DNA of 54,093 nucleotides from a virus. Lineage: Duplodnaviria; Caudoviricetes. A program made the translations under genes and the position numbers. Where the stretch lies: IMG/VR virus record IMGVR_UViG_3300032301_000602, positions 1 through 54,093 of that record; one strand, 5' to 3'. Every line of letters begins with the position of its first letter. Positions within the stretch are counted from its first letter, which is position 1. This document shows positions 1 through 54,093 of the stretch, piece after piece. The notes below the pieces were generated by a model. The model did not search any database. It had not been told where the DNA came from and saw nothing but the letters and a program-made list of their open reading frames with translations.

Positions 1-10
1 CACAACAACC

Positions 11-619
11 ATGACTGTTTATATCTGTGGCCCCATGTCGGGGATCGAAGACCTCAACCACCCCGCCTTCTTCAAGGCTGAAACCCATTTAATGGCTATG
101 ATGTACGATGTGATCAATCCGGCCAGAATGGACGAGGAACTGGGCCTAGACCCCCACCAAGGGGTGATGGACCCCGAATTCCTTAAAAGGGCCGCACAGC
201 GCGATCTGGAGGCCGTAATAGCCTCTGACGGAATCGTCCTGCTCCCCGATTGGGAGAAGTCCAAGGGAGCCAAGGCGGAACTGGCAGTAGCCCAGTGGTT
301 GGGCAAGAAGGTTTACCTTTACCCCGCCATGGTGGAGTATGGCAAGGAGTCGATCTTGGACACGGCCAAACGCCTAACCTCCAGCGACAGGCAGAAGGAC
401 TACGGCCATCCCAAGGACAACTTCAAGCGGATTGCCGATCTCTGGAATGCCTACCTGATCAACCGCAAAAATCCCGAAACAGAAATCTCTATTGAGGATG
501 TGGCTTGGATGATGGTCTTGCTTAAAATGGCGCGAGACCTAAACAAGCCAACCTTAGACAACCTAGTCGATAGCGTAGGGTATATCCGTACCCTCGCCAT
601 GGTCAGAAACATTGAATAA
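11..619 (+). CDS. DUF4406 (nucleoside deoxyribosyltransferase-like) domain fused to a DUF6378-like domain
   Basis: N-term VYICGPMSG..NHPAF..INPA..LLPDWEKSKGAKAE; C-term ILDTAKRLTSSDRQKDYGHPKDNFKRIADLW..KMAR..DNLVDSVGY. Confidence 0.75.
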   Translation: MTVYICGPMSGIEDLNHPAFFKAETHLMAMMYDVINPARMDEELGLDPHQGVMDPEFLKRAAQRDLEAVIASDGIVLLPDWEKSKGAKAELAVAQWLGKKVYLYPAMVEYGKESILDTAKRLTSSDRQKDYGHPKDNFKRIADLWNAYLINRKNPETEISIEDVAWMMVLLKMARDLNKPTLDNLVDSVGYIRTLAMVRNIE

Positions 620-623
620 CCCT

Positions 624-2207
624 ATGAAGAACCCGCAACAACCGAACAAACGAAGGCTCTTCTTCGACATCGAAACCTCACCCAATGTGGTGCTGGCTTG
701 GCGCACAGGCTTCAAGCTCTCCATTCCCCATGACAACATACTGGAGGAACGAGCTATCATCTGTATCTGCTACAAGTGGGAGGGTGACGAGGAGGTCCAT
801 AGTCTTACTTGGGATCGCAAGCAGTGCGACAAGAAGATGCTGCGGGATTTTAGTGGGGTGCTTAATTCTGCCGACGAGGCTATCGGGCATAATTGCGTTG
901 ATGTTAATGCAAGAGTTTTGACAAAAGACTTCAGGTGGATTCGGGCTGGTGACCTTAAAAATGGCAATGAATTAATGGGATTTGATGAAGGGATTCCTCC
1001 AAATTCCCAAAAAAGGACCGAAGGAAAATGGAACAAAGCGCAATACAAAAAAGAATATAGAACAATAGAAACTGGCGTTGTTTCTGGTTTTCAAACGAAA
1101 ATTGCCGAATGCGTAAAAGTTGTTTTTGAAAACGGAGACGAGCTAATAACGACAAAAGATCACTATTGGCTTACGATGCCGCCAGTCTCTAACGATCAGT
1201 CGTGGATTGCTTCACAAGATTTGAAAAATAATTATAGAGTTAACAAGTATTTTTCTCCTTGGGAGCAGGACACAGGTTATGAGGCTGGATGGTTGTCGGG
1301 ATTCATTTCTGGAGAGGGAACCCTAAAACAATCAGAAAGATCTTTTCAGGTTGATTTTTGCCAAAGAAAAACATCAACACTTGAACAAGCTTTGGATTAT
1401 TGCAAAAAACTTGGTTATTCTTTTTCTGAACCAAAATCAAAACATTGTGGGGGACTTGGGCGCGGTGACACTTATTACACGCAATTCCACGGTGGAAAAT
1501 TCAAGACCATGGAAATTATTGGGAGACTTGGAATTAAAAGATTTATTGAAAAAGTAGATTATTCAAAACTTGGCGTGTTGAAGGGAAAGAATGTTCCTAG
1601 GGTGAAAATTGTTTCAGTCGAAGATGTCGGAATGAAAGAAGTTGCCGTTTTTCAAACAAGTTGCAAAACGTTTTTTTGCGAGGGCTATCCAATGCATAAT
1701 TGTGACCGCTTCGATTTGAAGTGGATTAAGACAAGGTGCCTTTACCACCGAATCCCGATGTATCCCAACTACACAACGCTGGACACCCTGAAGGTAGCCC
1801 GTAACCAATTTCTCTTTAACAGCAACAAGCTGGACTACATCGCCAAGTTCTTAGGCTTTGGGGGTAAGATGGACACCGGAGGATTCGGACTGTGGAAGGC
1901 CATCGTCCTAGACAAGTGCAGGGAGAGCCTCCAGAAGATGGTGGACTACTGCAAAATGGATGTGATCCTGCTGGAGAGGGTGTACCAAGAGCTTCGCACC
2001 TACGCCCCCCACAAGTTCAACTACGCAACGGCCTACGGCGGAGAGGCCCATGACTGCCCCAACTGCGAATCCCTCAATGTCAGGGTCAGCAAAACCAACA
2101 CAACCGCTGGCGGTGTACTCAAGAAGCAGATGCAGTGCAAGGACTGCGGAACCTACTACACGATTAGCAATCGGGGCTACGAGAAGTATTTAGCCGAGAA
2201 GGGCTAG
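624..2207 (+). CDS. RNase H-fold (DEDD/YprB-like) exonuclease with C-terminal zinc ribbon, interrupted by an intein
   Basis: LFFDIET (ExoI), GHN/CDRFD (ExoII, split by the intein), YCKMDV (ExoIII), CPNC..CKDC; ATG at 624 preferred over TTG 612. Confidence 0.85.
   Translation: MKNPQQPNKRRLFFDIETSPNVVLAWRTGFKLSIPHDNILEERAIICICYKWEGDEEVHSLTWDRKQCDKKMLRDFSGVLNSADEAIGHNCVDVNARVLTKDFRWIRAGDLKNGNELMGFDEGIPPNSQKRTEGKWNKAQYKKEYRTIETGVVSGFQTKIAECVKVVFENGDELITTKDHYWLTMPPVSNDQSWIASQDLKNNYRVNKYFSPWEQDTGYEAGWLSGFISGEGTLKQSERSFQVDFCQRKTSTLEQALDYCKKLGYSFSEPKSKHCGGLGRGDTYYTQFHGGKFKTMEIIGRLGIKRFIEKVDYSKLGVLKGKNVPRVKIVSVEDVGMKEVAVFQTSCKTFFCEGYPMHNCDRFDLKWIKTRCLYHRIPMYPNYTTLDTLKVARNQFLFNSNKLDYIAKFLGFGGKMDTGGFGLWKAIVLDKCRESLQKMVDYCKMDVILLERVYQELRTYAPHKFNYATAYGGEAHDCPNCESLNVRVSKTNTTAGGVLKKQMQCKDCGTYYTISNRGYEKYLAEKG
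894..1700 (+). mobile_element. Intein (269 aa) with a LAGLIDADG-type homing endonuclease motif
   Basis: Starts CVDVNARVLT, block B TKDHYWLT, GWLSGFISGEG, ends FFCEGYPMHN followed by Cys+1; more AT-rich than the exteins. Confidence 0.9.
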
Positions 2208-2857
2208 AACTCCCTTAACTGGGCCCCTGTTGTGCTATCGTAAATAGGACCATCTCCGTCACCGGGATCGTAGGGCCAGTACTCAACTGCGTTCATCACT
2301 ATAGAGGCTGTGCCTCTTCCACCAACGCCAGCAGGAAGTGTTCTGTAGAGGGGTTTTGTAATGCTGTATCCAGAAAAATTTAATTCCCAAGTACCATTGG
2401 TTCCAAAGTCATAATCTGGATCATAATTGGATCTATACGACTCTTCTCCGTCATTGATCACAAATGTGACAAAATAATTGTCAGAATCATCGACGTATGC
2501 AGCACCTAACTCAGAGCTAAATTCTGTGATGCCGTAACTTGTTCTGAGGTACCAGTCTGTAAAACCGCATACAAGATCTGTTTCTGTAGCAAGTCCACTT
2601 GTCTCGCCATCTTCGTCGCCAATCCTCATTGTGAATGTGTCTGAATAGGAATTGCCTCCAACAAAAGTGTTTGCAATAACCTCAAATGCTCTAACCCTCC
2701 AATATAAAGCCATCACCATGTCAAGATTCCCCTCTATAAAGTAACTAGGATCGAACTCAAGAGGCCAATCTGCAATTGGCTGAATATTACCACCACCGGA
2801 AGGGAAACCACTTCCAAAAGTCTGAGGTAGCAATCCAATTTTTCTTACCGTGGCCAT
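2204..2857 (-). CDS. Hypothetical protein, probably virion/tail-associated
   Basis: 217-aa acidic, beta-rich ORF at the end of a minus-strand operon. Confidence 0.5.
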   Translation of the reverse strand: MATVRKIGLLPQTFGSGFPSGGGNIQPIADWPLEFDPSYFIEGNLDMVMALYWRVRAFEVIANTFVGGNSYSDTFTMRIGDEDGETSGLATETDLVCGFTDWYLRTSYGITEFSSELGAAYVDDSDNYFVTFVINDGEESYRSNYDPDYDFGTNGTWELNFSGYSITKPLYRTLPAGVGGRGTASIVMNAVEYWPYDPGDGDGPIYDSTTGAQLREF

Positions 2858-2866
2858 GAGCTATTC

Positions 2867-3763
2867 TTATTCTGGAAGGACTAGCTCCTTATTCCACACA
2901 ACAAACCAGTAATTTTTTGCTGTTCCATTTTCGCATACGGCAAACTCTTTGGCAATTGCTGGACCATTCTCAATGTCGCTTGGAAATCCAGCCACATAAT
3001 ATTCATCTTTCGGCAAATCGGGTTCACCCAGTTTGGAAGATTCAGATTTAAAAAGAGCAAAAGCCTTGCCCTGTCCGTCTGCCCTGTTTAGGGGTATGGC
3101 AATTGATCCTGCGGCTCTTTCTGCTGTTTCAAATTCTTGTAGCCTTGTTTTGTATTCATCCATTGTCTCGCCCTTTTGACGAGTATCAGATGTCTTGTCG
3201 AAATCTGGATCAGACTTTTTGCGCTCTTCTCTCCGAGATTCGGCGGCGGCATAGGCATCACGCGAACTGGAATCATCTTTGCGGCTTCCAAAATCCGAAT
3301 CATTAAGTCGAGAGGTTCTTTGCAAAACCTCAAAATCAGATCCTCCGGCCTTGCTTCCAAAATTTGGATCATCCAACCTTGATGGTAAATATGGTTGATT
3401 GAAATTGGCATTCCCCATAGTGCCAAAGTCTTCGCTTGCCGTTGACCTTCTTGCGGTATTAAAGGATATGGAACTCCCCTCAATTACCGGACCCTGTCCA
3501 TCAATCGTAACCTTTTTCAAGGTATCAACAACCGCCTGCCTTGCTATCTCGCGAGTGTCAGGAGGGGGCGTAACATACTGGGGGTCTGGTATGGGAGGAA
3601 GCGGTTCAACTGTTGGCGGAAATTGACTTCCACCAATGGCCTCTTGGTCCGTCTTTGCAACCTGCTCCGCAATAATATTAAAAGACCGAGTGTCTTCTGC
3701 GGGAAGGATCGGGCCAGATGTTGATTCATCTATGGCCCCGCCTGAAAGAATATCATGATTCAT
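2867..3763 (-). CDS. Hypothetical protein, possibly virion-associated
   Basis: 298-aa ORF, stop/start coupled to the upstream gene. Confidence 0.5.
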   Translation of the reverse strand: MNHDILSGGAIDESTSGPILPAEDTRSFNIIAEQVAKTDQEAIGGSQFPPTVEPLPPIPDPQYVTPPPDTREIARQAVVDTLKKVTIDGQGPVIEGSSISFNTARRSTASEDFGTMGNANFNQPYLPSRLDDPNFGSKAGGSDFEVLQRTSRLNDSDFGSRKDDSSSRDAYAAAESRREERKKSDPDFDKTSDTRQKGETMDEYKTRLQEFETAERAAGSIAIPLNRADGQGKAFALFKSESSKLGEPDLPKDEYYVAGFPSDIENGPAIAKEFAVCENGTAKNYWFVVWNKELVLPE

Positions 3764-4383
3764 TAGATTTTTATGTGTTGGAACACGCTTGCCCAGTGTG
3801 GCTCAAGGATGTGGGCCAAGGAAACCTCATCCATGGTATGGCAGTCTAGTATAGATTGATAGTGTGAAATTGGTCTTTTTAAAACAACATCTCTTTTAAC
3901 ATAAAATTGCGCCCCAATTACCATGCTTGTTGATTTTGGAATCTCCTCTTCTCCCCACGCTTTTTTAAATATGGTTTCTTTTATTGAGTGTTTCTCAATT
4001 GGCAATCCAAGCGTGTTGTAATTCTGTCCAATATAACAAACCGGAAATTCAAATCTTGGATTACCCCAAAACAATTCCATTACTACTTCAACATTTAAGG
4101 CGAAGTGCCACCAAGGTTCGGCTTGCAGAAACACAATAGTCTCGGGAAGGTTTTCATAATTTGAAATAATGTATTGGAGATAGTGTCCCGCCTCTCTTCC
4201 AATGTTATCAACAAGGACTTCTTTGTTTGTTTTTTGATTTTGAATCTCTTCTCCAGAATTAGAAAGATAAATTGAATAATTCCTCTCTTCTATTTTGGGG
4301 ATAAATTTAAGCCACTTCATTGGCTCCGAATATCTGGCAAGGACAATTTCGTATTTATATTTTTCAGTTTCCATTTCTTTCAC
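3763..4383 (-). CDS. DUF3431-family (glycosyltransferase-like) protein
   Basis: EIVLARYSE..W, NIGREAGHYLQYIISNYENLPETIVFLQ, GAQFYV, AHILE..W; AT-rich; start may be ATG 4374. Confidence 0.75.
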   Translation of the reverse strand: MKEMETEKYKYEIVLARYSEPMKWLKFIPKIEERNYSIYLSNSGEEIQNQKTNKEVLVDNIGREAGHYLQYIISNYENLPETIVFLQAEPWWHFALNVEVVMELFWGNPRFEFPVCYIGQNYNTLGLPIEKHSIKETIFKKAWGEEEIPKSTSMVIGAQFYVKRDVVLKRPISHYQSILDCHTMDEVSLAHILEPHWASVFQHIKI

Positions 4384-4385
4384 AA

Positions 4386-6245
4386 TTAAAGTTCTGGAAG
4401 GTAAACTTCAATAATTTCCGTAATCCAAATACCCTGCTTCCAATGCTCGCTTTGACGGGCCACCTCAACGTAGTTGCCCCAATCAAGATCGACCTGTCTG
4501 GTTGCTGGTATGGTAAAATTTTCCCCGCTAGGAAGGGTTACCGGAACATCGCTTCTTAAACACTTTGGAAGCGTCAAATTAAAAATTGATTTTCCCCTAG
4601 AGGTTGTTGTGCTTTCTGATACCGATTGATTTTCAGATGAGCTTGTTCCAGTGCTTGTAGAAGAGGATGTGGAGCTATTGGTCCCACTACTGGTGGAACT
4701 ATTGGTTCCGCTAGAGGTTGATGATTGTGTCCCGCTTGAGGTGGAGGAACTTGTTCCGCTACTTGTGGAAGAGCTAGTTCCGCTATTTGTACCGCTACTT
4801 GTCCCGCTATTTGTAGATGAGCTAGTTCCGCTGTTGGTGCCACTATTGGTTCCGCTATTTGTAGAAGAACTTGTTCCGCTAGTTGTGCCACTGCTTGTTG
4901 AGCTTCCTGTTTGTGATTGTGTTCCGCTGGACGTTGAAGATTGTACTGCATTGGTAAACGATTCGGAGTTGTACTGTGATGCGGTATTTGTTTGCCTGTC
5001 GCCCACCAACGCCGCGCCACTGTTGCTAACAGTGGCACTGCTCCCCCCTGCTCCAGTTGTGGTATTTGTAGATACAGTCGTACTGGTGCTTGTTCCAGAA
5101 TTGGTTCCACTGGAGGTGGAGCTATTGGTGCCACTGTTTGTGCCGCTGCTGGTTCCACTGGTTGTAGAGGAAGATGTTCCAGATGAAGTGGATGACTGAG
5201 TGCCGCTATTGGTCGAGGAGGTTGTGCCAGAGCTAGTCGAGGATGACGTTCCAGAGCTTGTGCTTGAATTTGTTCCGCTATTCGTCGAGCTATTGGTTCC
5301 GCTTGAAGTGGAACTGCTTGTCCCGCTGGATGTTGATGACTGCGTCGAGGACTGTGTGCCACTTGAGGTGGAACTATTTGTTCCGGTATTGGTTGAATTT
5401 GATGTGCTTTCTGAACTATTTTCAGAAACACGCTCATATTCAACAGCGTAATAATATGGTTCAGCCCAGTACTTGGGGGATATTGTTGGGGCGTCATCCT
5501 CTGGGGGGCCAAGGCTAAATTTGCGGACATACCTTGCTTTAAGAGGCATGTCTGGCGCGGTCCTCCAAGTTGGAATCGGCTGATAGTTTTCCGTCCCAAC
5601 AATTTGGAGATCAATCAAAACGTCAGGAAATGACTCCTTGCGGTAGCCGTACCAAACCTGATCCGCTGGAAGCTGGGAAAGCTTGGTGGATACCCTCCAG
5701 CTATGCCACTGGTTCTTGGGCTCAATCTCCACCGATTCAAGTCCATCAATCCCGCCAATCGCAGTAGCTGCATCTACCAATTGCTTGGTGTATTCAAGGG
5801 AAACTCCGTAACGTGGGTCCACTTGAATTCCGGTCAATGGGGCAAACTCATCTACCCTGACAGTCTGCTTGACCCCGAAGGCTTGGTTTTCAGGGGTAAT
5901 GGCACTGGAGACAACCCCGAATCCCGCATCAGCTTCGGTTCCTGCCGCTACGGGTTGCCTCGAAAGGGTGGCGTAGTTGCCGTCATTGTCGATAATCCTT
6001 CCCGTAATGACAGGGCCATCCAGCTTCTCGTAGACCCAGATAACCCTTTCGTCAGAGTTGGTGGGGTTAACCTGAATGAAGGTGTGGTCCAAGAACCTCT
6101 TATCAGGGCATGGATCTCCCACATTGGGGGCTCTGTAATTGTCCACCCTTGGGTCCTTCTTTATATGGATAACCGGAAAGTCCCGATTTCCATAGCGATA
6201 TTCAGCAATGAAGGCTTTGCCTAAGGGAGGATACTCTGTGGCCAT
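4386..6245 (-). CDS. Putative virion protein with a ~280-aa Ser/Thr/Gly/Asn repeat insert
   Basis: 619 aa; own promoter upstream; xSST/xSGT tetrapeptide arrays. Confidence 0.7.
   Translation of the reverse strand: MATEYPPLGKAFIAEYRYGNRDFPVIHIKKDPRVDNYRAPNVGDPCPDKRFLDHTFIQVNPTNSDERVIWVYEKLDGPVITGRIIDNDGNYATLSRQPVAAGTEADAGFGVVSSAITPENQAFGVKQTVRVDEFAPLTGIQVDPRYGVSLEYTKQLVDAATAIGGIDGLESVEIEPKNQWHSWRVSTKLSQLPADQVWYGYRKESFPDVLIDLQIVGTENYQPIPTWRTAPDMPLKARYVRKFSLGPPEDDAPTISPKYWAEPYYYAVEYERVSENSSESTSNSTNTGTNSSTSSGTQSSTQSSTSSGTSSSTSSGTNSSTNSGTNSSTSSGTSSSTSSGTTSSTNSGTQSSTSSGTSSSTTSGTSSGTNSGTNSSTSSGTNSGTSTSTTVSTNTTTGAGGSSATVSNSGAALVGDRQTNTASQYNSESFTNAVQSSTSSGTQSQTGSSTSSGTTSGTSSSTNSGTNSGTNSGTSSSTNSGTSSGTNSGTSSSTSSGTSSSTSSGTQSSTSSGTNSSTSSGTNSSTSSSTSTGTSSSENQSVSESTTTSRGKSIFNLTLPKCLRSDVPVTLPSGENFTIPATRQVDLDWGNYVEVARQSEHWKQGIWITEIIEVYLPEL
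4600..5430 (-). repeat. Codon-diversified 12/24-nt coding repeat (SSTSSGTN-like) in two arms around a non-repetitive centre
   Basis: Arms about 4620-4945 and 5080-5420. Confidence 0.9.
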
Positions 6246-6256
6246 AAATCGCTGGT

Positions 6257-6285
6257 AAGCTACTCTAAAAAACCTATGGTGGCAA
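6257..6285 (-). promoter_or_regulatory. Sigma70-like promoter for the 4386-6245 operon
   Basis: TTGCCA-N17-TAGCTT, 11 nt upstream of the ATG. Confidence 0.55.
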
Positions 6286-6298
6286 GGTCATTTTCCGC

Positions 6299-6335
6299 TT
6301 GCAAGATTGAACAAAGCTGATAGTTTGTGGTCTGA
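6299..6335 (+). promoter_or_regulatory. Nested sigma70-like and TTGAAC-N17-GTC promoters
   Basis: TTGCAA-N16-TAGTTT (6299-6326) and TTGAAC-N17-GTCTGA (6307-6335). Confidence 0.6.
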
Positions 6336-6412
6336 GGCTATGTCCTCATATGTTGTGTGTGTGTGGTTCCTGTCGGGGGTAGGTTAGTGGTTTTTCCTGC
6401 CCCCGACTTTTT
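6333..6412 (+). ncRNA. Candidate ~70-80 nt small RNA
   Basis: Bounded by promoters and an intrinsic terminator; GU-rich single-stranded core. Confidence 0.45.
6372..6412 (+). terminator. Rho-independent terminator
   Basis: GTCGGGGGTAGG..CCTGCCCCCGAC followed by TTTTT. Confidence 0.75.
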
Positions 6413-6424
6413 CTTGAAAAGATT

Positions 6425-6462
6425 TTGAACGAGTTGACAATTGGACTGTCGAAGTTTATTCA
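6425..6462 (+). promoter_or_regulatory. Nested promoters for the HNH gene
   Basis: TTGAAC-N17-GTCGAA (6425-6453) and TTGACA-N17-TATTCA (6434-6462). Confidence 0.55.
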
Positions 6463-6477
6463 CAACTAATATATCCC

Positions 6478-7335
6478 ATGTCATTCCAAAATCCAAATCA
6501 GCGAGAAAAAGACCCGACCATCAACCGAAGGAAATTTGGAGAAAAAAGAGAACTTGATGGAAAGTTTTTCTTTTATTACATGAGAAATAAAAGAAAGGAT
6601 GGCACTGTTTACGTTGGTGAAAAATGGGGAACGGCAGAAGAAATTGAGGCTTACAAAAAAAGAAACAGGGAATATTATCACAAAAAAGGAATAAAGGAGA
6701 AGGTTCAAAAAAGAGTTCAAAAATACTATTCCGAAAACCAAGGGCCCATTAAGAAGCTGCGATCTTTATATAGAAAAAGACATAAAGCAAAAATAAAAGA
6801 AAGCTCTAAGCGTTATCGAAATGAACCAGCAAACAGGGAAAAAATAAGAAAAACAAAACTTAATTGGCAAAGAAAGAATCCCGAAAAAATTAAACAGTAT
6901 ACAAAAAAATACCTAAATCAGCCCCTGACAAAAAAACGTAGAGCCGAATATATTAGAACCCGCAGAAAAACAAATCCACAAGAAAATTTAGCTGGAAGCA
7001 TTCGCAAAAGAATATGGGCGGTGCTAAAGGCTAAAAGCATTAAAAAATTACGCTCAACAAACGAGCTTTTGGGGTGTTCTTTTGCCTTTTTGAAAGATCA
7101 TTTAGAATCTCAATTTAAAGAGGGTATGTCTTGGAAAAATCGTTCCAGCTTCCACATCGATCACATACGTCCATTGGCATCTTTTGATCTTACAGACCCA
7201 GAGCAATTAAAAACCGCTTGCCACTGGACAAATCTTCAGCCACTTTATCCAGACGAAAATTTGAAAAAATCAAAAAAGTTTGAACATACAAACACCTTAT
7301 GTGTCCGACCTATTGAACAACAACTAACTAACTAA
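6478..7335 (+). CDS. HNH-family (homing-type) endonuclease
   Basis: Basic helical N-term; FHIDHIRPLASFDL..CHWTNLQPL..ENLKK; AT-rich. Confidence 0.85.
   Translation: MSFQNPNQREKDPTINRRKFGEKRELDGKFFFYYMRNKRKDGTVYVGEKWGTAEEIEAYKKRNREYYHKKGIKEKVQKRVQKYYSENQGPIKKLRSLYRKRHKAKIKESSKRYRNEPANREKIRKTKLNWQRKNPEKIKQYTKKYLNQPLTKKRRAEYIRTRRKTNPQENLAGSIRKRIWAVLKAKSIKKLRSTNELLGCSFAFLKDHLESQFKEGMSWKNRSSFHIDHIRPLASFDLTDPEQLKTACHWTNLQPLYPDENLKKSKKFEHTNTLCVRPIEQQLTN
7280..7308 (+). promoter_or_regulatory. TTGAAC-N17-GTC promoter for the 7340 operon
   Basis: TTGAAC-N17-GTCCGA inside the 3' end of the HNH gene. Confidence 0.55.
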
Positions 7336-7339
7336 CATT

Positions 7340-7972
7340 ATGGGATTCCAAAAGCCACAACAGTATCAAACACTTCCTAAATTAAACCACTCTGACCTCG
7401 TCAAGATCGGACCCAAGTTGCTGACGATAGCAACCACCCCGAAGACCATTACCCGCAAGGCGGATCAAAAACGCTTTCATATGATAACCCTTGATATTGA
7501 TGGGGTTATGCATACCTATTTTATCCCTAACAAGGAGATCGAAGAGAACCTTAAACAGTATGTCGGTAAGACGGTAGTGGTTATTGCTTCCGGCAACGAC
7601 AAGCAGGGGACCGCTACGATGGAAATCCAAGCCGCGATGGTCAAGGCTTCGTCCTTGGATAAGCCCGTGGTTGCCCACAAGCCCACAGCGGAGCCCATCA
7701 AGAATCCCGAACCCAAGGATCGCGAAGCCAAAGCCTTCCTCTGTCAGGCAGCTAATCTGATGCGCCTTTGCGTCAAGAAGGCCAACGACATTGCTGTTGA
7801 GCTAGACCTTCCAAACGAACATCGTCAGGGCATTGCCTCAAGTCTGTTCATCCAAGCTGATCGTTCTGGGTTCACCTTCAAGATGCCGATCAGTGCCTAC
7901 ACTCCAGAAGAACTGGGATGGGGGGCAAGCAAGGCCGATTCTCTCACAACCCCGCAACCAGAAGATGAGTGA
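7340..7972 (+). CDS. Hypothetical protein (possible ssDNA-binding/recombination factor)
   Basis: 210 aa, beta-rich N-half, acidic tail, precedes SWIM and PD-(D/E)XK genes; function is inference only. Confidence 0.45.
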   Translation: MGFQKPQQYQTLPKLNHSDLVKIGPKLLTIATTPKTITRKADQKRFHMITLDIDGVMHTYFIPNKEIEENLKQYVGKTVVVIASGNDKQGTATMEIQAAMVKASSLDKPVVAHKPTAEPIKNPEPKDREAKAFLCQAANLMRLCVKKANDIAVELDLPNEHRQGIASSLFIQADRSGFTFKMPISAYTPEELGWGASKADSLTTPQPEDE

Positions 7973-8249
7973 TGGAAGAGTCGTTGGCATCAAAATTCTG
8001 TACCAAAATGCGGGATCAGTCCTCGTGCAAAGTCGGACCAATCGCGAAGACTACTACATGGTGGAATTTGTTTCCGAATGGACCGAAGACCCAGCAACAG
8101 GACAATCAACCCGCCACTACACAGGGGAAATTACCTGCACTTGTCCAAGCTATCAATTCCGCAAGGAGTGCTTCCACATCCGCTACATCTGTAAACTCTT
8201 GGGCATCAAAACGCCGCAAGCAAACAACCAACTAGAAAGAGCAGCATAA
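7965..8249 (+). CDS. SWIM zinc-finger protein
   Basis: CTCPSYQFRKECFHI; start at ATG 7965. Confidence 0.75.
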   Translation: MSDGRVVGIKILYQNAGSVLVQSRTNREDYYMVEFVSEWTEDPATGQSTRHYTGEITCTCPSYQFRKECFHIRYICKLLGIKTPQANNQLERAA

Positions 8250-8404
8250 TGAAAAACGGTAAAAAGAAAATCGCAAAAGTCATGCGCGAGTATGGCAAGG
8301 GTAAGCTAAAAAGTAGCTCTGGCCAAAAGGTCAAGAGTCAGAAGCAGGCCGTAGCTATCGCACTCAGCGAAGCTGGCATGAGCAAAAAGAAGAAGGGCAA
8401 GTAA
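8249..8404 (+). CDS. Small basic protein, DUF6496-like (not in ORF track)
   Basis: MKNGKKKIAKVMREYGKGKLKSSSGQKVKSQKQAVAIALSEAGMSKKKKGK. Confidence 0.75.
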   Translation: MKNGKKKIAKVMREYGKGKLKSSSGQKVKSQKQAVAIALSEAGMSKKKKGK

Positions 8405-8428
8405 GCCCATAAATACGCTGGGACAAGT

Positions 8429-9295
8429 ATGAAGATCACAAACAAATTCAATTTGCCCCAGCCTTTTGTGGACTTGGTTAGCGGGGACACCTACAGCAAG
8501 GGAGAGTCAGACATCACCACTACGGGGCTGGCCCAACCTCCCAAGATTGCGGAACTAACTAGACGCCATGCTAGTGAGATCACGATGGACGCATCCGAGA
8601 AGGTGTGGACCATGATGGGCACGGCCAACCACTACGTCTTGGAACAGATCGCCCTCCGCAACCCCGAAAGATACGTTACCGAGCAACGCTTCTATTTGGA
8701 TATCGATGGGGTCAATTTGGGTGGACAGATCGACTTATTTGACCGCGAGACTGAAACTCTGTGGGACTATAAGGTCTCCAGCGTCTACAAGGCCATGAGC
8801 GATGACAAGCTGGAGTGGACCAAGCAAGCCAACGTCAACAAGCTCCTGTGCGAAAACAATGGATTCCACCCCAAGAAATTGGCCATCCTTTTGGTGATGA
8901 AGGACTGGAAGCGTAAGGATTCGGAATTCAAGGCTGACTATCCGAAGTGTGCCATCCAAGAAATCCCCCTACCCATTTGGAAGGAGGAGGAAACTTTGGC
9001 CTACATAAAATCCCGAATCAACTTGCACAACTCAGCAAAATTGATAGAAGTAGAGGATGCCATCCCTGTATGCACAGAAGAAGAGCGTTGGGCGAGACCC
9101 ACAACGTGGGCGGTCCTCAAGGAAAAAGGAGCGAAACGTGCCGTTGCTAACGGCATTTATGAATCAGAACCTGAAGCTATCGCTCACGCCAAGCGAATAT
9201 CTGGTGCCATTGAAAAACGGGATGGGTCAAATCCGCGCTGTGAAAACTATTGCCAAGTGCGCCAGTGGTGCAACTTTGGAAGAAACCTAAAATAA
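8429..9295 (+). CDS. PD-(D/E)XK exonuclease (Cas4/RecB-like phage recombination nuclease)
   Basis: GTANH..LE, EQRF, GQIDL, WDYK, Q..VN, C-terminal RCENYC..C. Confidence 0.8.
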   Translation: MKITNKFNLPQPFVDLVSGDTYSKGESDITTTGLAQPPKIAELTRRHASEITMDASEKVWTMMGTANHYVLEQIALRNPERYVTEQRFYLDIDGVNLGGQIDLFDRETETLWDYKVSSVYKAMSDDKLEWTKQANVNKLLCENNGFHPKKLAILLVMKDWKRKDSEFKADYPKCAIQEIPLPIWKEEETLAYIKSRINLHNSAKLIEVEDAIPVCTEEERWARPTTWAVLKEKGAKRAVANGIYESEPEAIAHAKRISGAIEKRDGSNPRCENYCQVRQWCNFGRNLK

Positions 9296-9299
9296 AACT

Positions 9300-9536
9300 A
9301 TGAAAAAGAAATTCAGCAAAACAGTAACCAACCCCGAAACAGGGCGGAAGAAAACCGTGAAGTATGGGGCTAAGGGAAGTAAGATCGGGCCGATTGGTAG
9401 TCCCAGAGCGGATGCCTACTGTGCCCGTAGCAATAAAATCAAGGGTGACTGGCGGAGTGATCCGAATTCGCCCAACAAGCTTTCCCGCAAAAAGTGGGGA
9501 TGTAGTGGAAGTAAATCAGTTAAGAAAGGAAAGTAA
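9300..9536 (+). CDS. Small basic phage protein
   Basis: KTVKYGAKG..RADAYCARS..SRKKWGC. Confidence 0.7.
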   Translation: MKKKFSKTVTNPETGRKKTVKYGAKGSKIGPIGSPRADAYCARSNKIKGDWRSDPNSPNKLSRKKWGCSGSKSVKKGK

Positions 9537-9540
9537 TACT

Positions 9541-9678
9541 ATGAAGAAAAAAGGACTCTACGATAATATCAACGCAAGGAAGAAGTCTGGCACTAGCCGC
9601 CCAAAATCTAAATCTACTATCGACCCCAAGGTCTATAAGAAGATGAAGAGCAAAAAGGGCGGGTTCAAAGAAAAATGA
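9541..9678 (+). CDS. Small basic phage protein
   Basis: MKKKGLYDNINARKKSGTSRPKSKSTI.. Confidence 0.65.
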   Translation: MKKKGLYDNINARKKSGTSRPKSKSTIDPKVYKKMKSKKGGFKEK

Positions 9679-9896
9679 GACGCCACCCCGATGACCGCAT
9701 CATGGCAACCAAGGACTTCATCAACGAGTTGTCCAAGGTTCAGGATCGCTATTTCAAGAAACTCTGCCGCAAGTTACATCTCCCCAAGGAGACTGAAGAC
9801 TACCTCTTCGACTACGTCTTCAATGACAGGGGGGATGTAACATTTGGTGAGTATCTAGATTCTCTGGGTCGGGGTGATCTCTGGGAAGGTTTGTGA
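9675..9896 (+). CDS. Hypothetical protein
   Basis: 73 aa, overlap-coupled on both sides. Confidence 0.55.
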   Translation: MRRHPDDRIMATKDFINELSKVQDRYFKKLCRKLHLPKETEDYLFDYVFNDRGDVTFGEYLDSLGRGDLWEGL

Positions 9897-10666
9897 CCCT
9901 AAACATATTCACGATTGTCCTTGATGGGGCTCCGTGGATAGGGGCTCAGTTTGCCGAGTTGTGTCGGCTTCGGGATTTTGACTGGCACTGGTCAATAGTA
10001 GAGGGGGTTAGTCTGCCCAAAGCTGACACCTCATGGATGGGGAATCAGGGGGCCAAGGTTAGCCATGATGGGACCAACCAGTTTCTTTCAGGGTTGGCAA
10101 GTCATCCAAGAATCACAGTCAACTCCCGTCCCCAGTGGAATGGAAAGACCGAGATGATCAATGCGGCGTTAACAGGTTTCAAGGAAGATGGCATCCTCCT
10201 TCAAATGGATAGCGACGAGATCTGGACCGCTGATCAGATGCGGAGATTGGTTGGCCTATTCACCGCAAATCCCGAAATAAATACAGTTAAAGTCACAATG
10301 GATTACATGCTTGGACCCAATGTAATCTCTACCTCCACCAATGGTTACGGCAACAGAAGCAATGAGTGGGTTCGGGCTTGGCGTTACCAGCGTGGGCTCT
10401 GGATGGAGTGCCATGAACCACCCCGCTTCAATGGTAACAGGGGAGAGGTTTGCGAGGATTGCGAGATTGGGAAGATTCTTCACATGGCATGGGTAACCCC
10501 GCAACAGGTTGCCCTCAAACAACGTATATACAAGGGTGGATACGAAAATGCTGTAGACAACTGGACAAGCCTTCAAAATAACAAGGAGTGGCCAGTCAAG
10601 GATCTAAAATCCTTTCTTCCTTGGGTCGGTCCCAACGGTAGTGCTGATTTGTTGTTTGACTCCTAG
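9893..10666 (+). CDS. GT-A fold (GT2-like) glycosyltransferase
   Basis: WSIVEG..SHDGT, GKTEMIN, LLQMDSDEIW (DxD), ILHMAW. Confidence 0.7.
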   Translation: MTLNIFTIVLDGAPWIGAQFAELCRLRDFDWHWSIVEGVSLPKADTSWMGNQGAKVSHDGTNQFLSGLASHPRITVNSRPQWNGKTEMINAALTGFKEDGILLQMDSDEIWTADQMRRLVGLFTANPEINTVKVTMDYMLGPNVISTSTNGYGNRSNEWVRAWRYQRGLWMECHEPPRFNGNRGEVCEDCEIGKILHMAWVTPQQVALKQRIYKGGYENAVDNWTSLQNNKEWPVKDLKSFLPWVGPNGSADLLFDS

Positions 10667-10684
10667 TTACAAGTAAGCTAGGAT
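10656..10684 (+). promoter_or_regulatory. Sigma70-like promoter for the virion-protein operon
   Basis: TTGACT-N17-TAGGAT, 10 nt before ATG 10695. Confidence 0.65.
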
Positions 10685-10694
10685 TTGGGGCAAA

Positions 10695-11669
10695 ATGTCA
10701 TCACTTTCGCTTGGACTTGCCATAGAGAGACTCCCCTCTTCCGTCATTCCCGTTGCAGATCCTCCTGATCTGGCGGGGTTTGATGCTGGGGTTGAACTGC
10801 GTAACAACATCAACCGCTTTCTGGAACGGGTGTTGAGCGAGGGCAAGTGGGAAGGCACTGTGGTTCAGGCACTTATCTCAGCCTACGAAGATGTGGATGA
10901 GAACAAGTTTATCACTTTGCCCCGTCACTTGGAAACTTGCTTGCGTGGCGGTCAACTGGGCTACAAGACCCGCGCCGTTCAGAGCGAATGGTATCAGTAC
11001 TTACCCCAAGGGCGGGGCATCCGTAAAGAAGATCAGGCTTACTTTGGTCCGTTGCAGGACATGGGGAGTGGGTTTCTTACGTTTCGGGATTTGCTTACTC
11101 CGTCAACCCTAACTGTTTCCACCGATCAAACCGAATGTGCCGGATCTGAGATCATCATTCGCGGAAAAGATTCCAGTGGCAACAAGATCTATTCTTTAGT
11201 GGATGGAGAGCCGATTGAGGGAATTAGGTTCGACATGGCCACCGGAACCCAGACTTCTGCCCAAACATTTGCGGAGATCTATGGTGTGGAGAAGACCCTG
11301 ACCAAGGGCAACATCACGCTTGCTGCTGGCGCAACCACCCTCGCTAAATACGAGGCAGGGGAGAGGGCGATAAACTATCGTCGCTATCTGGTAGACAAGA
11401 GTTGGGATGCCGTCCAAGGTATTTTCAAACGCCGCCATGTGTGGGCAGTGAGCGACAATGATCCCCTCTATCCCGACAACCTAGAGGCAATCAAGCTTGG
11501 TCTCATGGCCCTGAACGCCGAAGACAAAGCGGATGTTGAGCGCGGCCAATACTACATGGACAGAGCGATTCTACTTTTAAACGCCGAACTAAAAGAGTAT
11601 AACGCAGGGCAAGAAGGGGTTATGCAAATCGCCCCTTGGCTAACCCGACGAATGATTAACATGACCTAA
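10695..11669 (+). CDS. Putative tail/adaptor structural protein
   Basis: 324 aa; helical ends around a beta core; heads the internal-virion operon (inference from position). Confidence 0.45.
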   Translation: MSSLSLGLAIERLPSSVIPVADPPDLAGFDAGVELRNNINRFLERVLSEGKWEGTVVQALISAYEDVDENKFITLPRHLETCLRGGQLGYKTRAVQSEWYQYLPQGRGIRKEDQAYFGPLQDMGSGFLTFRDLLTPSTLTVSTDQTECAGSEIIIRGKDSSGNKIYSLVDGEPIEGIRFDMATGTQTSAQTFAEIYGVEKTLTKGNITLAAGATTLAKYEAGERAINYRRYLVDKSWDAVQGIFKRRHVWAVSDNDPLYPDNLEAIKLGLMALNAEDKADVERGQYYMDRAILLLNAELKEYNAGQEGVMQIAPWLTRRMINMT

Positions 11670-11674
11670 TTACT

Positions 11675-12988
11675 ATGGCTACAAAGAAAGACGAAGAGCC
11701 AATTAAACCGCAACCCGCAGTAAATGCTGGTGACGCTGTTGCGTCTAGTCTTTTTGGTGGTGTGGGGTTCCAGCCTATCGGAGAAACATTTTCTAATTTG
11801 GGAAGATCGATTATATCTGGTCAAAACCCAACAATGATGGCTGGTAGTGCTGGAGCGAATCCACTTGTTGCCTCTGGTGTTCCCAATTTTCCCTCTGGTT
11901 TAAGTTTGGGACCGCTTGTTAATACCAGCAGATTTTCTGGCCCTCCAAGCGAAAGACCCGATTGGCGCGACCCCGCTCAACAATGGGATATGATGCGTCC
12001 AACAACCCCCGTTGGCCCATCAACAGTTGGTAGCGGCAGAACAATTTCTCAGGCAGACGCCATTGCTCAAAACAATGCAAATATGACTGAGAATCAAAGG
12101 AGGGGATACGGCCTTCTTTCTTTGAGCCCTTCAAGTGCGGACGTTGCTATGGCGGTTTATCGTGGGGCTCCCAGTGGAATTGCAGGAGGTGTTGCCCCCA
12201 CCGCGCTCTCTCCATCATTTGATCAGGGTATCGCATCATCAAGATTTGGTATAGCCCAATCGCTTAATCAGGCCCCAATGGCTCCCGTCTCAACTAATAT
12301 TGCTGGTGCTACAGAAAGAAAGGGTATTCAAACAGCTTATGGAATGATCTATCCAGCAGCAGGTCAAGAGGCTGGTGCGGAGCGTTCTGCCGCCTTGGGA
12401 CCGATGGGGGCCAGACTGGCCAATGTTCGACAGGAATTAAACCAAGCTGACAAGATTGCACAGATGCGCGAACGTGGAACGGCCATTGGGCAAAGCTTGG
12501 CAAATAGACAGGAAGCATACTTCGCACAAAAACGAGCCGAGCGTGGTGCGCTGGGGGTAGCGGAGTCTGCCGCAAGAACTGCTGGAGCAAGTTCCATGGA
12601 TGTTATGAGGGCTAGGGGCGCAGCAAGCGGTCCCTCGACCATTGGCGGAATTCAGGAACAATTCGCGTCTTATCAGCCAGTAGTTGGTCCAACCGCCCCA
12701 ACAAGTCTTTACGCCAGTGGCTCCGCCTCTCGCTTTACGGAATCACTTCCCGCTGGTGGATTTAGTTCTACAAGATCTGGCTCCATGGGTCTTAGTGGCT
12801 ACGATCTTTACAGGCAACAGCAAAGGGACAAGATGGCCCGTGGAGAATCTGGCGCATTTTCAAATACCAGATCAAGACAGCGCAGGGCAACCGCAGGAAT
12901 TGCTAGGTCTCAGGGTCTTGCTCCAGCAACGAACTACAGTTCTCAACTTGATCAAGAGGAATATTTTCGTCGCAGAAATTTAGCGTAA
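11675..12988 (+). CDS. Putative internal virion (ejection) protein
   Basis: Ala/Gly/Ser/Gln-rich, no Cys, upstream of the giant protein. Confidence 0.5.
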   Translation: MATKKDEEPIKPQPAVNAGDAVASSLFGGVGFQPIGETFSNLGRSIISGQNPTMMAGSAGANPLVASGVPNFPSGLSLGPLVNTSRFSGPPSERPDWRDPAQQWDMMRPTTPVGPSTVGSGRTISQADAIAQNNANMTENQRRGYGLLSLSPSSADVAMAVYRGAPSGIAGGVAPTALSPSFDQGIASSRFGIAQSLNQAPMAPVSTNIAGATERKGIQTAYGMIYPAAGQEAGAERSAALGPMGARLANVRQELNQADKIAQMRERGTAIGQSLANRQEAYFAQKRAERGALGVAESAARTAGASSMDVMRARGAASGPSTIGGIQEQFASYQPVVGPTAPTSLYASGSASRFTESLPAGGFSSTRSGSMGLSGYDLYRQQQRDKMARGESGAFSNTRSRQRRATAGIARSQGLAPATNYSSQLDQEEYFRRRNLA

Positions 12989-12991
12989 TTT

Positions 12992-14074
12992 ATGGCTGAA
13001 GAATTTACAGGAGTCCCAGCAGCAATGACGCCCCAAGAAATACAGGCTGGCGTTTTTGAGCGTCTTGGATTTGATCCGCAGCAAGCGCAATCCTTTGGCT
13101 ACAATGTGGCATCCGATGGAACCCCGACTTATCCCAAGAGCCGCCGCAAGATGAGGATGGAGGAGGAGTTTAGAAAGCTCCAACAAGAAGAGCTTCAGAA
13201 TCAAAGGCTCATGCAGCAAATGGACATAGAGCAAAAGGAATTGACGCTTAGAGAGTTGGAGCAGCAAGGGCGCATGGAGGATAGGGACATTGCAAGAGAT
13301 GCGGCGTTGGCAAAGGCCGCTCGCGATGCAAAAATTAAAGAGCAATCCCGAAACATAAGAGCAGCGTTTCTTGGCTCAACCCTTCCAGATGGAACAAAAC
13401 TTAATCCAATCAATTTAGAAGATGCGGATTCTCCAGAGAGAATTCAGCGCACCATGTACATGAATGAATACGGCTTGGAGGATCAGGCGACAAAAGAAAT
13501 GGCCAACATGTTTTTGGATGATGCATTTCGTATTAGGGAGAAACGAGCAACCGAAGTTGCCGAACAAGAAAAAGCAGACAAGGCCGCGAGGGTTGGGCTT
13601 GCCAAAGATCTTGGTTCATACGGACTGAGCATTGTTGATTTTGCGGAAAATGGCAAAATAGATTTTGAAAAAGCAAATGAAGCGGTTGGTAAGGCTTATG
13701 CGTCAGGGAAACAAGCCGAAGAAGAAAAGGCTTTAAGCAAGGAGCAACGCAAATCAATTGTCACAAAGATAGATAGTGCCGAAGAGAAGCTTTTGGGCAT
13801 TCGGGGCCGTGAGGCAGCGGCTCAAAAAAGACTTGAAGCAAGGCCAAACAGCAGTGAATACCGAACAGAACTTGAAGCGGCACAACTGGAGCGCGGGATT
13901 TTTGAAGACGAGATCAACAGATTGAATCGTATGATTGGTGGTGGGGCTGTTCCGGCGCAGGCGGCGGGAGGTGGGGAGCCGCAAAGCTTTGATAACGTAG
14001 AAGCGGCTGAAGCTGCCAAGCTGCCCAAAGGAACTATTGTTGTAATTGGTGGACGCCGAGCTAGAATAGACTAA
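12992..14074 (+). CDS. Putative internal virion (ejection) protein
   Basis: Coiled-coil, C-term EAAEAAKLPKGTIVVIGG. Confidence 0.5.
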   Translation: MAEEFTGVPAAMTPQEIQAGVFERLGFDPQQAQSFGYNVASDGTPTYPKSRRKMRMEEEFRKLQQEELQNQRLMQQMDIEQKELTLRELEQQGRMEDRDIARDAALAKAARDAKIKEQSRNIRAAFLGSTLPDGTKLNPINLEDADSPERIQRTMYMNEYGLEDQATKEMANMFLDDAFRIREKRATEVAEQEKADKAARVGLAKDLGSYGLSIVDFAENGKIDFEKANEAVGKAYASGKQAEEEKALSKEQRKSIVTKIDSAEEKLLGIRGREAAAQKRLEARPNSSEYRTELEAAQLERGIFEDEINRLNRMIGGGAVPAQAAGGGEPQSFDNVEAAEAAKLPKGTIVVIGGRRARID

Positions 14075-17000
14075 TGGCCATCACCTTCCTAGATGAAGAA
14101 GAGGATATTGTTGCCGCCACCGAACCCCCCAAGGGTGGTGGCGGGATTACATTTCTAGACGAGGAAGTACCAACCGCCCCAACTCAAGAGCGGCCAAAGA
14201 TTACCTTTTTAGACGAAGAGCCCGAGGCGAAGACTCCCGCTCCCGTTGGCACATCCTTTATTGAGGAGCTTGCTGCTATACCGCAAGCCATCAAGCAGTC
14301 TATCGACCAACCCCTTGAGGCCATGGGGGAAACAGCAGAGGTGTTGGGAGCTTCGGGTCTTGGGGGTACTCTTCGTGGGGCTATTGAGGGACCAGAGGAC
14401 TATGTCCCCGCATCACAGAGATTCATGGAGCCCCAAGAGGGAGAGTTTCAGGTTGCGGGATTTGCTCCCCAGTTCTTGCCCCGCGCTATTGTGGAGCAGG
14501 CAGGACAAATTGGCGGAGCAATACTAACAAGGGCTGGAGGTATGGCTATTGGTGGACTGGCTGGATCGGCCCTTGGCCCCAAAGGAACCGCAGCAGGTGC
14601 TGTGGCTGGTGCTTTTATTGGACCCGCTCTTTTTGAAATGGGACAAATTGTTGGACCTGTGGCCCGTGAACGTGCGGCCAATCAGGGACGAGAAGAGCCC
14701 ACTACCGATGACTTGGCTTGGGCTTGGGCTACCGCTGGAGCTAGTGGTGCGCTTAATGCTGTCGGTGCCAAGTACATACCGGGAGGCGACAAGCTTACCG
14801 GAAGCCTTGCCAAGAGGATTTCGACGGCCATTGCTGGTGAAGGTTCTACCGAGGGGGCGCAAGCTGTGGTTCAGCAGACGGGACAAACCTTTCTTACTGA
14901 GCAGGGGTTTGAGATTAAACCCAAGGAGATTGTCGGAGAGACTATTATTGGTGGTGGTGCTGGCGGGGCAGCGGTGGCGGCAACGGCCCCGTTTACAAAA
15001 GCTGCTGCTGCTGCTGAGACTAAGGTGGTGGCAGAGCAGGTTGCGCCCATCGCGCCTGAAACCGCACAAGCTGTTAGTGAACAGGCCAATCAGGTAATGC
15101 AAGAGGCTCAAGCCGACGAGAATGCCGAAACCCCTGAACAACGAGTAGCCCGTCTTCAAGAAGAAGCTACCGCAGCAGCAGGAATAGAACTAGAAGAAGA
15201 AGTTCCTGTTTCGGGGTTGCCTCCTCAACCCGTCACCCCCACAGAAGGGGTTACCGGAACAACGGCGAGTGTTCCCGTGATGATCACCCGAAAAATGGAG
15301 GCTGACCTACTTTCTCGCGGACTAACTCAGGAACAGGTAAACGCCATGACCCCGCAGGAGGCTAACGACATGTTAGCACAACCCGTGCCCACAGCAGAAG
15401 GCGCAGTAGCCCCTGTAGAGCCAGTAGTTGAGCCAGTATCAGCAGAGCCGCAGCCTGCCGCAATAGTTCCCGCAGGAACGAAAGAGGAGCAAGATTTAAG
15501 TGCCGCGCAAGAGCGAGTAAAGAAGGCACAAGAGGTTGTTGATAGGGTTCGGGATTTGCCCGAAGACAATCCAGAAGTAATGGCGGCATATACCGAGAGA
15601 ACGGAATCACGGAATAATCTGATTCGTTCAGAGGTTGCCGTCCGTCATCCCAATTCAAAAAACATCAGCAGTGAAGAGAGGGCTTTTCTTGCCCCGCTCC
15701 AAGAACTTGCTCCATTGCGTCCAGACGAAGAGCCACTAACCGAGGGTAAAAAATGGCGCAAGGGTGAAGAGGTTGGATACAATGAGAATGTAGGGACAAT
15801 CACCAAGGCAATCCCGCCAGAGGGTCAGTCCAATGTCTTATACCGAGTTGTTACCAAAGAAGACTATGAGCGCATTCTTGCCGCTGGACAGATCGACTCC
15901 GATATGCGTGGAGCCATCACGCCAGACGAGGGAATAAACCTAACGCCTAAAACCGCCACAGCAGCCTATTATCTTCCGCGAGGCGAGACTGGGGTTATTA
16001 TTGCCATTGATACAACAGGTCTGGATCTCAACTTTATTCAAAGTGATTCGTATGTTCGCTCGTTCAAGCCAATTCCCGCAGACAAGATTGTTGGCCGATC
16101 CGACTTTATCCATAAGGACGCCGAAACAGGAGACTACTTACTTCGTCCGCAAGACAATGATCCCGTAACCAACGAGCCCGCATCCATCGTCAACTATACC
16201 AAAGCTGCCCCGACTCCCAAAGCCGCCCCCACAGCGACTCCTCCCGTCGAGGTTGCTCCTGAAACCCCGAATCTTGAACCTCTACGCCGAGTAGCAAGAG
16301 CAGAACAAGCCCCAGAAGATGTTCCTTCTTTGGTGGATGCGGGGTTGGTCGAGGTGTATAAAGATCAGCCAGTGCTTACCGAGGCAGGGATTGCCCTGTT
16401 GCCCGAAGCAGAACGCCCAAGGCTGAACCCCGAAGCCCGAAAGATCCAGATCGACACAGGATCAAACGAAGTAGTAGCCGAAGCCATCGCGAAGGGTCTT
16501 CGTATCGGGGTGGATCAGGTGGGATTCAATGTGCGTATGCCAGCAGGCTGGACGCTGGATGGAGATATCTATGTTCCTCCCACACCGCAGGAAGTAGCTC
16601 CCGAAACTGCAACATTTGCAAAAGGTGAAATGGTTCGCGTCACTAATAGGGTTCCCACTTATGAGGGTGGGCGAGTTGTTGGCGGAAGAGATGAGTTGGT
16701 TGCGGGATCGGTCACTCGCATAATGCCAGATGGCAAAGTTGAAGTAAGGCTACAGCGCGGGGGATACCAAACGCTTGCACCGAATGAAGTTCAGAAAATA
16801 GAAAGGCCAGCCCCCGAAGCAAGAGAATCCCGCAGGGAACCCTCTGTCGAGATGCGGCAGCAATACGCTCCCAAGACCGAAGAGGAGCAAGCATCATTTG
16901 ATAAAGCATCGTCAAACAAGGTGCTGGCGCGAAGCCCTCAACTTGCAGTAGCCGCAGTCAGGATGAAGAACGGCGAGATCACTGCTGGTGAGTACGCCGA

Positions 17001-20000
17001 CTTGGTGGATGCCATCGATCCGTTTACGGCCAAGGGCGCAGATCCCATCCCGACTAATGAGAAGATCTATCAATACATGTCCAAGACCATGGGGGCCAGC
17101 CCGAACACCGAGGAGGGCAGGGCAAAAATTCAAAAGATTGGCGCAGCAATTACGAGTGGCAAGGTTGTTGAATTCCGCATTGATATTCCCACATACAACG
17201 AATCAACAAAAGCTGGAGACACTGTATATTCTGTTACCGCCCATGAGCCAGTTTCCGAAACGGCAAAACAAGTAGGAAAGACGATCTCTCATCTTGGTAT
17301 TGCGAAAGTCACTAATCCGACTTTTATGAATCGCGCCATTTCTGGCAAAGGCGCAGCAGTTGCTATTGCCGCTGGTGCTGGCAAGTTCCCGCTGGCTACA
17401 GTGAAGGGTAACTACGAACCAATCACCGATCTCCCCGCAGACATCAATGATCCTAACGTCTGGACTGAGGCTGGCTACAACCCGATCCGTTCTAGTTTCT
17501 TTGTGGACACCCGCAGCAAGGATGCTGTGGTTGGTGGATCTGAAGCCATTATGGTTGGCTCCCGTGTGTTTGTTAAGGATGCAGTTTTGGAGCCTCGCCC
17601 CACTGGAGTCACGATGGGTGAGCGTTATGCCAAGATCCAGATGCCGCGCCCTGCTGGCATGGAGACCGAAGCAGTAGCGACCAAGCTGGAGTCTTTGGGA
17701 TTCGGGCGGGGTGGGATCGTATCGGTGGTCAATGAACCCGATGCTTCCTTTGAAGGCCGCACTATTATCCGAGATGGGAAGGTAGTTGGCATTGAGCTAA
17801 ACGCCGCAGCCCTGAAAGACGATGCGGCTGTTGAGCGAGTCCTAAACCATGAGATTGCGGAATCCGCCAATGCCGATGGAGCATTGAATGCTTTGGTTGC
17901 GGGGTTGACCCCGAAAGAAAGAAAAGAAATCAACGATGCCATCACTAGGTTGGGCTACGCAGAGAAGGCCAGAACCGCCGAGGAAGCCGCCAGAGCCGTC
18001 GAGCTATTAGCCGAAGGATGGAGGGGCAGGAAGTGGTTTGATCGCGCCGTAGCGCGTGTTGAGGCATGGGCCAACAAGCTTGGTTACAAGCTCACCCGCC
18101 GAGCCGCCGAATACATTGCGGCCAGAAACATGGCAGAAGTCAATGACGCTTTCCGTAAACGGACAATTGCCGATGCGCTGGCTAACTTAAAGGGGGCAAG
18201 AAGGGTTGACTTCAATGGACTTAGCGCCGTCTTGATTCCTCCGAGCGAGATGGGGTTTGCTTACTCTATCGCCGCATACCATGGCACTCCGCATGAGATT
18301 AAAGGAAGGTTTCTTACATCTAAGATCGGAACTGGTGAAGGGGCGACAGCCTACGGATGGGGGCTATACTTTGCAGAAAATGTTGAGGTAGCTAAAGAAT
18401 ACAGAGAAAGACTTTCTCGCGGGCAATATGCTTTGATTTACAAAGGCGTTCCAGTCCACGAACTTCCAAGCCAACAGAAAAATGTAATTCTTAAACTTGT
18501 TGCTGGAATTCCCAAAGAAACAATTGTTGGAGATCTTGAGTCTAGCCTTAGAAGGCAAGAAGAATCCAAGCCAGAGGATTGGGCTGTCCCAGAAAACAGA
18601 GAAAGAGTTATAGCGGATCTTAAAGAAGAGATTGAAATAGCTAGAGAAATAGAAAAATCAAATATCAAGCCACGTTCCGCTGGTAATCTTTACACTGTAG
18701 AAATTGATGTAAACCCAGAAGAACTTTTTGATTGGGATAAAACATTTCCAGAACAAAATGAAAAAGTAAAAACGGCAATCCGCAATATTCTTGGAGATGA
18801 TGTTGTTGATTTTATATTGAAATCAACAAACAAGAACAGAAATGGCGGATGGTTCTATGAGATGATTGGTGGGTCAACCGATGCCAAGACCGAAGCCACC
18901 TCAAAGAAAGCCGCATCAGAACTTTTATTCAATAATGGAATTAATGGCATCAAATATCTTGACCAAGGAAGCAGAGATGCTGGAGAGGGCAGTAGTAATT
19001 TTGTAATATTCGATGAAAACCTAATCAAGATCACTGCAAGAAATGGCAGAGAGATAGACATCCGCGAATCCCGAAGAGAAGACGCTATCCCCACCTTCTC
19101 CGAGGGAAGCCCCGAAGCATCTACTCTTTCCAACATGAAGGAGTCTATGGCCAAAGTGGATGCGGCGTCCGAGGGCAAGCCAAACCCCGAAAACAAACCC
19201 ACCTACAAGATCAGCGAGATAGCCTCTGTCTGGATGGATCAGGGTGGAGATATCCGCCAACTCCAAGATCTTATTTCGGAGAATACCAATCTTACCCCAA
19301 CCAATGCAGCAAAGGTGGCCAATGCCATTGCCAAGCAATACGATATTCAGCAGTCCATCGCTACAGCATTCATTGAAACCCAAACGGGACTATCTGTTGA
19401 GGCACTGCCAGAGGGTGTGACCCTTCCCAAAGAGGTTGACCCTGATCGTCCGAAGCCCGTCATGTCTCGTCTATTTGATGTGTTCATGGGGGTTCGGGTT
19501 CCCCCCGTCAAGATTCAGGTCAATGAAAAGGCCGCGCTTAAAGATCAGATCCGACTCAAGGCCGCAGCCAACCGAGCAGCTAAAGCAGAGCAGAAGCGCA
19601 CCGCAGAAGAGGTTGTTGAGATCATCAAGGCCATGGAACTGCTTGGCCCCGTGCGTCCGAAGCAGGTTCAGGCTTTAGCTAAACGCGCAGCCCGTGTCAT
19701 TTGGACAAGCGAAAAGAGTGTCGAGGCTTTCTCTGAATACGCCGCCAAGGTGGTCGAGAATACCAACTACGATGCCGATCTCCGCGAGGCCAAGGATGCA
19801 CAGAAGCGAGCCAAACAACTTTCAACTCAAAAGAAGGTGGCGATGGGTCCGCAGCGCGAAGTGCTTGGAGACATTAGCAAGATCCCCGTCAATAAGCTGG
19901 ACGATCCCCGCATGTTTGCCGAGGCCGTGAACTACTACTTGCGTGGATTCAAGGCGGTGTTGTCACCTGATTATGTGGTCATTCCCGATGCCGAGATGGA

Positions 20001-22809
20001 GAGCTATCTTTCGGGAGCCCAGTCCGAGACGCAAAGAAACCAGCGGGATCTTGATCGCGAAGCCAATGAGCGTCTGGCCAAAAAATACGGAATAGAATCG
20101 GATCAGGTCAACGAAATGATGGAGTCAATTGACATCATCAAGCAGATTGAAGCCCAAGAAAACAGAGAGGCACTGGATAACCTCTTGACCGAGAAAGCTG
20201 TCGAGACCCAGCAGGGATTGCGCGAATACAATACGGACAACCTCCGAAGCGAACAGCGTCCCATTGTTTCTTCCATGCTCAAGGTTGATCCCAAGGCCCT
20301 TGATCCCGAAGAGCGTCAGCGTTTCATTCGCATCACAAACAATATCATTTACAACAACCAGACCAATGGCGCGGAATACTTTGTCGCTGTTGCCAAGGGC
20401 CAGCAGAGTGCCCGTGAGGCAGCACAAGACTCCGAAATGATAGCCAAGAACAGGGCTTGGATCAATCTACTTCCTCGTTTTGTTTCGGAAAGAATGCAGC
20501 GCGGATGGGCTCTTGAGTTGCAGTCTGTTGCTGACACGTTCCGCAACGCTTTTGGCAAGGGAGCTATGGCCAAGGTCTACGATGCCATGGGCATGTTGGA
20601 TCTTAACCTTGGGTTTACCAAGGCAAACAATACGATTGATGAGATTCAGAAAAAGATAGCTGAATTCCACAGGGGTATCGAAAAGAAATACAAGGAAACG
20701 GCTCGCAACCAAGACGGCCTCTTGGCCGAGGGAATCGTTGGATTCTTGATCCAGTCCATTCCCAAAAAAGACGAGCTTGCCTCCATCAACCAACGCCGAG
20801 ATCTGATTCGTCAAGACATTGCCAATCGCAGGAGATCATCCGCGCAACCAGATCGGATTGCCATGGCGGATCGCATCGAAACTATTCTCAATCAAATTGA
20901 TGGGGATAGCGTTGAGGCAATCCTGAACAACATGAAGCGCGACTTTCCTCCTAACTACGAATCTCTGATCTGGTACAAGGACACCCTGCTTCCACAATAC
21001 AAAGACTTCTTGAAGAACTTTGACGAGAACTTCAACGATCAGGCCAACAACTACGATAACCCCAACTATCTTACAATTGGATTTACTTCTGCTGGTCCGT
21101 CACTTACCATCACCAATGAAGAGCAGGGCTTGTTCTATAGCCAAGTTAGCCTGAATCCGAAACAGTCTGCTTATACCATAAAGCGTGTTGATTACTCCGT
21201 TCTTCCCAAAGACCCGACCACTAAGAGGTCGAAGGAAATTGAATTCAATCTTCGTCGCAACGTGTTCAATGGTCTCTCCGATCAGATCAACAAGGCTTAT
21301 ACTTCCAGTGGCTGGCAGCGCATCGCCTCCTTTATGAAGACCCCCGAGGCCGAGACGGTGTTTGGTGGTGCGGCCAACAAGGACTTCTTTATTGAACGAC
21401 TCAATCGTCTGCGCCTCTCCCGTATGCGCCGTGGTTCTATGGGTAGTGGTGGGGCTATTGAGAAAGCTGTCGATTCACTTAGCATAATCTCGCGCAAGCT
21501 TGGGACAGGAATTGCCCTTGGTGGTATTTATCAGTGGATCAAACAGCCCCCAGACCAGCTTATCACGGCATGGGGGAGTGGAGGACGGGGGGATCTTCTT
21601 GCCAAAAACATTGCACCCAAGACGCAAAAATTAGCAAGAACCCTCCTTAACAAGTTCTCCATTGGTCGCCGTGGTGACGCCTCTGCTGGTTACAAATACA
21701 TCAACCAGATGGAAGGCCATCAGAACAGGCTTGAGCGTTACTTTAGTGAAAGCAAGTGGGATCAGGCCAAGGAGCAGGCGGGTAATATTGCTGATGTGTG
21801 GATGGTTGCACTCAAGTCCTCCGACTTCTTGGCGGCATCCGCAGCATGGATGACCTACTACGAGGGCGAACTTAACAAACAAAACATCAAGATTGATGAC
21901 TGGTCCAAGGAAGCGGATCTAATTGAGTCCGATCCAGCAAGGCGTCAGGCGGCGGCGTTTGCCGAACAGATGACCGACATCTATCAGGGATCAAGTGACC
22001 CGACTTCCATGGCTACGTTTGCTCAAAGCGGGAAGACTGGTTGGGAAAACTTTGTCAAAGCCATCTTTGTTCCGTTCAACTCCTTTGCCATCCAGCAACG
22101 CATGAGGCTTTACTCCGATGCGCGTGATGCCCTCAATGGAAGCAAGAGTGGAGTGGGTGGGCTTTCTGGAACAATTGGTGGTCTCATTCTTTTTCACACA
22201 ACCAAGCGATATGTTATCCCCGCCATTTCTGGTGTTGGTATCGGGGTTCTCTACGGACTCATGGGTGTTGATATGGATGAGCCCGATGAGGAGAAGCAGA
22301 AGGAAGAAGCAAATAAGAATTGGAGACAATTCCTTGCGGACCTTACTGGCAACTTGTTGGTTGGAGGGACGCCGCAAATTGTTGAATCCCAGTTTATTGA
22401 TGCTATGAATCGGGCATCGTACCTTGTTTCTCTCCAGCTTGAGATTGATTCAATCCTTAATGATAAGGGTGAGATCATGTCCTATGATCAATACTCCAAA
22501 GAGCGTTCGCCATTCTATCGCTACAAGTCTTACGATAATGCCATGAGCTTGGGGATGCTGGACATTGGCATGGGTCAGGTGGAGCAGGTGGCACTCCAAA
22601 CCAAGATGCTGGCATCTCCTGAAGAGATGGAGATGTACACCCCAGAAGAACAGCGTCTCCTCTACTTCTCCGCCCTATCCGAGTGGTTGCTACTCATGCG
22701 CCTTAACGACACTGACTTTGCCCGATTGGTTGGCAAGGCTCGACGCGACATGATCAAGGCGGCAGAAGACCGCGAGAAGGCTATCAAAGCCATCCGTAGC
22801 GGACGCTAA
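14074..22809 (+). CDS. Large polyvalent internal virion protein with ART-like domains
   Basis: 2911 aa; 3x ITFLDEE; Gly/Ala hydrophobic segment; LYRVV..GINLT ART-like domain (~15835-16095); LNHEIAE; AYHGTPH..GTGEG..YGWGLYFAEN (~18274-19040); helical C-half. Confidence 0.8.
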   Translation: MAITFLDEEEDIVAATEPPKGGGGITFLDEEVPTAPTQERPKITFLDEEPEAKTPAPVGTSFIEELAAIPQAIKQSIDQPLEAMGETAEVLGASGLGGTLRGAIEGPEDYVPASQRFMEPQEGEFQVAGFAPQFLPRAIVEQAGQIGGAILTRAGGMAIGGLAGSALGPKGTAAGAVAGAFIGPALFEMGQIVGPVARERAANQGREEPTTDDLAWAWATAGASGALNAVGAKYIPGGDKLTGSLAKRISTAIAGEGSTEGAQAVVQQTGQTFLTEQGFEIKPKEIVGETIIGGGAGGAAVAATAPFTKAAAAAETKVVAEQVAPIAPETAQAVSEQANQVMQEAQADENAETPEQRVARLQEEATAAAGIELEEEVPVSGLPPQPVTPTEGVTGTTASVPVMITRKMEADLLSRGLTQEQVNAMTPQEANDMLAQPVPTAEGAVAPVEPVVEPVSAEPQPAAIVPAGTKEEQDLSAAQERVKKAQEVVDRVRDLPEDNPEVMAAYTERTESRNNLIRSEVAVRHPNSKNISSEERAFLAPLQELAPLRPDEEPLTEGKKWRKGEEVGYNENVGTITKAIPPEGQSNVLYRVVTKEDYERILAAGQIDSDMRGAITPDEGINLTPKTATAAYYLPRGETGVIIAIDTTGLDLNFIQSDSYVRSFKPIPADKIVGRSDFIHKDAETGDYLLRPQDNDPVTNEPASIVNYTKAAPTPKAAPTATPPVEVAPETPNLEPLRRVARAEQAPEDVPSLVDAGLVEVYKDQPVLTEAGIALLPEAERPRLNPEARKIQIDTGSNEVVAEAIAKGLRIGVDQVGFNVRMPAGWTLDGDIYVPPTPQEVAPETATFAKGEMVRVTNRVPTYEGGRVVGGRDELVAGSVTRIMPDGKVEVRLQRGGYQTLAPNEVQKIERPAPEARESRREPSVEMRQQYAPKTEEEQASFDKASSNKVLARSPQLAVAAVRMKNGEITAGEYADLVDAIDPFTAKGADPIPTNEKIYQYMSKTMGASPNTEEGRAKIQKIGAAITSGKVVEFRIDIPTYNESTKAGDTVYSVTAHEPVSETAKQVGKTISHLGIAKVTNPTFMNRAISGKGAAVAIAAGAGKFPLATVKGNYEPITDLPADINDPNVWTEAGYNPIRSSFFVDTRSKDAVVGGSEAIMVGSRVFVKDAVLEPRPTGVTMGERYAKIQMPRPAGMETEAVATKLESLGFGRGGIVSVVNEPDASFEGRTIIRDGKVVGIELNAAALKDDAAVERVLNHEIAESANADGALNALVAGLTPKERKEINDAITRLGYAEKARTAEEAARAVELLAEGWRGRKWFDRAVARVEAWANKLGYKLTRRAAEYIAARNMAEVNDAFRKRTIADALANLKGARRVDFNGLSAVLIPPSEMGFAYSIAAYHGTPHEIKGRFLTSKIGTGEGATAYGWGLYFAENVEVAKEYRERLSRGQYALIYKGVPVHELPSQQKNVILKLVAGIPKETIVGDLESSLRRQEESKPEDWAVPENRERVIADLKEEIEIAREIEKSNIKPRSAGNLYTVEIDVNPEELFDWDKTFPEQNEKVKTAIRNILGDDVVDFILKSTNKNRNGGWFYEMIGGSTDAKTEATSKKAASELLFNNGINGIKYLDQGSRDAGEGSSNFVIFDENLIKITARNGREIDIRESRREDAIPTFSEGSPEASTLSNMKESMAKVDAASEGKPNPENKPTYKISEIASVWMDQGGDIRQLQDLISENTNLTPTNAAKVANAIAKQYDIQQSIATAFIETQTGLSVEALPEGVTLPKEVDPDRPKPVMSRLFDVFMGVRVPPVKIQVNEKAALKDQIRLKAAANRAAKAEQKRTAEEVVEIIKAMELLGPVRPKQVQALAKRAARVIWTSEKSVEAFSEYAAKVVENTNYDADLREAKDAQKRAKQLSTQKKVAMGPQREVLGDISKIPVNKLDDPRMFAEAVNYYLRGFKAVLSPDYVVIPDAEMESYLSGAQSETQRNQRDLDREANERLAKKYGIESDQVNEMMESIDIIKQIEAQENREALDNLLTEKAVETQQGLREYNTDNLRSEQRPIVSSMLKVDPKALDPEERQRFIRITNNIIYNNQTNGAEYFVAVAKGQQSAREAAQDSEMIAKNRAWINLLPRFVSERMQRGWALELQSVADTFRNAFGKGAMAKVYDAMGMLDLNLGFTKANNTIDEIQKKIAEFHRGIEKKYKETARNQDGLLAEGIVGFLIQSIPKKDELASINQRRDLIRQDIANRRRSSAQPDRIAMADRIETILNQIDGDSVEAILNNMKRDFPPNYESLIWYKDTLLPQYKDFLKNFDENFNDQANNYDNPNYLTIGFTSAGPSLTITNEEQGLFYSQVSLNPKQSAYTIKRVDYSVLPKDPTTKRSKEIEFNLRRNVFNGLSDQINKAYTSSGWQRIASFMKTPEAETVFGGAANKDFFIERLNRLRLSRMRRGSMGSGGAIEKAVDSLSIISRKLGTGIALGGIYQWIKQPPDQLITAWGSGGRGDLLAKNIAPKTQKLARTLLNKFSIGRRGDASAGYKYINQMEGHQNRLERYFSESKWDQAKEQAGNIADVWMVALKSSDFLAASAAWMTYYEGELNKQNIKIDDWSKEADLIESDPARRQAAAFAEQMTDIYQGSSDPTSMATFAQSGKTGWENFVKAIFVPFNSFAIQQRMRLYSDARDALNGSKSGVGGLSGTIGGLILFHTTKRYVIPAISGVGIGVLYGLMGVDMDEPDEEKQKEEANKNWRQFLADLTGNLLVGGTPQIVESQFIDAMNRASYLVSLQLEIDSILNDKGEIMSYDQYSKERSPFYRYKSYDNAMSLGMLDIGMGQVEQVALQTKMLASPEEMEMYTPEEQRLLYFSALSEWLLLMRLNDTDFARLVGKARRDMIKAAEDREKAIKAIRSGR

Positions 22810-22812
22810 TTG

Positions 22813-23598
22813 CTATTCGCGAATAGCGAATTTCTCCCGCAGGAAACCGATTGTCTCACCCTTCTTGTCCCGATGGATCAGGCATGTGTTGTGGGTAACG
22901 GCCCAATTAAATAACTCCCTATTCCACACTGGAACAAGGGGAGCCATGAGCGAGGGTCTGCCATTGGGTTTGGTGAAGAAGACGTTAGCCATCATGTGGT
23001 TTACGGGATGGACAAACCAAATGATATCGGGTGCTATCACGCAATCGAAAGCGGATTGATGGATGGGAGAGGCCCCGAAGAATGAAGGACTCCATGAAAT
23101 AACATCCGAAGGGTAGACCGCGCCCCCATTGAGGATATCGTAAGTATCTACCCAAGCCCCCATAAAGGGTCTACAAGCCCTGCTGTACTCGTTTTCCAGA
23201 GCCTGTAGCCAGTCTTGCCTTGCGGGGATCATGTCTGTCTCCCAGAGGAGCCAAGGCTTGCCAAGATCCTTCATGATCTTACAGGTTTCAGCAAACACAT
23301 GGTTGTTGCATGCTGGCCAAGGGGAGGCACATGGCTTGATGTGGTGGAGGACAACATTCCCCCAAGACTCGTTAGCTATCTGGATAGCGGTATTACACCT
23401 AAATCCCTCGTCTGTCACCAAGTGGATTGTGTTGGATTGCTTGGATAAGTCCTTGCTCCATTGTAAAACCTTGAGAGCCTGTCCGTAGTCCTTGGCACAG
23501 AATTGAAAGACCACATTGAATGGTGGGGGTTCCCACTGGTAACCCTCCGGTGAGGCTGTCCTGCATGCTGGTGAACCCCGCATTAAATCTGGATTCAT
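22813..23598 (-). CDS. Glycosyltransferase-like protein (paralog of 48176-49147)
   Basis: WP..NN..F, WLLWETDMIP..WLQALENEY..FMG, GGAVYP, IHRDK.G; ATG 23598 overlaps the upstream stop. Confidence 0.55.
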   Translation of the reverse strand: MNPDLMRGSPACRTASPEGYQWEPPPFNVVFQFCAKDYGQALKVLQWSKDLSKQSNTIHLVTDEGFRCNTAIQIANESWGNVVLHHIKPCASPWPACNNHVFAETCKIMKDLGKPWLLWETDMIPARQDWLQALENEYSRACRPFMGAWVDTYDILNGGAVYPSDVISWSPSFFGASPIHQSAFDCVIAPDIIWFVHPVNHMMANVFFTKPNGRPSLMAPLVPVWNRELFNWAVTHNTCLIHRDKKGETIGFLREKFAIRE

Positions 23599-24869
23599 TG
23601 TGCCATTAATCCCTTCCACTCTTCCCGAACAGCATCAAGTCCTCCCCAACTCCATCCCTGACGGGCCACTAAGGGAGGAAGTTCTTCTTTGGAGGTATCA
23701 ATCCAGTGAAACTCTTCCGGCATAAAGCGTTCGGCGTAGGCCCCAAGGATATTAAACTCACTCAGTCTCCTGCCATCAATCTTGGGAAACCACTCCTCCC
23801 AAGGCCCATGGAGATTGGTAAGATAGTCTCTCACCTTGGCGTATATCCCAATGGGATACACAAGGGGCATCCTCCTCATGTATTCGTAGTCAGGATTAAA
23901 TCCCACATACTGGGCAGTAACCCCCTGCCAAATCTTGGCCTGATCATCCAATTGACTATACGGGGTCTTGAGCATCATGGGTCTTCCATCCACAACCATG
24001 CCGGAAAGCTTGCCAATCATCATGCAATCCGAATCCATGTGGATCACATGGGTAGTATCTGGCGGGACATAGAGGTGAGCATTGAGCTTGGTATACTGCT
24101 GGTCTATATATCCATCTGGATTTTGGGGTTGCACATGGATCACTGGGCATCCAACATCGTGACCAACCGGAGCTACTGCGGTAATTGGAATATCGGGCTC
24201 CCACTTACGAACAGAGGCCAAGCAATACATTAGCCAATCCTTGTCCCTTTCGTAGGTGCGGATTAGGTAGTGAGGTTTGAATTCTTTCATAAACAGAAGC
24301 TTGTAACAGTGTTCAAAAACAAATTCATTGTTAATATCCTCCTTGAGCCATTGGTAGATTTCCTCATATTTCTCCTTGGGTACAGATCTCAATACCTTGT
24401 CTGAGGCCAAGAAGAATGCACAAGTCTCAGTGGTGTAGCGTTCAGGAAGACGGATGTCAAACCTTCGGCAAAATTCCGCAATAGCATTAGGATTGGTAAT
24501 GGTAGAACAATCCACACTCCCGCTGATTACCTCCCTACTGGAGAGCCTGTTGGGGTCATCCGCCCTCCAAGTGCAGGGGAATTGGTAGAACTCGCCATTA
24601 TTTTGAATCTGTTCGTAAAACCCTTCTGCCGATGGCTGATGCTGCAAAAAATCATCTTGGACAAAGACAGTTGTTGGAGCCAGTTGATCATAGTTCTCTA
24701 TGATGTGGCGCAGGTAAACCAACCCCTCTCTTCCTTCATTTTTAATCGGGATATCCTTGACTCCAGAAATAGGTTTTCCCGATTTGTTGTAGACCCATAG
24801 GTCGCCAGAAAGGCAGCGGAATTCAAGACTGCTATGGTGGGAGACAACGATTCTGACTGGTTGTTTCAT
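23595..24869 (-). CDS. Two-domain protein: DUF3431-like N-half plus GT-A (DUF6492-like) C-half
   Basis: NEGREGLVYLRHIIENYDQL..VFVQDD; then IRTYERD..GYIDQQYTKL..HMDSD..SEFNILG. Confidence 0.65.
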   Translation of the reverse strand: MKQPVRIVVSHHSSLEFRCLSGDLWVYNKSGKPISGVKDIPIKNEGREGLVYLRHIIENYDQLAPTTVFVQDDFLQHQPSAEGFYEQIQNNGEFYQFPCTWRADDPNRLSSREVISGSVDCSTITNPNAIAEFCRRFDIRLPERYTTETCAFFLASDKVLRSVPKEKYEEIYQWLKEDINNEFVFEHCYKLLFMKEFKPHYLIRTYERDKDWLMYCLASVRKWEPDIPITAVAPVGHDVGCPVIHVQPQNPDGYIDQQYTKLNAHLYVPPDTTHVIHMDSDCMMIGKLSGMVVDGRPMMLKTPYSQLDDQAKIWQGVTAQYVGFNPDYEYMRRMPLVYPIGIYAKVRDYLTNLHGPWEEWFPKIDGRRLSEFNILGAYAERFMPEEFHWIDTSKEELPPLVARQGWSWGGLDAVREEWKGLMAQ

Positions 24870-25468
24870 TTTCTCGCTACCCAAAATATTCCCTCAACTA
24901 TTTCCAGATTAGAAAATACTTCCTTAACCGCCCTTTCCGTCCCCAACCAATTAATATCATCTCCAAACATGACCCCACCCTCATCCAGAAGGTTCCAGAA
25001 ATTCAAGCAGTCAGCCTTGACATCTTCGTATTCATGGGAGCCATCGATATAAATCAATTGTGCCTTCCTTTCAATTGCCTTCCAAGCAATCGAAGAGGGC
25101 AGTGGCATTGGCAAGACAACATCCTGAACGCCGGAATGAATTACATTTGACAAAAACTGATAATAAACTTGAGGGTATCCATGGCGCAGCATCAGGTCTC
25201 TTTCTGGTGTTTCCCTTAAATCCTTCCAAAATTCCAATGCCCCGAGCCATGTATCAACACAGGTAATCTTGCAGTCAAGACCCGTGGACTGGATGTGCTT
25301 GGCCATAGTGATTGCGCTTTGCCCCTTCCAAGTCCCGACCTCAATAATGTGGTTGGGCTTTACTTGGTCAATGAGGTTTCCGAATAGTGAGCCAGTCCCA
25401 TGCCATCCGAACAGATCTGGCGGCATTGGAGTGAAGTTTTCGTAAATTTCGTTTGTTATTTTATTCAT
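24866..25468 (-). CDS. Class I SAM-dependent methyltransferase (Methyltransf_24-like)
   Basis: IIEVGTWKGQSA, CVDTW, IYIDGSHEYEDV..D, GGVMFGDD. Confidence 0.85.
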   Translation of the reverse strand: MNKITNEIYENFTPMPPDLFGWHGTGSLFGNLIDQVKPNHIIEVGTWKGQSAITMAKHIQSTGLDCKITCVDTWLGALEFWKDLRETPERDLMLRHGYPQVYYQFLSNVIHSGVQDVVLPMPLPSSIAWKAIERKAQLIYIDGSHEYEDVKADCLNFWNLLDEGGVMFGDDINWLGTERAVKEVFSNLEIVEGIFWVARK

Positions 25469-26013
25469 AAGAATTTCGGACAGGATTCAAATGTGGAGCC
25501 GATTCCATCCTTGTGGGAAACAATCGGATTGACCCCGTTTGGTATCGGCCAATCTATTGCTATTGTCTTGTCGTTCCAGATTAGGGTGTGTTCAGAAGCT
25601 GGATCGTAGTAGCTGGTGCATTTGTAGTGGAAAACAACATCATCACTGAGGCTAAAGAAGCCGTGGGCAAATCCTTCCGGTATAAACAACATTAGCTTGT
25701 TGTGTTCGGACAACGCGAATCCCTGCCATTCCCCGAATGTATCCGAAGACTTACGCAAGTCCACGATAACGTCGAAGACACAACCTCGTAGCACAGATAC
25801 CATCTTTCCTTGCGGGTTTGGTAGCTGGTAATGGAGGCCGCGCAACACGTTCTTTTTGGAATAGCTTACATTGTCTTGGACAAACGTTAGTGGTAACCCC
25901 GACTCGTCAAGGGTTCTTTGGTTCCAAGGCTCAAAGAAAGATCCCCTTTCATCCTCAAATACCCTTGGCTTGAGCAGTCGGGCATCCTTAAGATTGGATG
26001 GATAAACTGTCAT
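25465..26013 (-). CDS. rfbC: dTDP-4-dehydrorhamnose 3,5-epimerase
   Basis: FEDERGSFFE, FVQDNVSYS..VLRGLHYQ, QGKMV, DVIVDLR, IPEGFAHGF, YKCTSYY. Confidence 0.95.
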   Translation of the reverse strand: MTVYPSNLKDARLLKPRVFEDERGSFFEPWNQRTLDESGLPLTFVQDNVSYSKKNVLRGLHYQLPNPQGKMVSVLRGCVFDVIVDLRKSSDTFGEWQGFALSEHNKLMLFIPEGFAHGFFSLSDDVVFHYKCTSYYDPASEHTLIWNDKTIAIDWPIPNGVNPIVSHKDGIGSTFESCPKFL

Positions 26014-26561
26014 CAGAACTTCATCACAATCAGGGCATCATCGAACCTGTTTTTGACATTACGCAAGTCAATCAATTCACAGTTGGAGTGGATAGACTTT
26101 AATGAGGAATACACGCTACTCACATCAAGTATGTCTTCAACGATATACACCCCGCCATTGTTCATCCGATCCCGAAGCAAGTTGAAGGTCGCTATCTGAT
26201 CCGATGGTACATGAGATCCATCATCTATGATAACGTCAAAGGTTGTGTCGCCAATCTTGTTGAGCAAGTCCGGTTGCGTTGCATCTGCCTCCAGAACTGT
26301 GAGGCGAGGGCTTTTGAAGTCCGATGTGTCAAAGACCACACTGATATCCGCCCCGTATATTCGGGCATCGTCCCCGAAATACTCGTCCCACATGCGAAGT
26401 GAGTAACCGAAGGCCAGACCAATCTCCAAGATCGTACCAAAGTCCCTATATGGTTTCAGTAGTTCCTCGTATACGGGAATATATGAATGGAGATTCCCTT
26501 TGTCGGCGTGGCCAACATCTCCCTCAAGCCCGTGTTTTTCGTATATCTTTTGTAGCGTCAT
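26013..26561 (-). CDS. Class I SAM-dependent methyltransferase (sugar O-methyltransferase-like)
   Basis: DKG..HSY..VYE, ILEIG..GYSLRMW..YF, FDVIIDDGSH..DQ, GGVYIVEDI. Confidence 0.8.
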   Translation of the reverse strand: MTLQKIYEKHGLEGDVGHADKGNLHSYIPVYEELLKPYRDFGTILEIGLAFGYSLRMWDEYFGDDARIYGADISVVFDTSDFKSPRLTVLEADATQPDLLNKIGDTTFDVIIDDGSHVPSDQIATFNLLRDRMNNGGVYIVEDILDVSSVYSSLKSIHSNCELIDLRNVKNRFDDALIVMKF

Positions 26562-27193
26562 AAATTCATTTCGTAATTTTGTTTTGCATGCCAGTTTGCC
26601 TTGAACTTATAGAAGTCCAACTCTGGAAAATACTCAACCAGCCTTGGTACACTGTTGTTGTACACACATTTGGTTTCAAGGGGAAGTCTTTGTCTTGTCA
26701 AAAATCCCGAATCACCCAGAACAAAAGACTCATTGTGTATCAAGCTATCCTTAATGGCATTCAGAATGGAGACATCACTGCTGGTGTTCCTAAACTTCAG
26801 GATTTCTCTCTTGTGTTTTTCAATAATATCTTTGTTATACACTCCCATATGCATGGAGCAGTTTGCCCCCTCAAATAGCCGCGCATCTTTTAAATTACTG
26901 TTGCCCAAGAGATCCAGAAATCTTTCCCCGAAAAAGCAGGTATCATGGGTGTAGAAAAAGGGTTCATCTCCGCACAGATTGTAGTTGTTCTCAATTAGGT
27001 AAATAAGACCCGTCAAATCGAATGAGTTAACATCTGTGAAGAAAACATTGTGGTATCCAATGTCAATTGGTTCTGCCGATCCTCCCACAATAAAGCAAAA
27101 TACTTCTGGGTTATTATCCAAGATTGCCCCCTCGTTGATCTTCTCAAGGGTTGTCTTGATGTTTCTGATATTGGAATTTATTATTACTTTCAT
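26558..27193 (-). CDS. Putative glycosyltransferase-like protein
   Basis: NSFDLTGLI..FFYTHDTC..YKFKANW; AT-rich; lies within the glycan cluster. Confidence 0.5.
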   Translation of the reverse strand: MKVIINSNIRNIKTTLEKINEGAILDNNPEVFCFIVGGSAEPIDIGYHNVFFTDVNSFDLTGLIYLIENNYNLCGDEPFFYTHDTCFFGERFLDLLGNSNLKDARLFEGANCSMHMGVYNKDIIEKHKREILKFRNTSSDVSILNAIKDSLIHNESFVLGDSGFLTRQRLPLETKCVYNNSVPRLVEYFPELDFYKFKANWHAKQNYEMNL

Positions 27194-27199
27194 TGGATC

Positions 27200-27853
27200 T
27201 CACGCCATAATATAATCCAATTCTTTTTGCGACTTGACCCCGTGGATTATGTCGCACCCGTCCAGCCTAGCTTTCCGAGCGTCCTCAAGGGACCCCGCAA
27301 GGTCCAAGCTGTTCCTACTGAACTCCTTCATCAGGTCATATTTGACGGGAACTTTAGCCTCCTGACATACCCAAGCTAAAAAACAATCTGGAGAACCTTC
27401 AACGCATCCATAGTGCCATTCCTGAGACACAAGCTGTCTTCCAACCTCCAGCAATACCCCTGCCGTGGGGCGGTCAATAAACCAAGGATTGTGTATAAAG
27501 AAATTAGCCTTGCTGTTGTTGTGGCCGTAGCCAGCCAAGTGCGCAGCCATTCCGTTCCATTCTGGAACCTTACTGAAGAACAAAACATCGTATTCGGTAA
27601 TGCAAAAATGAGATGCATCTGTGGTCAGGCAATATTGAATAGTATCTAAAAGCCTGATGGGCAGGTGTTTGCCGTTTATGTAACGATTGGCCCCGATCTG
27701 CACATTAACCACACCCTCTGGCCATACACATCCTCCGTCAGCAGTGCCAATCCCGTGGATCTCGTCGGCCCCCGCATTGAGGTAGTATGGCCAATGCCGT
27801 GCCACTATCGGGTTTGCTTTGGTGTATGATTGTATGGTCAGTAGGAGTTTCAT
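27200..27853 (-). CDS. Putative glycosyltransferase-like protein
   Basis: ITEYDVLF (ExD), HNPW, SPD.FL, IIHGVK; first gene of the cluster. Confidence 0.45.
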   Translation of the reverse strand: MKLLLTIQSYTKANPIVARHWPYYLNAGADEIHGIGTADGGCVWPEGVVNVQIGANRYINGKHLPIRLLDTIQYCLTTDASHFCITEYDVLFFSKVPEWNGMAAHLAGYGHNNSKANFFIHNPWFIDRPTAGVLLEVGRQLVSQEWHYGCVEGSPDCFLAWVCQEAKVPVKYDLMKEFSRNSLDLAGSLEDARKARLDGCDIIHGVKSQKELDYIMA

Positions 27854-27889
27854 AAAAAAGGGGGGGGACGATTCGCCCCCCCCCCCTTT
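27854..27889 (-). terminator. Intrinsic terminator ending the early operon, built from G11/C8 homopolymer arms
   Basis: Minus strand AAAG11-CGAATCGT-C8-TTTTTT directly followed by the ATG at 27853. Confidence 0.65.
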
Positions 27890-27906
27890 GATGTATCCCC
27901 TCTTGC

Positions 27907-28062
27907 TTAGAATTGCAAGGGATTTGCGGTAGCCATTTCCTCCACAAGGGGAAGAACATGGACTGTCTCTTTGCTTGGTTTGCGCGGAGCCTCGACTGTT
28001 GTCACGATGGCGACAAAGACCGAGAGCGAAACCATCATTGCTATGTATTTGTAGTAGTTCAT
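27907..28062 (-). CDS. Small membrane-anchored protein (not in ORF track)
   Basis: MNYYKYIAMMVSLSVFVAIVTTVEAP.. Confidence 0.55.
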   Translation of the reverse strand: MNYYKYIAMMVSLSVFVAIVTTVEAPRKPSKETVHVLPLVEEMATANPLQF

Positions 28063-28166
28063 TTCTTTCTGTATTTAGTTATTTGATCGACGTTGTAGTA
28101 GATGATCATCCCGAAGACAAAGATAAAGAGAAGGATAAAGAATCCATCAACAATAAAGTTGATCAT
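28059..28166 (-). CDS. Small single-TM protein (not in ORF track)
   Basis: MINFIVDGFFILLFIFVFGMIIYYNVDQITKYRKK, ATGA-coupled on both sides. Confidence 0.55.
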   Translation of the reverse strand: MINFIVDGFFILLFIFVFGMIIYYNVDQITKYRKK

Positions 28167-28411
28167 ATCCTGATCCCTTCTTCATCCAACAGGATGCCTT
28201 GGTCCCTAAAATGGTGGAGCAGTTGCCCCATCAACTCGTCTGAAACGATATCTTCAATGTCAATGAAGAATTGTTTGCCGAGCTTGCGGACCTCTGGAAT
28301 GGTCATGGTCAGTTCAATAGTTGAGCTATCGTTCCATATGACAACGACCCCGCCTCGCCCCCGATTGATTGAGGTGTTGGCAGTTGTGGTTATGTGGCGG
28401 TGGGTTTTCAT
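28163..28411 (-). CDS. Hypothetical early protein
   Basis: 82 aa, ATGA coupling. Confidence 0.55.
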   Translation of the reverse strand: MKTHRHITTTANTSINRGRGGVVVIWNDSSTIELTMTIPEVRKLGKQFFIDIEDIVSDELMGQLLHHFRDQGILLDEEGIRI

Positions 28412-28602
28412 TGGCCGTTGATCCTTTTGACTACGGACTCGACTGACTCCAGCGTTTTCAAGCAGCGCAAATTGCTTCCAACGAAAGAAGAGAAGCCGAA
28501 ATAATCTATCTCTGTTGTCTCGTCTTTTGCTGGTGCTACTGCTGTTATGAAAGCAGGGTTGAGGTATTTATCCTCACCCTTGGTGGTGGTTATTTTGATC
28601 AT
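28408..28602 (-). CDS. Hypothetical early protein
   Basis: MIKITTTKGEDKYLNPAFITAV..ESVESVVKRI. Confidence 0.55.
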   Translation of the reverse strand: MIKITTTKGEDKYLNPAFITAVAPAKDETTEIDYFGFSSFVGSNLRCLKTLESVESVVKRINGQ

Positions 28603-28772
28603 GGGTTGTGTTTGTTTGAGAGCCAGATATCTAACTGGCGATAGGCTACCAGACGTTCCATCCATCCAGCGTTGGTGCTGAAATCTATGGACCAAGCCAG
28701 TAGCGAAGGTTGTTTTGGTTGACGGATCAGGAGCATGACATCATGCATAAAATCCCGAATAAGATTAGACAT
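28599..28772 (-). CDS. Early protein A (paralog of 31746-31934)
   Basis: LIRDFMHDVMLLIR..FSTNAGWMERLVAYRQLDIWLSNKH; differences from the paralog are mostly synonymous. Confidence 0.7.
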   Translation of the reverse strand: MSNLIRDFMHDVMLLIRQPKQPSLLAWSIDFSTNAGWMERLVAYRQLDIWLSNKHNP

Positions 28773-28983
28773 AGGAATCCTCCTGACGTTGGCATTCATC
28801 CTTGATTGCCTTGAGATCAGCAGCATAGGGCAAGCATCCGAGGTAGGCACAGGCATCCTTGACTTGGGCATCCCCGAACTCACGGCACAATTCAAACAGC
28901 GCAAGGCTATTGAACCTCTTGCCGCTAAAGGCGAGGCCCTCCCAGAATTCAAAGTGGGTTTCCCCACAGGCATCAGTCCACAT
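28765..28983 (-). CDS. Early protein B (paralog of 32269-32487)
   Basis: LFELCREFGDAQVKDAC.YLGC.P..ADL..SYV. Confidence 0.7.
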   Translation of the reverse strand: MWTDACGETHFEFWEGLAFSGKRFNSLALFELCREFGDAQVKDACAYLGCLPYAADLKAIKDECQRQEDSYV

Positions 28984-29148
28984 ATTCTACTTCCTTTTTA
29001 ATTGTGCGAAGGGCTTTGACCGCATCCCGAATATCAGCCCGAGGCAAGGGCTTGATATATGTGAAGCGATTGCGGTCTGCATATTCCCTCATCAGGTGGC
29101 GGCGAACTACCTGTTCCAGTAGCTCTACCTGTTCGTCGGTCAGAACAT

Positions 29149-29355
29149 TCATAGTGAGTTGTCCAATTCGGTGTTGCAGATGATGCGATAGGCTTTGATG
29201 GCCTCGCGAATGTCATCCCTTCTCCATTTTTTTACAGTGGGGAACTGATTTTGGTTGCGGGTTTTGAATCCCAACCTGACTGTGCGTCGAAGTACTGTAT
29301 CGAACAGCATCAGGTTCTCCATATTGGGTTTGAATTTTTGTATTTTGGTTTTCAT
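29149..29355 (-). CDS. Hypothetical early protein
   Basis: 68 aa downstream of a TTGAAC-type promoter. Confidence 0.55.
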   Translation of the reverse strand: MKTKIQKFKPNMENLMLFDTVLRRTVRLGFKTRNQNQFPTVKKWRRDDIREAIKAYRIICNTELDNSL

Positions 29356-29363
29356 TGTATTGT

Positions 29364-29393
29364 TCCGACAGTTGTGGTAGTTGTTTTGTTCAA
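29364..29393 (-). promoter_or_regulatory. TTGAAC-N18-GTC promoter
   Basis: TTGAAC-N18-GTCGGA, 8 nt before ATG 29355. Confidence 0.5.
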
Positions 29394-29402
29394 AGAAATT
29401 TT

Positions 29403-29606
29403 ATGAAAAGTAGTTGGTCCATCTATGATTTCCCCGCCGAAGAAGGCGAGACTCCGCTCCCTCCCCCGATCCCGAAACAACCGGAGGTCCCCCGCAAGTT
29501 AACCCAGCGGGAGAAGTTTGAGCTTATCCGCAATCGTCCAGACCGCAAAGGCAGGGGAGCCAGACGCAGGGCGGGAGAGAAGAAGTGGGCAACAAAAGGT
29601 AAGTAG
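29403..29606 (+). CDS. Small Pro/Arg-rich protein C, antisense to the early operon (paralog of 32489-32698)
   Basis: MKSSWSIYDFP..RNRPDRKGRGARRRAGEKKWATKGK; substitutions versus the paralog are synonymous in this frame. Confidence 0.6.
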   Translation: MKSSWSIYDFPAEEGETPLPPPIPKQPEVPRKLTQREKFELIRNRPDRKGRGARRRAGEKKWATKGK

Positions 29607-29610
29607 TTTT

Positions 29611-29886
29611 TCATGCGGTCCTCCAGAATCGCAGGGTCATGGTCCCGTTCCTCCGCTTGATCTGTCTGCCAACAAATTTCATTCCGTTTTTTCTTCCGTA
29701 GGTTGAGGCAATGGACCGGAGGGTGTTGAAGCTTGTCACCGCATCCTTGGGCCAAAGGAATGACTCCCCGACCTGAAGCTTCTTGAGCATGGATGGCAGT
29801 GGGTGGACTATGGTGCGGCTTTGCCCCCCTCGCGGGGAGGGAAGCAATACCGAATCATCTATGACGATGTGGTAACTACGTTTCAT
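29611..29886 (-). CDS. Small putative DNA-binding protein
   Basis: LKKLQVGESFLW..GRKNGMKF..LRFWRTA, a common small phage family. Confidence 0.6.
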   Translation of the reverse strand: MKRSYHIVIDDSVLLPSPRGGQSRTIVHPLPSMLKKLQVGESFLWPKDAVTSFNTLRSIASTYGRKNGMKFVGRQIKRRNGTMTLRFWRTA

Positions 29887-30213
29887 TTATAGATCCCGTT
29901 CATCTTCACTGAGATCCCGAATCAGATCTTGGTAGTTATCTTCTGTATGGATCTGGATCCTGTCCCACAGGAGGGTATCGATAGCCTCTGTTAGCTCTGG
30001 ATAGCCGTATACAGTGACTTTCTCCAGCCTCTGCACCATGTACACCAGATGAAGGGGTTCTCCGTCCAGAGGGGCGATTTCGGCCTTAGTAATCTCGACT
30101 CCGGTGGGTTCGGGATCTTCAGGGTAGGAGTAGTCCAGATCCGCTTCAATAAAAACGGAATAGGTTTTGCTATCGATGGTGATCTCCTTGTCGATTTCGA
30201 TTGAGTAGCTCAC
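29887..30213 (-). CDS. Hypothetical acidic early protein
   Basis: GTG start overlaps the histone-like gene stop, after AAGGA. Confidence 0.55.
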   Translation of the reverse strand: MSYSIEIDKEITIDSKTYSVFIEADLDYSYPEDPEPTGVEITKAEIAPLDGEPLHLVYMVQRLEKVTVYGYPELTEAIDTLLWDRIQIHTEDNYQDLIRDLSEDERDL

Positions 30214-30392
30214 AGTGTCTTTCCTTTCGATGGGGCTTGAGTGACGATAGCCTTGCAAGCGGAACGTGCCGCCGCTTCGACTCTATCGATAGTTTCCTGA
30301 CTGACTCTGGAAAACTTGTGGGCGCGATTGGTCGCAGCGAATTCCAGAATGTATTTTTTGACTTTGGATTTGTTGATCAGTGCGTTGTTCAT
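30210..30392 (-). CDS. Histone-fold-like protein, copy 1
   Basis: LINKSKVKKYI..RVSQETIDRVE..ACKAIVTQA.SKGKTL matches the bacterial histone alpha1-L1-alpha2-L2 pattern. Confidence 0.6.
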   Translation of the reverse strand: MNNALINKSKVKKYILEFAATNRAHKFSRVSQETIDRVEAAARSACKAIVTQAPSKGKTL

Positions 30393-30397
30393 GGTTT

Positions 30398-30937
30398 TTA
30401 TTTGGATTCGGGATTTTGGTTGGGGGATGAAAGGCGAAGCCACTCATCGTTGACCTTTTTCATGCGTTGCTTGAGGTCTCCTAGCTTCTCTGGACAGTAG
30501 GTTTCCAGATTGTTGATAGCTTCCCAAGCAATCCAAGAGAATGCGTTGGTAATGTCCTTGTGCTTATTCATGGTTTTTTCTATTTGGTTTTTGTTTTGTT
30601 GTGGCAGATCAGAACCAGATTCTCCTGAGAGATCCGATGACCGCATCGTGCCGTGAAATCCATGGGGATGGTGGGAAATTCGGGTGTTGTCACCATCTTC
30701 CCGTCAAACAGGACAGGGATCTGTTCCCCTGCGATGTTGAGTGTGAGCTTATTCATTGGTTTATTTATATATATGAAGGTCTGCATATCCATTGGGTAAA
30801 ATTACAACATCTACATAGTCCCCGTGCTGGAGTCTGTCTGTGGCGGATCGGGATACGAAATAGATGTAAACTCCATCTACTTGGATAAACTTTTCACCAT
30901 CTCCCATAACCATAACATTTCGTATGATCTTATTCAT
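30398..30937 (-). other. Three small hypothetical early genes (30398-30571, 30580-30756, 30761-30937)
   Basis: Closely packed ATG ORFs of 57-58 aa, all starting MNK. Confidence 0.5.
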
Positions 30938-31490
30938 TGTTGCTCATCATCTTCCAAATGAATAGGTCTGCATCCGCCAGACACAGGTGGGGAAAGGAGG
31001 AGGCAATAAGCTCTCTCGCCTGTTTCTCCAACTGGTCATAGCGTTTTCCACTGGGTGTCTGCTTGGGTGTCTTGACACCATGCGTCTCGCGCATCCAGCG
31101 AAGAATATGGGTGTCCAGCACTGCTCCCTCATGGTTTGGGCGGGAATGGAGCAGGAAGAAGTTTGCTGTCTTTGGCCCGATCCCGTGAACCTTGAGGAGA
31201 TCTCCCATCGTGCATGTACGGAGGTTGAGCTTCATCACTCCCAGCAGGGCGGGGAGAATGCGGTTGTACTGTCCGACCTTCCAAAATCGCAGATGGTCCA
31301 ACAAAGGAATCCGCTTGAGGTAATCGAAGGGGGTTTCATCTGGTTTCGCCTCCTTCAATACTTTTGCAATGAGGTTGGCGGTTTGTCTGGCATTCTTCCC
31401 TGCGACTGCAATGGAAAACACCATGAATGATTCCAGTTCAGCATCTGTGCGCTGGAAGTTGGTGATGTTAAGTGGATCTACTGTTTTCAT
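30930..31490 (-). CDS. HhH-GPD superfamily DNA glycosylase (Ogg-like)
   Basis: DLLKVHGIGPKTANFFLLHS..VLDTHILRWM..Y..LE..ADADLFIW. Confidence 0.8.
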   Translation of the reverse strand: MKTVDPLNITNFQRTDAELESFMVFSIAVAGKNARQTANLIAKVLKEAKPDETPFDYLKRIPLLDHLRFWKVGQYNRILPALLGVMKLNLRTCTMGDLLKVHGIGPKTANFFLLHSRPNHEGAVLDTHILRWMRETHGVKTPKQTPSGKRYDQLEKQARELIASSFPHLCLADADLFIWKMMSNNE

Positions 31491-31753
31491 TTGTTGTCGA
31501 TTAAGTATTCTTCTTCCAGCATTTCATTGTCCCTCAATCCCTTGAGAAGGTCTCCGAAGTCCTCGTCTGGTATTGAGGTGGGGTAGTTTTGTTCGTAGTA
31601 GCCAGCACCTCCGAAGGTATCGTGTTCGTATTTCCACAACTCTCCTTGTGTTGTGGTGAGACGCATTGTCCCCGATTCCGAGGTTAGGGTGATGACTCTC
31701 TGTGCGTAGGGGTAACGGACCCCTTTCGTAGTGTGGGTATATCTCTTATTCAT
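31487..31753 (-). CDS. Hypothetical early protein
   Basis: 88 aa, coupled. Confidence 0.55.
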   Translation of the reverse strand: MNKRYTHTTKGVRYPYAQRVITLTSESGTMRLTTTQGELWKYEHDTFGGAGYYEQNYPTSIPDEDFGDLLKGLRDNEMLEEEYLIDNK

Positions 31754-31934
31754 TGTCTGTTGTGTGTTTGTTGGATAGCCAGATGTCTAACTGGCGAAAA
31801 GCTACGAGACGTTCCATCCATCCTGCATTAGTGGAGAAGTGGATGCCGTGTGCCAGTAGCGAAGGTTGTGGTTTGGGTTTGCGGATTAGGAGCATGACAT
31901 CATGCACAAAATCCCGAATCAATCCTCTGCTCAT
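31746..31934 (-). CDS. Early protein A' (paralog of 28599-28772)
   Basis: See A. Confidence 0.7.
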   Translation of the reverse strand: MSRGLIRDFVHDVMLLIRKPKPQPSLLAHGIHFSTNAGWMERLVAFRQLDIWLSNKHTTDNE

Positions 31935-32248
31935 ATGGCAGACTCCGCATCCATCCACAGTAGTGCTGGATGGGTTTTCTTTACCACATAAATGTGGAAG
32001 TGGGCATCCCGTGGGTTGACCTTATGTTTTCGGAGGTCAATGGTGGAAACGCCTTTCATTTCCTTGCGTTCCTTAACCCAGTCATAGACCTTGCTGGCAT
32101 CCTCTCTGGATGAGCATGCCCATGCAACTCGACTGGTCCCGCCTTTAGCAGCACCCCAGTGGGACATGAATGTGTCTCTGGCAATGACTCCGAAGTGGTG
32201 GGTGGATTTCTGTTCTTTGGTTCTATCGTCTTTGGTTGTGGTTTTCAT
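31931..32248 (-). CDS. Hypothetical early protein
   Basis: DTFMSHWG.A.GG.S..AWAC..HFHIY. Confidence 0.6.
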   Translation of the reverse strand: MKTTTKDDRTKEQKSTHHFGVIARDTFMSHWGAAKGGTSRVAWACSSREDASKVYDWVKERKEMKGVSTIDLRKHKVNPRDAHFHIYVVKKTHPALLWMDAESAI

Positions 32249-32268
32249 TGGTGGTTATTTTTCTGGTT

Positions 32269-32487
32269 TTATACATAGCTTGCTTCTACTCGCTCACACT
32301 CTTGACGAATGGACGAGAGGTCAGCAATACATGGAAAGCATCCGAGGTGAACACAGGCATCCAGCACCTGTGCGTCTCCAAATTCTCTGCAAAGGTTGAA
32401 CAATGGCAATGACTGAAATGTGCGACCATTGATCTTAATTCCTTGCCATAGCTCAAACTGTATGTTACCGAGTGCGTCTTTAAACAT
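32269..32487 (-). CDS. Early protein B' (paralog of 28765-28983)
   Basis: See B. Confidence 0.7.
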   Translation of the reverse strand: MFKDALGNIQFELWQGIKINGRTFQSLPLFNLCREFGDAQVLDACVHLGCFPCIADLSSIRQECERVEASYV

Positions 32488-32488
32488 A

Positions 32489-32698
32489 ATGAGATCCTCT
32501 TGGTCTATTCACGATTTCCCTCCGTCTGATGGCGAGACTCCGGCTCCGCAACCAGACAAGCCCATCCCCGCGACTCCTCTGACTTGGCAGGAGAAGGCAG
32601 CAATCCGTTTTGAGGCACTGCGTAATCGTCCAGACCGCAAAGGCAGGGGAGCCAGACGCAGGGCAGGAGAGAAGAAGTGGGCAACCAAGGGGAAGTGA
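32489..32698 (+). CDS. Small protein C' (paralog of 29403-29606), antisense to the early operon
   Basis: MRSSWSIHDFP..RNRPDRKGRGARRRAGEKKWATKGK. Confidence 0.6.
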   Translation: MRSSWSIHDFPPSDGETPAPQPDKPIPATPLTWQEKAAIRFEALRNRPDRKGRGARRRAGEKKWATKGK

Positions 32699-32817
32699 TT
32701 CATTCTTCTGACTCCTCTGGGAAGATAACCAGCACAGGGTTGTCATGTCCTTTGACCTCCAGATTGAATTGCTGGTGGTTGTCGTTCTGGACAGAGGCGT
32801 GATCGTGATTGCTTTCA

Positions 32818-33548
32818 TTAATTTTCCTCCGTTGCTTTAATTGCTTGCCATGCGTTGCTGATCGCATCCTCAAGCATTCTCTGCATGGAGGAGTCTTCAG
32901 CTTGTTCTGGTTCGATCATCTGCACAAGATGCTTCAACACTTTGCACAATTGCTGTTCGTTTGCGCTCACAGTGTCTTTCCTTTCGATGGGGCCGAGGTC
33001 ACTGTATACCATTGCTGTTTTTTGGGTTTCATTGGTCTTTAATCTCCCGTTGCAATTTCTCGTATTGTTTTTGTAGGTGCTTTGCGGTCTCTGACTCGTC
33101 GCCAGAGTAGTCGTTGGCAAGAGAGATCGCCTCTGCTGCTAATGACATTGCCTTGTATAGTGCTTGTTGTGTTTTGGTTTTCATTGGGTCTTTGGTTTTC
33201 TGTTGTGGTTTATTTGTTGTCTTCTAATTCGTCTACGCAGGCTTTAATCATGTCGAGATAGTATCCTCCGAGCTTGAAATCCCGCGCATCCTCATAGCAG
33301 CAGCATCCGAGGTAGTCAGATGCCTCCACGCCATGAGAATCCCGCACAGTGACTTTGGCCGTGAACCATGCCCACTGATCCCCAGACTCAAGGCGAGCAA
33401 TGATCCTATCCTCATAGGCTTTGTCTTCCTCGTCTCCCCAAGCAGAAACATTGCCTATGACTGTGACTGTTTCCGGTAGTGCCTCCAGTGTGATATCATA
33501 CTCACGCTCATAGGCTTTGATTAGGTCCTGTTCTGTGGTCTTCATCAT
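32818..33548 (-). other. Small early genes 32818-32970, 32967-33032 (21-aa mini-ORF), 33029-33184, 33210-33548
   Basis: Overlap-coupled ORFs with CA-rich leaders. Confidence 0.5.
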
Positions 33549-33727
33549 AGTGTTTGTCCTTTCGATGGTGCGGCAGCTACGATTGACTGACATGCGGAAC
33601 GTGTTGCTGCCTCGACCTTCATTAATGTGTCCTCACTGACTCTGGTAAACTTGTGGTGGCGTGTCTTGGAGGCATGGTCCAAGAGGTACTGCTTCACGCT
33701 TTTGACTGTGATTAGTTTGCTGCTCAT
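33545..33727 (-). CDS. Histone-fold-like protein, copy 2
   Basis: LITVKSVKQYLL..RVSEDTLMKVEAATRSACQSIV.AAPSKGQTL; same length (60 aa) as copy 1. Confidence 0.55.
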   Translation of the reverse strand: MSSKLITVKSVKQYLLDHASKTRHHKFTRVSEDTLMKVEAATRSACQSIVAAAPSKGQTL

Positions 33728-33731
33728 AAGA

Positions 33732-34172
33732 TTATCCAAAGACAACATCTCCCCAGAGGCACAGTTGAAGAAATACATCTCCGGTCTCTGCATCGTCGTT
33801 GTCGTTCATTAGGTTTTTGAAATGGTGGGACCATTTGCCGCTTGCCAGTAATTGCAATCCGGCGCGAATAGTTCCGAGATCGAGCAGACCATCTGGCATG
33901 GATTCCTCATCATCTCCCACGATCAGATATCCTCCCCTGTTGGTGGGGAAGTCTGTGTAGCTTGTGGGCTTCTCCATGAGGTCTGGCATATAACGGAACG
34001 TGAATTGCTCCGGTGCTTTCTTGACTTTGATATGATACCAGTAGTTACTACCTCCCTCGAAAGCGCAGCAGAGCATGTCTGCGACTCGCTCAAGAGGGAC
34101 CTCGACTTCTGTCGTTACCTTAAACGACTGACGTAACTGGTTGTGTTTATTTGCGGTGGTTGTGGTTTCCAT
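33732..34172 (-). CDS. Hypothetical early protein
   Basis: AFEGGSNYW..DDAETGDVFLQLCLWGDVVFG, a recurrent phage family. Confidence 0.65.
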   Translation of the reverse strand: METTTTANKHNQLRQSFKVTTEVEVPLERVADMLCCAFEGGSNYWYHIKVKKAPEQFTFRYMPDLMEKPTSYTDFPTNRGGYLIVGDDEESMPDGLLDLGTIRAGLQLLASGKWSHHFKNLMNDNDDAETGDVFLQLCLWGDVVFG

Positions 34173-34176
34173 AAGA

Positions 34177-34392
34177 TTAGTTGGTTTGTAATTTGAGGTT
34201 CTTTTCTTCCATAGCATAAGCAGAATTCTCCAGAGAAGTATTCAATGTGCGGAGGGTATGCCAGATGCTATCCAATCCCTTCTTGTCGAAGGATGAGAGT
34301 AGCTCCATGTCCACCTCCCAAAGCATGTCTGCCATAGCACCGACTATCATGGCGGCTTTGCGAGTTTCTTTGATGGTGGTTGTGGTGGTCAT
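34177..34392 (-). CDS. Hypothetical early protein
   Basis: First gene after the 34419-34446 promoter. Confidence 0.55.
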   Translation of the reverse strand: MTTTTTIKETRKAAMIVGAMADMLWEVDMELLSSFDKKGLDSIWHTLRTLNTSLENSAYAMEEKNLKLQTN

Positions 34393-34418
34393 GGTGGTTG
34401 TGACTTGTTGTGACTTTG

Positions 34419-34467
34419 ACTGTATTGGGTTGGACATAGTATGCAAGTAAAAAATACAAAATATTTA
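34419..34467 (-). promoter_or_regulatory. Sigma70-like early promoter with AT-rich UP element
   Basis: TTGCAT-N16-TACAGT preceded by AATATTTTGTATTTTTTA. Confidence 0.6.
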
Positions 34468-34473
34468 AGGGAG

Positions 34474-34502
34474 AAAAGGGGAGCGGGAAAATCCCGCCCC
34501 CC
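34474..34502 (-). terminator. Intrinsic terminator
   Basis: GGGGGCGGGA-TTT-TCCCGCTCCCC-TTTT. Confidence 0.65.
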
Positions 34503-34509
34503 TAACCTA

Positions 34510-34767
34510 CTAACGTCTGCTCGCCATAGCTTTAAGCTCGGCCTTGATCCGCTTCGCATTCTCGCCCCGCCATGATGACGCATTGGACAGGAAATAAAGC
34601 ACGATTGACCGCGCATCGTCGTATCCATAGTTGTCATCGATGGAGTCGAGACCCATCATGGCAGACAGATATGGCTTTGCAGCAAAGTTGACTTTCGTCC
34701 AATCTCGCCTTATCTCGCTGGCAATGGTGGAGAGACTACGCTTTTCGGTTTGGTTTTTTGTTATCAT
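34510..34767 (-). CDS. Conserved phage early protein
   Basis: RSLSTIASEIRRDW..AAKPYLSAM..LYFLSNASSWRGENAKRIKAEL. Confidence 0.7.
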   Translation of the reverse strand: MITKNQTEKRSLSTIASEIRRDWTKVNFAAKPYLSAMMGLDSIDDNYGYDDARSIVLYFLSNASSWRGENAKRIKAELKAMASRR

Positions 34768-34791
34768 ATATGGTTGGTTGTTGGTTGTTGT

Positions 34792-35496
34792 TTATTCATC
34801 ACCACCGGAGGTCAGCTTCGCTTTAGCTGTCTGGTAACCATGAGCAGTGATGAAAATATGGGGAAGGGGTTTGCTCCGGCTTGCGGTGCGTCTGTTGCCA
34901 TCGCACAATCCGCATTGCTTGCAGGTCATTCCCTTTGCATCCGCCAGACATTCGATTCCGGTGGCAGGTATGGCATGCGGCACAACGGAAAAGGTGCGAA
35001 GACCGAGAGATTGTGCCTGTCTAAAGTTGCCAACCTCCGTTGATGCCATGAAAAATTGACCATAGGCCTGTGCTGTCTCCACGGGCATTAAATGCCAGTC
35101 ATGGAAATAGCCTGTGATCTTTTTTGCTTTGCTGGCAATGTCTTTGACCATGTCAAGAGGAATTAGTGACGGATTCCCATAGGCTCCAAAGCGCACAAAT
35201 TCCACCGAAAAGAAAGCATCCCATTCCGGTGATCCCATGAGGAGGGGTGGATATCCTCCCCTCTGGAATTTACGCCAGATCGAGGAGAGAGGATTGGCGT
35301 TAACATAACATCCGTTGCCACTGGCGAATCTGCAACCCATGCACTGGTTCTGTGCGTCATGTCCTGTTTTCCTTGACTCTACAGGGTGCATGCTTGCATC
35401 AAGGATCCAAAGTTGCACAGACTCGCCTGTCTTCCGGTTTGCACTGTTCGCAGTGGCGATGACGATGACTGACTCGGTTTGGTGTATAAGGTACAT
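34792..35496 (-). CDS. Cys-rich early protein (possible Fe-S/radical-SAM-like fold)
   Basis: NRKTG..CMGC..GCYV..VRFGAYGNP..GYFHDW..C..CKQCGLC. Confidence 0.55.
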   Translation of the reverse strand: MYLIHQTESVIVIATANSANRKTGESVQLWILDASMHPVESRKTGHDAQNQCMGCRFASGNGCYVNANPLSSIWRKFQRGGYPPLLMGSPEWDAFFSVEFVRFGAYGNPSLIPLDMVKDIASKAKKITGYFHDWHLMPVETAQAYGQFFMASTEVGNFRQAQSLGLRTFSVVPHAIPATGIECLADAKGMTCKQCGLCDGNRRTASRSKPLPHIFITAHGYQTAKAKLTSGGDE

Positions 35497-35503
35497 GGTA
35501 GTA

Positions 35504-35758
35504 TTAGTCCCAAAGGAGGATTGCCAGCGTCCCAAGGAACGCGAGCATGGCGACTTCGAGCAGAGTCTGTATGGTGGATGGTTCGATCATGGTGTGATTA
35601 GGTGAAGGCTGAAAAGGAGAGGGGAAAATCCCGAAACAAAACAAGATACTTCCCCCCACGCATAGAGCAAAGGGTGAAGCTTGTCGGAATTCTCGCATGA
35701 TCCCGCGAAGGTAGAACGCGAAGCGGGGAGTGTTGAATTTGTAGAGGTTGTATTTCAT
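35504..35758 (-). CDS. First early gene, hydrophobic (may be two small ORFs)
   Basis: ATG 8 nt after the promoter -10; C-terminal TM segment. Confidence 0.4.
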   Translation of the reverse strand: MKYNLYKFNTPRFAFYLRGIMREFRQASPFALCVGGSILFCFGIFPSPFQPSPNHTMIEPSTIQTLLEVAMLAFLGTLAILLWD

Positions 35759-35766
35759 ACGGGGAC

Positions 35767-35795
35767 AAATTAAGACGGGGGAAGGGCAAGGGCAA
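35767..35795 (-). promoter_or_regulatory. Sigma70-like early promoter
   Basis: TTGCCC-N17-TAATTT with AT-rich upstream tract. Confidence 0.55.
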
Positions 35796-35799
35796 GATT

Positions 35800-36350
35800 T
35801 ATTTTCAATTAGATTAAAGATTACTCGAACGTTCGTTTAAATGGGGGGGATTGCTCCAATGCGGGAATGGGGGGTAGTACAAGTCATGTCCTATGCCCCC
35901 CCCAAGGGGAGAAGCTTGGAGCGAATAGGGGCGGGGGCGAAGTTGTCTCATGCCATAGGGCAAGGGGAAGCGAAGGGGCATTATGTTTCGGGATTTCATC
36001 CTACCCGAACCCGATTACCTGACAAGAACGGGGCGGGATGGAGCGCAATTGAGGCCAGCAAAGGCGGGGATTCCGCCATGCCATGATGAGCGGGGAATGG
36101 TCAAAGCCCGTCATATGGCCGTTTAAACGTATTACCACCTATCAAAGCGGGGGAACGGGGCCGGATGGTCAAGGGAAGCGGGGTGAACGCATGCAATCGG
36201 GACCCATAGGCGGGACGCAAGGCGAAGCGGGGACGGGGCGGCGGGACAGCATGCAGGACACCACACACAGCCACCCACCATACGGGTGGTCGGTCCACCC
36301 TTCTCTATGGGACGGCGGCATCACCACGAGAATACCCGATCTCAAGTTTT
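35800..36350. other. Non-coding G-skewed region between divergent transcription units (candidate genome end/packaging or origin region)
   Basis: Many G3-G7 runs on + strand, switching to C/A-rich near 36260; no credible ORF. Confidence 0.45.
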
Positions 36351-36352
36351 AT

Positions 36353-36381
36353 TTGACAAAACAATTCTGAGTAACTACACT
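36353..36381 (+). promoter_or_regulatory. Sigma70 promoter, near-leaderless
   Basis: TTGACA-N17-TACACT, 8 nt before ATG 36390. Confidence 0.7.
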
Positions 36382-36389
36382 AGTCTACT

Positions 36390-37385
36390 ATGAGTAAACA
36401 TTTCGCACCGCTTAAAAACAGAAACACGGTTAACACGTTTTTCAATATCCATATTGTTAAAAAGGGCCTTACTGATCGCTATAGCTTTCTCTATCGGAAG
36501 GCTGGGTTTGGTAATCCAGAGGGCCATGAGTTTCGATTGTGGTGCAGGAGCCAGTATTGCGAAGAAATGCGTCAGGACAGGTTTATGGGATTGGTTCGCA
36601 AGCTATCGGCCCGTTGCCAAAACCACAGGTTTCAGAAGGTTAACAGGGTTAAGTTCTCTACAGCTTCAGGACCAATTAAGAACAGGTATAAGATAGCCCG
36701 TAACAAGGCCATTACTTGGAGTCTATACGAGGATATTCGCAAAGCTTGGATTGCTATGCATCCAGAGGGGACACAGAAGAGGGGGATGGGTATACAGTTT
36801 ATTCACTTCATAGAGTCTTGGATTCGGGATTTTAAGGTCTACCATGAGCATGATGGGTTTATGGGGGATATACAGAGAGAGATTAATAAACTACAAAAGG
36901 TAGAGGAGTTAGAACTGGATAATTTTGCTTCGGCCTTTTGGTCGGATGCGACAGTAACCGATGGCAACAAGATCTGTTACGAGAACTACCGCAAGGGTCT
37001 TGGCAGGAAACAATCTCGCAGGGCATACCACCTATTGATGGACATTTATAAGAGATACTATGGAGACAGACTTGTTAGTCCAGACGCCCGTAGACGCCAC
37101 TCTCAGAGAAGGCGCACATTAAAGTCTGCTAAAAAGGACTCTAGGGTTCGCACAAAGATCCTTGCAATCAATGCTGGGCCATGTAAATGCTATTGGTGTG
37201 GGATTTCTTTGCCTCAAGGTGGACACGCTGACCATGTTGTGCCATTGTCCAAGGGTGGTAGCCACACTTGTGATAACATAGTAGCCGCCTGCAAGATATG
37301 CAACGAGACCAAGAAAGACACGATGCCCGACTCCAAGGATCTTCCGATTCACATGGAGTTACAGCTACCCTTAATCCACAACTGA
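36390..37385 (+). CDS. HNH endonuclease with long N-terminal extension
   Basis: CYWCG..HADHVVPLSKGGSHTCDNIVAACKICNETK. Confidence 0.85.
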   Translation: MSKHFAPLKNRNTVNTFFNIHIVKKGLTDRYSFLYRKAGFGNPEGHEFRLWCRSQYCEEMRQDRFMGLVRKLSARCQNHRFQKVNRVKFSTASGPIKNRYKIARNKAITWSLYEDIRKAWIAMHPEGTQKRGMGIQFIHFIESWIRDFKVYHEHDGFMGDIQREINKLQKVEELELDNFASAFWSDATVTDGNKICYENYRKGLGRKQSRRAYHLLMDIYKRYYGDRLVSPDARRRHSQRRRTLKSAKKDSRVRTKILAINAGPCKCYWCGISLPQGGHADHVVPLSKGGSHTCDNIVAACKICNETKKDTMPDSKDLPIHMELQLPLIHN

Positions 37386-37827
37386 AGGACGGTGCTAGGT
37401 ATCAACGTAAGTATTACTCTAAGAACAAGTCTAGGGTTAAGGCTAGGGTTCGGGCTTGGAGGGAAGCTAACAGGGAGAAGTACAATGCCTATATGAGGGA
37501 TCTTCGCAATAAGAGGCGCAAAGAGTAGGATTAGCTGCTTTCCCCTGTTGATTTCTGTCTTCCAAATTTTTGTAGTAAAACGTAAACGAGAGAATGCGTT
37601 ATCACGGGCTCCGTTTGTAACCTTCCTGCTACCTTAAACCTGCCTTGTGACTTATGAACTTGTCACAAAATGTAGCGAGATTTTGGCATTAATCGGGTCA
37701 CTATGTCCGGTTAGGTGTCCGCACAGCCCATTGGGCCACTACTCTATGATAAGCCGTTATCCACCACAAAACCCCGACTTTACATAACCACGCTTGAACT
37801 ATTGTCCCTAAACTATGCGTTGGGCGG

Positions 37828-38367
37828 TTATTCCGCGCTGGCCAGCTTCTGGAACCCTACCACGGCTACCCCGTCTTTCTCATGGGGGGACTTGCCTTCG
37901 GGGAAGTGGAGGTCGAATCGTCCTGTCAGGGGTTTGCCGAACTTACGGATAGCCTGCTTGTCCTGCATCGTCCTATCCTCCCACCGTCTTTCCATGGTTG
38001 TTCCGTCTGATAGGGTGATTAGGACTTTGTCCTTGGGTTTGATTCCGGCTTCTTTGAACTGCTTTTCGATGTCTGGGCTTATGGCCATACCCTGTGGGGA
38101 TATCTTGCCGAAGCTTCCTATCCAGTTGCGGCTATTGGTATCGGTATAGGGGTCTCCCTTCCAGTTGTAACTTGTGATCTTTCCAAGAGGCTCTCTGGGT
38201 TCGGGGTTTGGGGGGGTTCTGCTCTTAGAGATGGTGATGCTGGGCTCAGAAGGGGGTTGTGGGGCGGTTTCGGGGAACTGGGGGGACGGAGGGGCTGGTT
38301 CGTCAAAAAACCCGTCTAGGGCCTGTTTCAGCCTTTCCCCCACCCTTGCGATAATGCCTTGTTCCAT
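37828..38367 (-). CDS. 3D/RlpA-like double-psi-barrel protein (possible peptidoglycan-lytic)
   Basis: Pro-rich linker then KITSY..MAISPD..DKVLI..WEDR..RFDLHF. Confidence 0.5.
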   Translation of the reverse strand: MEQGIIARVGERLKQALDGFFDEPAPPSPQFPETAPQPPSEPSITISKSRTPPNPEPREPLGKITSYNWKGDPYTDTNSRNWIGSFGKISPQGMAISPDIEKQFKEAGIKPKDKVLITLSDGTTMERRWEDRTMQDKQAIRKFGKPLTGRFDLHFPEGKSPHEKDGVAVVGFQKLASAE

Positions 38368-38452
38368 AGCAACCTTATACCATAAATATGTCTACGTTGT
38401 AAACATGTCTAGGGGGATGTGTATATATTTCGGGGTTTTATCGACACGTTGC

Positions 38453-38725
38453 TTATTCGTCCTGTAGGAATACTGGGGTCTGGTCTCCGACAAAGGCTCC
38501 TGCGATGTTGTAGTCGAAATATTCAATTGCCTCTTCTCTGTCCATACCCTGACGCATTAAGTTCTTTATTGTTTTCTTGTACGAGTAAATTGCTACCGCA
38601 TGGGAGAACTGTCGGCCTATACCTAGAAATGCTGACTCTAGCCCGTCTGCTAGAAGTACTGTTTCGTCTTCTCCTAGCTGTTTGCCTATCTCTTGGTCTA
38701 TTAGTTCGTGACCTGTGGGTTTCAT
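38453..38725 (-). CDS. Conserved phage hypothetical protein
   Basis: LLADGLESAFLG..EEAIEYFDYNIAGAFVG..TPVFL. Confidence 0.7.
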   Translation of the reverse strand: MKPTGHELIDQEIGKQLGEDETVLLADGLESAFLGIGRQFSHAVAIYSYKKTIKNLMRQGMDREEAIEYFDYNIAGAFVGDQTPVFLQDE

Positions 38726-39054
38726 TAGGTTTCGGGGTCTGGGGTCAAGGGGCCCAAGATGATGGGTTGCGGGAGCAGGAAGGGCCTTTGGGAGGACTTT
38801 CTGCTGGTGGGCTTGCGTTGATACCCCACAATGCACAAGTTGCCATCTACGGGGTTGTAGATGGGAATGAGGTGGCCTTTAGCTAGTAGCTTTTGTAGTT
38901 TGGGCATATTGTTTCGGGGTTTGGGGGTGTGCTTGGCTACGTTGCGGTCTTGCTTTATTCCTATTTGTTTTGCTTTCATAAATGAAATCGTAGTTGTCCC
39001 GATACTTCGGGCCATTCACTTTCCTTGCTTTGCTTCCTTTGCCTGCCATAAAAT

Positions 39055-39528
39055 TTATTTGCTGATGGTGTGCTTGACTAGTGCGCCCCCCATGGGGATA
39101 AATCCATTCTCCCTGACAATCTTTCCCCCATTGATCGTCTTCTGGGTTTCGGTGAACTCTCGGCGTATCTCCGCCTTACTTAGGTTTGCTATTAGCAATA
39201 CATCATCATCTACCAAATAGAGGAATCCATAGAGGGGAACGCAGAATTGCTCTGCCATTTTCAACCCCGACTCCAACTTCTCCCAAGTAACCAACCACTC
39301 GTTGTGGAACTTGTGGCGGAAATCTTGAAGGGTTATGTTGTAACGACACTTGGTTTCGGCCAGACCAATGATCTCCTCCCCCCTTGTGAGAATAGCATCC
39401 ACCTTGGCGGGACTATCTTTCGGGGTTTGGAGGTAGAAGTGGTCCTCTTTACGATTGAACCAACGCGCAACAATCTGCTCGTCTTGCAAGCTAACTTGCC
39501 CCTTGGGAGTGGCGATGTCTAGGCTCAT
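39055..39528 (-). CDS. PD-(D/E)XK nuclease-like protein
   Basis: KVDAIL..LAETKCR..LVTWEK. Confidence 0.6.
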   Translation of the reverse strand: MSLDIATPKGQVSLQDEQIVARWFNRKEDHFYLQTPKDSPAKVDAILTRGEEIIGLAETKCRYNITLQDFRHKFHNEWLVTWEKLESGLKMAEQFCVPLYGFLYLVDDDVLLIANLSKAEIRREFTETQKTINGGKIVRENGFIPMGGALVKHTISK

Positions 39529-39534
39529 AGAAGT

Positions 39535-39563
39535 ATAGACCCTTGGTTCGCGCTTTCGTTCAA
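39535..39563 (-). promoter_or_regulatory. TTGAAC-N17-GTCTAT promoter, leaderless
   Basis: ATG 39528 lies 6 nt after GTCTAT. Confidence 0.7.
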
Positions 39564-39566
39564 ACT

Positions 39567-40174
39567 TTATTTGAGTAAGCGGTTGAGCTTCCTGAAGCGA
39601 AGGAAACAGAAGACAAAGGCAAAGCCAATATTAGCCGCTACTCCGTAGCCCACCAAATTAAGAAATGTTTCTACGATAATCATTTAGGTAGCAGGTGTGT
39701 GTTGCAAGCCATCCATACCATGGCCTTGGTGTCGTTGCCACAGTCCTTGGCCCAGAGGATGGTGTCACTAACCACCCCCCATTCTTGGAGTAGGTTCATT
39801 ACAGCAAGTTCGTCTTCATGGCGGTTGGCTATCCAGTTCTCTAGCTTATTCTTCATCGTGGTCCAAATATGTCTTTGATAAACTTCAGAGAAACCACCAG
39901 AATAATTAGCCAGAATATGCAGGCCGTAAGATTGTCTACCACTTCTGTAGCATAACCACCATACCGATGGTGACTAATGTCCAAATGATTAGGGAGAATC
40001 CAACAGCCATAACGTAGGTGCAGAGTTTCATTGTCTTGCGATTATTAAAAATCCGATGTTAGCTATTGAGTAGCCTCCAAAGGCGATAGCCATGGGGGTA
40101 TTCCCCTTGATGTAAAAATCAACTGAGGTTGCAATATAGCAAACCGTACAGATGGCTATGCCGATGAAGCCCAA
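39567..40174 (-). other. Array of micro-ORFs: 39567-39683, 39680-39856, 39853-39942, 39936-40031, 40028-40174; four are hydrophobic
   Basis: Hand-translated, overlap-coupled, below the ORF-track cut-off. Confidence 0.55.
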
Positions 40175-40180
40175 TTTATT

Positions 40181-40411
40181 TTACCATTCGGGGTCTTCGT
40201 TGACCTCTTGCTTTTTGTTTTTCGGAACGTAGGGGGCTCCGAACTTCAGGCTCAGATACTTAACCCCTTTCTGGCTAGTCTGCTGCCAGATTGAGACTTC
40301 GTAGTCTTTGCCCCCGATAGTGGCGGGACCGCTGTACTTCGGGGCCTTGGGGTTGTCTGATTCACGGGCAAACGCCGCTCCGCTGTTGTCTTTCTTTTCG
40401 TTGATGCTCAT
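40181..40411 (-). CDS. Small ssDNA-binding-like (DUF736-like) protein
   Basis: NSGA.F..PKAPKYSG..IGGKDYEVSIW..KGVKYLSLK, acidic/aromatic tail EDPEW. Confidence 0.6.
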   Translation of the reverse strand: MSINEKKDNSGAAFARESDNPKAPKYSGPATIGGKDYEVSIWQQTSQKGVKYLSLKFGAPYVPKNKKQEVNEDPEW

Positions 40412-40722
40412 TTACTTTTCGCTTTCTTTTTTGTTAATGAAGGCCGCTTGGTTTGTTTACTTCGACCAGCCTTCTTAGCCGAAGCAAAATTCTTTTTAAG
40501 GGCGCGGTTTACCGCCATAGCTACCCTTGGGGTAATAGCGGCCTCGGGATGCTCACACCCAATAAATGCCCACACATAGTAAGCTGCTTCTTCGGACAAA
40601 TAGAGAGGGGTGTATTTTTTCCCATTGTAGAAGTAGAAACAGTAGGTGGATGTTTTAAGGTCCTTGTAGAAGGCGACTTGCCCAACCTCACCAACCCTTG
40701 CATCGTAAACAAAGGGCTTCAT
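40408..40722 (-). CDS. Hypothetical protein
   Basis: 104 aa, basic tail. Confidence 0.55.
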   Translation of the reverse strand: MKPFVYDARVGEVGQVAFYKDLKTSTYCFYFYNGKKYTPLYLSEEAAYYVWAFIGCEHPEAAITPRVAMAVNRALKKNFASAKKAGRSKQTKRPSLTKKKAKSK

Positions 40723-40952
40723 TGGGGTTTCTCTTCGTCTGCTTGGGAGCGAAGTGTGGCCACAGCCTCTTCCATGGACTCAAGGGTCATCAAGATGTCA
40801 ACCTTGTTGTTTTCTTCTCCCGCGCTAATCATTACTACATGGTCGCTGGAGCCCATGAGAAAGGTGTAGTCAGATGCTTCAAGGGCTTTGTTTACCCGTT
40901 CCGTCATCGCTTCGTTAACTTTTGTTTCGTTAGGTTGCTCTTGTTCGCTCAT
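40719..40952 (-). CDS. Hypothetical acidic protein starting MSEQEQPNET
   Basis: 77 aa. Confidence 0.6.
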   Translation of the reverse strand: MSEQEQPNETKVNEAMTERVNKALEASDYTFLMGSSDHVVMISAGEENNKVDILMTLESMEEAVATLRSQADEEKPQ

Positions 40953-40975
40953 ACAGTCGATCTATTGAAGTTGTT

Positions 40976-41194
40976 CTAAACTTTTTTGGGTGAGGCGGAA
41001 ATAAGCTCGGGCAGCTTTTCTTCTTTGTTAAAGTGAAGTAGATTGTCAGCGATCTTTAAAGACAGAATCGCTAAGGTGTCTAGGTTCCATCCCTTTTCGG
41101 AATTTTGAGAAGCAAGGAGACCACTCATTGCCTGAGATGCAATCTGAAGTCTGGTGCTAAGTGGGGTTTCGTTAGGTTGTTCTTGTTCGCTCAT
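40976..41194 (-). CDS. Hypothetical protein starting MSEQEQPNET
   Basis: RLQIASQAMSGLLAS..SLKIADNLL. Confidence 0.6.
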   Translation of the reverse strand: MSEQEQPNETPLSTRLQIASQAMSGLLASQNSEKGWNLDTLAILSLKIADNLLHFNKEEKLPELISASPKKV

Positions 41195-41205
41195 AAAATT
41201 AGTGG

Positions 41206-41235
41206 ATGGACCGGAAACGGACAAAGGTTGTTCCC
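41206..41235 (-). promoter_or_regulatory. GAAC-N18-GTC promoter variant
   Basis: GGGAAC-N18-GTCCAT, 11 nt before ATG 41194. Confidence 0.45.
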
Positions 41236-41415
41236 CCGATGTAAGTAAAGTCAAGCGGCACAGGTTCCTTGTCAACCCTCCAAAGAAAGAAAGTCAAACC
41301 CTCACCAACCCTTTCTTGGGTGATGTATCCTTCTTCTTGGTTCTCAAAGTGGGAGTACTCCTTCCAATTTGAGATACCCTCAAGGACTTTGGTCATTCCA
41401 CTGCTCATGGTTAAT

Positions 41416-41450
41416 ATAGACAAGTAACCCGCCGATTCGTTCAATGTCAA
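41416..41450 (-). promoter_or_regulatory. TTGAAC-N17-GTCTAT promoter nested with TTGACA
   Basis: TTGAAC at 41444-41439, GTCTAT at 41421-41416, ATG 41408 7 nt later. Confidence 0.65.
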
Positions 41451-41890
41451 GAGTAAATAACTCTAACATCCGCCTCATCAAGCATTTGCAGCGCAGCCTT
41501 AAACGACTCGCTCCAGCGATCATTAGATGAGTGGCAAAGAAACGGGCAGTACACATCCTTAATCCCGCTCTGAATAATAGCCGCCGCACACTGGCTACAG
41601 GGCTGGAAGGGCCAGACAAAGATCGAATATCCATTGAGTGGCTCCTTGGCCGAGAGGATGGCGTTGAGTTCGGCGTGGATGGTGCGAAGCAGCTTGGTAT
41701 CGCGATTTGCGATAGCATAGGGATTGTCCTCTATCCCACGAGGGAACCCGTTGAATCCTACAGAGCAAATGGTGCGGTCTGGTCGGACAATAACAGCACC
41801 AACTTTGGTCCCGAGATCCTTACTCCAGCTTGCAATTTCTTTAGTTAAGGCCAAAAATCTGGCCTGCCACTTCATTTCCATCATCTTCAT
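41447..41890 (-). CDS. dCMP deaminase
   Basis: SKD..TKVGAVIV..GFNGFPRG..IHAELNAIL..PCSQCA..IIQSGIK. Confidence 0.92.
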   Translation of the reverse strand: MKMMEMKWQARFLALTKEIASWSKDLGTKVGAVIVRPDRTICSVGFNGFPRGIEDNPYAIANRDTKLLRTIHAELNAILSAKEPLNGYSIFVWPFQPCSQCAAAIIQSGIKDVYCPFLCHSSNDRWSESFKAALQMLDEADVRVIYS

Positions 41891-42090
41891 CGTCTCCGTT
41901 TATTTGTTTAAGAATGGCGTTGCCCATAACAACCTTCATTTTTTTATCGTACTCGTCCTTTGACCTCCACATCTTTACTTCGGATAGAAGCATCGACAGG
42001 CACAAAAGCGGGGGCTCCCCATCGTAAATAGCGTAATCTTTAAGACATTCGTGGATGGCAGCAAGTTCCATGCATGAAGGACAGTTAGTA

Positions 42091-42663
42091 TTACTCATAG
42101 AATAGCTTGATAAGTTTGTCTGGGGGGAACAGTGCTGTTTTAAGGGGGATGATTTTTTCGGGCATCCTTGTCCAGATGTAGGTTGTTTCATAGGTCTTCT
42201 TACACCACTTGCGATTCTTGAGGGTCCAGTGGTATCCTAGTATATAGGCGTTGGCCATTTGGGCGTAGGCCTTTAGGTTTACTGGCAACTTGTTGCGAGC
42301 AATTTTCCTCACGCTCCTTCGTTCACAATCCCACTCCAGTTCAATGACGCTGCGGATATGGTTTTCAATATGGTCCACCCGCTTGCCCTCTAGCCAATGG
42401 TCGAGTTTTCTAAGGGCCTCCTCCTTGTGATCGTGCCAAGTGGGTCTCTGCAATTGTTGGTCGAGGTGGCATGTCTCATGGACAAACACATCCACCCAAG
42501 TGGAGGGAGGGCGTTTGGTAGCAATCCGTAGTTCGCAATCATTGGCCCATCCCACAGAGGTGGCCTTGCCCGTAATCAAATACTTCTGAGGAACAAAGGT
42601 CAGCTTAAACTGACGGTAGCGCAGAATGGCTCTCCCGAGAAAATTGATGGTGGCTTGGTCCAT
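42091..42663 (-). CDS. HExxH (zincin-like) protein
   Basis: VFVHETCHLDQ..ELEWDCE. Confidence 0.55.
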   Translation of the reverse strand: MDQATINFLGRAILRYRQFKLTFVPQKYLITGKATSVGWANDCELRIATKRPPSTWVDVFVHETCHLDQQLQRPTWHDHKEEALRKLDHWLEGKRVDHIENHIRSVIELEWDCERRSVRKIARNKLPVNLKAYAQMANAYILGYHWTLKNRKWCKKTYETTYIWTRMPEKIIPLKTALFPPDKLIKLFYE

Positions 42664-42833
42664 TAGTCTTCATCTTCGACATCAACTTCTTTAATCTGTT
42701 CAAACAATCTGCGGATAGGGTTGTCTTGATAGCCAGCGGTATCTTCGGGGAAACTCATCAAGAATCCCGTATCATCGTATCTTACTTTAAGATCAGCATC
42801 GAAGTCCCACTGGTTCATGGCGGAACAACTCTA

Positions 42834-43727
42834 TCAGCGTCTCCTCTTCCCCGCGAGTTTTTTCTTGGTGAGTTTCGATTGTGACATCGCCTTCACCTTC
42901 TTGACGGGCTCAGTGCCCCAGCCAGTGACAAGTCCTGATAACTTCTTTGCGTTTTGGGCGAACCACTTGGAGTCAGCGAGGAACATTTTGACCGTAGGGT
43001 GATACTTCTTCATCCGCTTTAGTTTGGTAATGCTTTTTTTGTCCATCCATCCCTTGACTTCGTGGTAAACAACATCTCCATTATTTTCGATCACTTTGAA
43101 GTCTGGCAGATAAGAGCAAACTCCGCGCCTTATTCCATCAAACCAAAATGTTTCTGGCTCATGCTGCCATGATTGAATGGCCCCATTGGCGCGTAGCCAA
43201 TCCAAGTAGTAGGCGTAGTTAGACTCCCAAAGGCTGCGAGCAAAAATCTCTTGGTCTCCTATTTGGTGCCATCCGTTCTTACAGCGGGAATATCCTCCAT
43301 AGTGGCTAAATCTATTGCGAATTGTCATTGTTCTTTTCTTTGTTGATCCCAAGGTTGCACACGATGTTGAGCAAAACCTTCTTTTATTTGCCATGGACGG
43401 TATCACGCCAAATTCTTTATGGCAATATTCACAGTTAAGTTTTGCTTTGGGTGCCTCAACCCTTGGACACTTTAGCAAGATTTTTTCGGATGTGTATTTG
43501 CCGCAACAGTTTCTAGAACAGAAAATCCCGCGAGGCGACTTGGTGGTTATCGGAAAAACCTTGCAACACCTTTTGCATGTTCCGTTCCCGCGATCTTTGC
43601 GGTTGTTATCCTTTAGTCGCTCCTTGTCATTGTATGCACATCGATGGGAGCAGTAGACCCTGTTCTTGGTGCCCTTGAATTCCCTGCCGCACTGTTTGCA
43701 CTTGTGATTAAAAGATATACATTTCAT
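42834..43727 (-). CDS. PD-(D/E)XK endonuclease with repeated CxxC..CSxxC zinc fingers (homing-type)
   Basis: Three C2-C2 repeats; RSLWE..YLPDF..HEVKGW. Confidence 0.75.
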   Translation of the reverse strand: MKCISFNHKCKQCGREFKGTKNRVYCSHRCAYNDKERLKDNNRKDRGNGTCKRCCKVFPITTKSPRGIFCSRNCCGKYTSEKILLKCPRVEAPKAKLNCEYCHKEFGVIPSMANKRRFCSTSCATLGSTKKRTMTIRNRFSHYGGYSRCKNGWHQIGDQEIFARSLWESNYAYYLDWLRANGAIQSWQHEPETFWFDGIRRGVCSYLPDFKVIENNGDVVYHEVKGWMDKKSITKLKRMKKYHPTVKMFLADSKWFAQNAKKLSGLVTGWGTEPVKKVKAMSQSKLTKKKLAGKRRR

Positions 43728-44011
43728 TATGCCTCACATTTTACAGTATAGGAGACAATCAAACAAGTATTATCTTTTATGTTTCGGGGTCGAAGACGAA
43801 TACGAGCTTCGGCCTTAGATTTTCGGTGTCCCATACCCGCTTGCCCGTCCAAGAATCGGTGCCATTGCCAGCAATCCGTTTGCAGGTGTATCCCTTGGTT
43901 TGCCCTACCAACCTCCATCCATCTTTTTTGTGAATCGGGATTAACGTCAATTCTTTCATAGACTCCTTTTCTTACCTCCACATAGCCTGCCGGAATAGCT
44001 GTTCCCATTGG

Positions 44012-44410
44012 CTATCCATTGTTCAACTTCTTATCCGCCCAAGCTTTGATGGCGTGGATAAAGTCTAGGCTGGGTTCCTGCACAATGGAGTCCAACCAGT
44101 CTTGGATGGTAACCGAGATCTCCTCAATGGATTCCTTGTAGTAGTTGCGCTCACGCTCCGCTTTTTGCAAATCTTCAGCCAGTCCAGCATTGGCTTCTCG
44201 CAAGTTTTCGATATCCCTTGGCAACATCCCTGTGGGCAGTCCGTCAGCGAGCTTGTCGGCATAGGTTTGCAATTCGTGCAACTTTGCCATCATTGCGTTG
44301 GCTTCTAGGCGGTAGCGTTCTGCTTTTTCCCGCGCCTCGTCGCGCTCTGCCACGGCTTTGGAAAGCGCGTGGTGCAGTTGTTCGTTTGTAAAGCAGTCGG
44401 AATAGGTCAT
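44012..44410 (-). CDS. Coiled-coil hypothetical protein
   Basis: AERDEARE/ERERN repeats. Confidence 0.55.
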   Translation of the reverse strand: MTYSDCFTNEQLHHALSKAVAERDEAREKAERYRLEANAMMAKLHELQTYADKLADGLPTGMLPRDIENLREANAGLAEDLQKAERERNYYKESIEEISVTIQDWLDSIVQEPSLDFIHAIKAWADKKLNNG

Positions 44411-44652
44411 TTCGCGGCCTCCAGCCAAGGATCGTCAAGGACGGCTTCCTCCAGCCGCGCCAAGATACCCACCACATTCCCCTCCAACGGGTGATCAAGA
44501 CAAACTTGTTTGAGTCGAGTGTAAAACCACTGTGCCAGCTTACGCGCTTCATCGCGTTCACGTTCCGCCTTCTCCAGCAGGGCTTCGTAAATCCCGTTAG
44601 TAAGTGGGGGATTTACAGATGTTCGTATGGAACCAACAATCATGGTACTCAC
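44407..44652 (-). CDS. Coiled-coil hypothetical protein
   Basis: ERERDEARK. Confidence 0.5.
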   Translation of the reverse strand: MSTMIVGSIRTSVNPPLTNGIYEALLEKAERERDEARKLAQWFYTRLKQVCLDHPLEGNVVGILARLEEAVLDDPWLEAAK

Positions 44653-44960
44653 TTGATGATCCCTTCTTGACGGGCAGTGGCATCGATCTGGCTCACATAC
44701 TCCCTAGTGCAATTGAATTGCTCGGCAATAACGGTGAGGTTCATTTCGGGGTTGGCTATGATATAGCCAAGAATTTTAAAAGATCTGCCCCCATTGGACA
44801 AACGCCTCTTGGTGGTTTGTTTCCGTTTGGCCCGAATCCCGATCTTTCGCAATGCTGCCGCCATGGCAGGATAGTTGGCATTGTGCTTGTCGGCCAGTTC
44901 ACCAATGGTGATTTCGGGGTTTTGTTGGACTTCGGCTGGTAGGATAGTTGTATCAATCAT
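44649..44960 (-). CDS. Double HTH protein; C-terminal HTH resembles sigma region 4.2
   Basis: ITIGELADKH..; MNLTVIAEQFNCTREYVSQI. Confidence 0.55.
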   Translation of the reverse strand: MIDTTILPAEVQQNPEITIGELADKHNANYPAMAAALRKIGIRAKRKQTTKRRLSNGGRSFKILGYIIANPEMNLTVIAEQFNCTREYVSQIDATARQEGIIK

Positions 44961-45004
44961 AGGGTGTATATTGACCAACAAACCTAACTCGCGTTCAATC
45001 TTCG

Positions 45005-45274
45005 TCAACTCTTCTTTTGGCGCGGTCTCCTTGGGGGTCGCGCTTTCTTTTTCTGCTCCCTGTGGAAAAGTTTGTGGCAGACCTTGCATAGGCAGATCAG
45101 GTCATCAAGGTGGTTTAGCTCGTCCCCCTTATGCTCGTAGGTTCGGTGGTGGGCTTGAAGTTCTAGGGGGCTATTGCATACCCCACACCTCCAGCCGTAG
45201 CGTTTCTTGACTAGTCGGCTTACCTCCTTCCAGTAGGGGGTTTTCAAGTAGGCCCTGTAAGATTCTTTATCCAC
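45005..45274 (-). CDS. Small HNH endonuclease
   Basis: YLKTPYW..CGVC..LQAHHRTY..DLICLCKVCH. Confidence 0.8.
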   Translation of the reverse strand: MDKESYRAYLKTPYWKEVSRLVKKRYGWRCGVCNSPLELQAHHRTYEHKGDELNHLDDLICLCKVCHKLFHREQKKKARPPRRPRQKKS

Positions 45275-45294
45275 TAAACAATTTTACTCTCTTG

Positions 45295-45323
45295 TTGACA
45301 CTCTGCAACACTGGCGTTACTCT
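45295..45323 (+). promoter_or_regulatory. Sigma70 promoter of RNA1
   Basis: TTGACA-N17-TACTCT. Confidence 0.7.
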
Positions 45324-45329
45324 GTGACG

Positions 45330-45410
45330 ATCCTTGTATCTGGGTGCGGTTCCATTTTGTTGCGGCTGTCTTCCAGACCTCGCTTCGGAGCCGCACCCTC
45401 TTTCTTTTCT
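45330..45410 (+). ncRNA. Candidate small RNA (RNA1): 12-bp stem, 33-nt loop, U-rich tail
   Basis: GGGTGCGGTTCC(45342-53)/GGAGCCGCACCC(45387-98) followed by TCTTTCTTTTCT. Confidence 0.55.
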
Positions 45411-45450
45411 TGACTTAATTTTGAACGTATCGTAGCCTGCGATTGTCTGG
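45410..45450 (+). promoter_or_regulatory. Nested promoters of RNA2
   Basis: TTGACT-N17-TAGCCT (45410-38) and TTGAAC-N18-GTCTGG (45421-50). Confidence 0.55.
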
Positions 45451-45870
45451 AAGGACAGTCGTAAAGTGGACGAGACATACGCCATTAGAACCTGTGACGA
45501 GGTATGCAAGGGTAAAACCGCCGCACTCACAGTTAGCCATCCGTCCCATCGCCTGAACACATTGCGGCGTGGGAATCCAGAGAAAATCTGGTAAGCGCGA
45601 GGGATAATACCCTCGGAGGTTGATTGCGGTTGTTTAAAGGTCTAAGAGCGGCTTCGGAGCCTAGATCGCAGTCTGTGGAATAAAGCGGAGGACTCACCCA
45701 AGAGGAATGAGAATCCAAATTTGACTATGCCTTTGCCCCTGCGGGGGCGAGGTGTGGTCATACGGTAGGATCTAGCCCATAGGAATTATTAATCCAATGG
45801 AGCGGCGTTTCGGGGTTCAAGCCAATAGAGCCGCTGATAACGGCGGGGCGACTGGCCCCAGCCCCGCCTA
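45438..45870 (+). ncRNA. Candidate large structured ncRNA (RNA2, ~430 nt)
   Basis: About ten consecutive hairpins with G-U pairs on the + strand; no credible ORF. Confidence 0.6.
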
Positions 45871-45902
45871 GTAACACAATCGCCATAACCCATAAAAAAA
45901 CA

Positions 45903-45931
45903 TTGAACAAACCCGCATCTATGGTGTCTAT
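45903..45931 (+). promoter_or_regulatory. TTGAAC-N17-GTCTAT promoter
   Basis: A-tract upstream; ATG 45938 6 nt downstream. Confidence 0.7.
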
Positions 45932-45945
45932 TGAACCATGACTAA

Positions 45946-46092
45946 TGGTGGGATCATTGAGGGGCGGCTGGAGATATCTGGACGCAGCGACCTGAGTCCT
46001 ACCACCTCTTTTGGGAGCGGGGCGACCCGGCATGCAAATGCAGAACCAGCAACGATTCGGGGGAATTGTCGTTGGTGCGCCACCCCGTTCCT
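45946..46092 (+). ncRNA. Two structured domains (RNA3 or structured leader of 46103)
   Basis: TGGTGGGATCA/TGAGTCCTACCA stem; GGGAGCGGGG/CCCCGTTCCT stem closing a 3-way junction. Confidence 0.45.
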
Positions 46093-46102
46093 AAATCTTT
46101 CT

Positions 46103-46381
46103 ATGAAATACATACTACTAGCAATAATCGGGGCCAGCGTAAGCTATGGCCAGCAGTTCAACGGAACCATTGTGGACTTGGACAGTGGACGCATCCAGAG
46201 ATTTCAAGGTCAAACAATTGACCGAGACCAAGACCATCGTGATCGTATGGCAAACTATGATCGAATGATTGCGGAAACTTATGCCTCTATCGAAGCAATG
46301 AGGCAGGAAGGTGAAATGCAGCAGCAGACCTACGAGCTTCGCAAGCAGACCGAATTACTACGAAAGATTGCCAATGAGTAA
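46103..46381 (+). CDS. Secreted/periplasmic protein
   Basis: Signal-peptide-like MKYILLAIIGASVSYG then coiled coil. Confidence 0.6.
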   Translation: MKYILLAIIGASVSYGQQFNGTIVDLDSGRIQRFQGQTIDRDQDHRDRMANYDRMIAETYASIEAMRQEGEMQQQTYELRKQTELLRKIANE

Positions 46382-47021
46382 CTATCTCAACGTCAACATC
46401 CCCGTTTTCTTTGCCTTTTTGGATACGGGATTTTTGTACGATACTGAAGCTAACGTAGACAACGAAAGGATTGTGGTTGAAGTATTCAACTACACATCCA
46501 TCCCACAACGCTGTGGGCTGTTCAGCGTTATGACTGAGTACGGAAGTCAACACGCAAGAGTCCCGATCCATTACCTCCATACAGACGAAACTGGAGGGAC
46601 CAGCTACCCTTTGGACTGGATACAGCTTTGGGATTCGATGAGCTACTACTGCTCTTCGGGGATTGTGGACTACTGCAAGAATCGCGGGGCGAACATCATG
46701 CTTAAAGACCGTACCCTGCACAAAGCCCAATACATGTTTACCTTGGACTGGTGCCTTGGACCACAGTATCAATCGGGCTACGGGGAACTGGCTGCTGGTC
46801 ACAAGTGCGGCCATGTCTTTAAGGGAGATGGGCAATTTTTTATCCAACCCAACAACCGAGTCCTTTGGATGGACGGCGGATCGTTTATCGCCAAGTCCTT
46901 TCCAGCAAAGCCCGACTGGAAGGTATTCAGTCAGGATTTTAGTTGCGAGGACACAGGAAGCCGCTGGGTTAGCGAAAGCGACGAAGAGCTATGGTTCTAC
47001 GAATTCAAAGAGCGTGGATAG
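46374..47021 (+). CDS. Conserved phage hypothetical protein
   Basis: YLNVNIP..QLWDSMSY..YMFTLDW..HKCGHV..QPNNRVLW. Confidence 0.7.
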   Translation: MSNYLNVNIPVFFAFLDTGFLYDTEANVDNERIVVEVFNYTSIPQRCGLFSVMTEYGSQHARVPIHYLHTDETGGTSYPLDWIQLWDSMSYYCSSGIVDYCKNRGANIMLKDRTLHKAQYMFTLDWCLGPQYQSGYGELAAGHKCGHVFKGDGQFFIQPNNRVLWMDGGSFIAKSFPAKPDWKVFSQDFSCEDTGSRWVSESDEELWFYEFKERG

Positions 47022-47260
47022 GAATCGCATTACTTGTTACAAGTGGTTGTGTTTCCTATCCAAGGCCCTATCCTTGGAATTTTCCCGAAGCAAGGGAGTG
47101 GAATCAGCCCTTGGAGTTTAGCTGGGTCAATGCGGTGGACAACTACCGCAACCTAACCGCACCTAAAGAGAAGATTTGGAATCCTCTTGTTCGGGACTAT
47201 GAGCCTGACTTTGGAGCGGAACTTTATCGGGATGTTGAAGAGCATGAAATGTATCAATAA
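46991..47260 (+). CDS. Putative lipoprotein
   Basis: WIGIALLVTSG|C lipobox. Confidence 0.5.
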   Translation: MVLRIQRAWIGIALLVTSGCVSYPRPYPWNFPEAREWNQPLEFSWVNAVDNYRNLTAPKEKIWNPLVRDYEPDFGAELYRDVEEHEMYQ

Positions 47261-47552
47261 TCCATCCTTGCTTACGGGCCTCAATTCCGTTCTCATGGAC
47301 GGCATTGTGACAGGATCGACAGAGCGCAGCAAAGTATTCATCAAGGCAAAGCCACTTGCCAACCCTTCCGGCCCTGTGATGGATGTCTGTCGCCTTGGAC
47401 TCCTTGCATCTCTGGCATATTGGGTGGAGAGCGAGGTAGGTATTGCGAACCTGTGTATACTCCTTGTACTCACGTTGGCGTTTGGTGGATGCATTCCGCA
47501 ACCTGCCTTTACTTTTAAGTGGGGTTCGGCGTTTTAAGGGCGATCTTTTCAT
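47163..47552 (-). CDS. HNH endonuclease
   Basis: MKRSPLKRRTPL..CQRC..DIHH..ALCRSCHNAVH. Confidence 0.8.
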   Translation of the reverse strand: MKRSPLKRRTPLKSKGRLRNASTKRQREYKEYTQVRNTYLALHPICQRCKESKATDIHHRAGRVGKWLCLDEYFAALCRSCHNAVHENGIEARKQGWIIDTFHALQHPDKVPLQSQAHSPEQEDSKSSL

Positions 47553-47580
47553 TGAACGAAATCCGGCATTTGCTGTCTAT
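47552..47580 (+). promoter_or_regulatory. TTGAAC-N17-GTCTAT promoter, leaderless, heading the dnaB operon
   Basis: ATG 47587 lies 6 nt after GTCTAT. Confidence 0.7.
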
Positions 47581-47586
47581 GTATCC

Positions 47587-47778
47587 ATGTGGAAGAACTA
47601 CAAAGAAGAAAAACCAGAGCGTGAGGGAATTTACCTTATTTGCTCTCCCAGCGCAAACCCTCCTTACAGAGATGCTGCCTATTTTTATCCAAACCATGGG
47701 TGGAGCAGGACCGCTCACATACTTGAGCCTATGATTGAGTATTGGACGGAGTATCCCCAATGCCCAAATTCAAAGTAG
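47587..47778 (+). CDS. DUF551-like small protein
   Basis: MWKNYKEEKPEREGIYLI..IEYWTEYP. Confidence 0.6.
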   Translation: MWKNYKEEKPEREGIYLICSPSANPPYRDAAYFYPNHGWSRTAHILEPMIEYWTEYPQCPNSK

Positions 47779-48175
47779 TCCTTACTGTAATCAATGAAGA
47801 CTCCGTCACCCCATTCGTGGTTGGCCCACGATTCCGTCGAGGAAGCCCCCTCCCAATGGAAGCGATCTACCTTGAGCGTGGCGGCTATTTCTTCGACCCT
47901 GTGGCCGAAGTCGATATGGCCAGAGACTGCGCTGAACTTTTCACAAAATACGCCGCGCAAGCGGAAACCAAAAAAAGAAAGAAATAAATAATATGACGTT
48001 CCTAGTATGCTACGGAGATGCTGTAGTGGAATTCCACAAGGGTTCCATGACCAAAGAAGACGCAACCTTAGAGGCCGACAAGCTGATCGGTCAAGGGCGC
48101 ACCAACGTAAGGGTCAGGGCCGAAGACCCTCACCACCCATCTTGGCCCCTTAACTTCGATTTGCAGGAGGCTTAG
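47760..48175 (+). other. Two small hypothetical genes (47760-47987, 47993-48175)
   Basis: Packed ORFs in the operon. Confidence 0.5.
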
Positions 48176-49147
48176 ATGAACATCGTCTTTGCCTACCATA
48201 GTGGAGACTGTGAGTTGGCCTTGGAGAGTGCCAAGGCTATTGTGGAACAGGGTGTAAACATCCGCCACAAGGCCACAGTATGCTGCACTGAGGGAACCCC
48301 GCTACTTCCGCAAATTACGGAAGAGCTAAAGAAGGTATTCCCAGAGGTTGGTGGGATTATCGCTCAAGACGGATTCAATGGATGGCCCCTTGGTCCCAAT
48401 CAAATGTTTGCTGACGCATCTTCCCATTGCTACCAATACGAAGACCCTTGGTACTTTTGGGAACCGGACTGCGTCCCTATGACTGAAGGGTGGGTTGACA
48501 AGCTGGAGGAGGAATTCAACAAGAATACGGGCAAGATCATGGGATGCTTTATTGAGGGCGGGGTGGCTCCGAGTGGTAAGATTATGTATCAACTCATTGT
48601 CTGGAGTGCTGTTTATCCGTCAAAATTTCTCAATGGGTGCAGGATTGCGGCCAATCTTTACAACTACAACATCTACTTCAAGGACAAGAATGTGGTTCCC
48701 GAACCTTGGGATGTGCGTTGCCGCTGGGAATTCCTTCAGTATGGGCGAGACACGCCGCTTATCAGAGCCTACTGGAAGAGTTGCAACTACCAACGCAAGG
48801 GAGAATCCATTGTCTTTTTTGCCGAAAACGCCGAAGCTCAAGACGTTCAGAATGTTACCTGCCCAGACCGCACCGTAAGCCCCAAGGCCGTTGTAGTCCA
48901 CGGGTGCAAGGACGGATCTCTCCACCGGATGATCTACGATAAATATATCCCTCCTGTTTATGTGGAGATTGAACAACCGGAGGAAATCGTTGTCCAACCC
49001 CTACAATCGAAGGTCACCTTTGTGGCCAGCGACAACAAAACCGAATCGGATAAGTTTTTGGCCAACCTGAGATCACTAGGTAAAACCTTGGGCAAGCCAA
49101 AGAAATCCCGAAAGAAAAAGAAACCACAATGCAAACAGAACAAGTAA
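48176..49147 (+). CDS. Glycosyltransferase-like protein (paralog of 22813-23598)
   Basis: GWPLGPNQMF, WYFWEPDCVPM..WVDKLEEEF..IMG, SAVYP, VVHGCKDGSL. Confidence 0.55.
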   Translation: MNIVFAYHSGDCELALESAKAIVEQGVNIRHKATVCCTEGTPLLPQITEELKKVFPEVGGIIAQDGFNGWPLGPNQMFADASSHCYQYEDPWYFWEPDCVPMTEGWVDKLEEEFNKNTGKIMGCFIEGGVAPSGKIMYQLIVWSAVYPSKFLNGCRIAANLYNYNIYFKDKNVVPEPWDVRCRWEFLQYGRDTPLIRAYWKSCNYQRKGESIVFFAENAEAQDVQNVTCPDRTVSPKAVVVHGCKDGSLHRMIYDKYIPPVYVEIEQPEEIVVQPLQSKVTFVASDNKTESDKFLANLRSLGKTLGKPKKSRKKKKPQCKQNK

Positions 49148-50472
49148 TCTACGAACAGTCAGCAGAAACCGCCATCCTGTCCTGTCTCTTCCACGGGGCG
49201 GTAGAAGACCAAAAGGAAATCATTTCAACAATCAGGGAAGACCACTTCTTTGTCCATGAACACAAGATCATCTTCAACTCTGTTTTAAGGACTATTGGTC
49301 GCGGCATCCATGCGGACTACATCAACATCAAGAACGAGCTTGAGGGCAACAAGCAGCTAGAAGAAATCGGAGGGGACCATGTGTTGACGGAGATTGCCTC
49401 CTTCTGTCCCAACGCCCACAACTGGAAGCGTTACTATCCCAAGCTGGAAGAGGCTCGCTATCGCAGGAGTTTGGAATACTTGGCATCCGACATGATATGC
49501 AAGGCGCGGGATCGGGATCTAAAGCTTGAGGAACTCAAGAACTGGTCAGAGACCAGCGTAATGAAGGCCGACTACCTGATAGACAATACGGACCAGCTAT
49601 CGATCAAGGGAGTGGTGGAGAGGGCCTTGGACAATATTGAGTCCACCATGAGGGGCGAGCCCAAGATCGGTATCCGCACAGGTCTGGTTCCGGTGGATGA
49701 TCTTCTTATGTTCGGGATGCGCGGTGGAGACATGGTGGTTCTCGCTGCCAGACCAGCAGTTGGCAAGACCAGTGCTGCCATGCAGATTGCCGAACATGTG
49801 GCCTTGGACCTGAAGAAAAGGGTGCTGATGTTCTCGCTTGAGATGACCAGCGTTGCCCTAATGGAGAGAATGATTCGGAGTCGAGCCAGAGTCCGCGCTG
49901 CCGATATCCTCGCTCAGTCTATTACTCCGTATCAGAAACAATCACTAGGCAAGGCTTACGAGGAGGTTCGGGATTCCAACATCTTGTGCGATGACACCTC
50001 TGGCAAGTCCATGGGGTACATCAAGTCCATTGCCCGTCGAGCCCACCAGAAAGAGCCGATTGACCTGATCATCATTGACTACCTCCAGCTTCTCAAGGGA
50101 GACAGCAAGAGGGCCAAAGACAACCGAGTCAATGAGGTCGAGGAGATTAGTGGCGGGATCAAGGAACTAGCCAAGACTCTGAAGGTGCCAGTTTTAGTTC
50201 TCGCCCAACTTAACCGCGACCCCGAAAAAAGAGGGGGAAGGCCAAGCCTTTCAGATCTCAAGGGATCTGGAGCCATTGAGCAGGACGCCGACATGGTGAT
50301 GATTCTTCACTGCGATGAAGAGGATGCCAAGAGCCACACCCAAATCCCAACCGTGGAATTTATTGTAGCCAAAAACAGGGAGGGAGCAACTGGTGTCTTG
50401 CCAATGAGTTTCAATAAGTCTATAACTAGGTTTGAAATTCTTAATAAAAATGAAAGACAATTTAACTCTTGA
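49129..50472 (+). CDS. dnaB: Replicative DNA helicase
   Basis: LAARPAVGKT, FSLEM, IIIDYLQL, LAQLNR, SDLKGSGAIEQDAD, VAKNREG. Confidence 0.95.
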   Translation: MQTEQVIYEQSAETAILSCLFHGAVEDQKEIISTIREDHFFVHEHKIIFNSVLRTIGRGIHADYINIKNELEGNKQLEEIGGDHVLTEIASFCPNAHNWKRYYPKLEEARYRRSLEYLASDMICKARDRDLKLEELKNWSETSVMKADYLIDNTDQLSIKGVVERALDNIESTMRGEPKIGIRTGLVPVDDLLMFGMRGGDMVVLAARPAVGKTSAAMQIAEHVALDLKKRVLMFSLEMTSVALMERMIRSRARVRAADILAQSITPYQKQSLGKAYEEVRDSNILCDDTSGKSMGYIKSIARRAHQKEPIDLIIIDYLQLLKGDSKRAKDNRVNEVEEISGGIKELAKTLKVPVLVLAQLNRDPEKRGGRPSLSDLKGSGAIEQDADMVMILHCDEEDAKSHTQIPTVEFIVAKNREGATGVLPMSFNKSITRFEILNKNERQFNS

Positions 50473-50950
50473 GCGCGTTACTGAACTTTTTGAATACTCC
50501 TATTCAAGCGGTAACCTTATTCGCAAAAAATCAACATCCGCCAATGCTAGAAAGGGAGATATTGCTGGATATTTTAATATGGCTGGATACAGAAAAACAT
50601 CAATAGACGGGTTTCAGTATTACAATCATCGCCTTGCTTGGTTGTTGGTCAACGGCAAGTGGCCCCAGAAACAAATCGATCACATCAATGGAGACAAGGG
50701 AGATAACAGGATAGAAAACTTGCGAGAGGCATCTGTAAGCGAAAATAGTCAAAACAGATCAAAGCAGTCAAATTGTTCTAGTGGTGAAAAATGTATCTGG
50801 TGGAAATCGGACAGACAAAAATATCGTGTTCGTGTTGGCGTTGGCGGGAAATATCACCATATAGGATATTTTAAAGACCTAGAAGATGCCATTGTTTCTC
50901 GCGACAATGCTATCAAAAGATTGCACGGCAAGTTTGCCAAATGCAATTAA
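50450..50950 (+). CDS. HNH-AP2 homing endonuclease
   Basis: HRLAW..IDHINGDKGDNRIENLR..N..N; AP2-like YHHIGYF..A..R..LHGKFA. Confidence 0.88.
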   Translation: MKDNLTLERVTELFEYSYSSGNLIRKKSTSANARKGDIAGYFNMAGYRKTSIDGFQYYNHRLAWLLVNGKWPQKQIDHINGDKGDNRIENLREASVSENSQNRSKQSNCSSGEKCIWWKSDRQKYRVRVGVGGKYHHIGYFKDLEDAIVSRDNAIKRLHGKFAKCN

Positions 50951-51528
50951 ACCTTCTTCCAACAATGGCTGGGGAAATCAAGACTAGCGTCCTGCTGCAC
51001 ACTCAAGGGAAGATGGACGCTCACAGCATTGTAGCACCCGCAAACCCCACAGGCACTCAGTTGAAGGTCAAAGCTGGTAGTTTTTGCGCCAGCAATTTGG
51101 GGGAGAAGCCCCGCAATACCCTTGCATCCCCAGCAACCGGAGGTGGGAATTTGCATAGGGCATTTCGCGCAGATCTCCGCCCTGCGCTCCGCTTCCTCTT
51201 GGGGAACTAGTTCAAACTTGTTGTCCTTGGCAAACTGATACATTGCCCTAACCCAACGAACAATAGCCCCGAATCCAAGGGTTTGTTTTGCTTTGGAGCA
51301 AGGGACACAATTGGGGTTACCCCCCATCCTTGAGCAAAGGGCGTGTTCGATTTGCCGTGAAAGATCAGGCGGAGGAACTTTACCAAGGCTAACTGTCAAT
51401 TTGTTACAGTTATCAACCATATCAGACCAATCGCCGCCATCAACCCGTTGGTTCTCCCAAGTCACCCACCATCCACCCCAAGGGCCGTCTGTTTTTCGTG
51501 AGTAACAAAATTTAGGTTCCTCACTCAT
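50947..51528 (-). CDS. Cys-rich hypothetical protein
   Basis: ERRAEICAKCP..CWGC..CGVCGC..CW. Confidence 0.6.
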   Translation of the reverse strand: MSEEPKFCYSRKTDGPWGGWWVTWENQRVDGGDWSDMVDNCNKLTVSLGKVPPPDLSRQIEHALCSRMGGNPNCVPCSKAKQTLGFGAIVRWVRAMYQFAKDNKFELVPQEEAERRAEICAKCPMQIPTSGCWGCKGIAGLLPQIAGAKTTSFDLQLSACGVCGCYNAVSVHLPLSVQQDASLDFPSHCWKKV

Positions 51529-52276
51529 TGACTACTAGTTCCGCTTCAAAGGTTGTGTTGTTCGGAATTTTAATGGATTCCAGCTTGGAGGCAATGTTGA
51601 TCTGAATGGCGTTTTGTTGGTTGCTTCCATCTGAAAAATTAATTGAGGCAGCTTCAGCCAATTGTTTGATGTTCCTCATCATGCCGAGAGCTTCCATGCC
51701 GTCAAGATCTTGGGCTGCGTCTGCGGCCTTGATTAGCACCTTGCCAGTAAGGAACTTGATCGACTTCTTCATGGCCTCAAGAGATGCCGTGATGTCCGAG
51801 ATTAGTGTGGGAACCCCGCTATCTTCCCAAGGAGCAGGGGCAGATTCATTGACCAACCTTGCCCGACAGGCATCCCAACGCTGGGCATCCTTCCAAAGGT
51901 CAATAGTCGAGTGGCTAACCCCGACTTCCAAAGCAACATCGCTAACCGATCTCCCAGAGCAGTACATGGCAAATGCCTTGATGCACTGAAGACGTTTATT
52001 TTTCTCCATCGTTTCCATTTTCTCAGGGGGAAGTGATAGGGTGGTGACATGTTCAACCTCCCAAGGATAGTGAAGCTCTTCATTTGGGGCGGCGTTCCAA
52101 AGCTCCTTGTGCTTGTCCCACTTCTCGCTGTGGATAAACCTCTTAACCACAGGAGGAGAGGTTACACCCAATGCCGCCATCACATCCGCCATCTTTCGTC
52201 CAGCGACATAAAGCCTAAAGGCGTTTTGTTTTTTAATTCTATTTTCTGGAGTTGACCAATCTCGTTGCGCTGCCAT
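51521..52276 (-). CDS. Putative terminase small subunit (tandem HTH repeats plus oligomerisation helix)
   Basis: AFRLYVAG..W and AFAMYCSG..WK..W repeats; QNAIQINI tail; adjacent to terL. Confidence 0.55.
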   Translation of the reverse strand: MAAQRDWSTPENRIKKQNAFRLYVAGRKMADVMAALGVTSPPVVKRFIHSEKWDKHKELWNAAPNEELHYPWEVEHVTTLSLPPEKMETMEKNKRLQCIKAFAMYCSGRSVSDVALEVGVSHSTIDLWKDAQRWDACRARLVNESAPAPWEDSGVPTLISDITASLEAMKKSIKFLTGKVLIKAADAAQDLDGMEALGMMRNIKQLAEAASINFSDGSNQQNAIQINIASKLESIKIPNNTTFEAELVVNE

Positions 52277-52305
52277 GGGTTATAATGTAGAGTGAAATAT
52301 CGTAA

Positions 52306-54093
52306 ATGGCAATACCTGACGGCGCGATAGAAAAATATGGAAGGCTATGGACCCCTCGCAACGGGGCTGTTGTTACACCTCTCCGTATTGAAATGGACGC
52401 CTTTCTTTTGGGACTAACCCAAGAAGAAGGTGGACTTGGCAAGGCGACCCACTACCGGAATATAGTGTCTACTATTTGGCCAACTTATGCATGGCACAAG
52501 TGGGCTGAGTTACGGGCACAGGCGTTTTGCAAGGTAAACATTGAAGAGGATATTCAGACAGGCAACAAATTTATCCGAAGTGTTACTGGTTTAGCTGGAG
52601 GCACAGACTCCGGTAAGTCTTATGATATGGCCGCACTAGCACTGGTTAACTGGTTTGTTGATCCGCTCAACACGATGGTTATTGTGGTTTCGACCAGCAA
52701 GATTGACGCAAAACAACGAATTTGGGCTGCACTGGTAAAGATGTACCGAGAGGCTCATGCTGTTGGAGTGGCGGCTGGAAGGCTCATTGAGTCCATGGAT
52801 ATCATCAAGCTTTCAGATGAGGAGGGTAAGGCCATCGATCCCAATATTGGCGTTAGTGACGCTTCCTCAATCATGCTGCTTGCGGCTGGCGATGAGTACA
52901 AGGATGATGCTCAGAAACGCCTTCAGGGTAAGAAGAATCGTCGTATCGTATTGATTATAGATGAGTTACAAGACTGCTCGTCTTCCGTAATTAACGAGGC
53001 TCTTTGGGGATTTAAGGGAGCGCAAGAGCTTCACGTTGTTGGTGCTGGCAACCCATCCTCCATCTTTGACCCCCACGGGAAATTCTGCGAACCCATCAAG
53101 GGGTGGATGAGCGTGGACGAGGAAACCCCGAACTGGAAAATCAAGGTAGCAGGTATTGAGGGACTAGCCCTGCGTTTCGATTCCGAAAAAGACAACCCTA
53201 ACCAACAATCTTTTGATAAGGGTAAGGGTCTTCGCTATCCATTCCTTCCAAAGCCCAATGACGTTTCTGTAGCCAAAAAAGAACTCGGAGAACTCAATCC
53301 CCAGTACTGGCGTAAGTTTCGGGGCTTTTGGCCACCAGCAGATGCTGATGATTGTACAGTTGTTTCGGACATCCTCTTAGCCCGTCACGGGGCTCTGGAT
53401 AAGCCAATCTGGGATGGAACCCCGAAAGATATTGCCGGAATCGACCCCAGCTATACAGAGGGAGGAGACCGCTTTGTCTTTACCCACATGAAATGGGGCA
53501 AGCTAATCTCGGGCAAGTGGGCTATAGCCCTAGAGAAGCAGTACGTCCTCAACCGGAGGGCGGGGTCTCAGGAGGACTTCCAGTATGAGATGATCCAGCA
53601 AATCCATGATTTATCCATCAAACTGGGAATACCTAACCAATGGATGGGGGTGGACGCTTCGGCAGGCGGCATCTTCTGGTCAATCGGAGAGAGGGAGCTT
53701 CTAAGGGGTTGGCATGCAGTGAGTTTTGCAGGAGCAGCCTCAGACCTTCCGGTCAGCGCCCAGTACGCATTAAGAAACGAGGCCACCGGAAAGCCGCAGG
53801 TTGGCAAGGAATTGTTCCACAACATGTCCAGTGAGCTATGCTTTGTCTCTCGCTACTTCTTGGAATGCGAGCAACTTAAAGGGGTAACACCGGACTTAGC
53901 ATGGGAAATGACTCAGCGAAAGTATGTGAGAAGGACTCGGAAGATTATAATCGAGAGTAAGACAGACATGAAGAAGCGTATAGGTAAGTCCCCCGACTTG
54001 TTTGACTCTTTCTCTGTTGGACTATTTGTGGCCCGTAAGGTTTTCGGTGCTATGGCGGGATCTGAGGCAATAGAAGAAAAGAAACGTAAAAAC
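52306..54093 (+). CDS. terL: Terminase large subunit (3' end outside window; absent from ORF track)
   Basis: Open frame from ATG 52306: GGTDSGKS (Walker A), LIIDELQD (Walker B), GAGNP, GIDPS..GGD, KSPDLFDS. Confidence 0.88.
   Translation, partial: MAIPDGAIEKYGRLWTPRNGAVVTPLRIEMDAFLLGLTQEEGGLGKATHYRNIVSTIWPTYAWHKWAELRAQAFCKVNIEEDIQTGNKFIRSVTGLAGGTDSGKSYDMAALALVNWFVDPLNTMVIVVSTSKIDAKQRIWAALVKMYREAHAVGVAAGRLIESMDIIKLSDEEGKAIDPNIGVSDASSIMLLAAGDEYKDDAQKRLQGKKNRRIVLIIDELQDCSSSVINEALWGFKGAQELHVVGAGNPSSIFDPHGKFCEPIKGWMSVDEETPNWKIKVAGIEGLALRFDSEKDNPNQQSFDKGKGLRYPFLPKPNDVSVAKKELGELNPQYWRKFRGFWPPADADDCTVVSDILLARHGALDKPIWDGTPKDIAGIDPSYTEGGDRFVFTHMKWGKLISGKWAIALEKQYVLNRRAGSQEDFQYEMIQQIHDLSIKLGIPNQWMGVDASAGGIFWSIGERELLRGWHAVSFAGAASDLPVSAQYALRNEATGKPQVGKELFHNMSSELCFVSRYFLECEQLKGVTPDLAWEMTQRKYVRRTRKIIIESKTDMKKRIGKSPDLFDSFSVGLFVARKVFGAMAGSEAIEEKKRKN

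What the first reader, a model, noticed from the sequence alone, without database searches (positions are those of the whole stretch)
30210..33727. Two phage histone-fold-like genes in the early region
Seen: two 60-aa paralogs (30210-30392, 33545-33727) with L(I)xxSxVKxYI/L..RVSxxTxxxVE..ACxxIVxxA.SKGxTL. Knowledge, recalled rather than searched: the Bdellovibrio histone Bd0055 has LVVTSKVKKLI..TSAETIDVL..LC..GV..A..GRKTV. These proteins stop right after the L2 KT motif, so they lack helix 3, and they have a longer L1. Inference: minimal histones, possibly heterodimerising, expressed early to coat phage DNA or remodel the host nucleoid.
Basis: partly seen in the sequence, partly recalled or inferred. 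Interest (0 to 1): 0.7.

Follow-up and report, generated by a model that had tools for sequence, protein, structure and literature searches.

The report
Minimal two-helix histones in a phage
An uncultivated phage carries two copies of a tiny, very basic protein that is predicted to fold and pair like a histone but lacks the third helix, and it belongs to a large, unnamed, mostly viral family that probably binds and bends DNA.

Summary
Two 60-aa paralogs (55% identical) lie at 30210-30392 and 33545-33727, both on the minus strand.

The histone reading is supported in silico:
- The monomer model is alpha1-L1-alpha2-L2 with no alpha3. Its best structural matches are histone-fold proteins, including HBb, HTkC and HLp.
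- A 66-member family profile reaches the solved alpha3 histone HTkC by sequence (E 7.4e-5).
- The homodimer prediction passes (0.81 against 0.00 for controls) with handshake-type contacts.
- A natural tandem member folds into a pseudodimer whose top 10 PDB matches are all histone doublets.

The family has at least 844 clusters at 50% identity, is uniformly basic, is under purifying selection, matches no Pfam or PHROG family, and looks mostly viral.

It does not fit any published phage histone type. It has no alpha3, no RD clamp and about 7 extra residues in alpha1/L1.

Heterodimerisation is not required: 10 of 10 whole related genomes carry one copy. The two copies here belong to different clades and different gene contexts, so the locus is a mosaic. 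A 29-nt orphan tail marks a third junction. The conserved tail also holds a Shine-Dalgarno-like site for the overlapping downstream gene.

DNA binding, expression timing and biological role remain untested.

The parts
30210..30392 (-). Copy 1: 60-aa alpha3-less histone-fold protein (P0002), net charge +8, pI 10.3
   Evidence: Translation. Model pLDDT 87. Fold matches. Homodimer prediction. 91-98% identical orthologs in L001-L008, L010 and L011, and 85% in L009. dN/dS 0.07-0.26.
33545..33727 (-). Copy 2: 60-aa paralog (P0003), net +6, pI 10.0. The tail reads PSKGQTL, so Q replaces the lysine of the KT motif.
   Evidence: Translation. 55% identical to copy 1. Groups with P0067 (95%), P0064, L017 and L018 in the tree. 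c1 vs c2: dN 0.36, dS 1.18.
32967..33032 (-). Orphan tail: a 21-codon mini-ORF whose last 9 codons plus stop are a 29-nt exact copy of the 3' end of copy 1 (32965-32993 = 30208-30236). Its ATG overlaps the upstream stop and its stop overlaps a downstream GTG.
   Evidence: Repeat family D9, 100% over 29 nt. Sequence and translation. No orphan tail was found in the 28 related loci.
30222..30226 (-). Shine-Dalgarno-like AAGGA inside codons K56-G57-K58 of copy 1, 8 nt upstream of the overlapping GTG start at 30213-30211. The same element lies at 33557-33561 (copy 2) and 32979-32983 (orphan tail).
   Evidence: Synonymous-site conservation of codons 54-57: CCA 23/27, TCG 22/27, AAA 26/27, GGA 25/27. 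Third-position entropy is 0.46 at G57 against 1.8-2.0 at V11, A19, V30 and T51. Tail positions.
29887..30213 (-). Gene with overlapping stop/start downstream of copy 1: 108 aa, net -19, pI 4.1, no family match
   Evidence: GTGA overlap. Charge. No Pfam or PHROG hit. Homologs directly follow the histone-like gene in L008, L011, L016 and L020, and lie about 0.3 kb downstream in L001 and L004.
33210..33548 (-). Gene with overlapping stop/start downstream of copy 2: 112 aa, net -14, pI 4.3, no family match
   Evidence: ATGA overlap. Charge. Homologs follow the single copy in L017 and L018.
32818..32970 (-). Gene with overlapping stop/start downstream of the orphan tail: 50 aa, net -5
   Evidence: No homolog in the 28 loci.
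28599..30392 (-). Module A: gene block ending in copy 1, collinear with module B
   Evidence: Collinear blocks 28607-28760~31763-31919 (82%), 28813-28887~32317-32391 (73%), 29529-29604~32621-32696 (93%) and 30210-30321~33545-33656 (76%).
31746..33727 (-). Module B: gene block ending in copy 2, collinear with module A and sharing context with L017, L018 and L028

Best explanation
Each gene encodes a minimal histone-fold protein: alpha1, an extended L1, alpha2 and L2, ending one residue after the conserved Lys-Thr of L2, with no alpha3.

Two chains pair in the histone handshake. The alpha2 helices cross antiparallel, each alpha1 packs on the partner's alpha2, and L1 of one chain lies against L2 of the other. 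The result is a small, strongly basic homodimer.

By analogy with HBb, I infer that the dimer binds the DNA backbone or minor groove through the two L1-L2 sites (R29-V30-S31 with K58-T59) and the alpha1 lysines (K12), and so bends DNA. Because it lacks the alpha3 surface that face-to-face histones use to form tetramers, it most likely acts as a dimer that bends or coats DNA and does not wrap it.

In the phage it would act as an architectural DNA protein on phage DNA, host DNA or both. Which DNA, and when in infection, is not known.

The gene behaves as a cassette in a variable block of small genes. Its conserved 3' end carries the ribosome-binding site and overlapping start for whatever gene follows. 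The two copies in this genome result from mosaic recombination between lineages, not from a need for a heterodimer.

Shown in silico: fold, homology signal, dimer geometry, basic charge, conservation, copy number and mosaic context. Inferred: DNA binding, bending and biological role.
For: Fold:
- AF2 monomer, pLDDT 87: H8-22, loop 23-31, H32-52.
- Foldseek ranks three HBb entries first (TM 0.66, 31% identity) and then mostly nucleosomal histones.
- In the VIA search the first 17 rows are all histone-fold entries, including HTkC (Z 5.2, 31% identity), HLp (Z 4.9) and HBb (Z 4.7, 38% identity).

Sequence: the 66-member profile hits HTkC 9f2c_A at E 7.4e-5 (best-stretch E 4.2e-4) over L1-alpha2, aligning the family's RVS with HTkC's RVS.

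Dimer:
- The homodimer scores 0.81 (three runs 0.83/0.81/0.81) against a best control of 0.00 from three controls, with 136 contacts and partner pLDDT at least 91. In the tool's calibration the mark was reached by 20 of 30 proteins solved as pairs and 1 of 23 solved as single chains.
- Contact pairs 42:42, 41:41, 46:38 and 49:34 give i+j of about 83-84, meaning an antiparallel alpha2 crossing. Pairs 46:15, 50:19 and 42:11 show alpha2 lying on the partner's alpha1. L1 (22-31) and L2 (55-60) are both in the interface.

Independent test with a natural tandem: P0209, which holds two copies in one chain, folds at pLDDT 85 and pTM 0.73 with strands in L1 of copy 1 and L2 of copy 2. Its top 10 VIA matches are all histone doublets or pseudodimers: Melbournevirus 8.7 and 8.7, SOS histone domain 8.6, fused H2A-H2B 7.9, HMk 7.4, 1wwi 7.0, SAGA 7.0/6.6/6.3 and 1r4v 5.9. 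Rank 11 drops to 4.8.

DNA-binding features:
- Net charge is +2 to +10 (median +7) in 66 of 66 members.
- K/R occupies position 12 in 95% of members, 23 in 97%, 29 in 95%, 56 in 80% and 58 in 82%; T59 is present in 98%.
- These match the HBb contact classes K12 (alpha1), T23/S24 (L1) and K52/T53 (L2) reported in PMC11317129 (passages read).

Real gene: dN/dS is 0.07-0.26.

Copy number and mosaic.

Tail as ribosome-binding site: a 4-nt stop/start overlap in 22 of 27 loci and synonymous-site conservation of AAGGA.
Against: - No experiment exists and no protein-DNA model could be run.
- All single-chain structural scores fall below the tools' own significance bars. Foldseek E is 1.2-2.1 and VIA Z is at most 5.5, where Z under 8 may reflect only a common arrangement.
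- Foldseek on the tandem model found nothing at E<=1e-3; the SOS histone domain appeared only at rank 46.
- The HTkC hit covers only 30 residues. The narrower 24-member profile and the single sequence did not reach any histone.
- Pfam CBFD_NFYB_HMF and DUF1931 see nothing, either in the proteins (0 of 66 members) or in the genome at E<=10.
- The dimer pass may come from the model's memory of solved histone dimers, and my own alignment was used, so the calibration holds only roughly.
- The alignment used for the tandem fold places single-copy members across both halves, which may favour the handshake.
- Two defining stabilising elements of histones are absent: alpha3 and the RD clamp. G57 sits where the clamp arginine would be, and the chain's carboxylate lies next to the presumed DNA-binding loop.
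- Copy 2 has Q in place of the KT lysine.
Confidence: 0.6

Rival explanations
1. The fold is a histone fold, but the protein works through protein-protein contacts rather than DNA, as TAFs and DUF1931 pseudodimers do. It might, for example, bind a host nucleoid protein, a polymerase subunit or a defence protein.
For: Many top structural matches are TAF/TFIID/SAGA histone-fold pairs that do not wrap DNA. PMC12701072 says DUF1931 pseudodimers lack the DNA-binding residues (passages read). The RD clamp and alpha3 contact residue found in HBb are absent. In this genome both copies are followed by very acidic proteins with overlapping stop/start (net -19 and -14) that could be partners.
Against: The family is uniformly basic (median +7, 66 of 66 positive). 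It keeps the KT motif and the L1 Arg/Ser positions that contact DNA in HBb. The acidic neighbour is not conserved: the downstream protein is acidic in 14, basic in 9 and near neutral in 4 of 27 loci.
Confidence: 0.15
2. The two paralogs form an obligate or preferred heterodimer, the first reader's suggestion, with a function distinct from either homodimer.
For: Two diverged copies are kept intact in one genome and both have clean reading frames. Residues at the best-defined predicted contacts are mostly shared: 11 of 18 are identical by my reading. A heterodimer is therefore sterically plausible.
Against: 10 of 10 whole related records carry one copy, as do all 28 loci in the flanks held, so the homodimer is the family's default. 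The homodimer of copy 1 is predicted confidently. The copies sit in different clades, each with single-copy relatives, and in contexts that match two different phage lineages. That pattern points to acquisition by recombination.
Confidence: 0.1
3. The resemblance is convergent. The protein is a generic two-helix hairpin dimer unrelated to histones, for example a small regulator or an antitoxin-like protein.
For: A 60-residue helix-loop-helix is a common arrangement. All monomer fold scores are weak. No Pfam histone model matches. Weak LacI HTH hits appear in 2 of 66 members (best E 0.0044).
Against: A sequence-only profile reaches a solved alpha3 histone at E 7.4e-5, with the L1 RVS aligned. 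The tandem member's 10 best matches are all histone doublets, with a clear gap to the next fold. The contact geometry is specifically that of the handshake. An Atlas lead points to a cluster in which 14% of members carry PF00808, though its score of 0.88 is below the tool's 0.9 bar, so it is a lead only.
Confidence: 0.08

Closest known systems
HBb (Bd0055) of Bdellovibrio bacteriovorus, the 'bacterial dimer' subfamily of alpha3 histones (PDB 8cmp, 8fvx, 9ezz, 9f0e)
   Same: Similar size, at about 60 residues. Both stand alone with no extra domain. Both are dimers with no predicted higher oligomer. Both have a lysine in alpha1, Ser/Thr at the end of L1 and a KT motif in L2. HBb gives the best Foldseek matches (TM 0.66, 31% identity) and a VIA Z of 4.7 with 38% identity.
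   Different: HBb has a one-turn alpha3, an R51-D58 RD clamp and an alpha3 DNA contact at R57. This family ends one residue after KT, has Gly at the clamp-arginine position and has about 7 more residues between the alpha1 lysine and the L1 serine. HBb is a cellular, essential chromatin protein, whereas this family looks mostly viral. No sequence-profile hit to HBb was obtained.
HTkC of Thermococcus kodakarensis (9f2c) and HLp of Leptospira perolatii (9qt0), the face-to-face (FtF) alpha3 histones
   Same: HTkC is the only solved protein reached by sequence profile (E 7.4e-5). Structural matches are Z 5.2 (31% identity) for HTkC and Z 4.9 (24% identity) for HLp. Both have a short alpha2.
   Different: FtF histones form tetramers through the C-terminal part of alpha2, L2 and alpha3: HLp uses R49, N53, R55, T61 and F63 (PMC12701072, passages read). 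This family has no alpha3, so that interface cannot be formed in the same way. No tetramer was tested here.
Published phage histone-fold types: 'phage histones' (Schwab et al. 2024, PMC11390915) and VTTHFP, VHHHFP, VFFHFP and BBVHFP (Liu et al. 2025, PMC13681535 / bioRxiv 2024.12.06.627149)
   Same: These are alpha3-type histone folds encoded by tailed phages, found in metagenomes, with proposed DNA-bending or DNA-bridging roles.
   Different: Phage histones and VTTHFP carry a long C-terminal tetramerisation helix. VFFHFP has a lysine-rich N-terminal tail and an FtF tetramer. BBVHFP has a C-terminal helix. VHHHFP has an alpha3 fold plus a 7-residue tail, with conserved K8/K9/K47/R48, which is HBb-like spacing. 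None is described as ending at the KT motif or as having the extended alpha1/L1. I could not check whether any member of this family is in their lists, because the supplements are closed.
DUF1931 pseudodimeric histones (1wwi, 1r4v) and histone doublets (HMk 1f1e, Melbournevirus doublets, SOS histone domain)
   Same: The natural tandem member P0209 is predicted to form the same intramolecular handshake (Z 5.9-8.7 over 107-116 aligned residues).
   Different: The window's proteins are single-copy chains. PF09123 finds nothing in the genome. PMC12701072 says DUF1931 proteins lack the DNA-binding residues that this family keeps (passages read).

Membership tests
Histone fold (general) | alpha1-L1-alpha2-L2-alpha3 helix-strand-helix architecture | tested here: inconclusive
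   alpha1 (8-22), L1 (23-31), alpha2 (32-52) and L2 (53-60) are present at pLDDT 87, but alpha3 is entirely absent. Fold matches are dominated by histone-fold proteins, though with weak scores.
Histone fold (general) | Handshake dimer: antiparallel alpha2 crossing with L1-L2 pairing | tested here: met
   Prediction only. The homodimer scores 0.81 against a best control of 0.00, with handshake contact geometry. The top 10 matches of the tandem member P0209 are all histone doublets.
Histone fold (general) | Match to Pfam CBFD_NFYB_HMF (PF00808) | tested here: not met
   No hit for the two proteins or for any of 66 family members at E<=1. No hit in six frames of the genome at E<=10.
alpha3-truncated histones (Schwab et al. 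2024) | alpha3 truncated to 3-4 residues (definition from PMC11390915) | tested here: not met
   There is no alpha3 at all. The stop codon follows L60, one residue after T59. Most of the 66 aligned members end 0-4 residues after the Thr (alignment).
alpha3-truncated histones (Schwab et al. 2024) | alpha2 shorter than in nucleosomal histones | tested here: met
   alpha2 is 21 residues in the model. The papers describe alpha2 in alpha3 histones as 4-5 residues, or one turn, shorter than nucleosomal. The nucleosomal length itself was not measured here.
alpha3-truncated histones (Schwab et al. 2024) | Detectable sequence relation to a member | tested here: met
   The A2 profile against PDB sequences hits HTkC 9f2c_A at E 7.4e-5 (best stretch 4.2e-4) over residues 28-57. 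This was not reached with the narrower profile or with the single sequence. Schwab's own HMMs were not available.
HBb-like bacterial dimer histones | KT motif in L2 contacting DNA | tested here: met
   Across 66 members K/R occupies position 58 in 82% and T occupies position 59 in 98%. HBb uses K52/T53. Copy 2 has Q58. Only presence of the motif was tested, not DNA contact.
HBb-like bacterial dimer histones | RD clamp (Arg in L2 with Asp in alpha3) | tested here: not met
   Position 57, which precedes K58, is Gly in 97% of members, and no alpha3 Asp exists.
Face-to-face (FtF) histones | Tetramer through the alpha2 C-terminus, L2 and alpha3 residues | not tested
   No tetramer prediction was run. 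The alpha3 residues used by HLp (T61, F63) have no counterpart here.
Phage histones / VTTHFP | Long C-terminal tetramerisation helix after the alpha3 fold | tested here: not met
   The proteins are 60 aa and end at L2. A search for longer forms found only 21, nearly all singletons and none with a Pfam domain.
VHHHFP (Liu et al.) | alpha3 fold plus a 7-residue flexible tail, with conserved K8, K9, K47 and R48 | tested here: inconclusive
   There is no tail after L2, and the lysine spacing differs (K12/K13 to K56/K58 here). Their sequences and supplements could not be seen.
DUF1931 pseudodimers | Two fused histone folds; PF09123 match | tested here: not met
   The window's proteins are single chains, and PF09123 gives no match at E<=10.

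The most novel reading that the evidence does not exclude
This is a previously unnamed, very large family of 'two-helix' histones, mostly viral as far as sampled. It would be the smallest histone-fold unit yet seen, having lost alpha3 and the RD clamp entirely while still forming the handshake dimer and binding DNA. With at least 844 clusters at 50% identity, it would outnumber the 289 non-redundant phage histone-fold proteins reported so far. That would make histone-type DNA architecture a common tool of tailed phages rather than a rarity. Its invariant tail would be a dual-use element: the DNA-binding loop in the protein, and in the DNA the ribosome-binding site and a recombination joint that lets the cassette be placed in front of many different genes.
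Probability: 0.4. Interest if true: 0.75.

Novelty: new variant of a known kind. Interest (0 to 1): 0.6.

Why it matters
Bacterial histones were recognised only recently, and phage-encoded ones have so far been described only from surveys seeded with known histone profiles. This family escapes Pfam, PHROGs and, judging from the published descriptions, those surveys, yet it is large and conserved.

If it binds DNA, it has three consequences:
- It defines the minimal sequence that can still make a histone dimer. That bears on how the fold arose from a helix-strand-helix unit.
- It gives a 60-residue, easily expressed model for histone-DNA contacts without alpha3.
- It suggests that many phages bring their own chromatin protein, with likely roles in replication, the switch between transcription programmes, packaging or host nucleoid takeover.

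The dual coding of the tail, as DNA-binding loop and as ribosome-binding site, is a compact example of overlapping constraints in phage genomes.

Tried and rejected
- Plus-strand reading of the coordinates: closed or meaningless frames.
- Single-sequence searches found nothing significant: Pfam, PHROGs and PDB sequences, and the narrow 24-member profile against the PDB.
- The cultivated or deposited phage collection gave no DNA match to 29000-35000, no tblastn match to copy 1 and none to the terminase. The 2911-aa protein matched only 2-9% of its length, in 4 records.
- The cellular genome scan with two narrow peptide patterns matched 22 stretches, none confirmed. This does not exclude distant cellular or prophage members.
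A1 was used instead.
Whole records were reached by handles instead.
- Earlier scan notes, looked up by sequence: nothing to show.
- Foldseek with the tandem model found no match at E<=1e-3. BFVD with the monomer model found no match at E<=1e-3. Its unnamed 64-aa phage protein at TM 0.65 and a Clandestinovirus H3 at TM 0.61 are leads only.
- The search for tandem relatives of P0209 found only P0209 itself.
- The promoter and terminator scan of 27500-36800 gave counts no higher than shuffles: 7 against 10.3 and 13 against 9.3. It offers no support for or against an early operon.
- RNA runs: no RNA holder was listed.
- An obligate acidic partner encoded downstream was considered and rejected, because the downstream gene differs among loci.
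- P0103, a 1086-aa protein with nine matched stretches, was set aside as a repeat protein that shares only a DPSKGQAL-like motif.
- Literature search for 'histone fold' + 'helix-strand-helix' + 'bacteriophage' returned 0 papers.

Full report
**1. What is there**

The window is the whole record: one linear viral contig of 54,093 bases with no terminal repeat, rated 74% complete by CheckV. Its relatives are 66-76 kb phage genomes, several with direct terminal repeats. No deposited phage is close.

The two ORFs of the finding are real but lie on the minus strand. Both are 60 aa. They are 55% identical without gaps, E 1e-24.

Each ATG sits 5 nt after the upstream stop, and each stop overlaps the next start (GTGA, ATGA). 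They lie in a tightly packed minus-strand block of small genes (22.8-35.5 kb) whose members mostly match nothing or only PHROGs of unknown function.

**2. A real, conserved, basic protein family**

- Close relatives: 63, from metagenomes only, every name given being 'hypothetical protein' except two odd automatic names (names).
- A profile search over 1.84 billion representatives gave 844 at E<=1e-3 and 182 at E<=1e-10.
- Across 66 diverse members net charge is +2 to +10 (median +7). P54 is invariant, S55 95%, G57 97%, T59 98%, and K/R occupies positions 12, 23 and 29 in at least 95%.
- dN/dS of copy 1 against close orthologs is 0.07-0.26.
- No Pfam family matches any of the 66. PHROGs gives nothing for the two proteins.
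- The nearest ESM Atlas clusters are unnamed and about 90% viral. One lead below the tool's bar (score 0.88) is a cluster in which 14% of members carry PF00808.
- Longer forms are rare: 21, nearly all singletons. I did not fetch these; mis-called starts are my inference.

**3. Fold**

The AF2 monomer (pLDDT 87) is helix 8-22, loop 23-31, helix 32-52, then PSKGKTL and the stop.

- Foldseek against the PDB ranks three HBb entries first (E 1.2-2.1, TM 0.66, 31% identity), followed almost entirely by nucleosomal histones.
- The exhaustive VIA search gives histone-fold entries in all of its first 17 rows: TAF4/TAF12 Z 5.5, HTkC 5.2, HLp 4.9 and HBb 4.7 with 38% identity.
- None of these scores is significant by the tools' own bars, as expected for a 60-residue helical hairpin.

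Two further tests add weight.

- The broader sequence profile A2 reaches HTkC, a solved face-to-face alpha3 histone, at E 7.4e-5 among 177,635 PDB sequences. The family's RVS at the end of L1 aligns with HTkC's RVS.
- A natural tandem member, P0209 (two copies in one 129-aa chain), folds at pLDDT 85 and pTM 0.73. Its 10 best VIA matches are all histone doublets or pseudodimers, at Z 8.7 to 5.9 over 93-116 aligned residues (107-116 for nine of the ten). Rank 11 falls to 4.8.
- Caveats: Foldseek missed these matches, and the alignment used for the tandem fold spreads single-copy members over both halves.

**4. Dimer**

The homodimer of copy 1 scored 0.81 (three runs 0.83, 0.81, 0.81). The best of three controls scored 0.00. 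There were 136 contacts and partner pLDDT was at least 91. In the tool's calibration the mark was reached by 20 of 30 true pairs and 1 of 23 single chains.

The listed contacts define the handshake:
- alpha2 with alpha2, antiparallel about residues 41/42;
- the C-terminal half of alpha2 along the partner's alpha1;
- both L1 and L2 in the interface.

The pass may reflect likeness to solved histone dimers. It supports pairing but does not show it.

**5. Comparison with characterised histones**

HBb contacts DNA with K12 (alpha1), T23/S24/A25 (L1 and the start of alpha2), K52/T53 (L2) and R57 (alpha3). It has an R51-D58 clamp and a one-turn alpha3 (PMC11317129, passages).

This family keeps the alpha1 lysine, the L1 serine preceded by a conserved arginine, and the KT pair. 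It differs in three ways:
- It ends one residue after the Thr.
- It has Gly at the clamp-arginine position.
- It has about 7 more residues between the alpha1 lysine and the L1 serine.

Face-to-face tetramers use alpha3 residues (PMC12701072, passages). Those residues are missing here, so I expect a dimer.

Published phage types do not fit (PMC11390915, passages; Liu et al., section 7 of the preprint, and passages of the journal version). They carry a C-terminal helix, an N-terminal tail, or an alpha3 fold plus a 7-residue tail with HBb-like lysine spacing. I could not see their supplements, so family members may still be in their lists.

**6. Why there are two copies**

All 28 related loci show a single copy in the flanks held (up to 6 kb a side; 14 loci are cut short on one side). 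10 of 10 whole related records have one copy. G004's partial second match lies at the other end of that linear record, and I read it as the same gene repeated across the record ends.

Within the window four collinear blocks link module A (28.6-30.4 kb) to module B (31.7-33.7 kb) at 73-93% identity. The context splits between lineages:
- L001, L004, L008, L011, L016 and L020 carry a copy-1-type gene with the homolog of 29887-30213 just downstream.
- L017 and L018 carry a copy-2-type gene flanked by homologs of 33732-34217 and 33210-33548.
- L028 has the gene at a third position.

In the tree, copy 1 groups with L001, L002 and L011. Copy 2 groups with P0067, P0064, L017, L018 and P0065, with moderate support on a 60-column alignment. 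The copies differ at dS of about 1.2.

The pair is therefore old or xenologous, brought together by recombination. Nothing requires a heterodimer, and a heterodimer was not tested.

**7. The tail as a junction**

A 29-nt exact copy of the 3' end of copy 1 recurs at 32965-32993. It closes a 21-codon mini-ORF that otherwise has nothing in common with the family, and its stop again overlaps a downstream start.

- Across 27 loci the stop/start overlap occurs in 22, yet the downstream genes belong to many unrelated types and range from very acidic to very basic.
- Codons 54-57 are unusually fixed at synonymous sites: GGA in 25 of 27 unique sequences.
- They spell an AAGGA 8 nt before the downstream start.

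I read the tail as both the L2 DNA-binding loop and the ribosome-binding site for the next gene. As a conserved stretch it would also be a likely joint for module exchange. The orphan tail would be the scar of such an exchange, kept because it still drives the downstream gene. This last part is inference.

**8. Function**

The most likely function is a homodimeric, non-wrapping DNA-bending or DNA-coating protein. That rests on the fold, the conserved contact classes and the charge. It is not shown.

The target (phage or host DNA) and the timing are open. The promoter scan was uninformative and no RNA holder was listed.

**9. Verdict**

The histone-fold reading is well supported in silico. Heterodimerisation and the early, protective roles remain unsupported.

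This is a new variant of a known kind: an alpha3-less, clamp-less, extended-L1 histone family that is large, unnamed and mostly viral.

Noticed in passing
window 22813-27853 (-) and 3763-4383 (-): An accessory sugar-modification cluster lies at the downstream end of the same minus-strand block. It holds a dTDP-4-dehydrorhamnose 3,5-epimerase (25465-26013, PF00908, E 7e-66), two Methyltransf_24 proteins (24866-25468 and 26013-26561) and a DUF3431 protein (23595-24884). A second DUF3431 gene lies at 3763-4383. Among the 28 loci the whole set is shared only with L002. Whether it modifies the host surface, the virion or DNA is unknown.
   Followed up: partly
window 28599-28973 (-) versus 31746-31958 + 32269-32487 (-), with 31931-32248 between them: The 124-aa gene of module A corresponds to two separate ORFs in module B, which are separated by about 345 extra nt holding a 105-aa gene (phrog_5423, E 4e-9). 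L017, L018 and L028 show the same three-part order. Either a small gene was inserted or the gene in module A is a fusion.
   Followed up: partly
window 29529-29604 and 32621-32696: This is the best-conserved block between the two modules (93% over 76 nt), and it is open on both strands. The minus-strand ORFs are 29423-29755 and 32509-32703; the plus-strand ORFs, 29355-29606 and 32420-32698, end in the same arginine/lysine-rich stretch. From the translation I place an internal ATG at about 29614 that would overlap the upstream stop; this was not checked on the sequence. Which strand codes was not resolved.
   Followed up: no
window 14074-22809 (+): A 2911-aa ORF has no Pfam or PHROG match. Only residues of about 1400-1658 resemble hypothetical proteins of four deposited phages, at 26-40% identity.
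   Followed up: partly
window 29887-30213, 33210-33548 and 32818-32970 (-): All three genes that follow a histone-type tail in this genome encode acidic proteins (net -19, -14 and -5). Across related loci the downstream protein is acidic in only 14 of 27, so this may be coincidence. A basic-acidic pairing in this particular phage was not excluded.
   Followed up: partly
proteins P0106, P0153, P0154, P0158, P0159 and P0209: The family has natural variants with two matched stretches. P0209 and P0106 are full tandems. P0154, P0158 and P0159 are forms of about 100 aa in which a first alpha1-L1-alpha2 is followed by a linker and a second alpha2-L2. Only P0209 was folded.
   Followed up: partly
window 30930-31490 (-): A helix-hairpin-helix, Ogg/EndoIII-like glycosylase-type protein (PF22175, E 4e-7; phrog_11575, E 4e-38) lies between the two modules. 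Its homologs sit near the histone-like gene in 7 of 28 loci.
   Followed up: no
window 35536-36389: An 854-nt gap separates the minus-strand block from the plus-strand HNH endonuclease gene (36390-37385). It holds the two best sigma-70-like matches of the region, one on each strand (36353-36381 on +, 10 of 12; 36025-35998 on -, 9 of 12). The overall promoter count is not above chance.
   Followed up: no

Follow-up and report, generated by a model that had tools for sequence, protein, structure and literature searches.

The window analysed here is the whole stretch of 54,093 nucleotides, comprising positions 1-54,093 of IMGVR_UViG_3300032301_000602, a sequence from an uncultivated freshwater phage (Caudoviricetes). 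A non-coding gap lies between two divergent operons in this phage genome, and a DnaB gene is located 3 kb downstream. The initial annotation had described the gap as a single RNA locus of about 770 nt; this was not borne out; the gap instead comprises two or more transcription units, preceded by a terminator:

45275-46102: non-coding gap, flanked by the HNH-like ORF 45005-45274 (- strand) and by the signal-peptide ORF from 46103 (+ strand)
45275-45340: spacer from the start of the HNH-like gene to the terminator hairpin, read from the sequence
45341-45408, + strand: intrinsic-terminator-like hairpin, GGGTGCGG...CCGCACCC then TCTTTCTTTTCTT
45410-45449, + strand: RNA promoter, TTGAAC 45421-26, 18-nt spacer, GTCTG 45445-49
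about 45445-45868 (ends +/- about 15 nt), + strand: RNA gene, about 420 nt
45903-45931, + strand: second promoter, for the leader and the rightward operon, TTGAAC-N17-GTCTAT
45938-46102, + strand: structured leader, 165 nt
46103-46381, + strand: first protein gene of the rightward operon, 92 aa, signal-peptide-like N-terminus in the translation

The spacer holds a + strand TTGACA at 45295, where a simple sigma-70 scan finds no promoter, and, by eye, TTGCAG-16-TAAAAT on the - strand, a possible promoter of the leftward operon. The terminator-like hairpin is maintained by compensatory GGGCGGGG/CCCCGCCC changes in three relatives (L005, L009, L012). A tRNA-Met gene on the same strand is located within about 550 nt in eight fetched loci (L009, L044/L136, L046, L048, L085, L123, L132), and it lies upstream of the terminator in L009, L046, L048, L085, L123 and L132; to judge from this arrangement, the hairpin probably ends an upstream + strand tRNA-Met unit, present in relatives and lost from the window phage.

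The RNA promoter is overlapped by a second set of boxes (TTGACT 45410-15 / TAGCCT 45433-38). The pattern TTGAAC-N17/18-GTCT is kept before the RNA and before the leader in all six sequence classes of the RNA, and TTGAAC-N17-GTCTA occurs in four copies in the window, against 0.18 expected, each oriented as its genes run; the motif of the RNA promoter is met again ahead of the leader and at two positions on the - strand. The promoter at 45903 is invariant in alignment A1 and is found at loci with and without the RNA alike. Thus, of the initial claim that the RNA locus has its own promoters, the conserved TTGAAC/GTCT elements at 45421 and 45903 stand, whereas the simple sigma-70 scan called no promoter within the gap 45275-46102.

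A profile search (nhmmer) with the core of the RNA (45465-45800) retrieved 46 distinct full-length cores from lake viromes, which fall into six sequence classes. No reading frame in the gap 45275-46102 is conserved across these 46 cores, in agreement with the initial annotation; where about 110 aa would be possible, the longest run without a stop codon reaches 44-97 aa (median 66.5), in a frame and on a strand that vary. A candidate ORF of 147 aa from ATG 45938 was rejected: it is interrupted by stops after 43-68 aa in at least nine relatives and its frame varies relative to the MK..LLL protein, at which the homologues of the 46103 protein start, while the nucleotide motifs remain constant.

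The homologues provide strong covariation across lake-virome sequences. Overall, 43 of the 64 modelled pairs change on both sides, a count to be read with the alignments having been fitted to the models built in this analysis, with the sequences being related, and with many compensatory cells coming from a few lineages. For the 5' domain (model R1, 50 matches) 98.0% of the cells are paired and 25/30 pairs show changes in both partners; for the 3' domain (model R2, 46 matches) the values are 98.6% and 18 of 34. None of 500 shuffles reached the observed values for either model, and slid controls gave 29-47% (R1) and 37-49% (R2) paired cells. The paired columns contain 279 G·U or U·G cells versus four A·C or C·A cells; therefore it is the + strand RNA that folds, which bears out the strand first proposed from G-U pairs.

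Folding energies, compared with shuffled controls, point to the same strand: for 831 nt, -305.4 kcal/mol was obtained on the + strand (z -5.29, 0/20 shuffles as good), and z -1.56 on the - strand (1/20); for 45445-45870 (426 nt), z was -2.97 on the + strand (0/100) and -1.93 on the - strand (2/100). Two sequencing libraries also contain contigs from the locus, as assembled contigs from which strand, ends and level are not derivable. Run X19, whose RNA label is a guess and which may contain DNA, holds a 215-nt contig identical to 45650-45862, hence extending into the 3' part of the RNA; metatranscriptome X20, from a separate study, holds a 151-nt contig over 45677-45826 with two differences. 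In neither library does a contig map to the adjacent protein genes or within 45445-45650, which is uninformative with assembled contigs.

The RNA is modelled with two domains and at least nine helices (P1, P2, P4-P9, plus P10 and P11), all on the + strand; the fractions are pairs that change on both sides:

45438-45463: 5' hairpin, variable, GATTGTC / GACAGTC
45465-69 with 45482-86: P1, 5/5
45492-97 with 45527-32: P2, 6/6
45537-45544: junction, CCAUCCGU, AUCCG kept in nearly all classes
45545-53 with 45566-73: P4, 5/8
45577-45591: P5, short hairpin, 5/5
45598-45615: P6, CGAGGG / CCCUCG, 4/6, 100% of cells paired
45622-29 with 45666-73, and 45638-40 with 45660-62: P7, 6/8 and 2/3
45693-45711: P8, CUCA / UGAG plus two inner pairs, 3/6
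45722-45760: P9, 17-bp hairpin, 7/17, 99.2% of cells paired
45761-45868: 3' part, with a conserved AUCUAGC tail, P10 (45801-35) and the G+C-rich P11 (45842-68)

Nearly all stems of the initial annotation proved to be real. Those at 45544-74, 45577-91, 45598-615, 45622-73, 45690-716 and 45722-60 are P4-P9 and all covary, and the CTGTGA/TCACAG pairing, earlier called a pseudoknot, is the best-supported helix (P2); for those at 45438-63, 45801-35 and 45842-68, inspection by eye shows conservation through compensatory changes. The 5' hairpin differs in sequence by class, with a hairpin kept in each (by eye); because of its overlap with the GTCT promoter element, it could represent either a hairpin of the RNA or a palindrome in the DNA. 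Compensatory changes, again by eye, keep both P10 and P11, and 45761-45868 is the probable 3' end region of the RNA; termination at P11 is only assumed, because P11 has no U-run.

Long near-invariant stretches remain unpaired in the model: GACAUAY in the P1 loop, AGGUAUGCAAGGRUAAAACCGCCG enclosed by P2, AUCCG in the junction, UAAAGCG, GGAGGU, the universal YUCGGAGCC at the P7 tip, and AGGRAUG in the P8 region. The tip of P9 (GCCCC-loop-GGGGC) is likewise invariant, and P5 carries insertions of 70-100 nt in sequences of the L020 and L048 types. By its sequence, GUAUG inside P2 could form a loop-loop contact with CAUAC in P1 (three invariant pairs; two that vary without compensation). A long-range helix P3 between the junction and GCGGAGG 45685-91 was rejected as a family-wide element: it can form in classes A, B and L082 only, and classes C and E have lost its 3' strand by deletion; its outermost pair is C-G in 27 sequences and U-A in eight. 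Alternatively, UCCG of the junction can pair with the invariant CGGA 45655-58 at the P7 tip, with three of four pairs invariant and the fourth present in 45/46.

The leader is formed by a hairpin between CAUUGAGGG and AGCGACCUGAG (45946-46004), followed on its 3' side by a branched element (46010-46095) with a GNRA hairpin and a G-rich loop. Its folding energy gives z -2.51 (2/200 shuffles as good), compensatory changes are seen by eye, and its nucleotide motifs survive frameshifts. The leader is independent of the RNA, as relatives that carry a different cassette in place of the RNA (see below) have the leader too. An A-run that follows P11 also precedes the promoter in those relatives and is thus regarded as part of the promoter.

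The cmscan search against Rfam returned no family for the whole window at gathering scores; at E<=10, only the chance-level matches sau-6072 (E 2.1) and MIR1919 (E 6.1) were obtained in 45000-46400, and none to the ROOL or GOLLD covariance models. ROOL, GOLLD and MISL, the known motifs to be checked, are covered by the search as far as Rfam 15 includes them. That the RNA is no tRNA, tmRNA or RNase P RNA, as first judged by motif, was confirmed: ARAGORN found no tRNA or tmRNA in the window, and the corresponding Rfam models, RNase P included, gave no match at E<=10 in 45000-46400. The same tools detect a true tmRNA near the same marker gene in two distant relatives (L066, L076). In size (tmRNA, about 350 nt) and in being phage-borne the RNA resembles tmRNA, but it has no acceptor stem (G3:U70), T arm, CCA end or tag reading frame.

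Searching 50,697 phage records by blastn gave no match, and the nearest DnaB of a cultured phage is at most 34% identical. The sole match to a class-A pattern in a genome scan, in Aliidiomarina sanyensis (L113), was treated as chance, because nhmmer, R1 and R2 all failed to confirm it. A sponge of the CsrB/RsmZ type was also rejected, with 12 GGA motifs against 10.2 +/- 2.2 in 1000 dinucleotide shuffles (259 as high) and six A(N)GGA against 5.3 expected (447/1000 as high), as was pairing with the rest of the window, for which complementary 11-12-mers occur in about the chance number and an apparent cluster is the genome-wide octamer CCCCGAAA. Full-text literature searches with the invariant strings gave unrelated primer matches only, and those on large phage non-coding RNAs nothing relevant besides PMC12286853. 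Part of the RNA may already be an unnamed candidate among the 8,495 structured RNAs predicted from IMG/VR by Fremin et al. 2023, as far as the accessible part of that report goes (PMC10690425). Taken with the covariation and the + strand fold, the initial proposal of a new large phage RNA holds, at a size of about 420 nt: the locus almost certainly encodes a genuine structured RNA that has its own promoter and belongs to a new family.

The position of the RNA is shared with a protein gene. At 28 syntenic loci, defined by the HNH-like gene on one side and the leader plus small-protein gene on the other, the slot is occupied by the RNA cassette in 19 and by a DnaD-like, initiator-like gene in nine, never by both and never by neither; 24 loci with neither cassette were left out of this count, because they either break off on the upstream side or come from other phage groups, with only the marker protein in common. 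The alternative gene (- strand, 165-181 aa) matches PHROG 4707 'replication initiation protein' (E 1.9e-13 to 3.5e-15), PHROG 186 'DnaD-like helicase loader' and, weakly, Pfam HTH_36; beside it, TTCTCACA occurs twice 23 nt apart, with an inverted copy and an A+T palindrome (iteron-like repeats).

The exclusion extends to whole contigs. The initiator-like protein is absent from 5/5 RNA-type contigs (three being 91-100% complete) and present in 5/5 initiator-type contigs, and the RNA signature is found in 0/5 of the latter, two of which are complete with terminal repeats. The complete genomes G004 (RNA-type) and G006 (initiator-type), on which nhmmer concurs, are syntenic, with flanking proteins 66-97% identical. 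None of nine scanned G004 proteins is initiator-like; seven of these belong to the 22 ORFs that are specific to G004 and have 90 aa or more. Mapped on the tree of a neighbouring gene, the cassette label needs nine changes, at least seven of which are forced by supported branches. GC skew gave no origin signal here.

As an overall interpretation, we tentatively favour an action in trans for the product of this stand-alone RNA gene, in the manner of ROOL and GOLLD. The RNA would be made early and would act as a stably folded particle. With its invariant loops it would bind either a conserved partner, in all likelihood a part of the translation or tRNA machinery, or other copies of the RNA itself; such a mode of action, likened to that proposed for the ROOL and GOLLD RNAs of phage tRNA islands, is possible by analogy. 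The genomic context was counted in favour: besides the tRNA-Met genes and the tmRNA of distant relatives, a tmRNA-like acceptor/T-arm minihelix follows the next promoter, downstream of the RNA, in 18 loci, a setting that resembles those of ROOL and GOLLD. Counted against it were the either/or relation with the initiator-like gene, which it leaves unexplained, and the observation that most RNA-bearing loci, the window included, have no tRNA nearby (ARAGORN in the window; fetched flanks elsewhere).

Expression of GOLLD rises during lysis. In the accessible part of PMC12286853, ROOL is described as a phage-encoded RNA of several hundred nucleotides with many covarying helices and probable pseudoknots, without a known protein partner and often near tRNA genes. 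The sizes (partly from the same portion of PMC12286853) are about 580 nt for ROOL and more than 800 nt for GOLLD, and the GOLLD env-38 example described there lies downstream of a Met-tRNA. The new RNA resembles ROOL, as portrayed there, in being phage-encoded, in its many covarying helices and, in some relatives, in its tRNA-Met and minihelix neighbours, but it is shorter, has other helices and motifs, does not match the Rfam model of ROOL at E<=10, and has so far been found only in uncultivated lake phages. With GOLLD, to the extent covered by that source, it shares a lake-derived, phage-borne origin, a conserved part combined with a variable part that takes insertions and, in some relatives, proximity to tRNA-Met; it differs in being about half the size, with no shared motifs and no model match. 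This small size of 420 nt, with no sequence or model similarity to either RNA, was also counted against acting in the ROOL/GOLLD manner.

The main rival to a trans-acting RNA is a replication-origin role, which we consider doubtful. Here the cassette would replace a DnaD-like origin-binding protein and its iteron region; a transcript positioned by its fold would form an R-loop or primer near its own gene, as ColE1 RNA II does, or recruit the phage DnaB, and replication would start without a protein initiator. The initial annotation, seeing no primase or initiator in the window, had offered a ColE1 RNA II-like primer as one option, and the finding that sister phages have either the RNA cassette or the initiator-like gene lends this idea circumstantial support. 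The 19 versus nine slots, the replication-initiation families and iteron-like repeats of the alternative, the whole-contig exclusion with the syntenic pair G004/G006, the repeated label changes, the lack of an initiator-like protein among the nine scanned in G004, and the DnaB gene 3 kb downstream are all consistent with it. Like ColE1 RNA II, the new RNA is folded, several hundred nucleotides long, has its own promoter, and lies where replication-initiation functions are expected.

However, a single physical slot gives mutual exclusion whatever the functions, and that it is never empty could be explained by the leftward-operon promoter alone, because each cassette seems to carry one. The match of the 180-aa protein to initiator families of 300-450 aa is confined to their N-terminal DNA-binding part, and the protein may therefore be a regulator. 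Unlike in ColE1 RNA II, no hybrid-forming or origin signature was identified and the unpaired stretches are invariant across classes; such long single-stranded stretches suggest binding of a conserved partner rather than a hybrid with the RNA's own template. Inspection of the RNA cassette revealed neither iterons nor an A+T-rich unwinding element, and the A-run after P11 belongs to the promoter. An unrecognised initiator is possible, as the window and several contigs are incomplete and only 7/22 of the G004-specific ORFs were scanned. It is unlikely that the cassette does the work of a DnaD-like initiator plus iteron origin without a protein, the two solutions being swapped by recombination among near-identical lake genomes.

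A ribozyme or RNA-processing RNA, either RNase P-like for precursors of the phage tRNA-Met or minihelix or self-processing, is improbable. A compact multi-helix fold with invariant junctions would suit it, tRNA-like substrates are encoded alongside in some relatives, and the strings AAACCGCCGA, GGUAAG.GCGC and GCCUAGAU recur, by eye, in E. coli M1 RNA, which is a lead only. Against this, the Rfam search of 45000-46400 gave no hit to a family of RNase P, introns or ribozymes at E<=10, the P4-type motifs that define RNase P RNA are not seen, and the fetched flanks of most phages with the RNA contain no tRNA-like gene.

It is hardly credible, too, that the RNA serves the rightward operon as a cis-acting 5' leader or attenuator, or that it regulates the divergent early promoters in place of the wHTH protein encoded by the alternative cassette. 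The RNA is upstream of and co-oriented with this operon, read-through past P11 would be possible without a U-run, and the alternative cassette encodes a DNA-binding protein beside repeated sites; yet the conserved 45903 promoter lies between RNA and operon, and the operon needs no RNA in cis, because initiator-type phages keep the same leader and operon without it. Finally, a conserved DNA element (origin, packaging site, operator array) or a chance chain of hairpins, which the intergenic position between divergent operons and the very high conservation at the DNA level might suggest, was already disfavoured and is far-fetched in view of the 279 versus 4 cells in which G·U but not A·C is tolerated, the 43/64 pairs that change on both sides, the 70-100 nt insertions accepted at a helix tip, and the RNA-library contigs that map onto the locus.

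Large bacterial and phage RNAs with complex folds and unknown function are rare, and the classes OLE, GOLLD, ROOL and raiA each opened new biochemistry. For the new RNA, the comparative evidence is unusually clean, the promoter is defined, and the molecule is compact enough to lend itself to structural studies. In a group of lake phages of about 70 kb, its gene clusters with other RNA genes where the early promoters diverge, namely those for the tRNA-Met, the tmRNA-like acceptor minihelix and the structured leader; the second structured leader and the minihelix in relatives point to an RNA-rich control region in an abundant lake phage group. Because sister phages with near-identical backbones carry either the RNA or the initiator-like gene, the role of the RNA is directly testable, and these phages constitute a natural experiment on the role of a large phage RNA. 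If the replication-origin reading were true, a lineage of tailed dsDNA phages would start replication with a dedicated folded RNA, acting as a primer, an R-loop former or a helicase recruiter.

The window record (54,093 bp, linear, completeness estimated at 74% in IMG/VR) represents a phage for which no close cultured relative was found; blastn gave no match and the top DnaB match was 34% identical. The gap that separates its leftward and rightward operons contains a promoter-equipped, highly structured + strand RNA gene of a new family (about 420 nt, about 45445-45868), within an RNA-rich early region.

Features of the window at and around the RNA locus
36390-37385, 42834-43727, 45005-45274, 47163-47552, 50432-50950: HNH or endonuclease VII-like genes, at least five in 15 kb
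39536-39563 (-), 41417-41444 (-), 45903-45930 (+), 47552-47579 (+): copies of TTGAAC-N17-GTCTA(T)
45005-45274 (-): HNH-like 89-aa ORF, first of the leftward operon; an HTH protein gene (-) is next
45341-45408 (+): terminator hairpin with U-run upstream of the RNA; compensatory variant in class B (L005-like)
45421-45449 (+): RNA promoter TTGAAC-N18-GTCTG, kept in all classes
45462-45620 (+): 5' domain model (P1, P2, P4, P5, P6), 50 matches
45616-45800 (+): 3' domain model (P7a, P7b, P8, P9), 46 matches
45938-46102 (+): leader of about 165 nt with its own promoter; hairpin, then branched element
from 46103 (+): small signal-peptide protein, rightward operon
46374-47021 (+): 215-aa protein, rightward operon
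49129-50472 (+): DnaB, rightward operon

The region of the RNA locus is a hotspot of mobile nucleases; in one related locus (L038) an HNH-AP2 homing-endonuclease gene sits between RNA and leader. A terminator-like hairpin with T-run at 45019-45054 (+), in the stretch where the HNH-like and HTH genes of the - strand overlap, could be a stop for antisense transcription, or chance. The octamer CCCCGAAA has 19 sites in the window (e.g. 8662, 38268-39425, 44744, 44912, 45808 and 53420) versus 2.65 +/- 1.5 in dinucleotide shuffles, and often translates as Asn-Pro-Glu within coding regions. In the complete phage genome G004 the homolog of the 215-aa protein has 545 aa (33246-34883; L153 13246-14883), and several PHROGs, ribonucleotide reductase among them, match the insert, so that an intein or a fused domain is suggested.

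The initial annotation had described one structured locus of about 770 nt (45295-46095); the structure was borne out, but the locus consists of an upstream terminator hairpin, the RNA unit and a separately promoted leader. Two of its three promoter sets coincide with TTGAAC..GTCT sites, conserved (45421) or recurring (45903), though a consensus sigma-70 scan called none in the gap; this consensus may not be that of the host. TTGAAC-N17-GTCTA occurs four times in the window versus 0.18 expected, each copy oriented with its genes: the copy at 45903 precedes the leader, and those at 39563 and 41444 precede two leftward units. Since the motif departs from the sigma-70 -10 consensus, the host or its sigma factor may be unusual. 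Several relatives have a tRNA-Met gene upstream of the terminator hairpin on the same strand, so the hairpin probably once closed a tRNA unit that is now missing from the window. Hairpins P10 and P11 follow the RNA core; P11 is G+C-rich and lacks a U-run, and the A-run behind it also precedes the promoter in phages without the RNA.

Relatives were gathered via the neighbouring 215-aa protein (182 IMG/VR stretches, of which 80 were fetched) and by two invariant motifs (32 and 43 viral stretches, 20 metagenome stretches); the RNA region was sought in these loci by blastn and then by an iterated nhmmer profile. This yielded full-length cores, 46 of them distinct, that fall into six sequence classes (W-like; L005-like; L082; L037/L055/L139/L004; L044/L060; L141/L143), none of which revealed a conserved reading frame. 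Two covariance models were built from close classes, with helices set by hand, and all classes were aligned with them; class D was detected by nhmmer and missed by the 3' domain model at E<=0.01. In the 5' domain 98.0% of 1335 cells are paired, and for 25 of 30 pairs both partners vary; in the 3' domain 98.6% of cells are paired, and both partners vary for 18 of 34 pairs. In each domain 0 of 500 shuffles scored as high, counts that are not probabilities because each alignment was fitted to its own model and consists of related sequences; when the partner was slid by 1-3 columns, 29-47% (5') and 37-49% (3') of cells still paired. Many pair types occur per column (e.g. UA/CG, GC/AU and AU/CG in P2 and P5), which is hard to explain other than by RNA pairing. 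Paired columns hold 279 G·U versus 4 A·C cells; the folding molecule is therefore the + strand RNA, as the initial annotation had concluded from G-U mismatches.

These comparisons carry more weight than the folding energies, in which the + strand of the 831-nt gap far outdid its shuffles (z -5.29, 0/20 as good) and the - strand did not (z -1.56); for the 426-nt RNA proper, z was -2.97 (+ strand, 0/100 as good) and -1.93 (- strand). The stems first listed agree almost base for base with P4-P9. The CUGUGA/UCACAG pairing, once labelled a pseudoknot, is the firm helix P2, and the CAUAC/GUAUG stem is now read as a candidate loop-loop contact. Long-range P3 (45537-44 with 45685-91) is kept in three classes only; its alternative, UCCG with CGGA of the P7 tip, hardly varies at all and thus yields no covariation signal. 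The P5 tip takes insertions of 70-100 nt.

The Rfam scan proposed initially gave no match at gathering scores in Rfam 15, and at E<=10 over 45000-46400 two chance-level matches only. Together with the covariation among homologs, this supports the initial view of a new large phage RNA. ARAGORN called neither tRNA nor tmRNA in the window, as anticipated; GGA motifs are not enriched in the RNA, and a full-text literature search for its invariant strings gave nothing relevant. Candidate structured RNAs from IMG/VR were catalogued in 2023 (PMC10690425), and this RNA may be among them without a name. RNA-library contigs from two runs of different studies, which indicate presence only, comprised a 215-nt contig identical to 45650-45862 (X19, RNA label uncertain) and, from a wetland metatranscriptome (X20), a contig that covers 45677-45826 with two differences, together with a short leader fragment.

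The leader folds into a hairpin between CAUUGAGGG and AGCGACCUGAG, followed by a branched element with a GNRA hairpin and a G-rich loop (z -2.51). What looks like the start of a 147-aa ORF, from 45938 to 46102, is non-coding, the frame being broken in at least nine relatives; the motifs CAUUGAGGG, AGCGACCUGAG and GGGGAGACCCG(G)CAUGCAAAUGC persist despite these breaks, and the hairpins between them change compensatorily. The leader is conserved with or without the RNA cassette; it has no Rfam match, and no Shine-Dalgarno sequence is visible before the gene downstream.

Of 28 loci that share these flanks, 19 carry the RNA cassette in the slot and the other nine a leftward gene for 165-181 aa; no locus has both or neither. 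The product of this gene matches the N-terminal DNA-binding part of PHROG families for replication initiation and for DnaD-like loaders, and HTH_36 weakly. Beside the gene are two TTCTCACA sites, 23 nt apart, a third in inverted orientation at a distance of 91 nt, and an A+T palindrome (L019 5380-5640; L016 5060-5330); these sites are candidate iterons or operators. The initiator-like protein was found in 0/5 RNA-type contigs (completeness 91-100% for three) and, as positive control, in 5/5 initiator-type contigs; the RNA signature was found in none of the latter, two of which are complete. nhmmer on the complete genomes G004 (RNA-type) and G006 (initiator-type), whose slot surroundings are syntenic with flanking proteins 66-97% identical, agrees with this pattern. 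On the tree of the neighbouring gene the cassette label needs nine changes, at least seven forced by supported branches, and clusters no more than shuffled labels; L019 and L035 have near-identical neighbouring genes and different cassettes. Given the either/or slot and the repeated switches, the two cassettes behave as interchangeable alleles.

Such an exchange for an initiator-like gene that has iteron-like sites beside it fits the replication role proposed by the initial annotation, in which the RNA would fire the origin. So does the lack of a recognised initiator in a scan of nine G004 proteins, seven of which belong to the 22 ORFs (>=90 aa) specific to G004. However, a single slot alone enforces exclusivity, each cassette seems to bring a leftward promoter, which could account for the never-empty slot, and the initiator-like protein may be a regulator only; we regard an origin function as the main rival reading, somewhat less likely than the one favoured below.

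In 18 fetched loci a tmRNA-like, Ala-type acceptor/T-arm minihelix directly follows a TTGAAC..GTCTAT promoter (L139 891-957; L020, L021, L023, L026, L030, L041, L055, L120, L123, L132, L133 and duplicates); it is absent from the window. Its layout is GGGGGAG..GGWUUCGACG..short hairpin..GGAC-T arm-CUCCUCCACCA, with a G3:U70 pair by eye and without an mRNA-like domain; ARAGORN does not call it, and nor does Rfam at gathering scores. Both tools detected true tmRNAs in distant relatives with the 215-aa marker, L066 (4594-4951, tag GNNQLALAA) and L076 (5137-5495, tag GTTQLALAA), where tmRNA and tRNA-Ile lie about 1 kb upstream of the marker. A group I intron match was found in L066 as well (11253-11441).

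The neighbouring tRNA-Met, minihelix and distant-kin tmRNA resemble the tRNA-island surroundings in which ROOL and GOLLD occur (PMC12286853), and the long invariant unpaired stretches of the RNA point to a conserved binding partner. For these two reasons we tentatively favour a trans-acting folded RNA particle, which would be connected with translation, tRNA biology or self-assembly. Readings as a ribozyme, as a cis-leader or as no RNA at all are less likely. A sharp test of the function of this RNA is now possible.

Follow-up and report, generated by a model that had tools for sequence, protein, structure and literature searches.

A candidate antisense RNA that can pair with the predicted 5' end of a large structured RNA in uncultured freshwater phages

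Introduction

In the plasmid ColE1, a small structured antisense RNA, RNA I, is complementary to the 5' end of RNA II, a structured non-coding RNA of about 500 nt (as far as the account in PMC11012335 goes). By the same account, RNA I is made from the opposite strand over its target, the complementarity being automatic and perfect. RNA II serves as a primer, is processed by RNase H and acts at an origin, and the system includes a Rom-like protein. The sequence type of such an RNA pair would set a specificity comparable to that of plasmid incompatibility groups. Two phage systems have the regulator on the same strand as its target. The c4 antisense RNA of the immI region of phages P1 and P7 lies upstream of its target, is cut from a longer transcript and is directed at the ribosome-binding region of icd/ant, in the portion of PMC8201110 that deals with it. 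The CI RNA of P4 (seqA/seqC) regulates the operon on the replication side of a mobile element and pairs with two sites, one on each side of it, causing premature termination, according to the relevant part of PMC4825925.

The locus described here comprises a predicted small hairpin RNA, RNA1, and a predicted large structured RNA, RNA2, whose promoter follows RNA1 on the same strand. RNA1 resembles RNA I in being complementary to the 5' end (predicted +1) of a long structured RNA, and from their predicted folds both partners can present complementary hairpin loops in a kissing geometry. In contrast to the opposite-strand arrangement of ColE1, RNA1 and RNA2 share the + strand, with loop and target 66 nt apart, and their complementarity is imperfect and kept by co-evolution; the primer-related functions listed above belong to RNA II. 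As in c4, the antisense RNA precedes its target on one strand, and loop sequences pair with a downstream site. Unlike in c4, the regulator is separated from its target by a promoter and is directed at the 5' end of a non-coding RNA: the site 45445–64 precedes a non-coding structured RNA, rather than lying over a ribosome-binding site or being one of two flanking sites, and the Rfam C4 antisense RNA model had no match in the DNA analyzed here, or in 45000–46200 at E-values up to 10. The likeness to P4 CI lies in a same-strand antisense RNA on the replication side of a mobile element; here there is one co-varying site and no terminator after the target.

By analogy, the RNA1/RNA2 pair would work like ColE1 RNA I/RNA II, P1 c4 and P4 CI, but it is a member of none of them, as it fails defining features of each. 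Here, the regulator is a terminator-like hairpin upstream of the promoter of a large RNA, and the target is the 5' end of that RNA. In the listed literature on phage antisense and kissing systems, and in the passages cited above, nothing describes such a pair.

Results and Discussion

Genomic setting

The DNA analyzed (the window) is a linear IMG/VR virus record of 54,093 bases with a CheckV completeness of 74%. RNA1 and RNA2 lie in a stretch of about 820 nt without a convincing gene (45275–46096). On its left are leftward genes, encoding a small HNH endonuclease and an HTH protein, and on its right are rightward genes, extending to a DnaB helicase (49129–50472). Other open reading frames of the window matched a DNA polymerase/exonuclease, an exonuclease, a dCMP deaminase, several HNH nucleases and a large terminase. 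Among the tested subset of open reading frames, no integrase, repressor, primase or initiator was found, nor any sign of a temperate lifestyle. A tRNA scan of the window found none, no Rfam family reached its gathering score in the window, and nothing related appeared in 45000–46200 at E-values up to 10. Searches with blastn against isolated phages gave no match, and tblastn with DnaB gave relatives with less than 60% identity only. The window also holds a single open reading frame of 2,911 residues (14074–22809, + strand).

The HNH gene is the left neighbor of RNA1 only in locus families A–C; in families D–G an HTH protein occupies that place, so RNA1 is not coupled to the HNH gene. A second terminator-like hairpin with a T-run (45019–45054, + strand) is located between the minus-strand HTH and HNH genes. 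One related locus (L006) lacks everything from about this hairpin to the end of RNA1, a gap that looks as if the HNH gene and RNA1 had been lost or gained between two hairpin-plus-T-run sites. The features of the locus are listed in Table 1.

Table 1. Features of the RNA1/RNA2 locus in the window.
Feature	Position	Strand	Description
Small HNH endonuclease gene	45005–45274	−	89 aa; GTG start at 45274; Pfam HNH, E = 4e-4; PHROG HNH families, E down to 8e-10
P1, candidate RNA1 promoter	45295–45323	+	TTGACA (45295–45300), 17 nt, TACTCT (45318–23); predicted start about 45330
RNA1, predicted, about 75–80 nt	45330–45411	+	12-nt leader, hairpin 45342–45398, U-rich tail 45399–45411; both ends predicted
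RNA1 specificity loop, 33 nt	45354–45386	+	Segment 2', 45360–70; segment 1', 45371–78
P2a, RNA2 promoter, predicted sigma-70 type	45410–45438	+	−35 TTGACT (45410–15), 17 nt, −10 TAGCCT (45433–38), 6 nt to G45445
TTGAAC, part of predicted P2b	45421–45426	+	In 47 of 47 distinct loci; GTC 18 nt downstream; alternative start about 45457
Target at predicted RNA2 5' end	45445–45464	+	Segment 1, 45445–52; bulge, G45453; segment 2, 45454–64
RNA2, large structured RNA, about 450 nt	45445–45890	+	Variable 5' module 45445–64, then conserved core

RNA1 and its pairing with the start of RNA2 in the window

The outer stem of RNA1 is formed by GGGTGCGGTTCC (45342–53) and GGAGCCGCACCC (45387–98) and comprises 12 bp with one U-G, which is kept in 24 of 24 sequences of families A–C. 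The U-tail ascribed to RNA1 in an earlier sequence-only reading of this DNA is present directly after the stem (TCTTTCTTTTCTT, 45399–45411). This GC-rich stem, with 9 G-C pairs and the adjoining U-tract, is predicted to be an intrinsic terminator; the terminator scan, which accepts loops of 3–8 nt only, skipped it. Folded alone, the region 45325–45410 has an energy of −31.7 kcal/mol (z = −4.4, 200 shuffles). The hairpin stems of the related loci are likewise GC-rich, 12–14 bp long and followed by a T-run.

Within the loop, 45371–78 (UUCCAGAC) pairs with 45445–52 (GUCUGGAA), and 45360–70 (UUGCGGCUGUC) pairs with 45454–64 (GACAGUCGUAA) with two G-U pairs, leaving G45453 bulged. The 18-bp pairing of 45361–78 with 45445–63 (one bulge, two G-U) that had been proposed from the sequence is exact. 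The accompanying proposal, a 7-bp target hairpin GAUUGUC-UGGAAG-GACAGUC (45441–60), holds for the DNA, but the 5' arm would fall outside the transcript if RNA2 starts at G45445; such a start leaves a shorter 5'-terminal hairpin, GUCU-GGAA-GGAC. A kissing geometry is possible, since the RNA1 interior reads as the reverse complement of the RNA2 5' hairpin and both could present complementary loops. When RNA1 and the initial 75 nt of RNA2 were co-folded, RNAcofold gave small values for cognate and non-cognate partners alike; nested-only folding cannot enter a closed hairpin loop.

In a chance test, the 33-nt loop was compared by RNAduplex with 10,810 pieces of 45 nt from both strands. The target duplex has an energy of −36.2 kcal/mol, versus a mean of −15.5 (sd 4.7), and ranks about fifth (top ~0.05%). 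Three of the better-scoring pieces trivially cover the strand opposite the loop, and one unrelated piece scored better (−36.8 at 28319, minus strand), the next values being −34.7 and −34.4. Judged from this window alone, the pairing is suggestive, not decisive. Sites of such similar duplex energy would be expected if the true targets of RNA1 were elsewhere, in phage or host mRNAs, with the 5' end of RNA2 serving as a decoy or sponge or pairing as a by-product. With the type of this window compared, however, the competing sites are G-U-rich duplexes within coding DNA, and the sole partner shown to co-vary is the RNA2 start (see below). No second target site stands out in a scan of the window, and we consider targets elsewhere to be highly improbable.

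The hexamers of P1 are conserved upstream of the hairpin in most types; P1 is absent from the promoter scan listing. On the minus strand the same bases can be read as ..GTAAC-N16-GTCAAC, the phage-type promoter from which the HNH gene would be transcribed leftward, and in families D–G the + strand −10 has no key A. Because of this coincidence with the mirror image of a leftward promoter motif, and because of the −10 in families D–G, a promoter of its own is doubtful for RNA1; RNA1 may plausibly be an independent transcript. No contig of the RNA-labelled runs falls on 45330–45534, a region for which such libraries do not bear on RNA1, as small RNAs are lost in them.

Homologous loci and covariation

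The phages belong to an uncultured freshwater group. The first homologs were obtained from DnaB-based loci and with blastn, and in their alignment the loop and the downstream segment are wholly different in letters between phages, yet complementary. Retrieval with a conserved 23-base RNA2 motif gave 39 viral, 29 metagenome and 2 genome stretches. Together with the earlier loci there were 78 motif loci; six with less than 200 nt upstream were dropped, and the other 72 represent 49 distinct sequences. The two genome-collection matches (L121 and L122) were taken as chance, having no TTGAAC or hairpin on the upstream side, which was the side compared, and the scan of the genome collection identified no host or prophage.

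Leaving out these two, 47 distinct loci remain, and 40 of them (56 member loci) have a GC-rich hairpin with a T-run, corresponding to RNA1, directly before the RNA2 promoter. RNA1 is missing from the other seven (L006, L091, L095, L100, L113, L116 and L134). No relocated RNA1 was found in these seven, the best matches being the promoter motif or sites inside RNA2, and further scans, while yielding a new specificity type (L159), turned up no RNA1 apart from RNA2.

The loop is complementary to its own RNA2 start in 39 of the 40 distinct hairpin-bearing loci. These 40 represent 35 distinct loop/target combinations, and in 34 of them the cognate duplex has an energy between −28.6 and −41.7 kcal/mol, compared to means of −16 to −22 for shuffled loops. 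The cognate value is below all 200 loop shuffles in 32 of the 35, tied in one (L110) and not lower in two (L031 and L131). L131 is the true exception, with a different stem and a non-complementary loop (−22.0); its hairpin is probably just a terminator.

The targets fall into seven clusters, and in the 7 × 7 matrix of type representatives the cognate is the best partner in all seven rows and all seven columns. None of 200,000 non-identity permutations reached the cognate sum of −215.5 (mean −141.8, sd 13.8). An eighth type (L159) is complementary by eye, including a U-G in segment 1. Column counts in families A–C (24 sequences) show that 99.0% of the cells are paired, versus 92.8% after shuffling and 38–50% with the partner slid. 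Alignment pair 25–132 occurs as GC, CG, AU, GU and UA, and pairs 36–118, 37–117 and 38–116 are altered on both sides in 10 sequences.

Complementarity between loop and target across the homologs is far beyond chance, and, on this comparative evidence, their pairing is selected. Because the regulator is in tandem with its target and not antisense to it, the complementarity is direct evidence of selection. The sequence-only reading had suggested a same-strand antisense switch or an alternative pseudoknot in a read-through transcript, and had named loss of complementarity in homologs as the observation that would count against it. The opposite was found: the two segments change together through at least seven to eight types, which supports the reading in either form.

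Promoters and the start of RNA2

The −10 element of P2a conforms to TAnnnT in 46 of the 47 distinct loci, L095 being the one without it, TTGACT-like −35 bases stand 17 nt before it, and T13, A14 and T18 are invariant or nearly so in alignment A1. Seven nucleotides after TAnnnT, at an invariant G (45445), the complementarity starts abruptly. Over the 35 combinations, the paired fraction is 26–37% at −1 and −2, 94–100% from +1 to +8, about half from +9 to +14, and 66–89% from +15 to +23. Dropping all bases upstream of the G changes the mean duplex energy from −33.0 to −31.0, at a cost of 2 kcal/mol. Additionally, a short hairpin of the form GUC(U)-loop-(A)GAC opens every RNA2 from that G, including those at loci without RNA1. 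The best-supported prediction for the start of RNA2 is G45445.

The separate RNA2 promoters of the sequence-only reading are borne out as predictions, in the form of the conserved P2a and the TTGAAC-based P2b. Its start near 45457, which would omit most of the target (segment 1 would be dropped from RNA2), is a real alternative, since TTGAAC-N17-GTCwAw recurs before phage genes. P2a and P2b may both be real. Two further candidate signals were dropped: WTTGAAC alone, for which there is no enrichment in the window (26 matches to the word TTGAAC versus 22 expected), and TAATTTTG (45416–23) as a Bacteroidota −7 box, whose TA is not conserved (L089 and L082).

The longer motif TTGAAC-N17-GTC(T/A)A(T/A) is located 6–9 nt before the start codons (ATG) of several genes in the window and its relatives (window 45902–45937, 39558 (−), 41439 (−), 47551 (+) and 44993 (−); also L091 and L030). 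It looks like a phage-specific promoter giving leaderless or nearly leaderless mRNAs, and we take it to be similar in form to the promoters of ECF sigma factors.

The abrupt boundary bears on whether the two segments belong to separate RNAs. In transcripts reading through from RNA1 into RNA2, the loop and the downstream segment could instead form a long-range pseudoknot. RNA1 would then be no free regulator; the pairing would mask or insulate the 5' region of RNA2, or the hairpin would be a regulated terminator swayed by abundant RNA2. Pairing in cis is supported by the same covariation, the loop never leaves the strand of its target and keeps a constant distance of ~66 nt from it, the promoter of RNA1 is a candidate, and the known same-strand system P4 CI acts on its own transcript (PMC4825925). 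However, a sharp start of the complementarity at the predicted +1 of a promoter between the segments is unexpected for a purely internal pseudoknot, and the strong stem and U-tract should stop most read-through. We regard a cis element of this kind as somewhat unlikely, while giving it real weight.

Pairing as RNA or as DNA

The mismatches of the two segments are informative about strand. In the 35 combinations, 114 of 833 pairs are G-U in the + strand duplexes, compared to 32 in the minus-strand versions. The intermolecular helices of families A–C contain 22 G-U cells versus 7 non-standard cells, and these seven are, by eye, due to the alignment of L115 and L082 being shifted by one column. 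Of the 35 combinations, 25 have the more stable duplex on the + strand and 10 on the minus strand; thus, energy alone does not fix the strand. From the distribution of G-U pairs, pairing between + strand RNAs is most likely.

Viewed as DNA, the segments constitute imperfect inverted repeats of ~25 bp, with the −35 and −10 elements in the 66 bp between them, and could be the operators of a type-specific looping repressor or the arms of an invertible promoter. Their type-specific replacement resembles that of the immunity modules of heteroimmune phages, as a DNA-level repeat would allow. DNA recognition, however, would not bias the mismatches to + strand G-U pairs. Moreover, the unpaired gap between the half-segments differs between arms and types, the RNA2 side having 1 to ~12 bases more, and in this the segments do not resemble protein operators. 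An inverton has both orientations in populations, whereas the promoter piece is in one orientation in all RNA2 loci with enough upstream DNA, with no inverted copy, and no strand-changing joint was found at the site in the one DNA run mapped. No recombinase or repressor was found among the tested subset of open reading frames. We consider a DNA-level function of the repeat very unlikely. Taken together, the evidence shows a selected pairing, most likely between + strand RNAs, that begins at the +1 predicted for RNA2.

Exchange of the cassette between phages

RNA2 cores that are 96–99% identical occur in loci of different types. The cores of L102 and L107, for example, are 99.0% identical over 497 nt and have different loop/target types, and 13 locus pairs combine a core identity of at least 93% with a target score below 0.6. 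Loop similarity and target similarity are correlated (r = 0.83), and the promoter between the segments also changes with type. Since promoter, loop and target change together, a cassette of ~110 nt moves as a unit. Loop and target are 66 nt apart and travel together; therefore, the covariation from type to type is partly linkage. Cassette exchange does not account for the internal complementarity of each cassette.

Module swapping on near-identical cores looks like selection for distinct specificities. Heteroimmunity offers a parallel, related phages differing in matched regulator and target sequences, as with the a' and b' loops of c4. A structure acting purely in cis needs no distinct specificities, and the wholesale replacement of the pair between cores of such identity is a further point against it.

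RNA2

The RNA2 core begins with the helix AGUGG (45465–69)/CCAUU (45482–86) and ends with the hairpin GGCGGGGCGACTGGCCCCAGCCCCGCC (45846–72). A consensus fold of 38 sequences contains 53 pairs, 26 of which show compensatory changes, and starts at 45465, right after the target. The single-sequence fold has a z-score of −4.6. No Rfam match to RNA2 was found, divergent homologs included. Short contigs of three RNA-labelled runs fall inside 45535–45900, one of them being identical to the window over 45650–45862; they give a weak hint of RNA2 expression, as contigs carry no transcript ends, one run is RNA by guess, and DNA is possible in any. RNA2 works without RNA1, given that seven distinct RNA2 loci have no RNA1.

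RNA2 heads the side of the genome that carries DnaB. Two related loci, L032 and L011, have no RNA2, and an initiator/DnaD-like gene adjoins the slot (167 aa in L032; in L011 the contig ends after its first 25 aa). For the idea that RNA2 replaces an initiator gene these are too few loci: only the two fit it, and L131 has both RNA2 and the initiator/DnaD-like gene.

Several loci carry optional RNA2 insertions of ~100 nt, of two kinds and at one point of the fold, after GGGAAUCC, which are variable expansion domains. The carriers are L090, L110, L125, L129 and L151 (A1 columns ~175–295) and L102, L107, L112 and L138. RNA2 is followed by a second conserved structured stretch (window 45938–46096, −65.2 kcal/mol, z = −3.0). 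One of its stems, GGUGGGA...UCCUACC, covaries from T-A to C-G among homologs, and a long helix GGGAGCGGGG...CCACCCCG(U/C)UCC lies just before a small secreted-looking gene at 46097. An open frame (MTNGGIIEG...) also runs through the stretch in the reading frame of that gene, and coding or RNA are both possible; L030 and L032 have an insertion of ~200 nt within its equivalent. The slot after RNA2 holds a tRNA-Met gene in L095 (5091–5165). Downstream of the second TTGAAC, the same slot in L091-type loci (L091, L100, L131 and L135) holds a sequence GGGGGAGAG..GGATTCGACG, whose start presumably resembles the 5' end of tmRNA; ARAGORN and Rfam gave no tmRNA call for it.

Proposed mechanism and significance

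The reading we prefer, with about evenly balanced confidence, is that RNA1 is a trans-acting, specificity-determining antisense RNA directed at the 5' end of RNA2, with a probably negative effect. RNA1 would be a small hairpin RNA ending at its own U-tract, and RNA2 a structured non-coding RNA of ~450 nt, transcribed in the same direction from the promoter that follows immediately. The 33-nt loop of RNA1 would pair with the first ~20–25 nt of RNA2, opening the small protective 5'-terminal hairpin of RNA2 and forming a long duplex. The duplex may expose RNA2 to RNase III-type cleavage or block its productive fold. The free 5' end of the target could wind fully into the closed loop, which fits the boundary at +1. 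Loop and RNA2 5' end would constitute a matched 'lock and key' cassette, swapped whole between nearly identical phages. That RNA1 is a separate transcript and acts in trans is what we infer, as are the sign of the regulation and the role of RNA2.

A bolder proposal is that RNA2 starts or licenses the replication of a virulent double-stranded DNA phage, as a ColE1-like pre-primer or origin RNA, with RNA1 as its RNA I-like inhibitor. We think this unlikely, though worth stating for its consequence: if true, the seven to eight RNA1/RNA2 types would be incompatibility or exclusion groups, and co-infecting relatives would each control only their own replication.

An antisense pair of the kind we favor would be a natural, multi-allelic set of orthogonal RNA–RNA recognition pairs in uncultured phages. 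The pair offers a way to study by experiment a large, conserved RNA of phages that has neither an Rfam match nor a known function, and the effect of RNA1 on RNA2 should reveal the purpose of RNA2.
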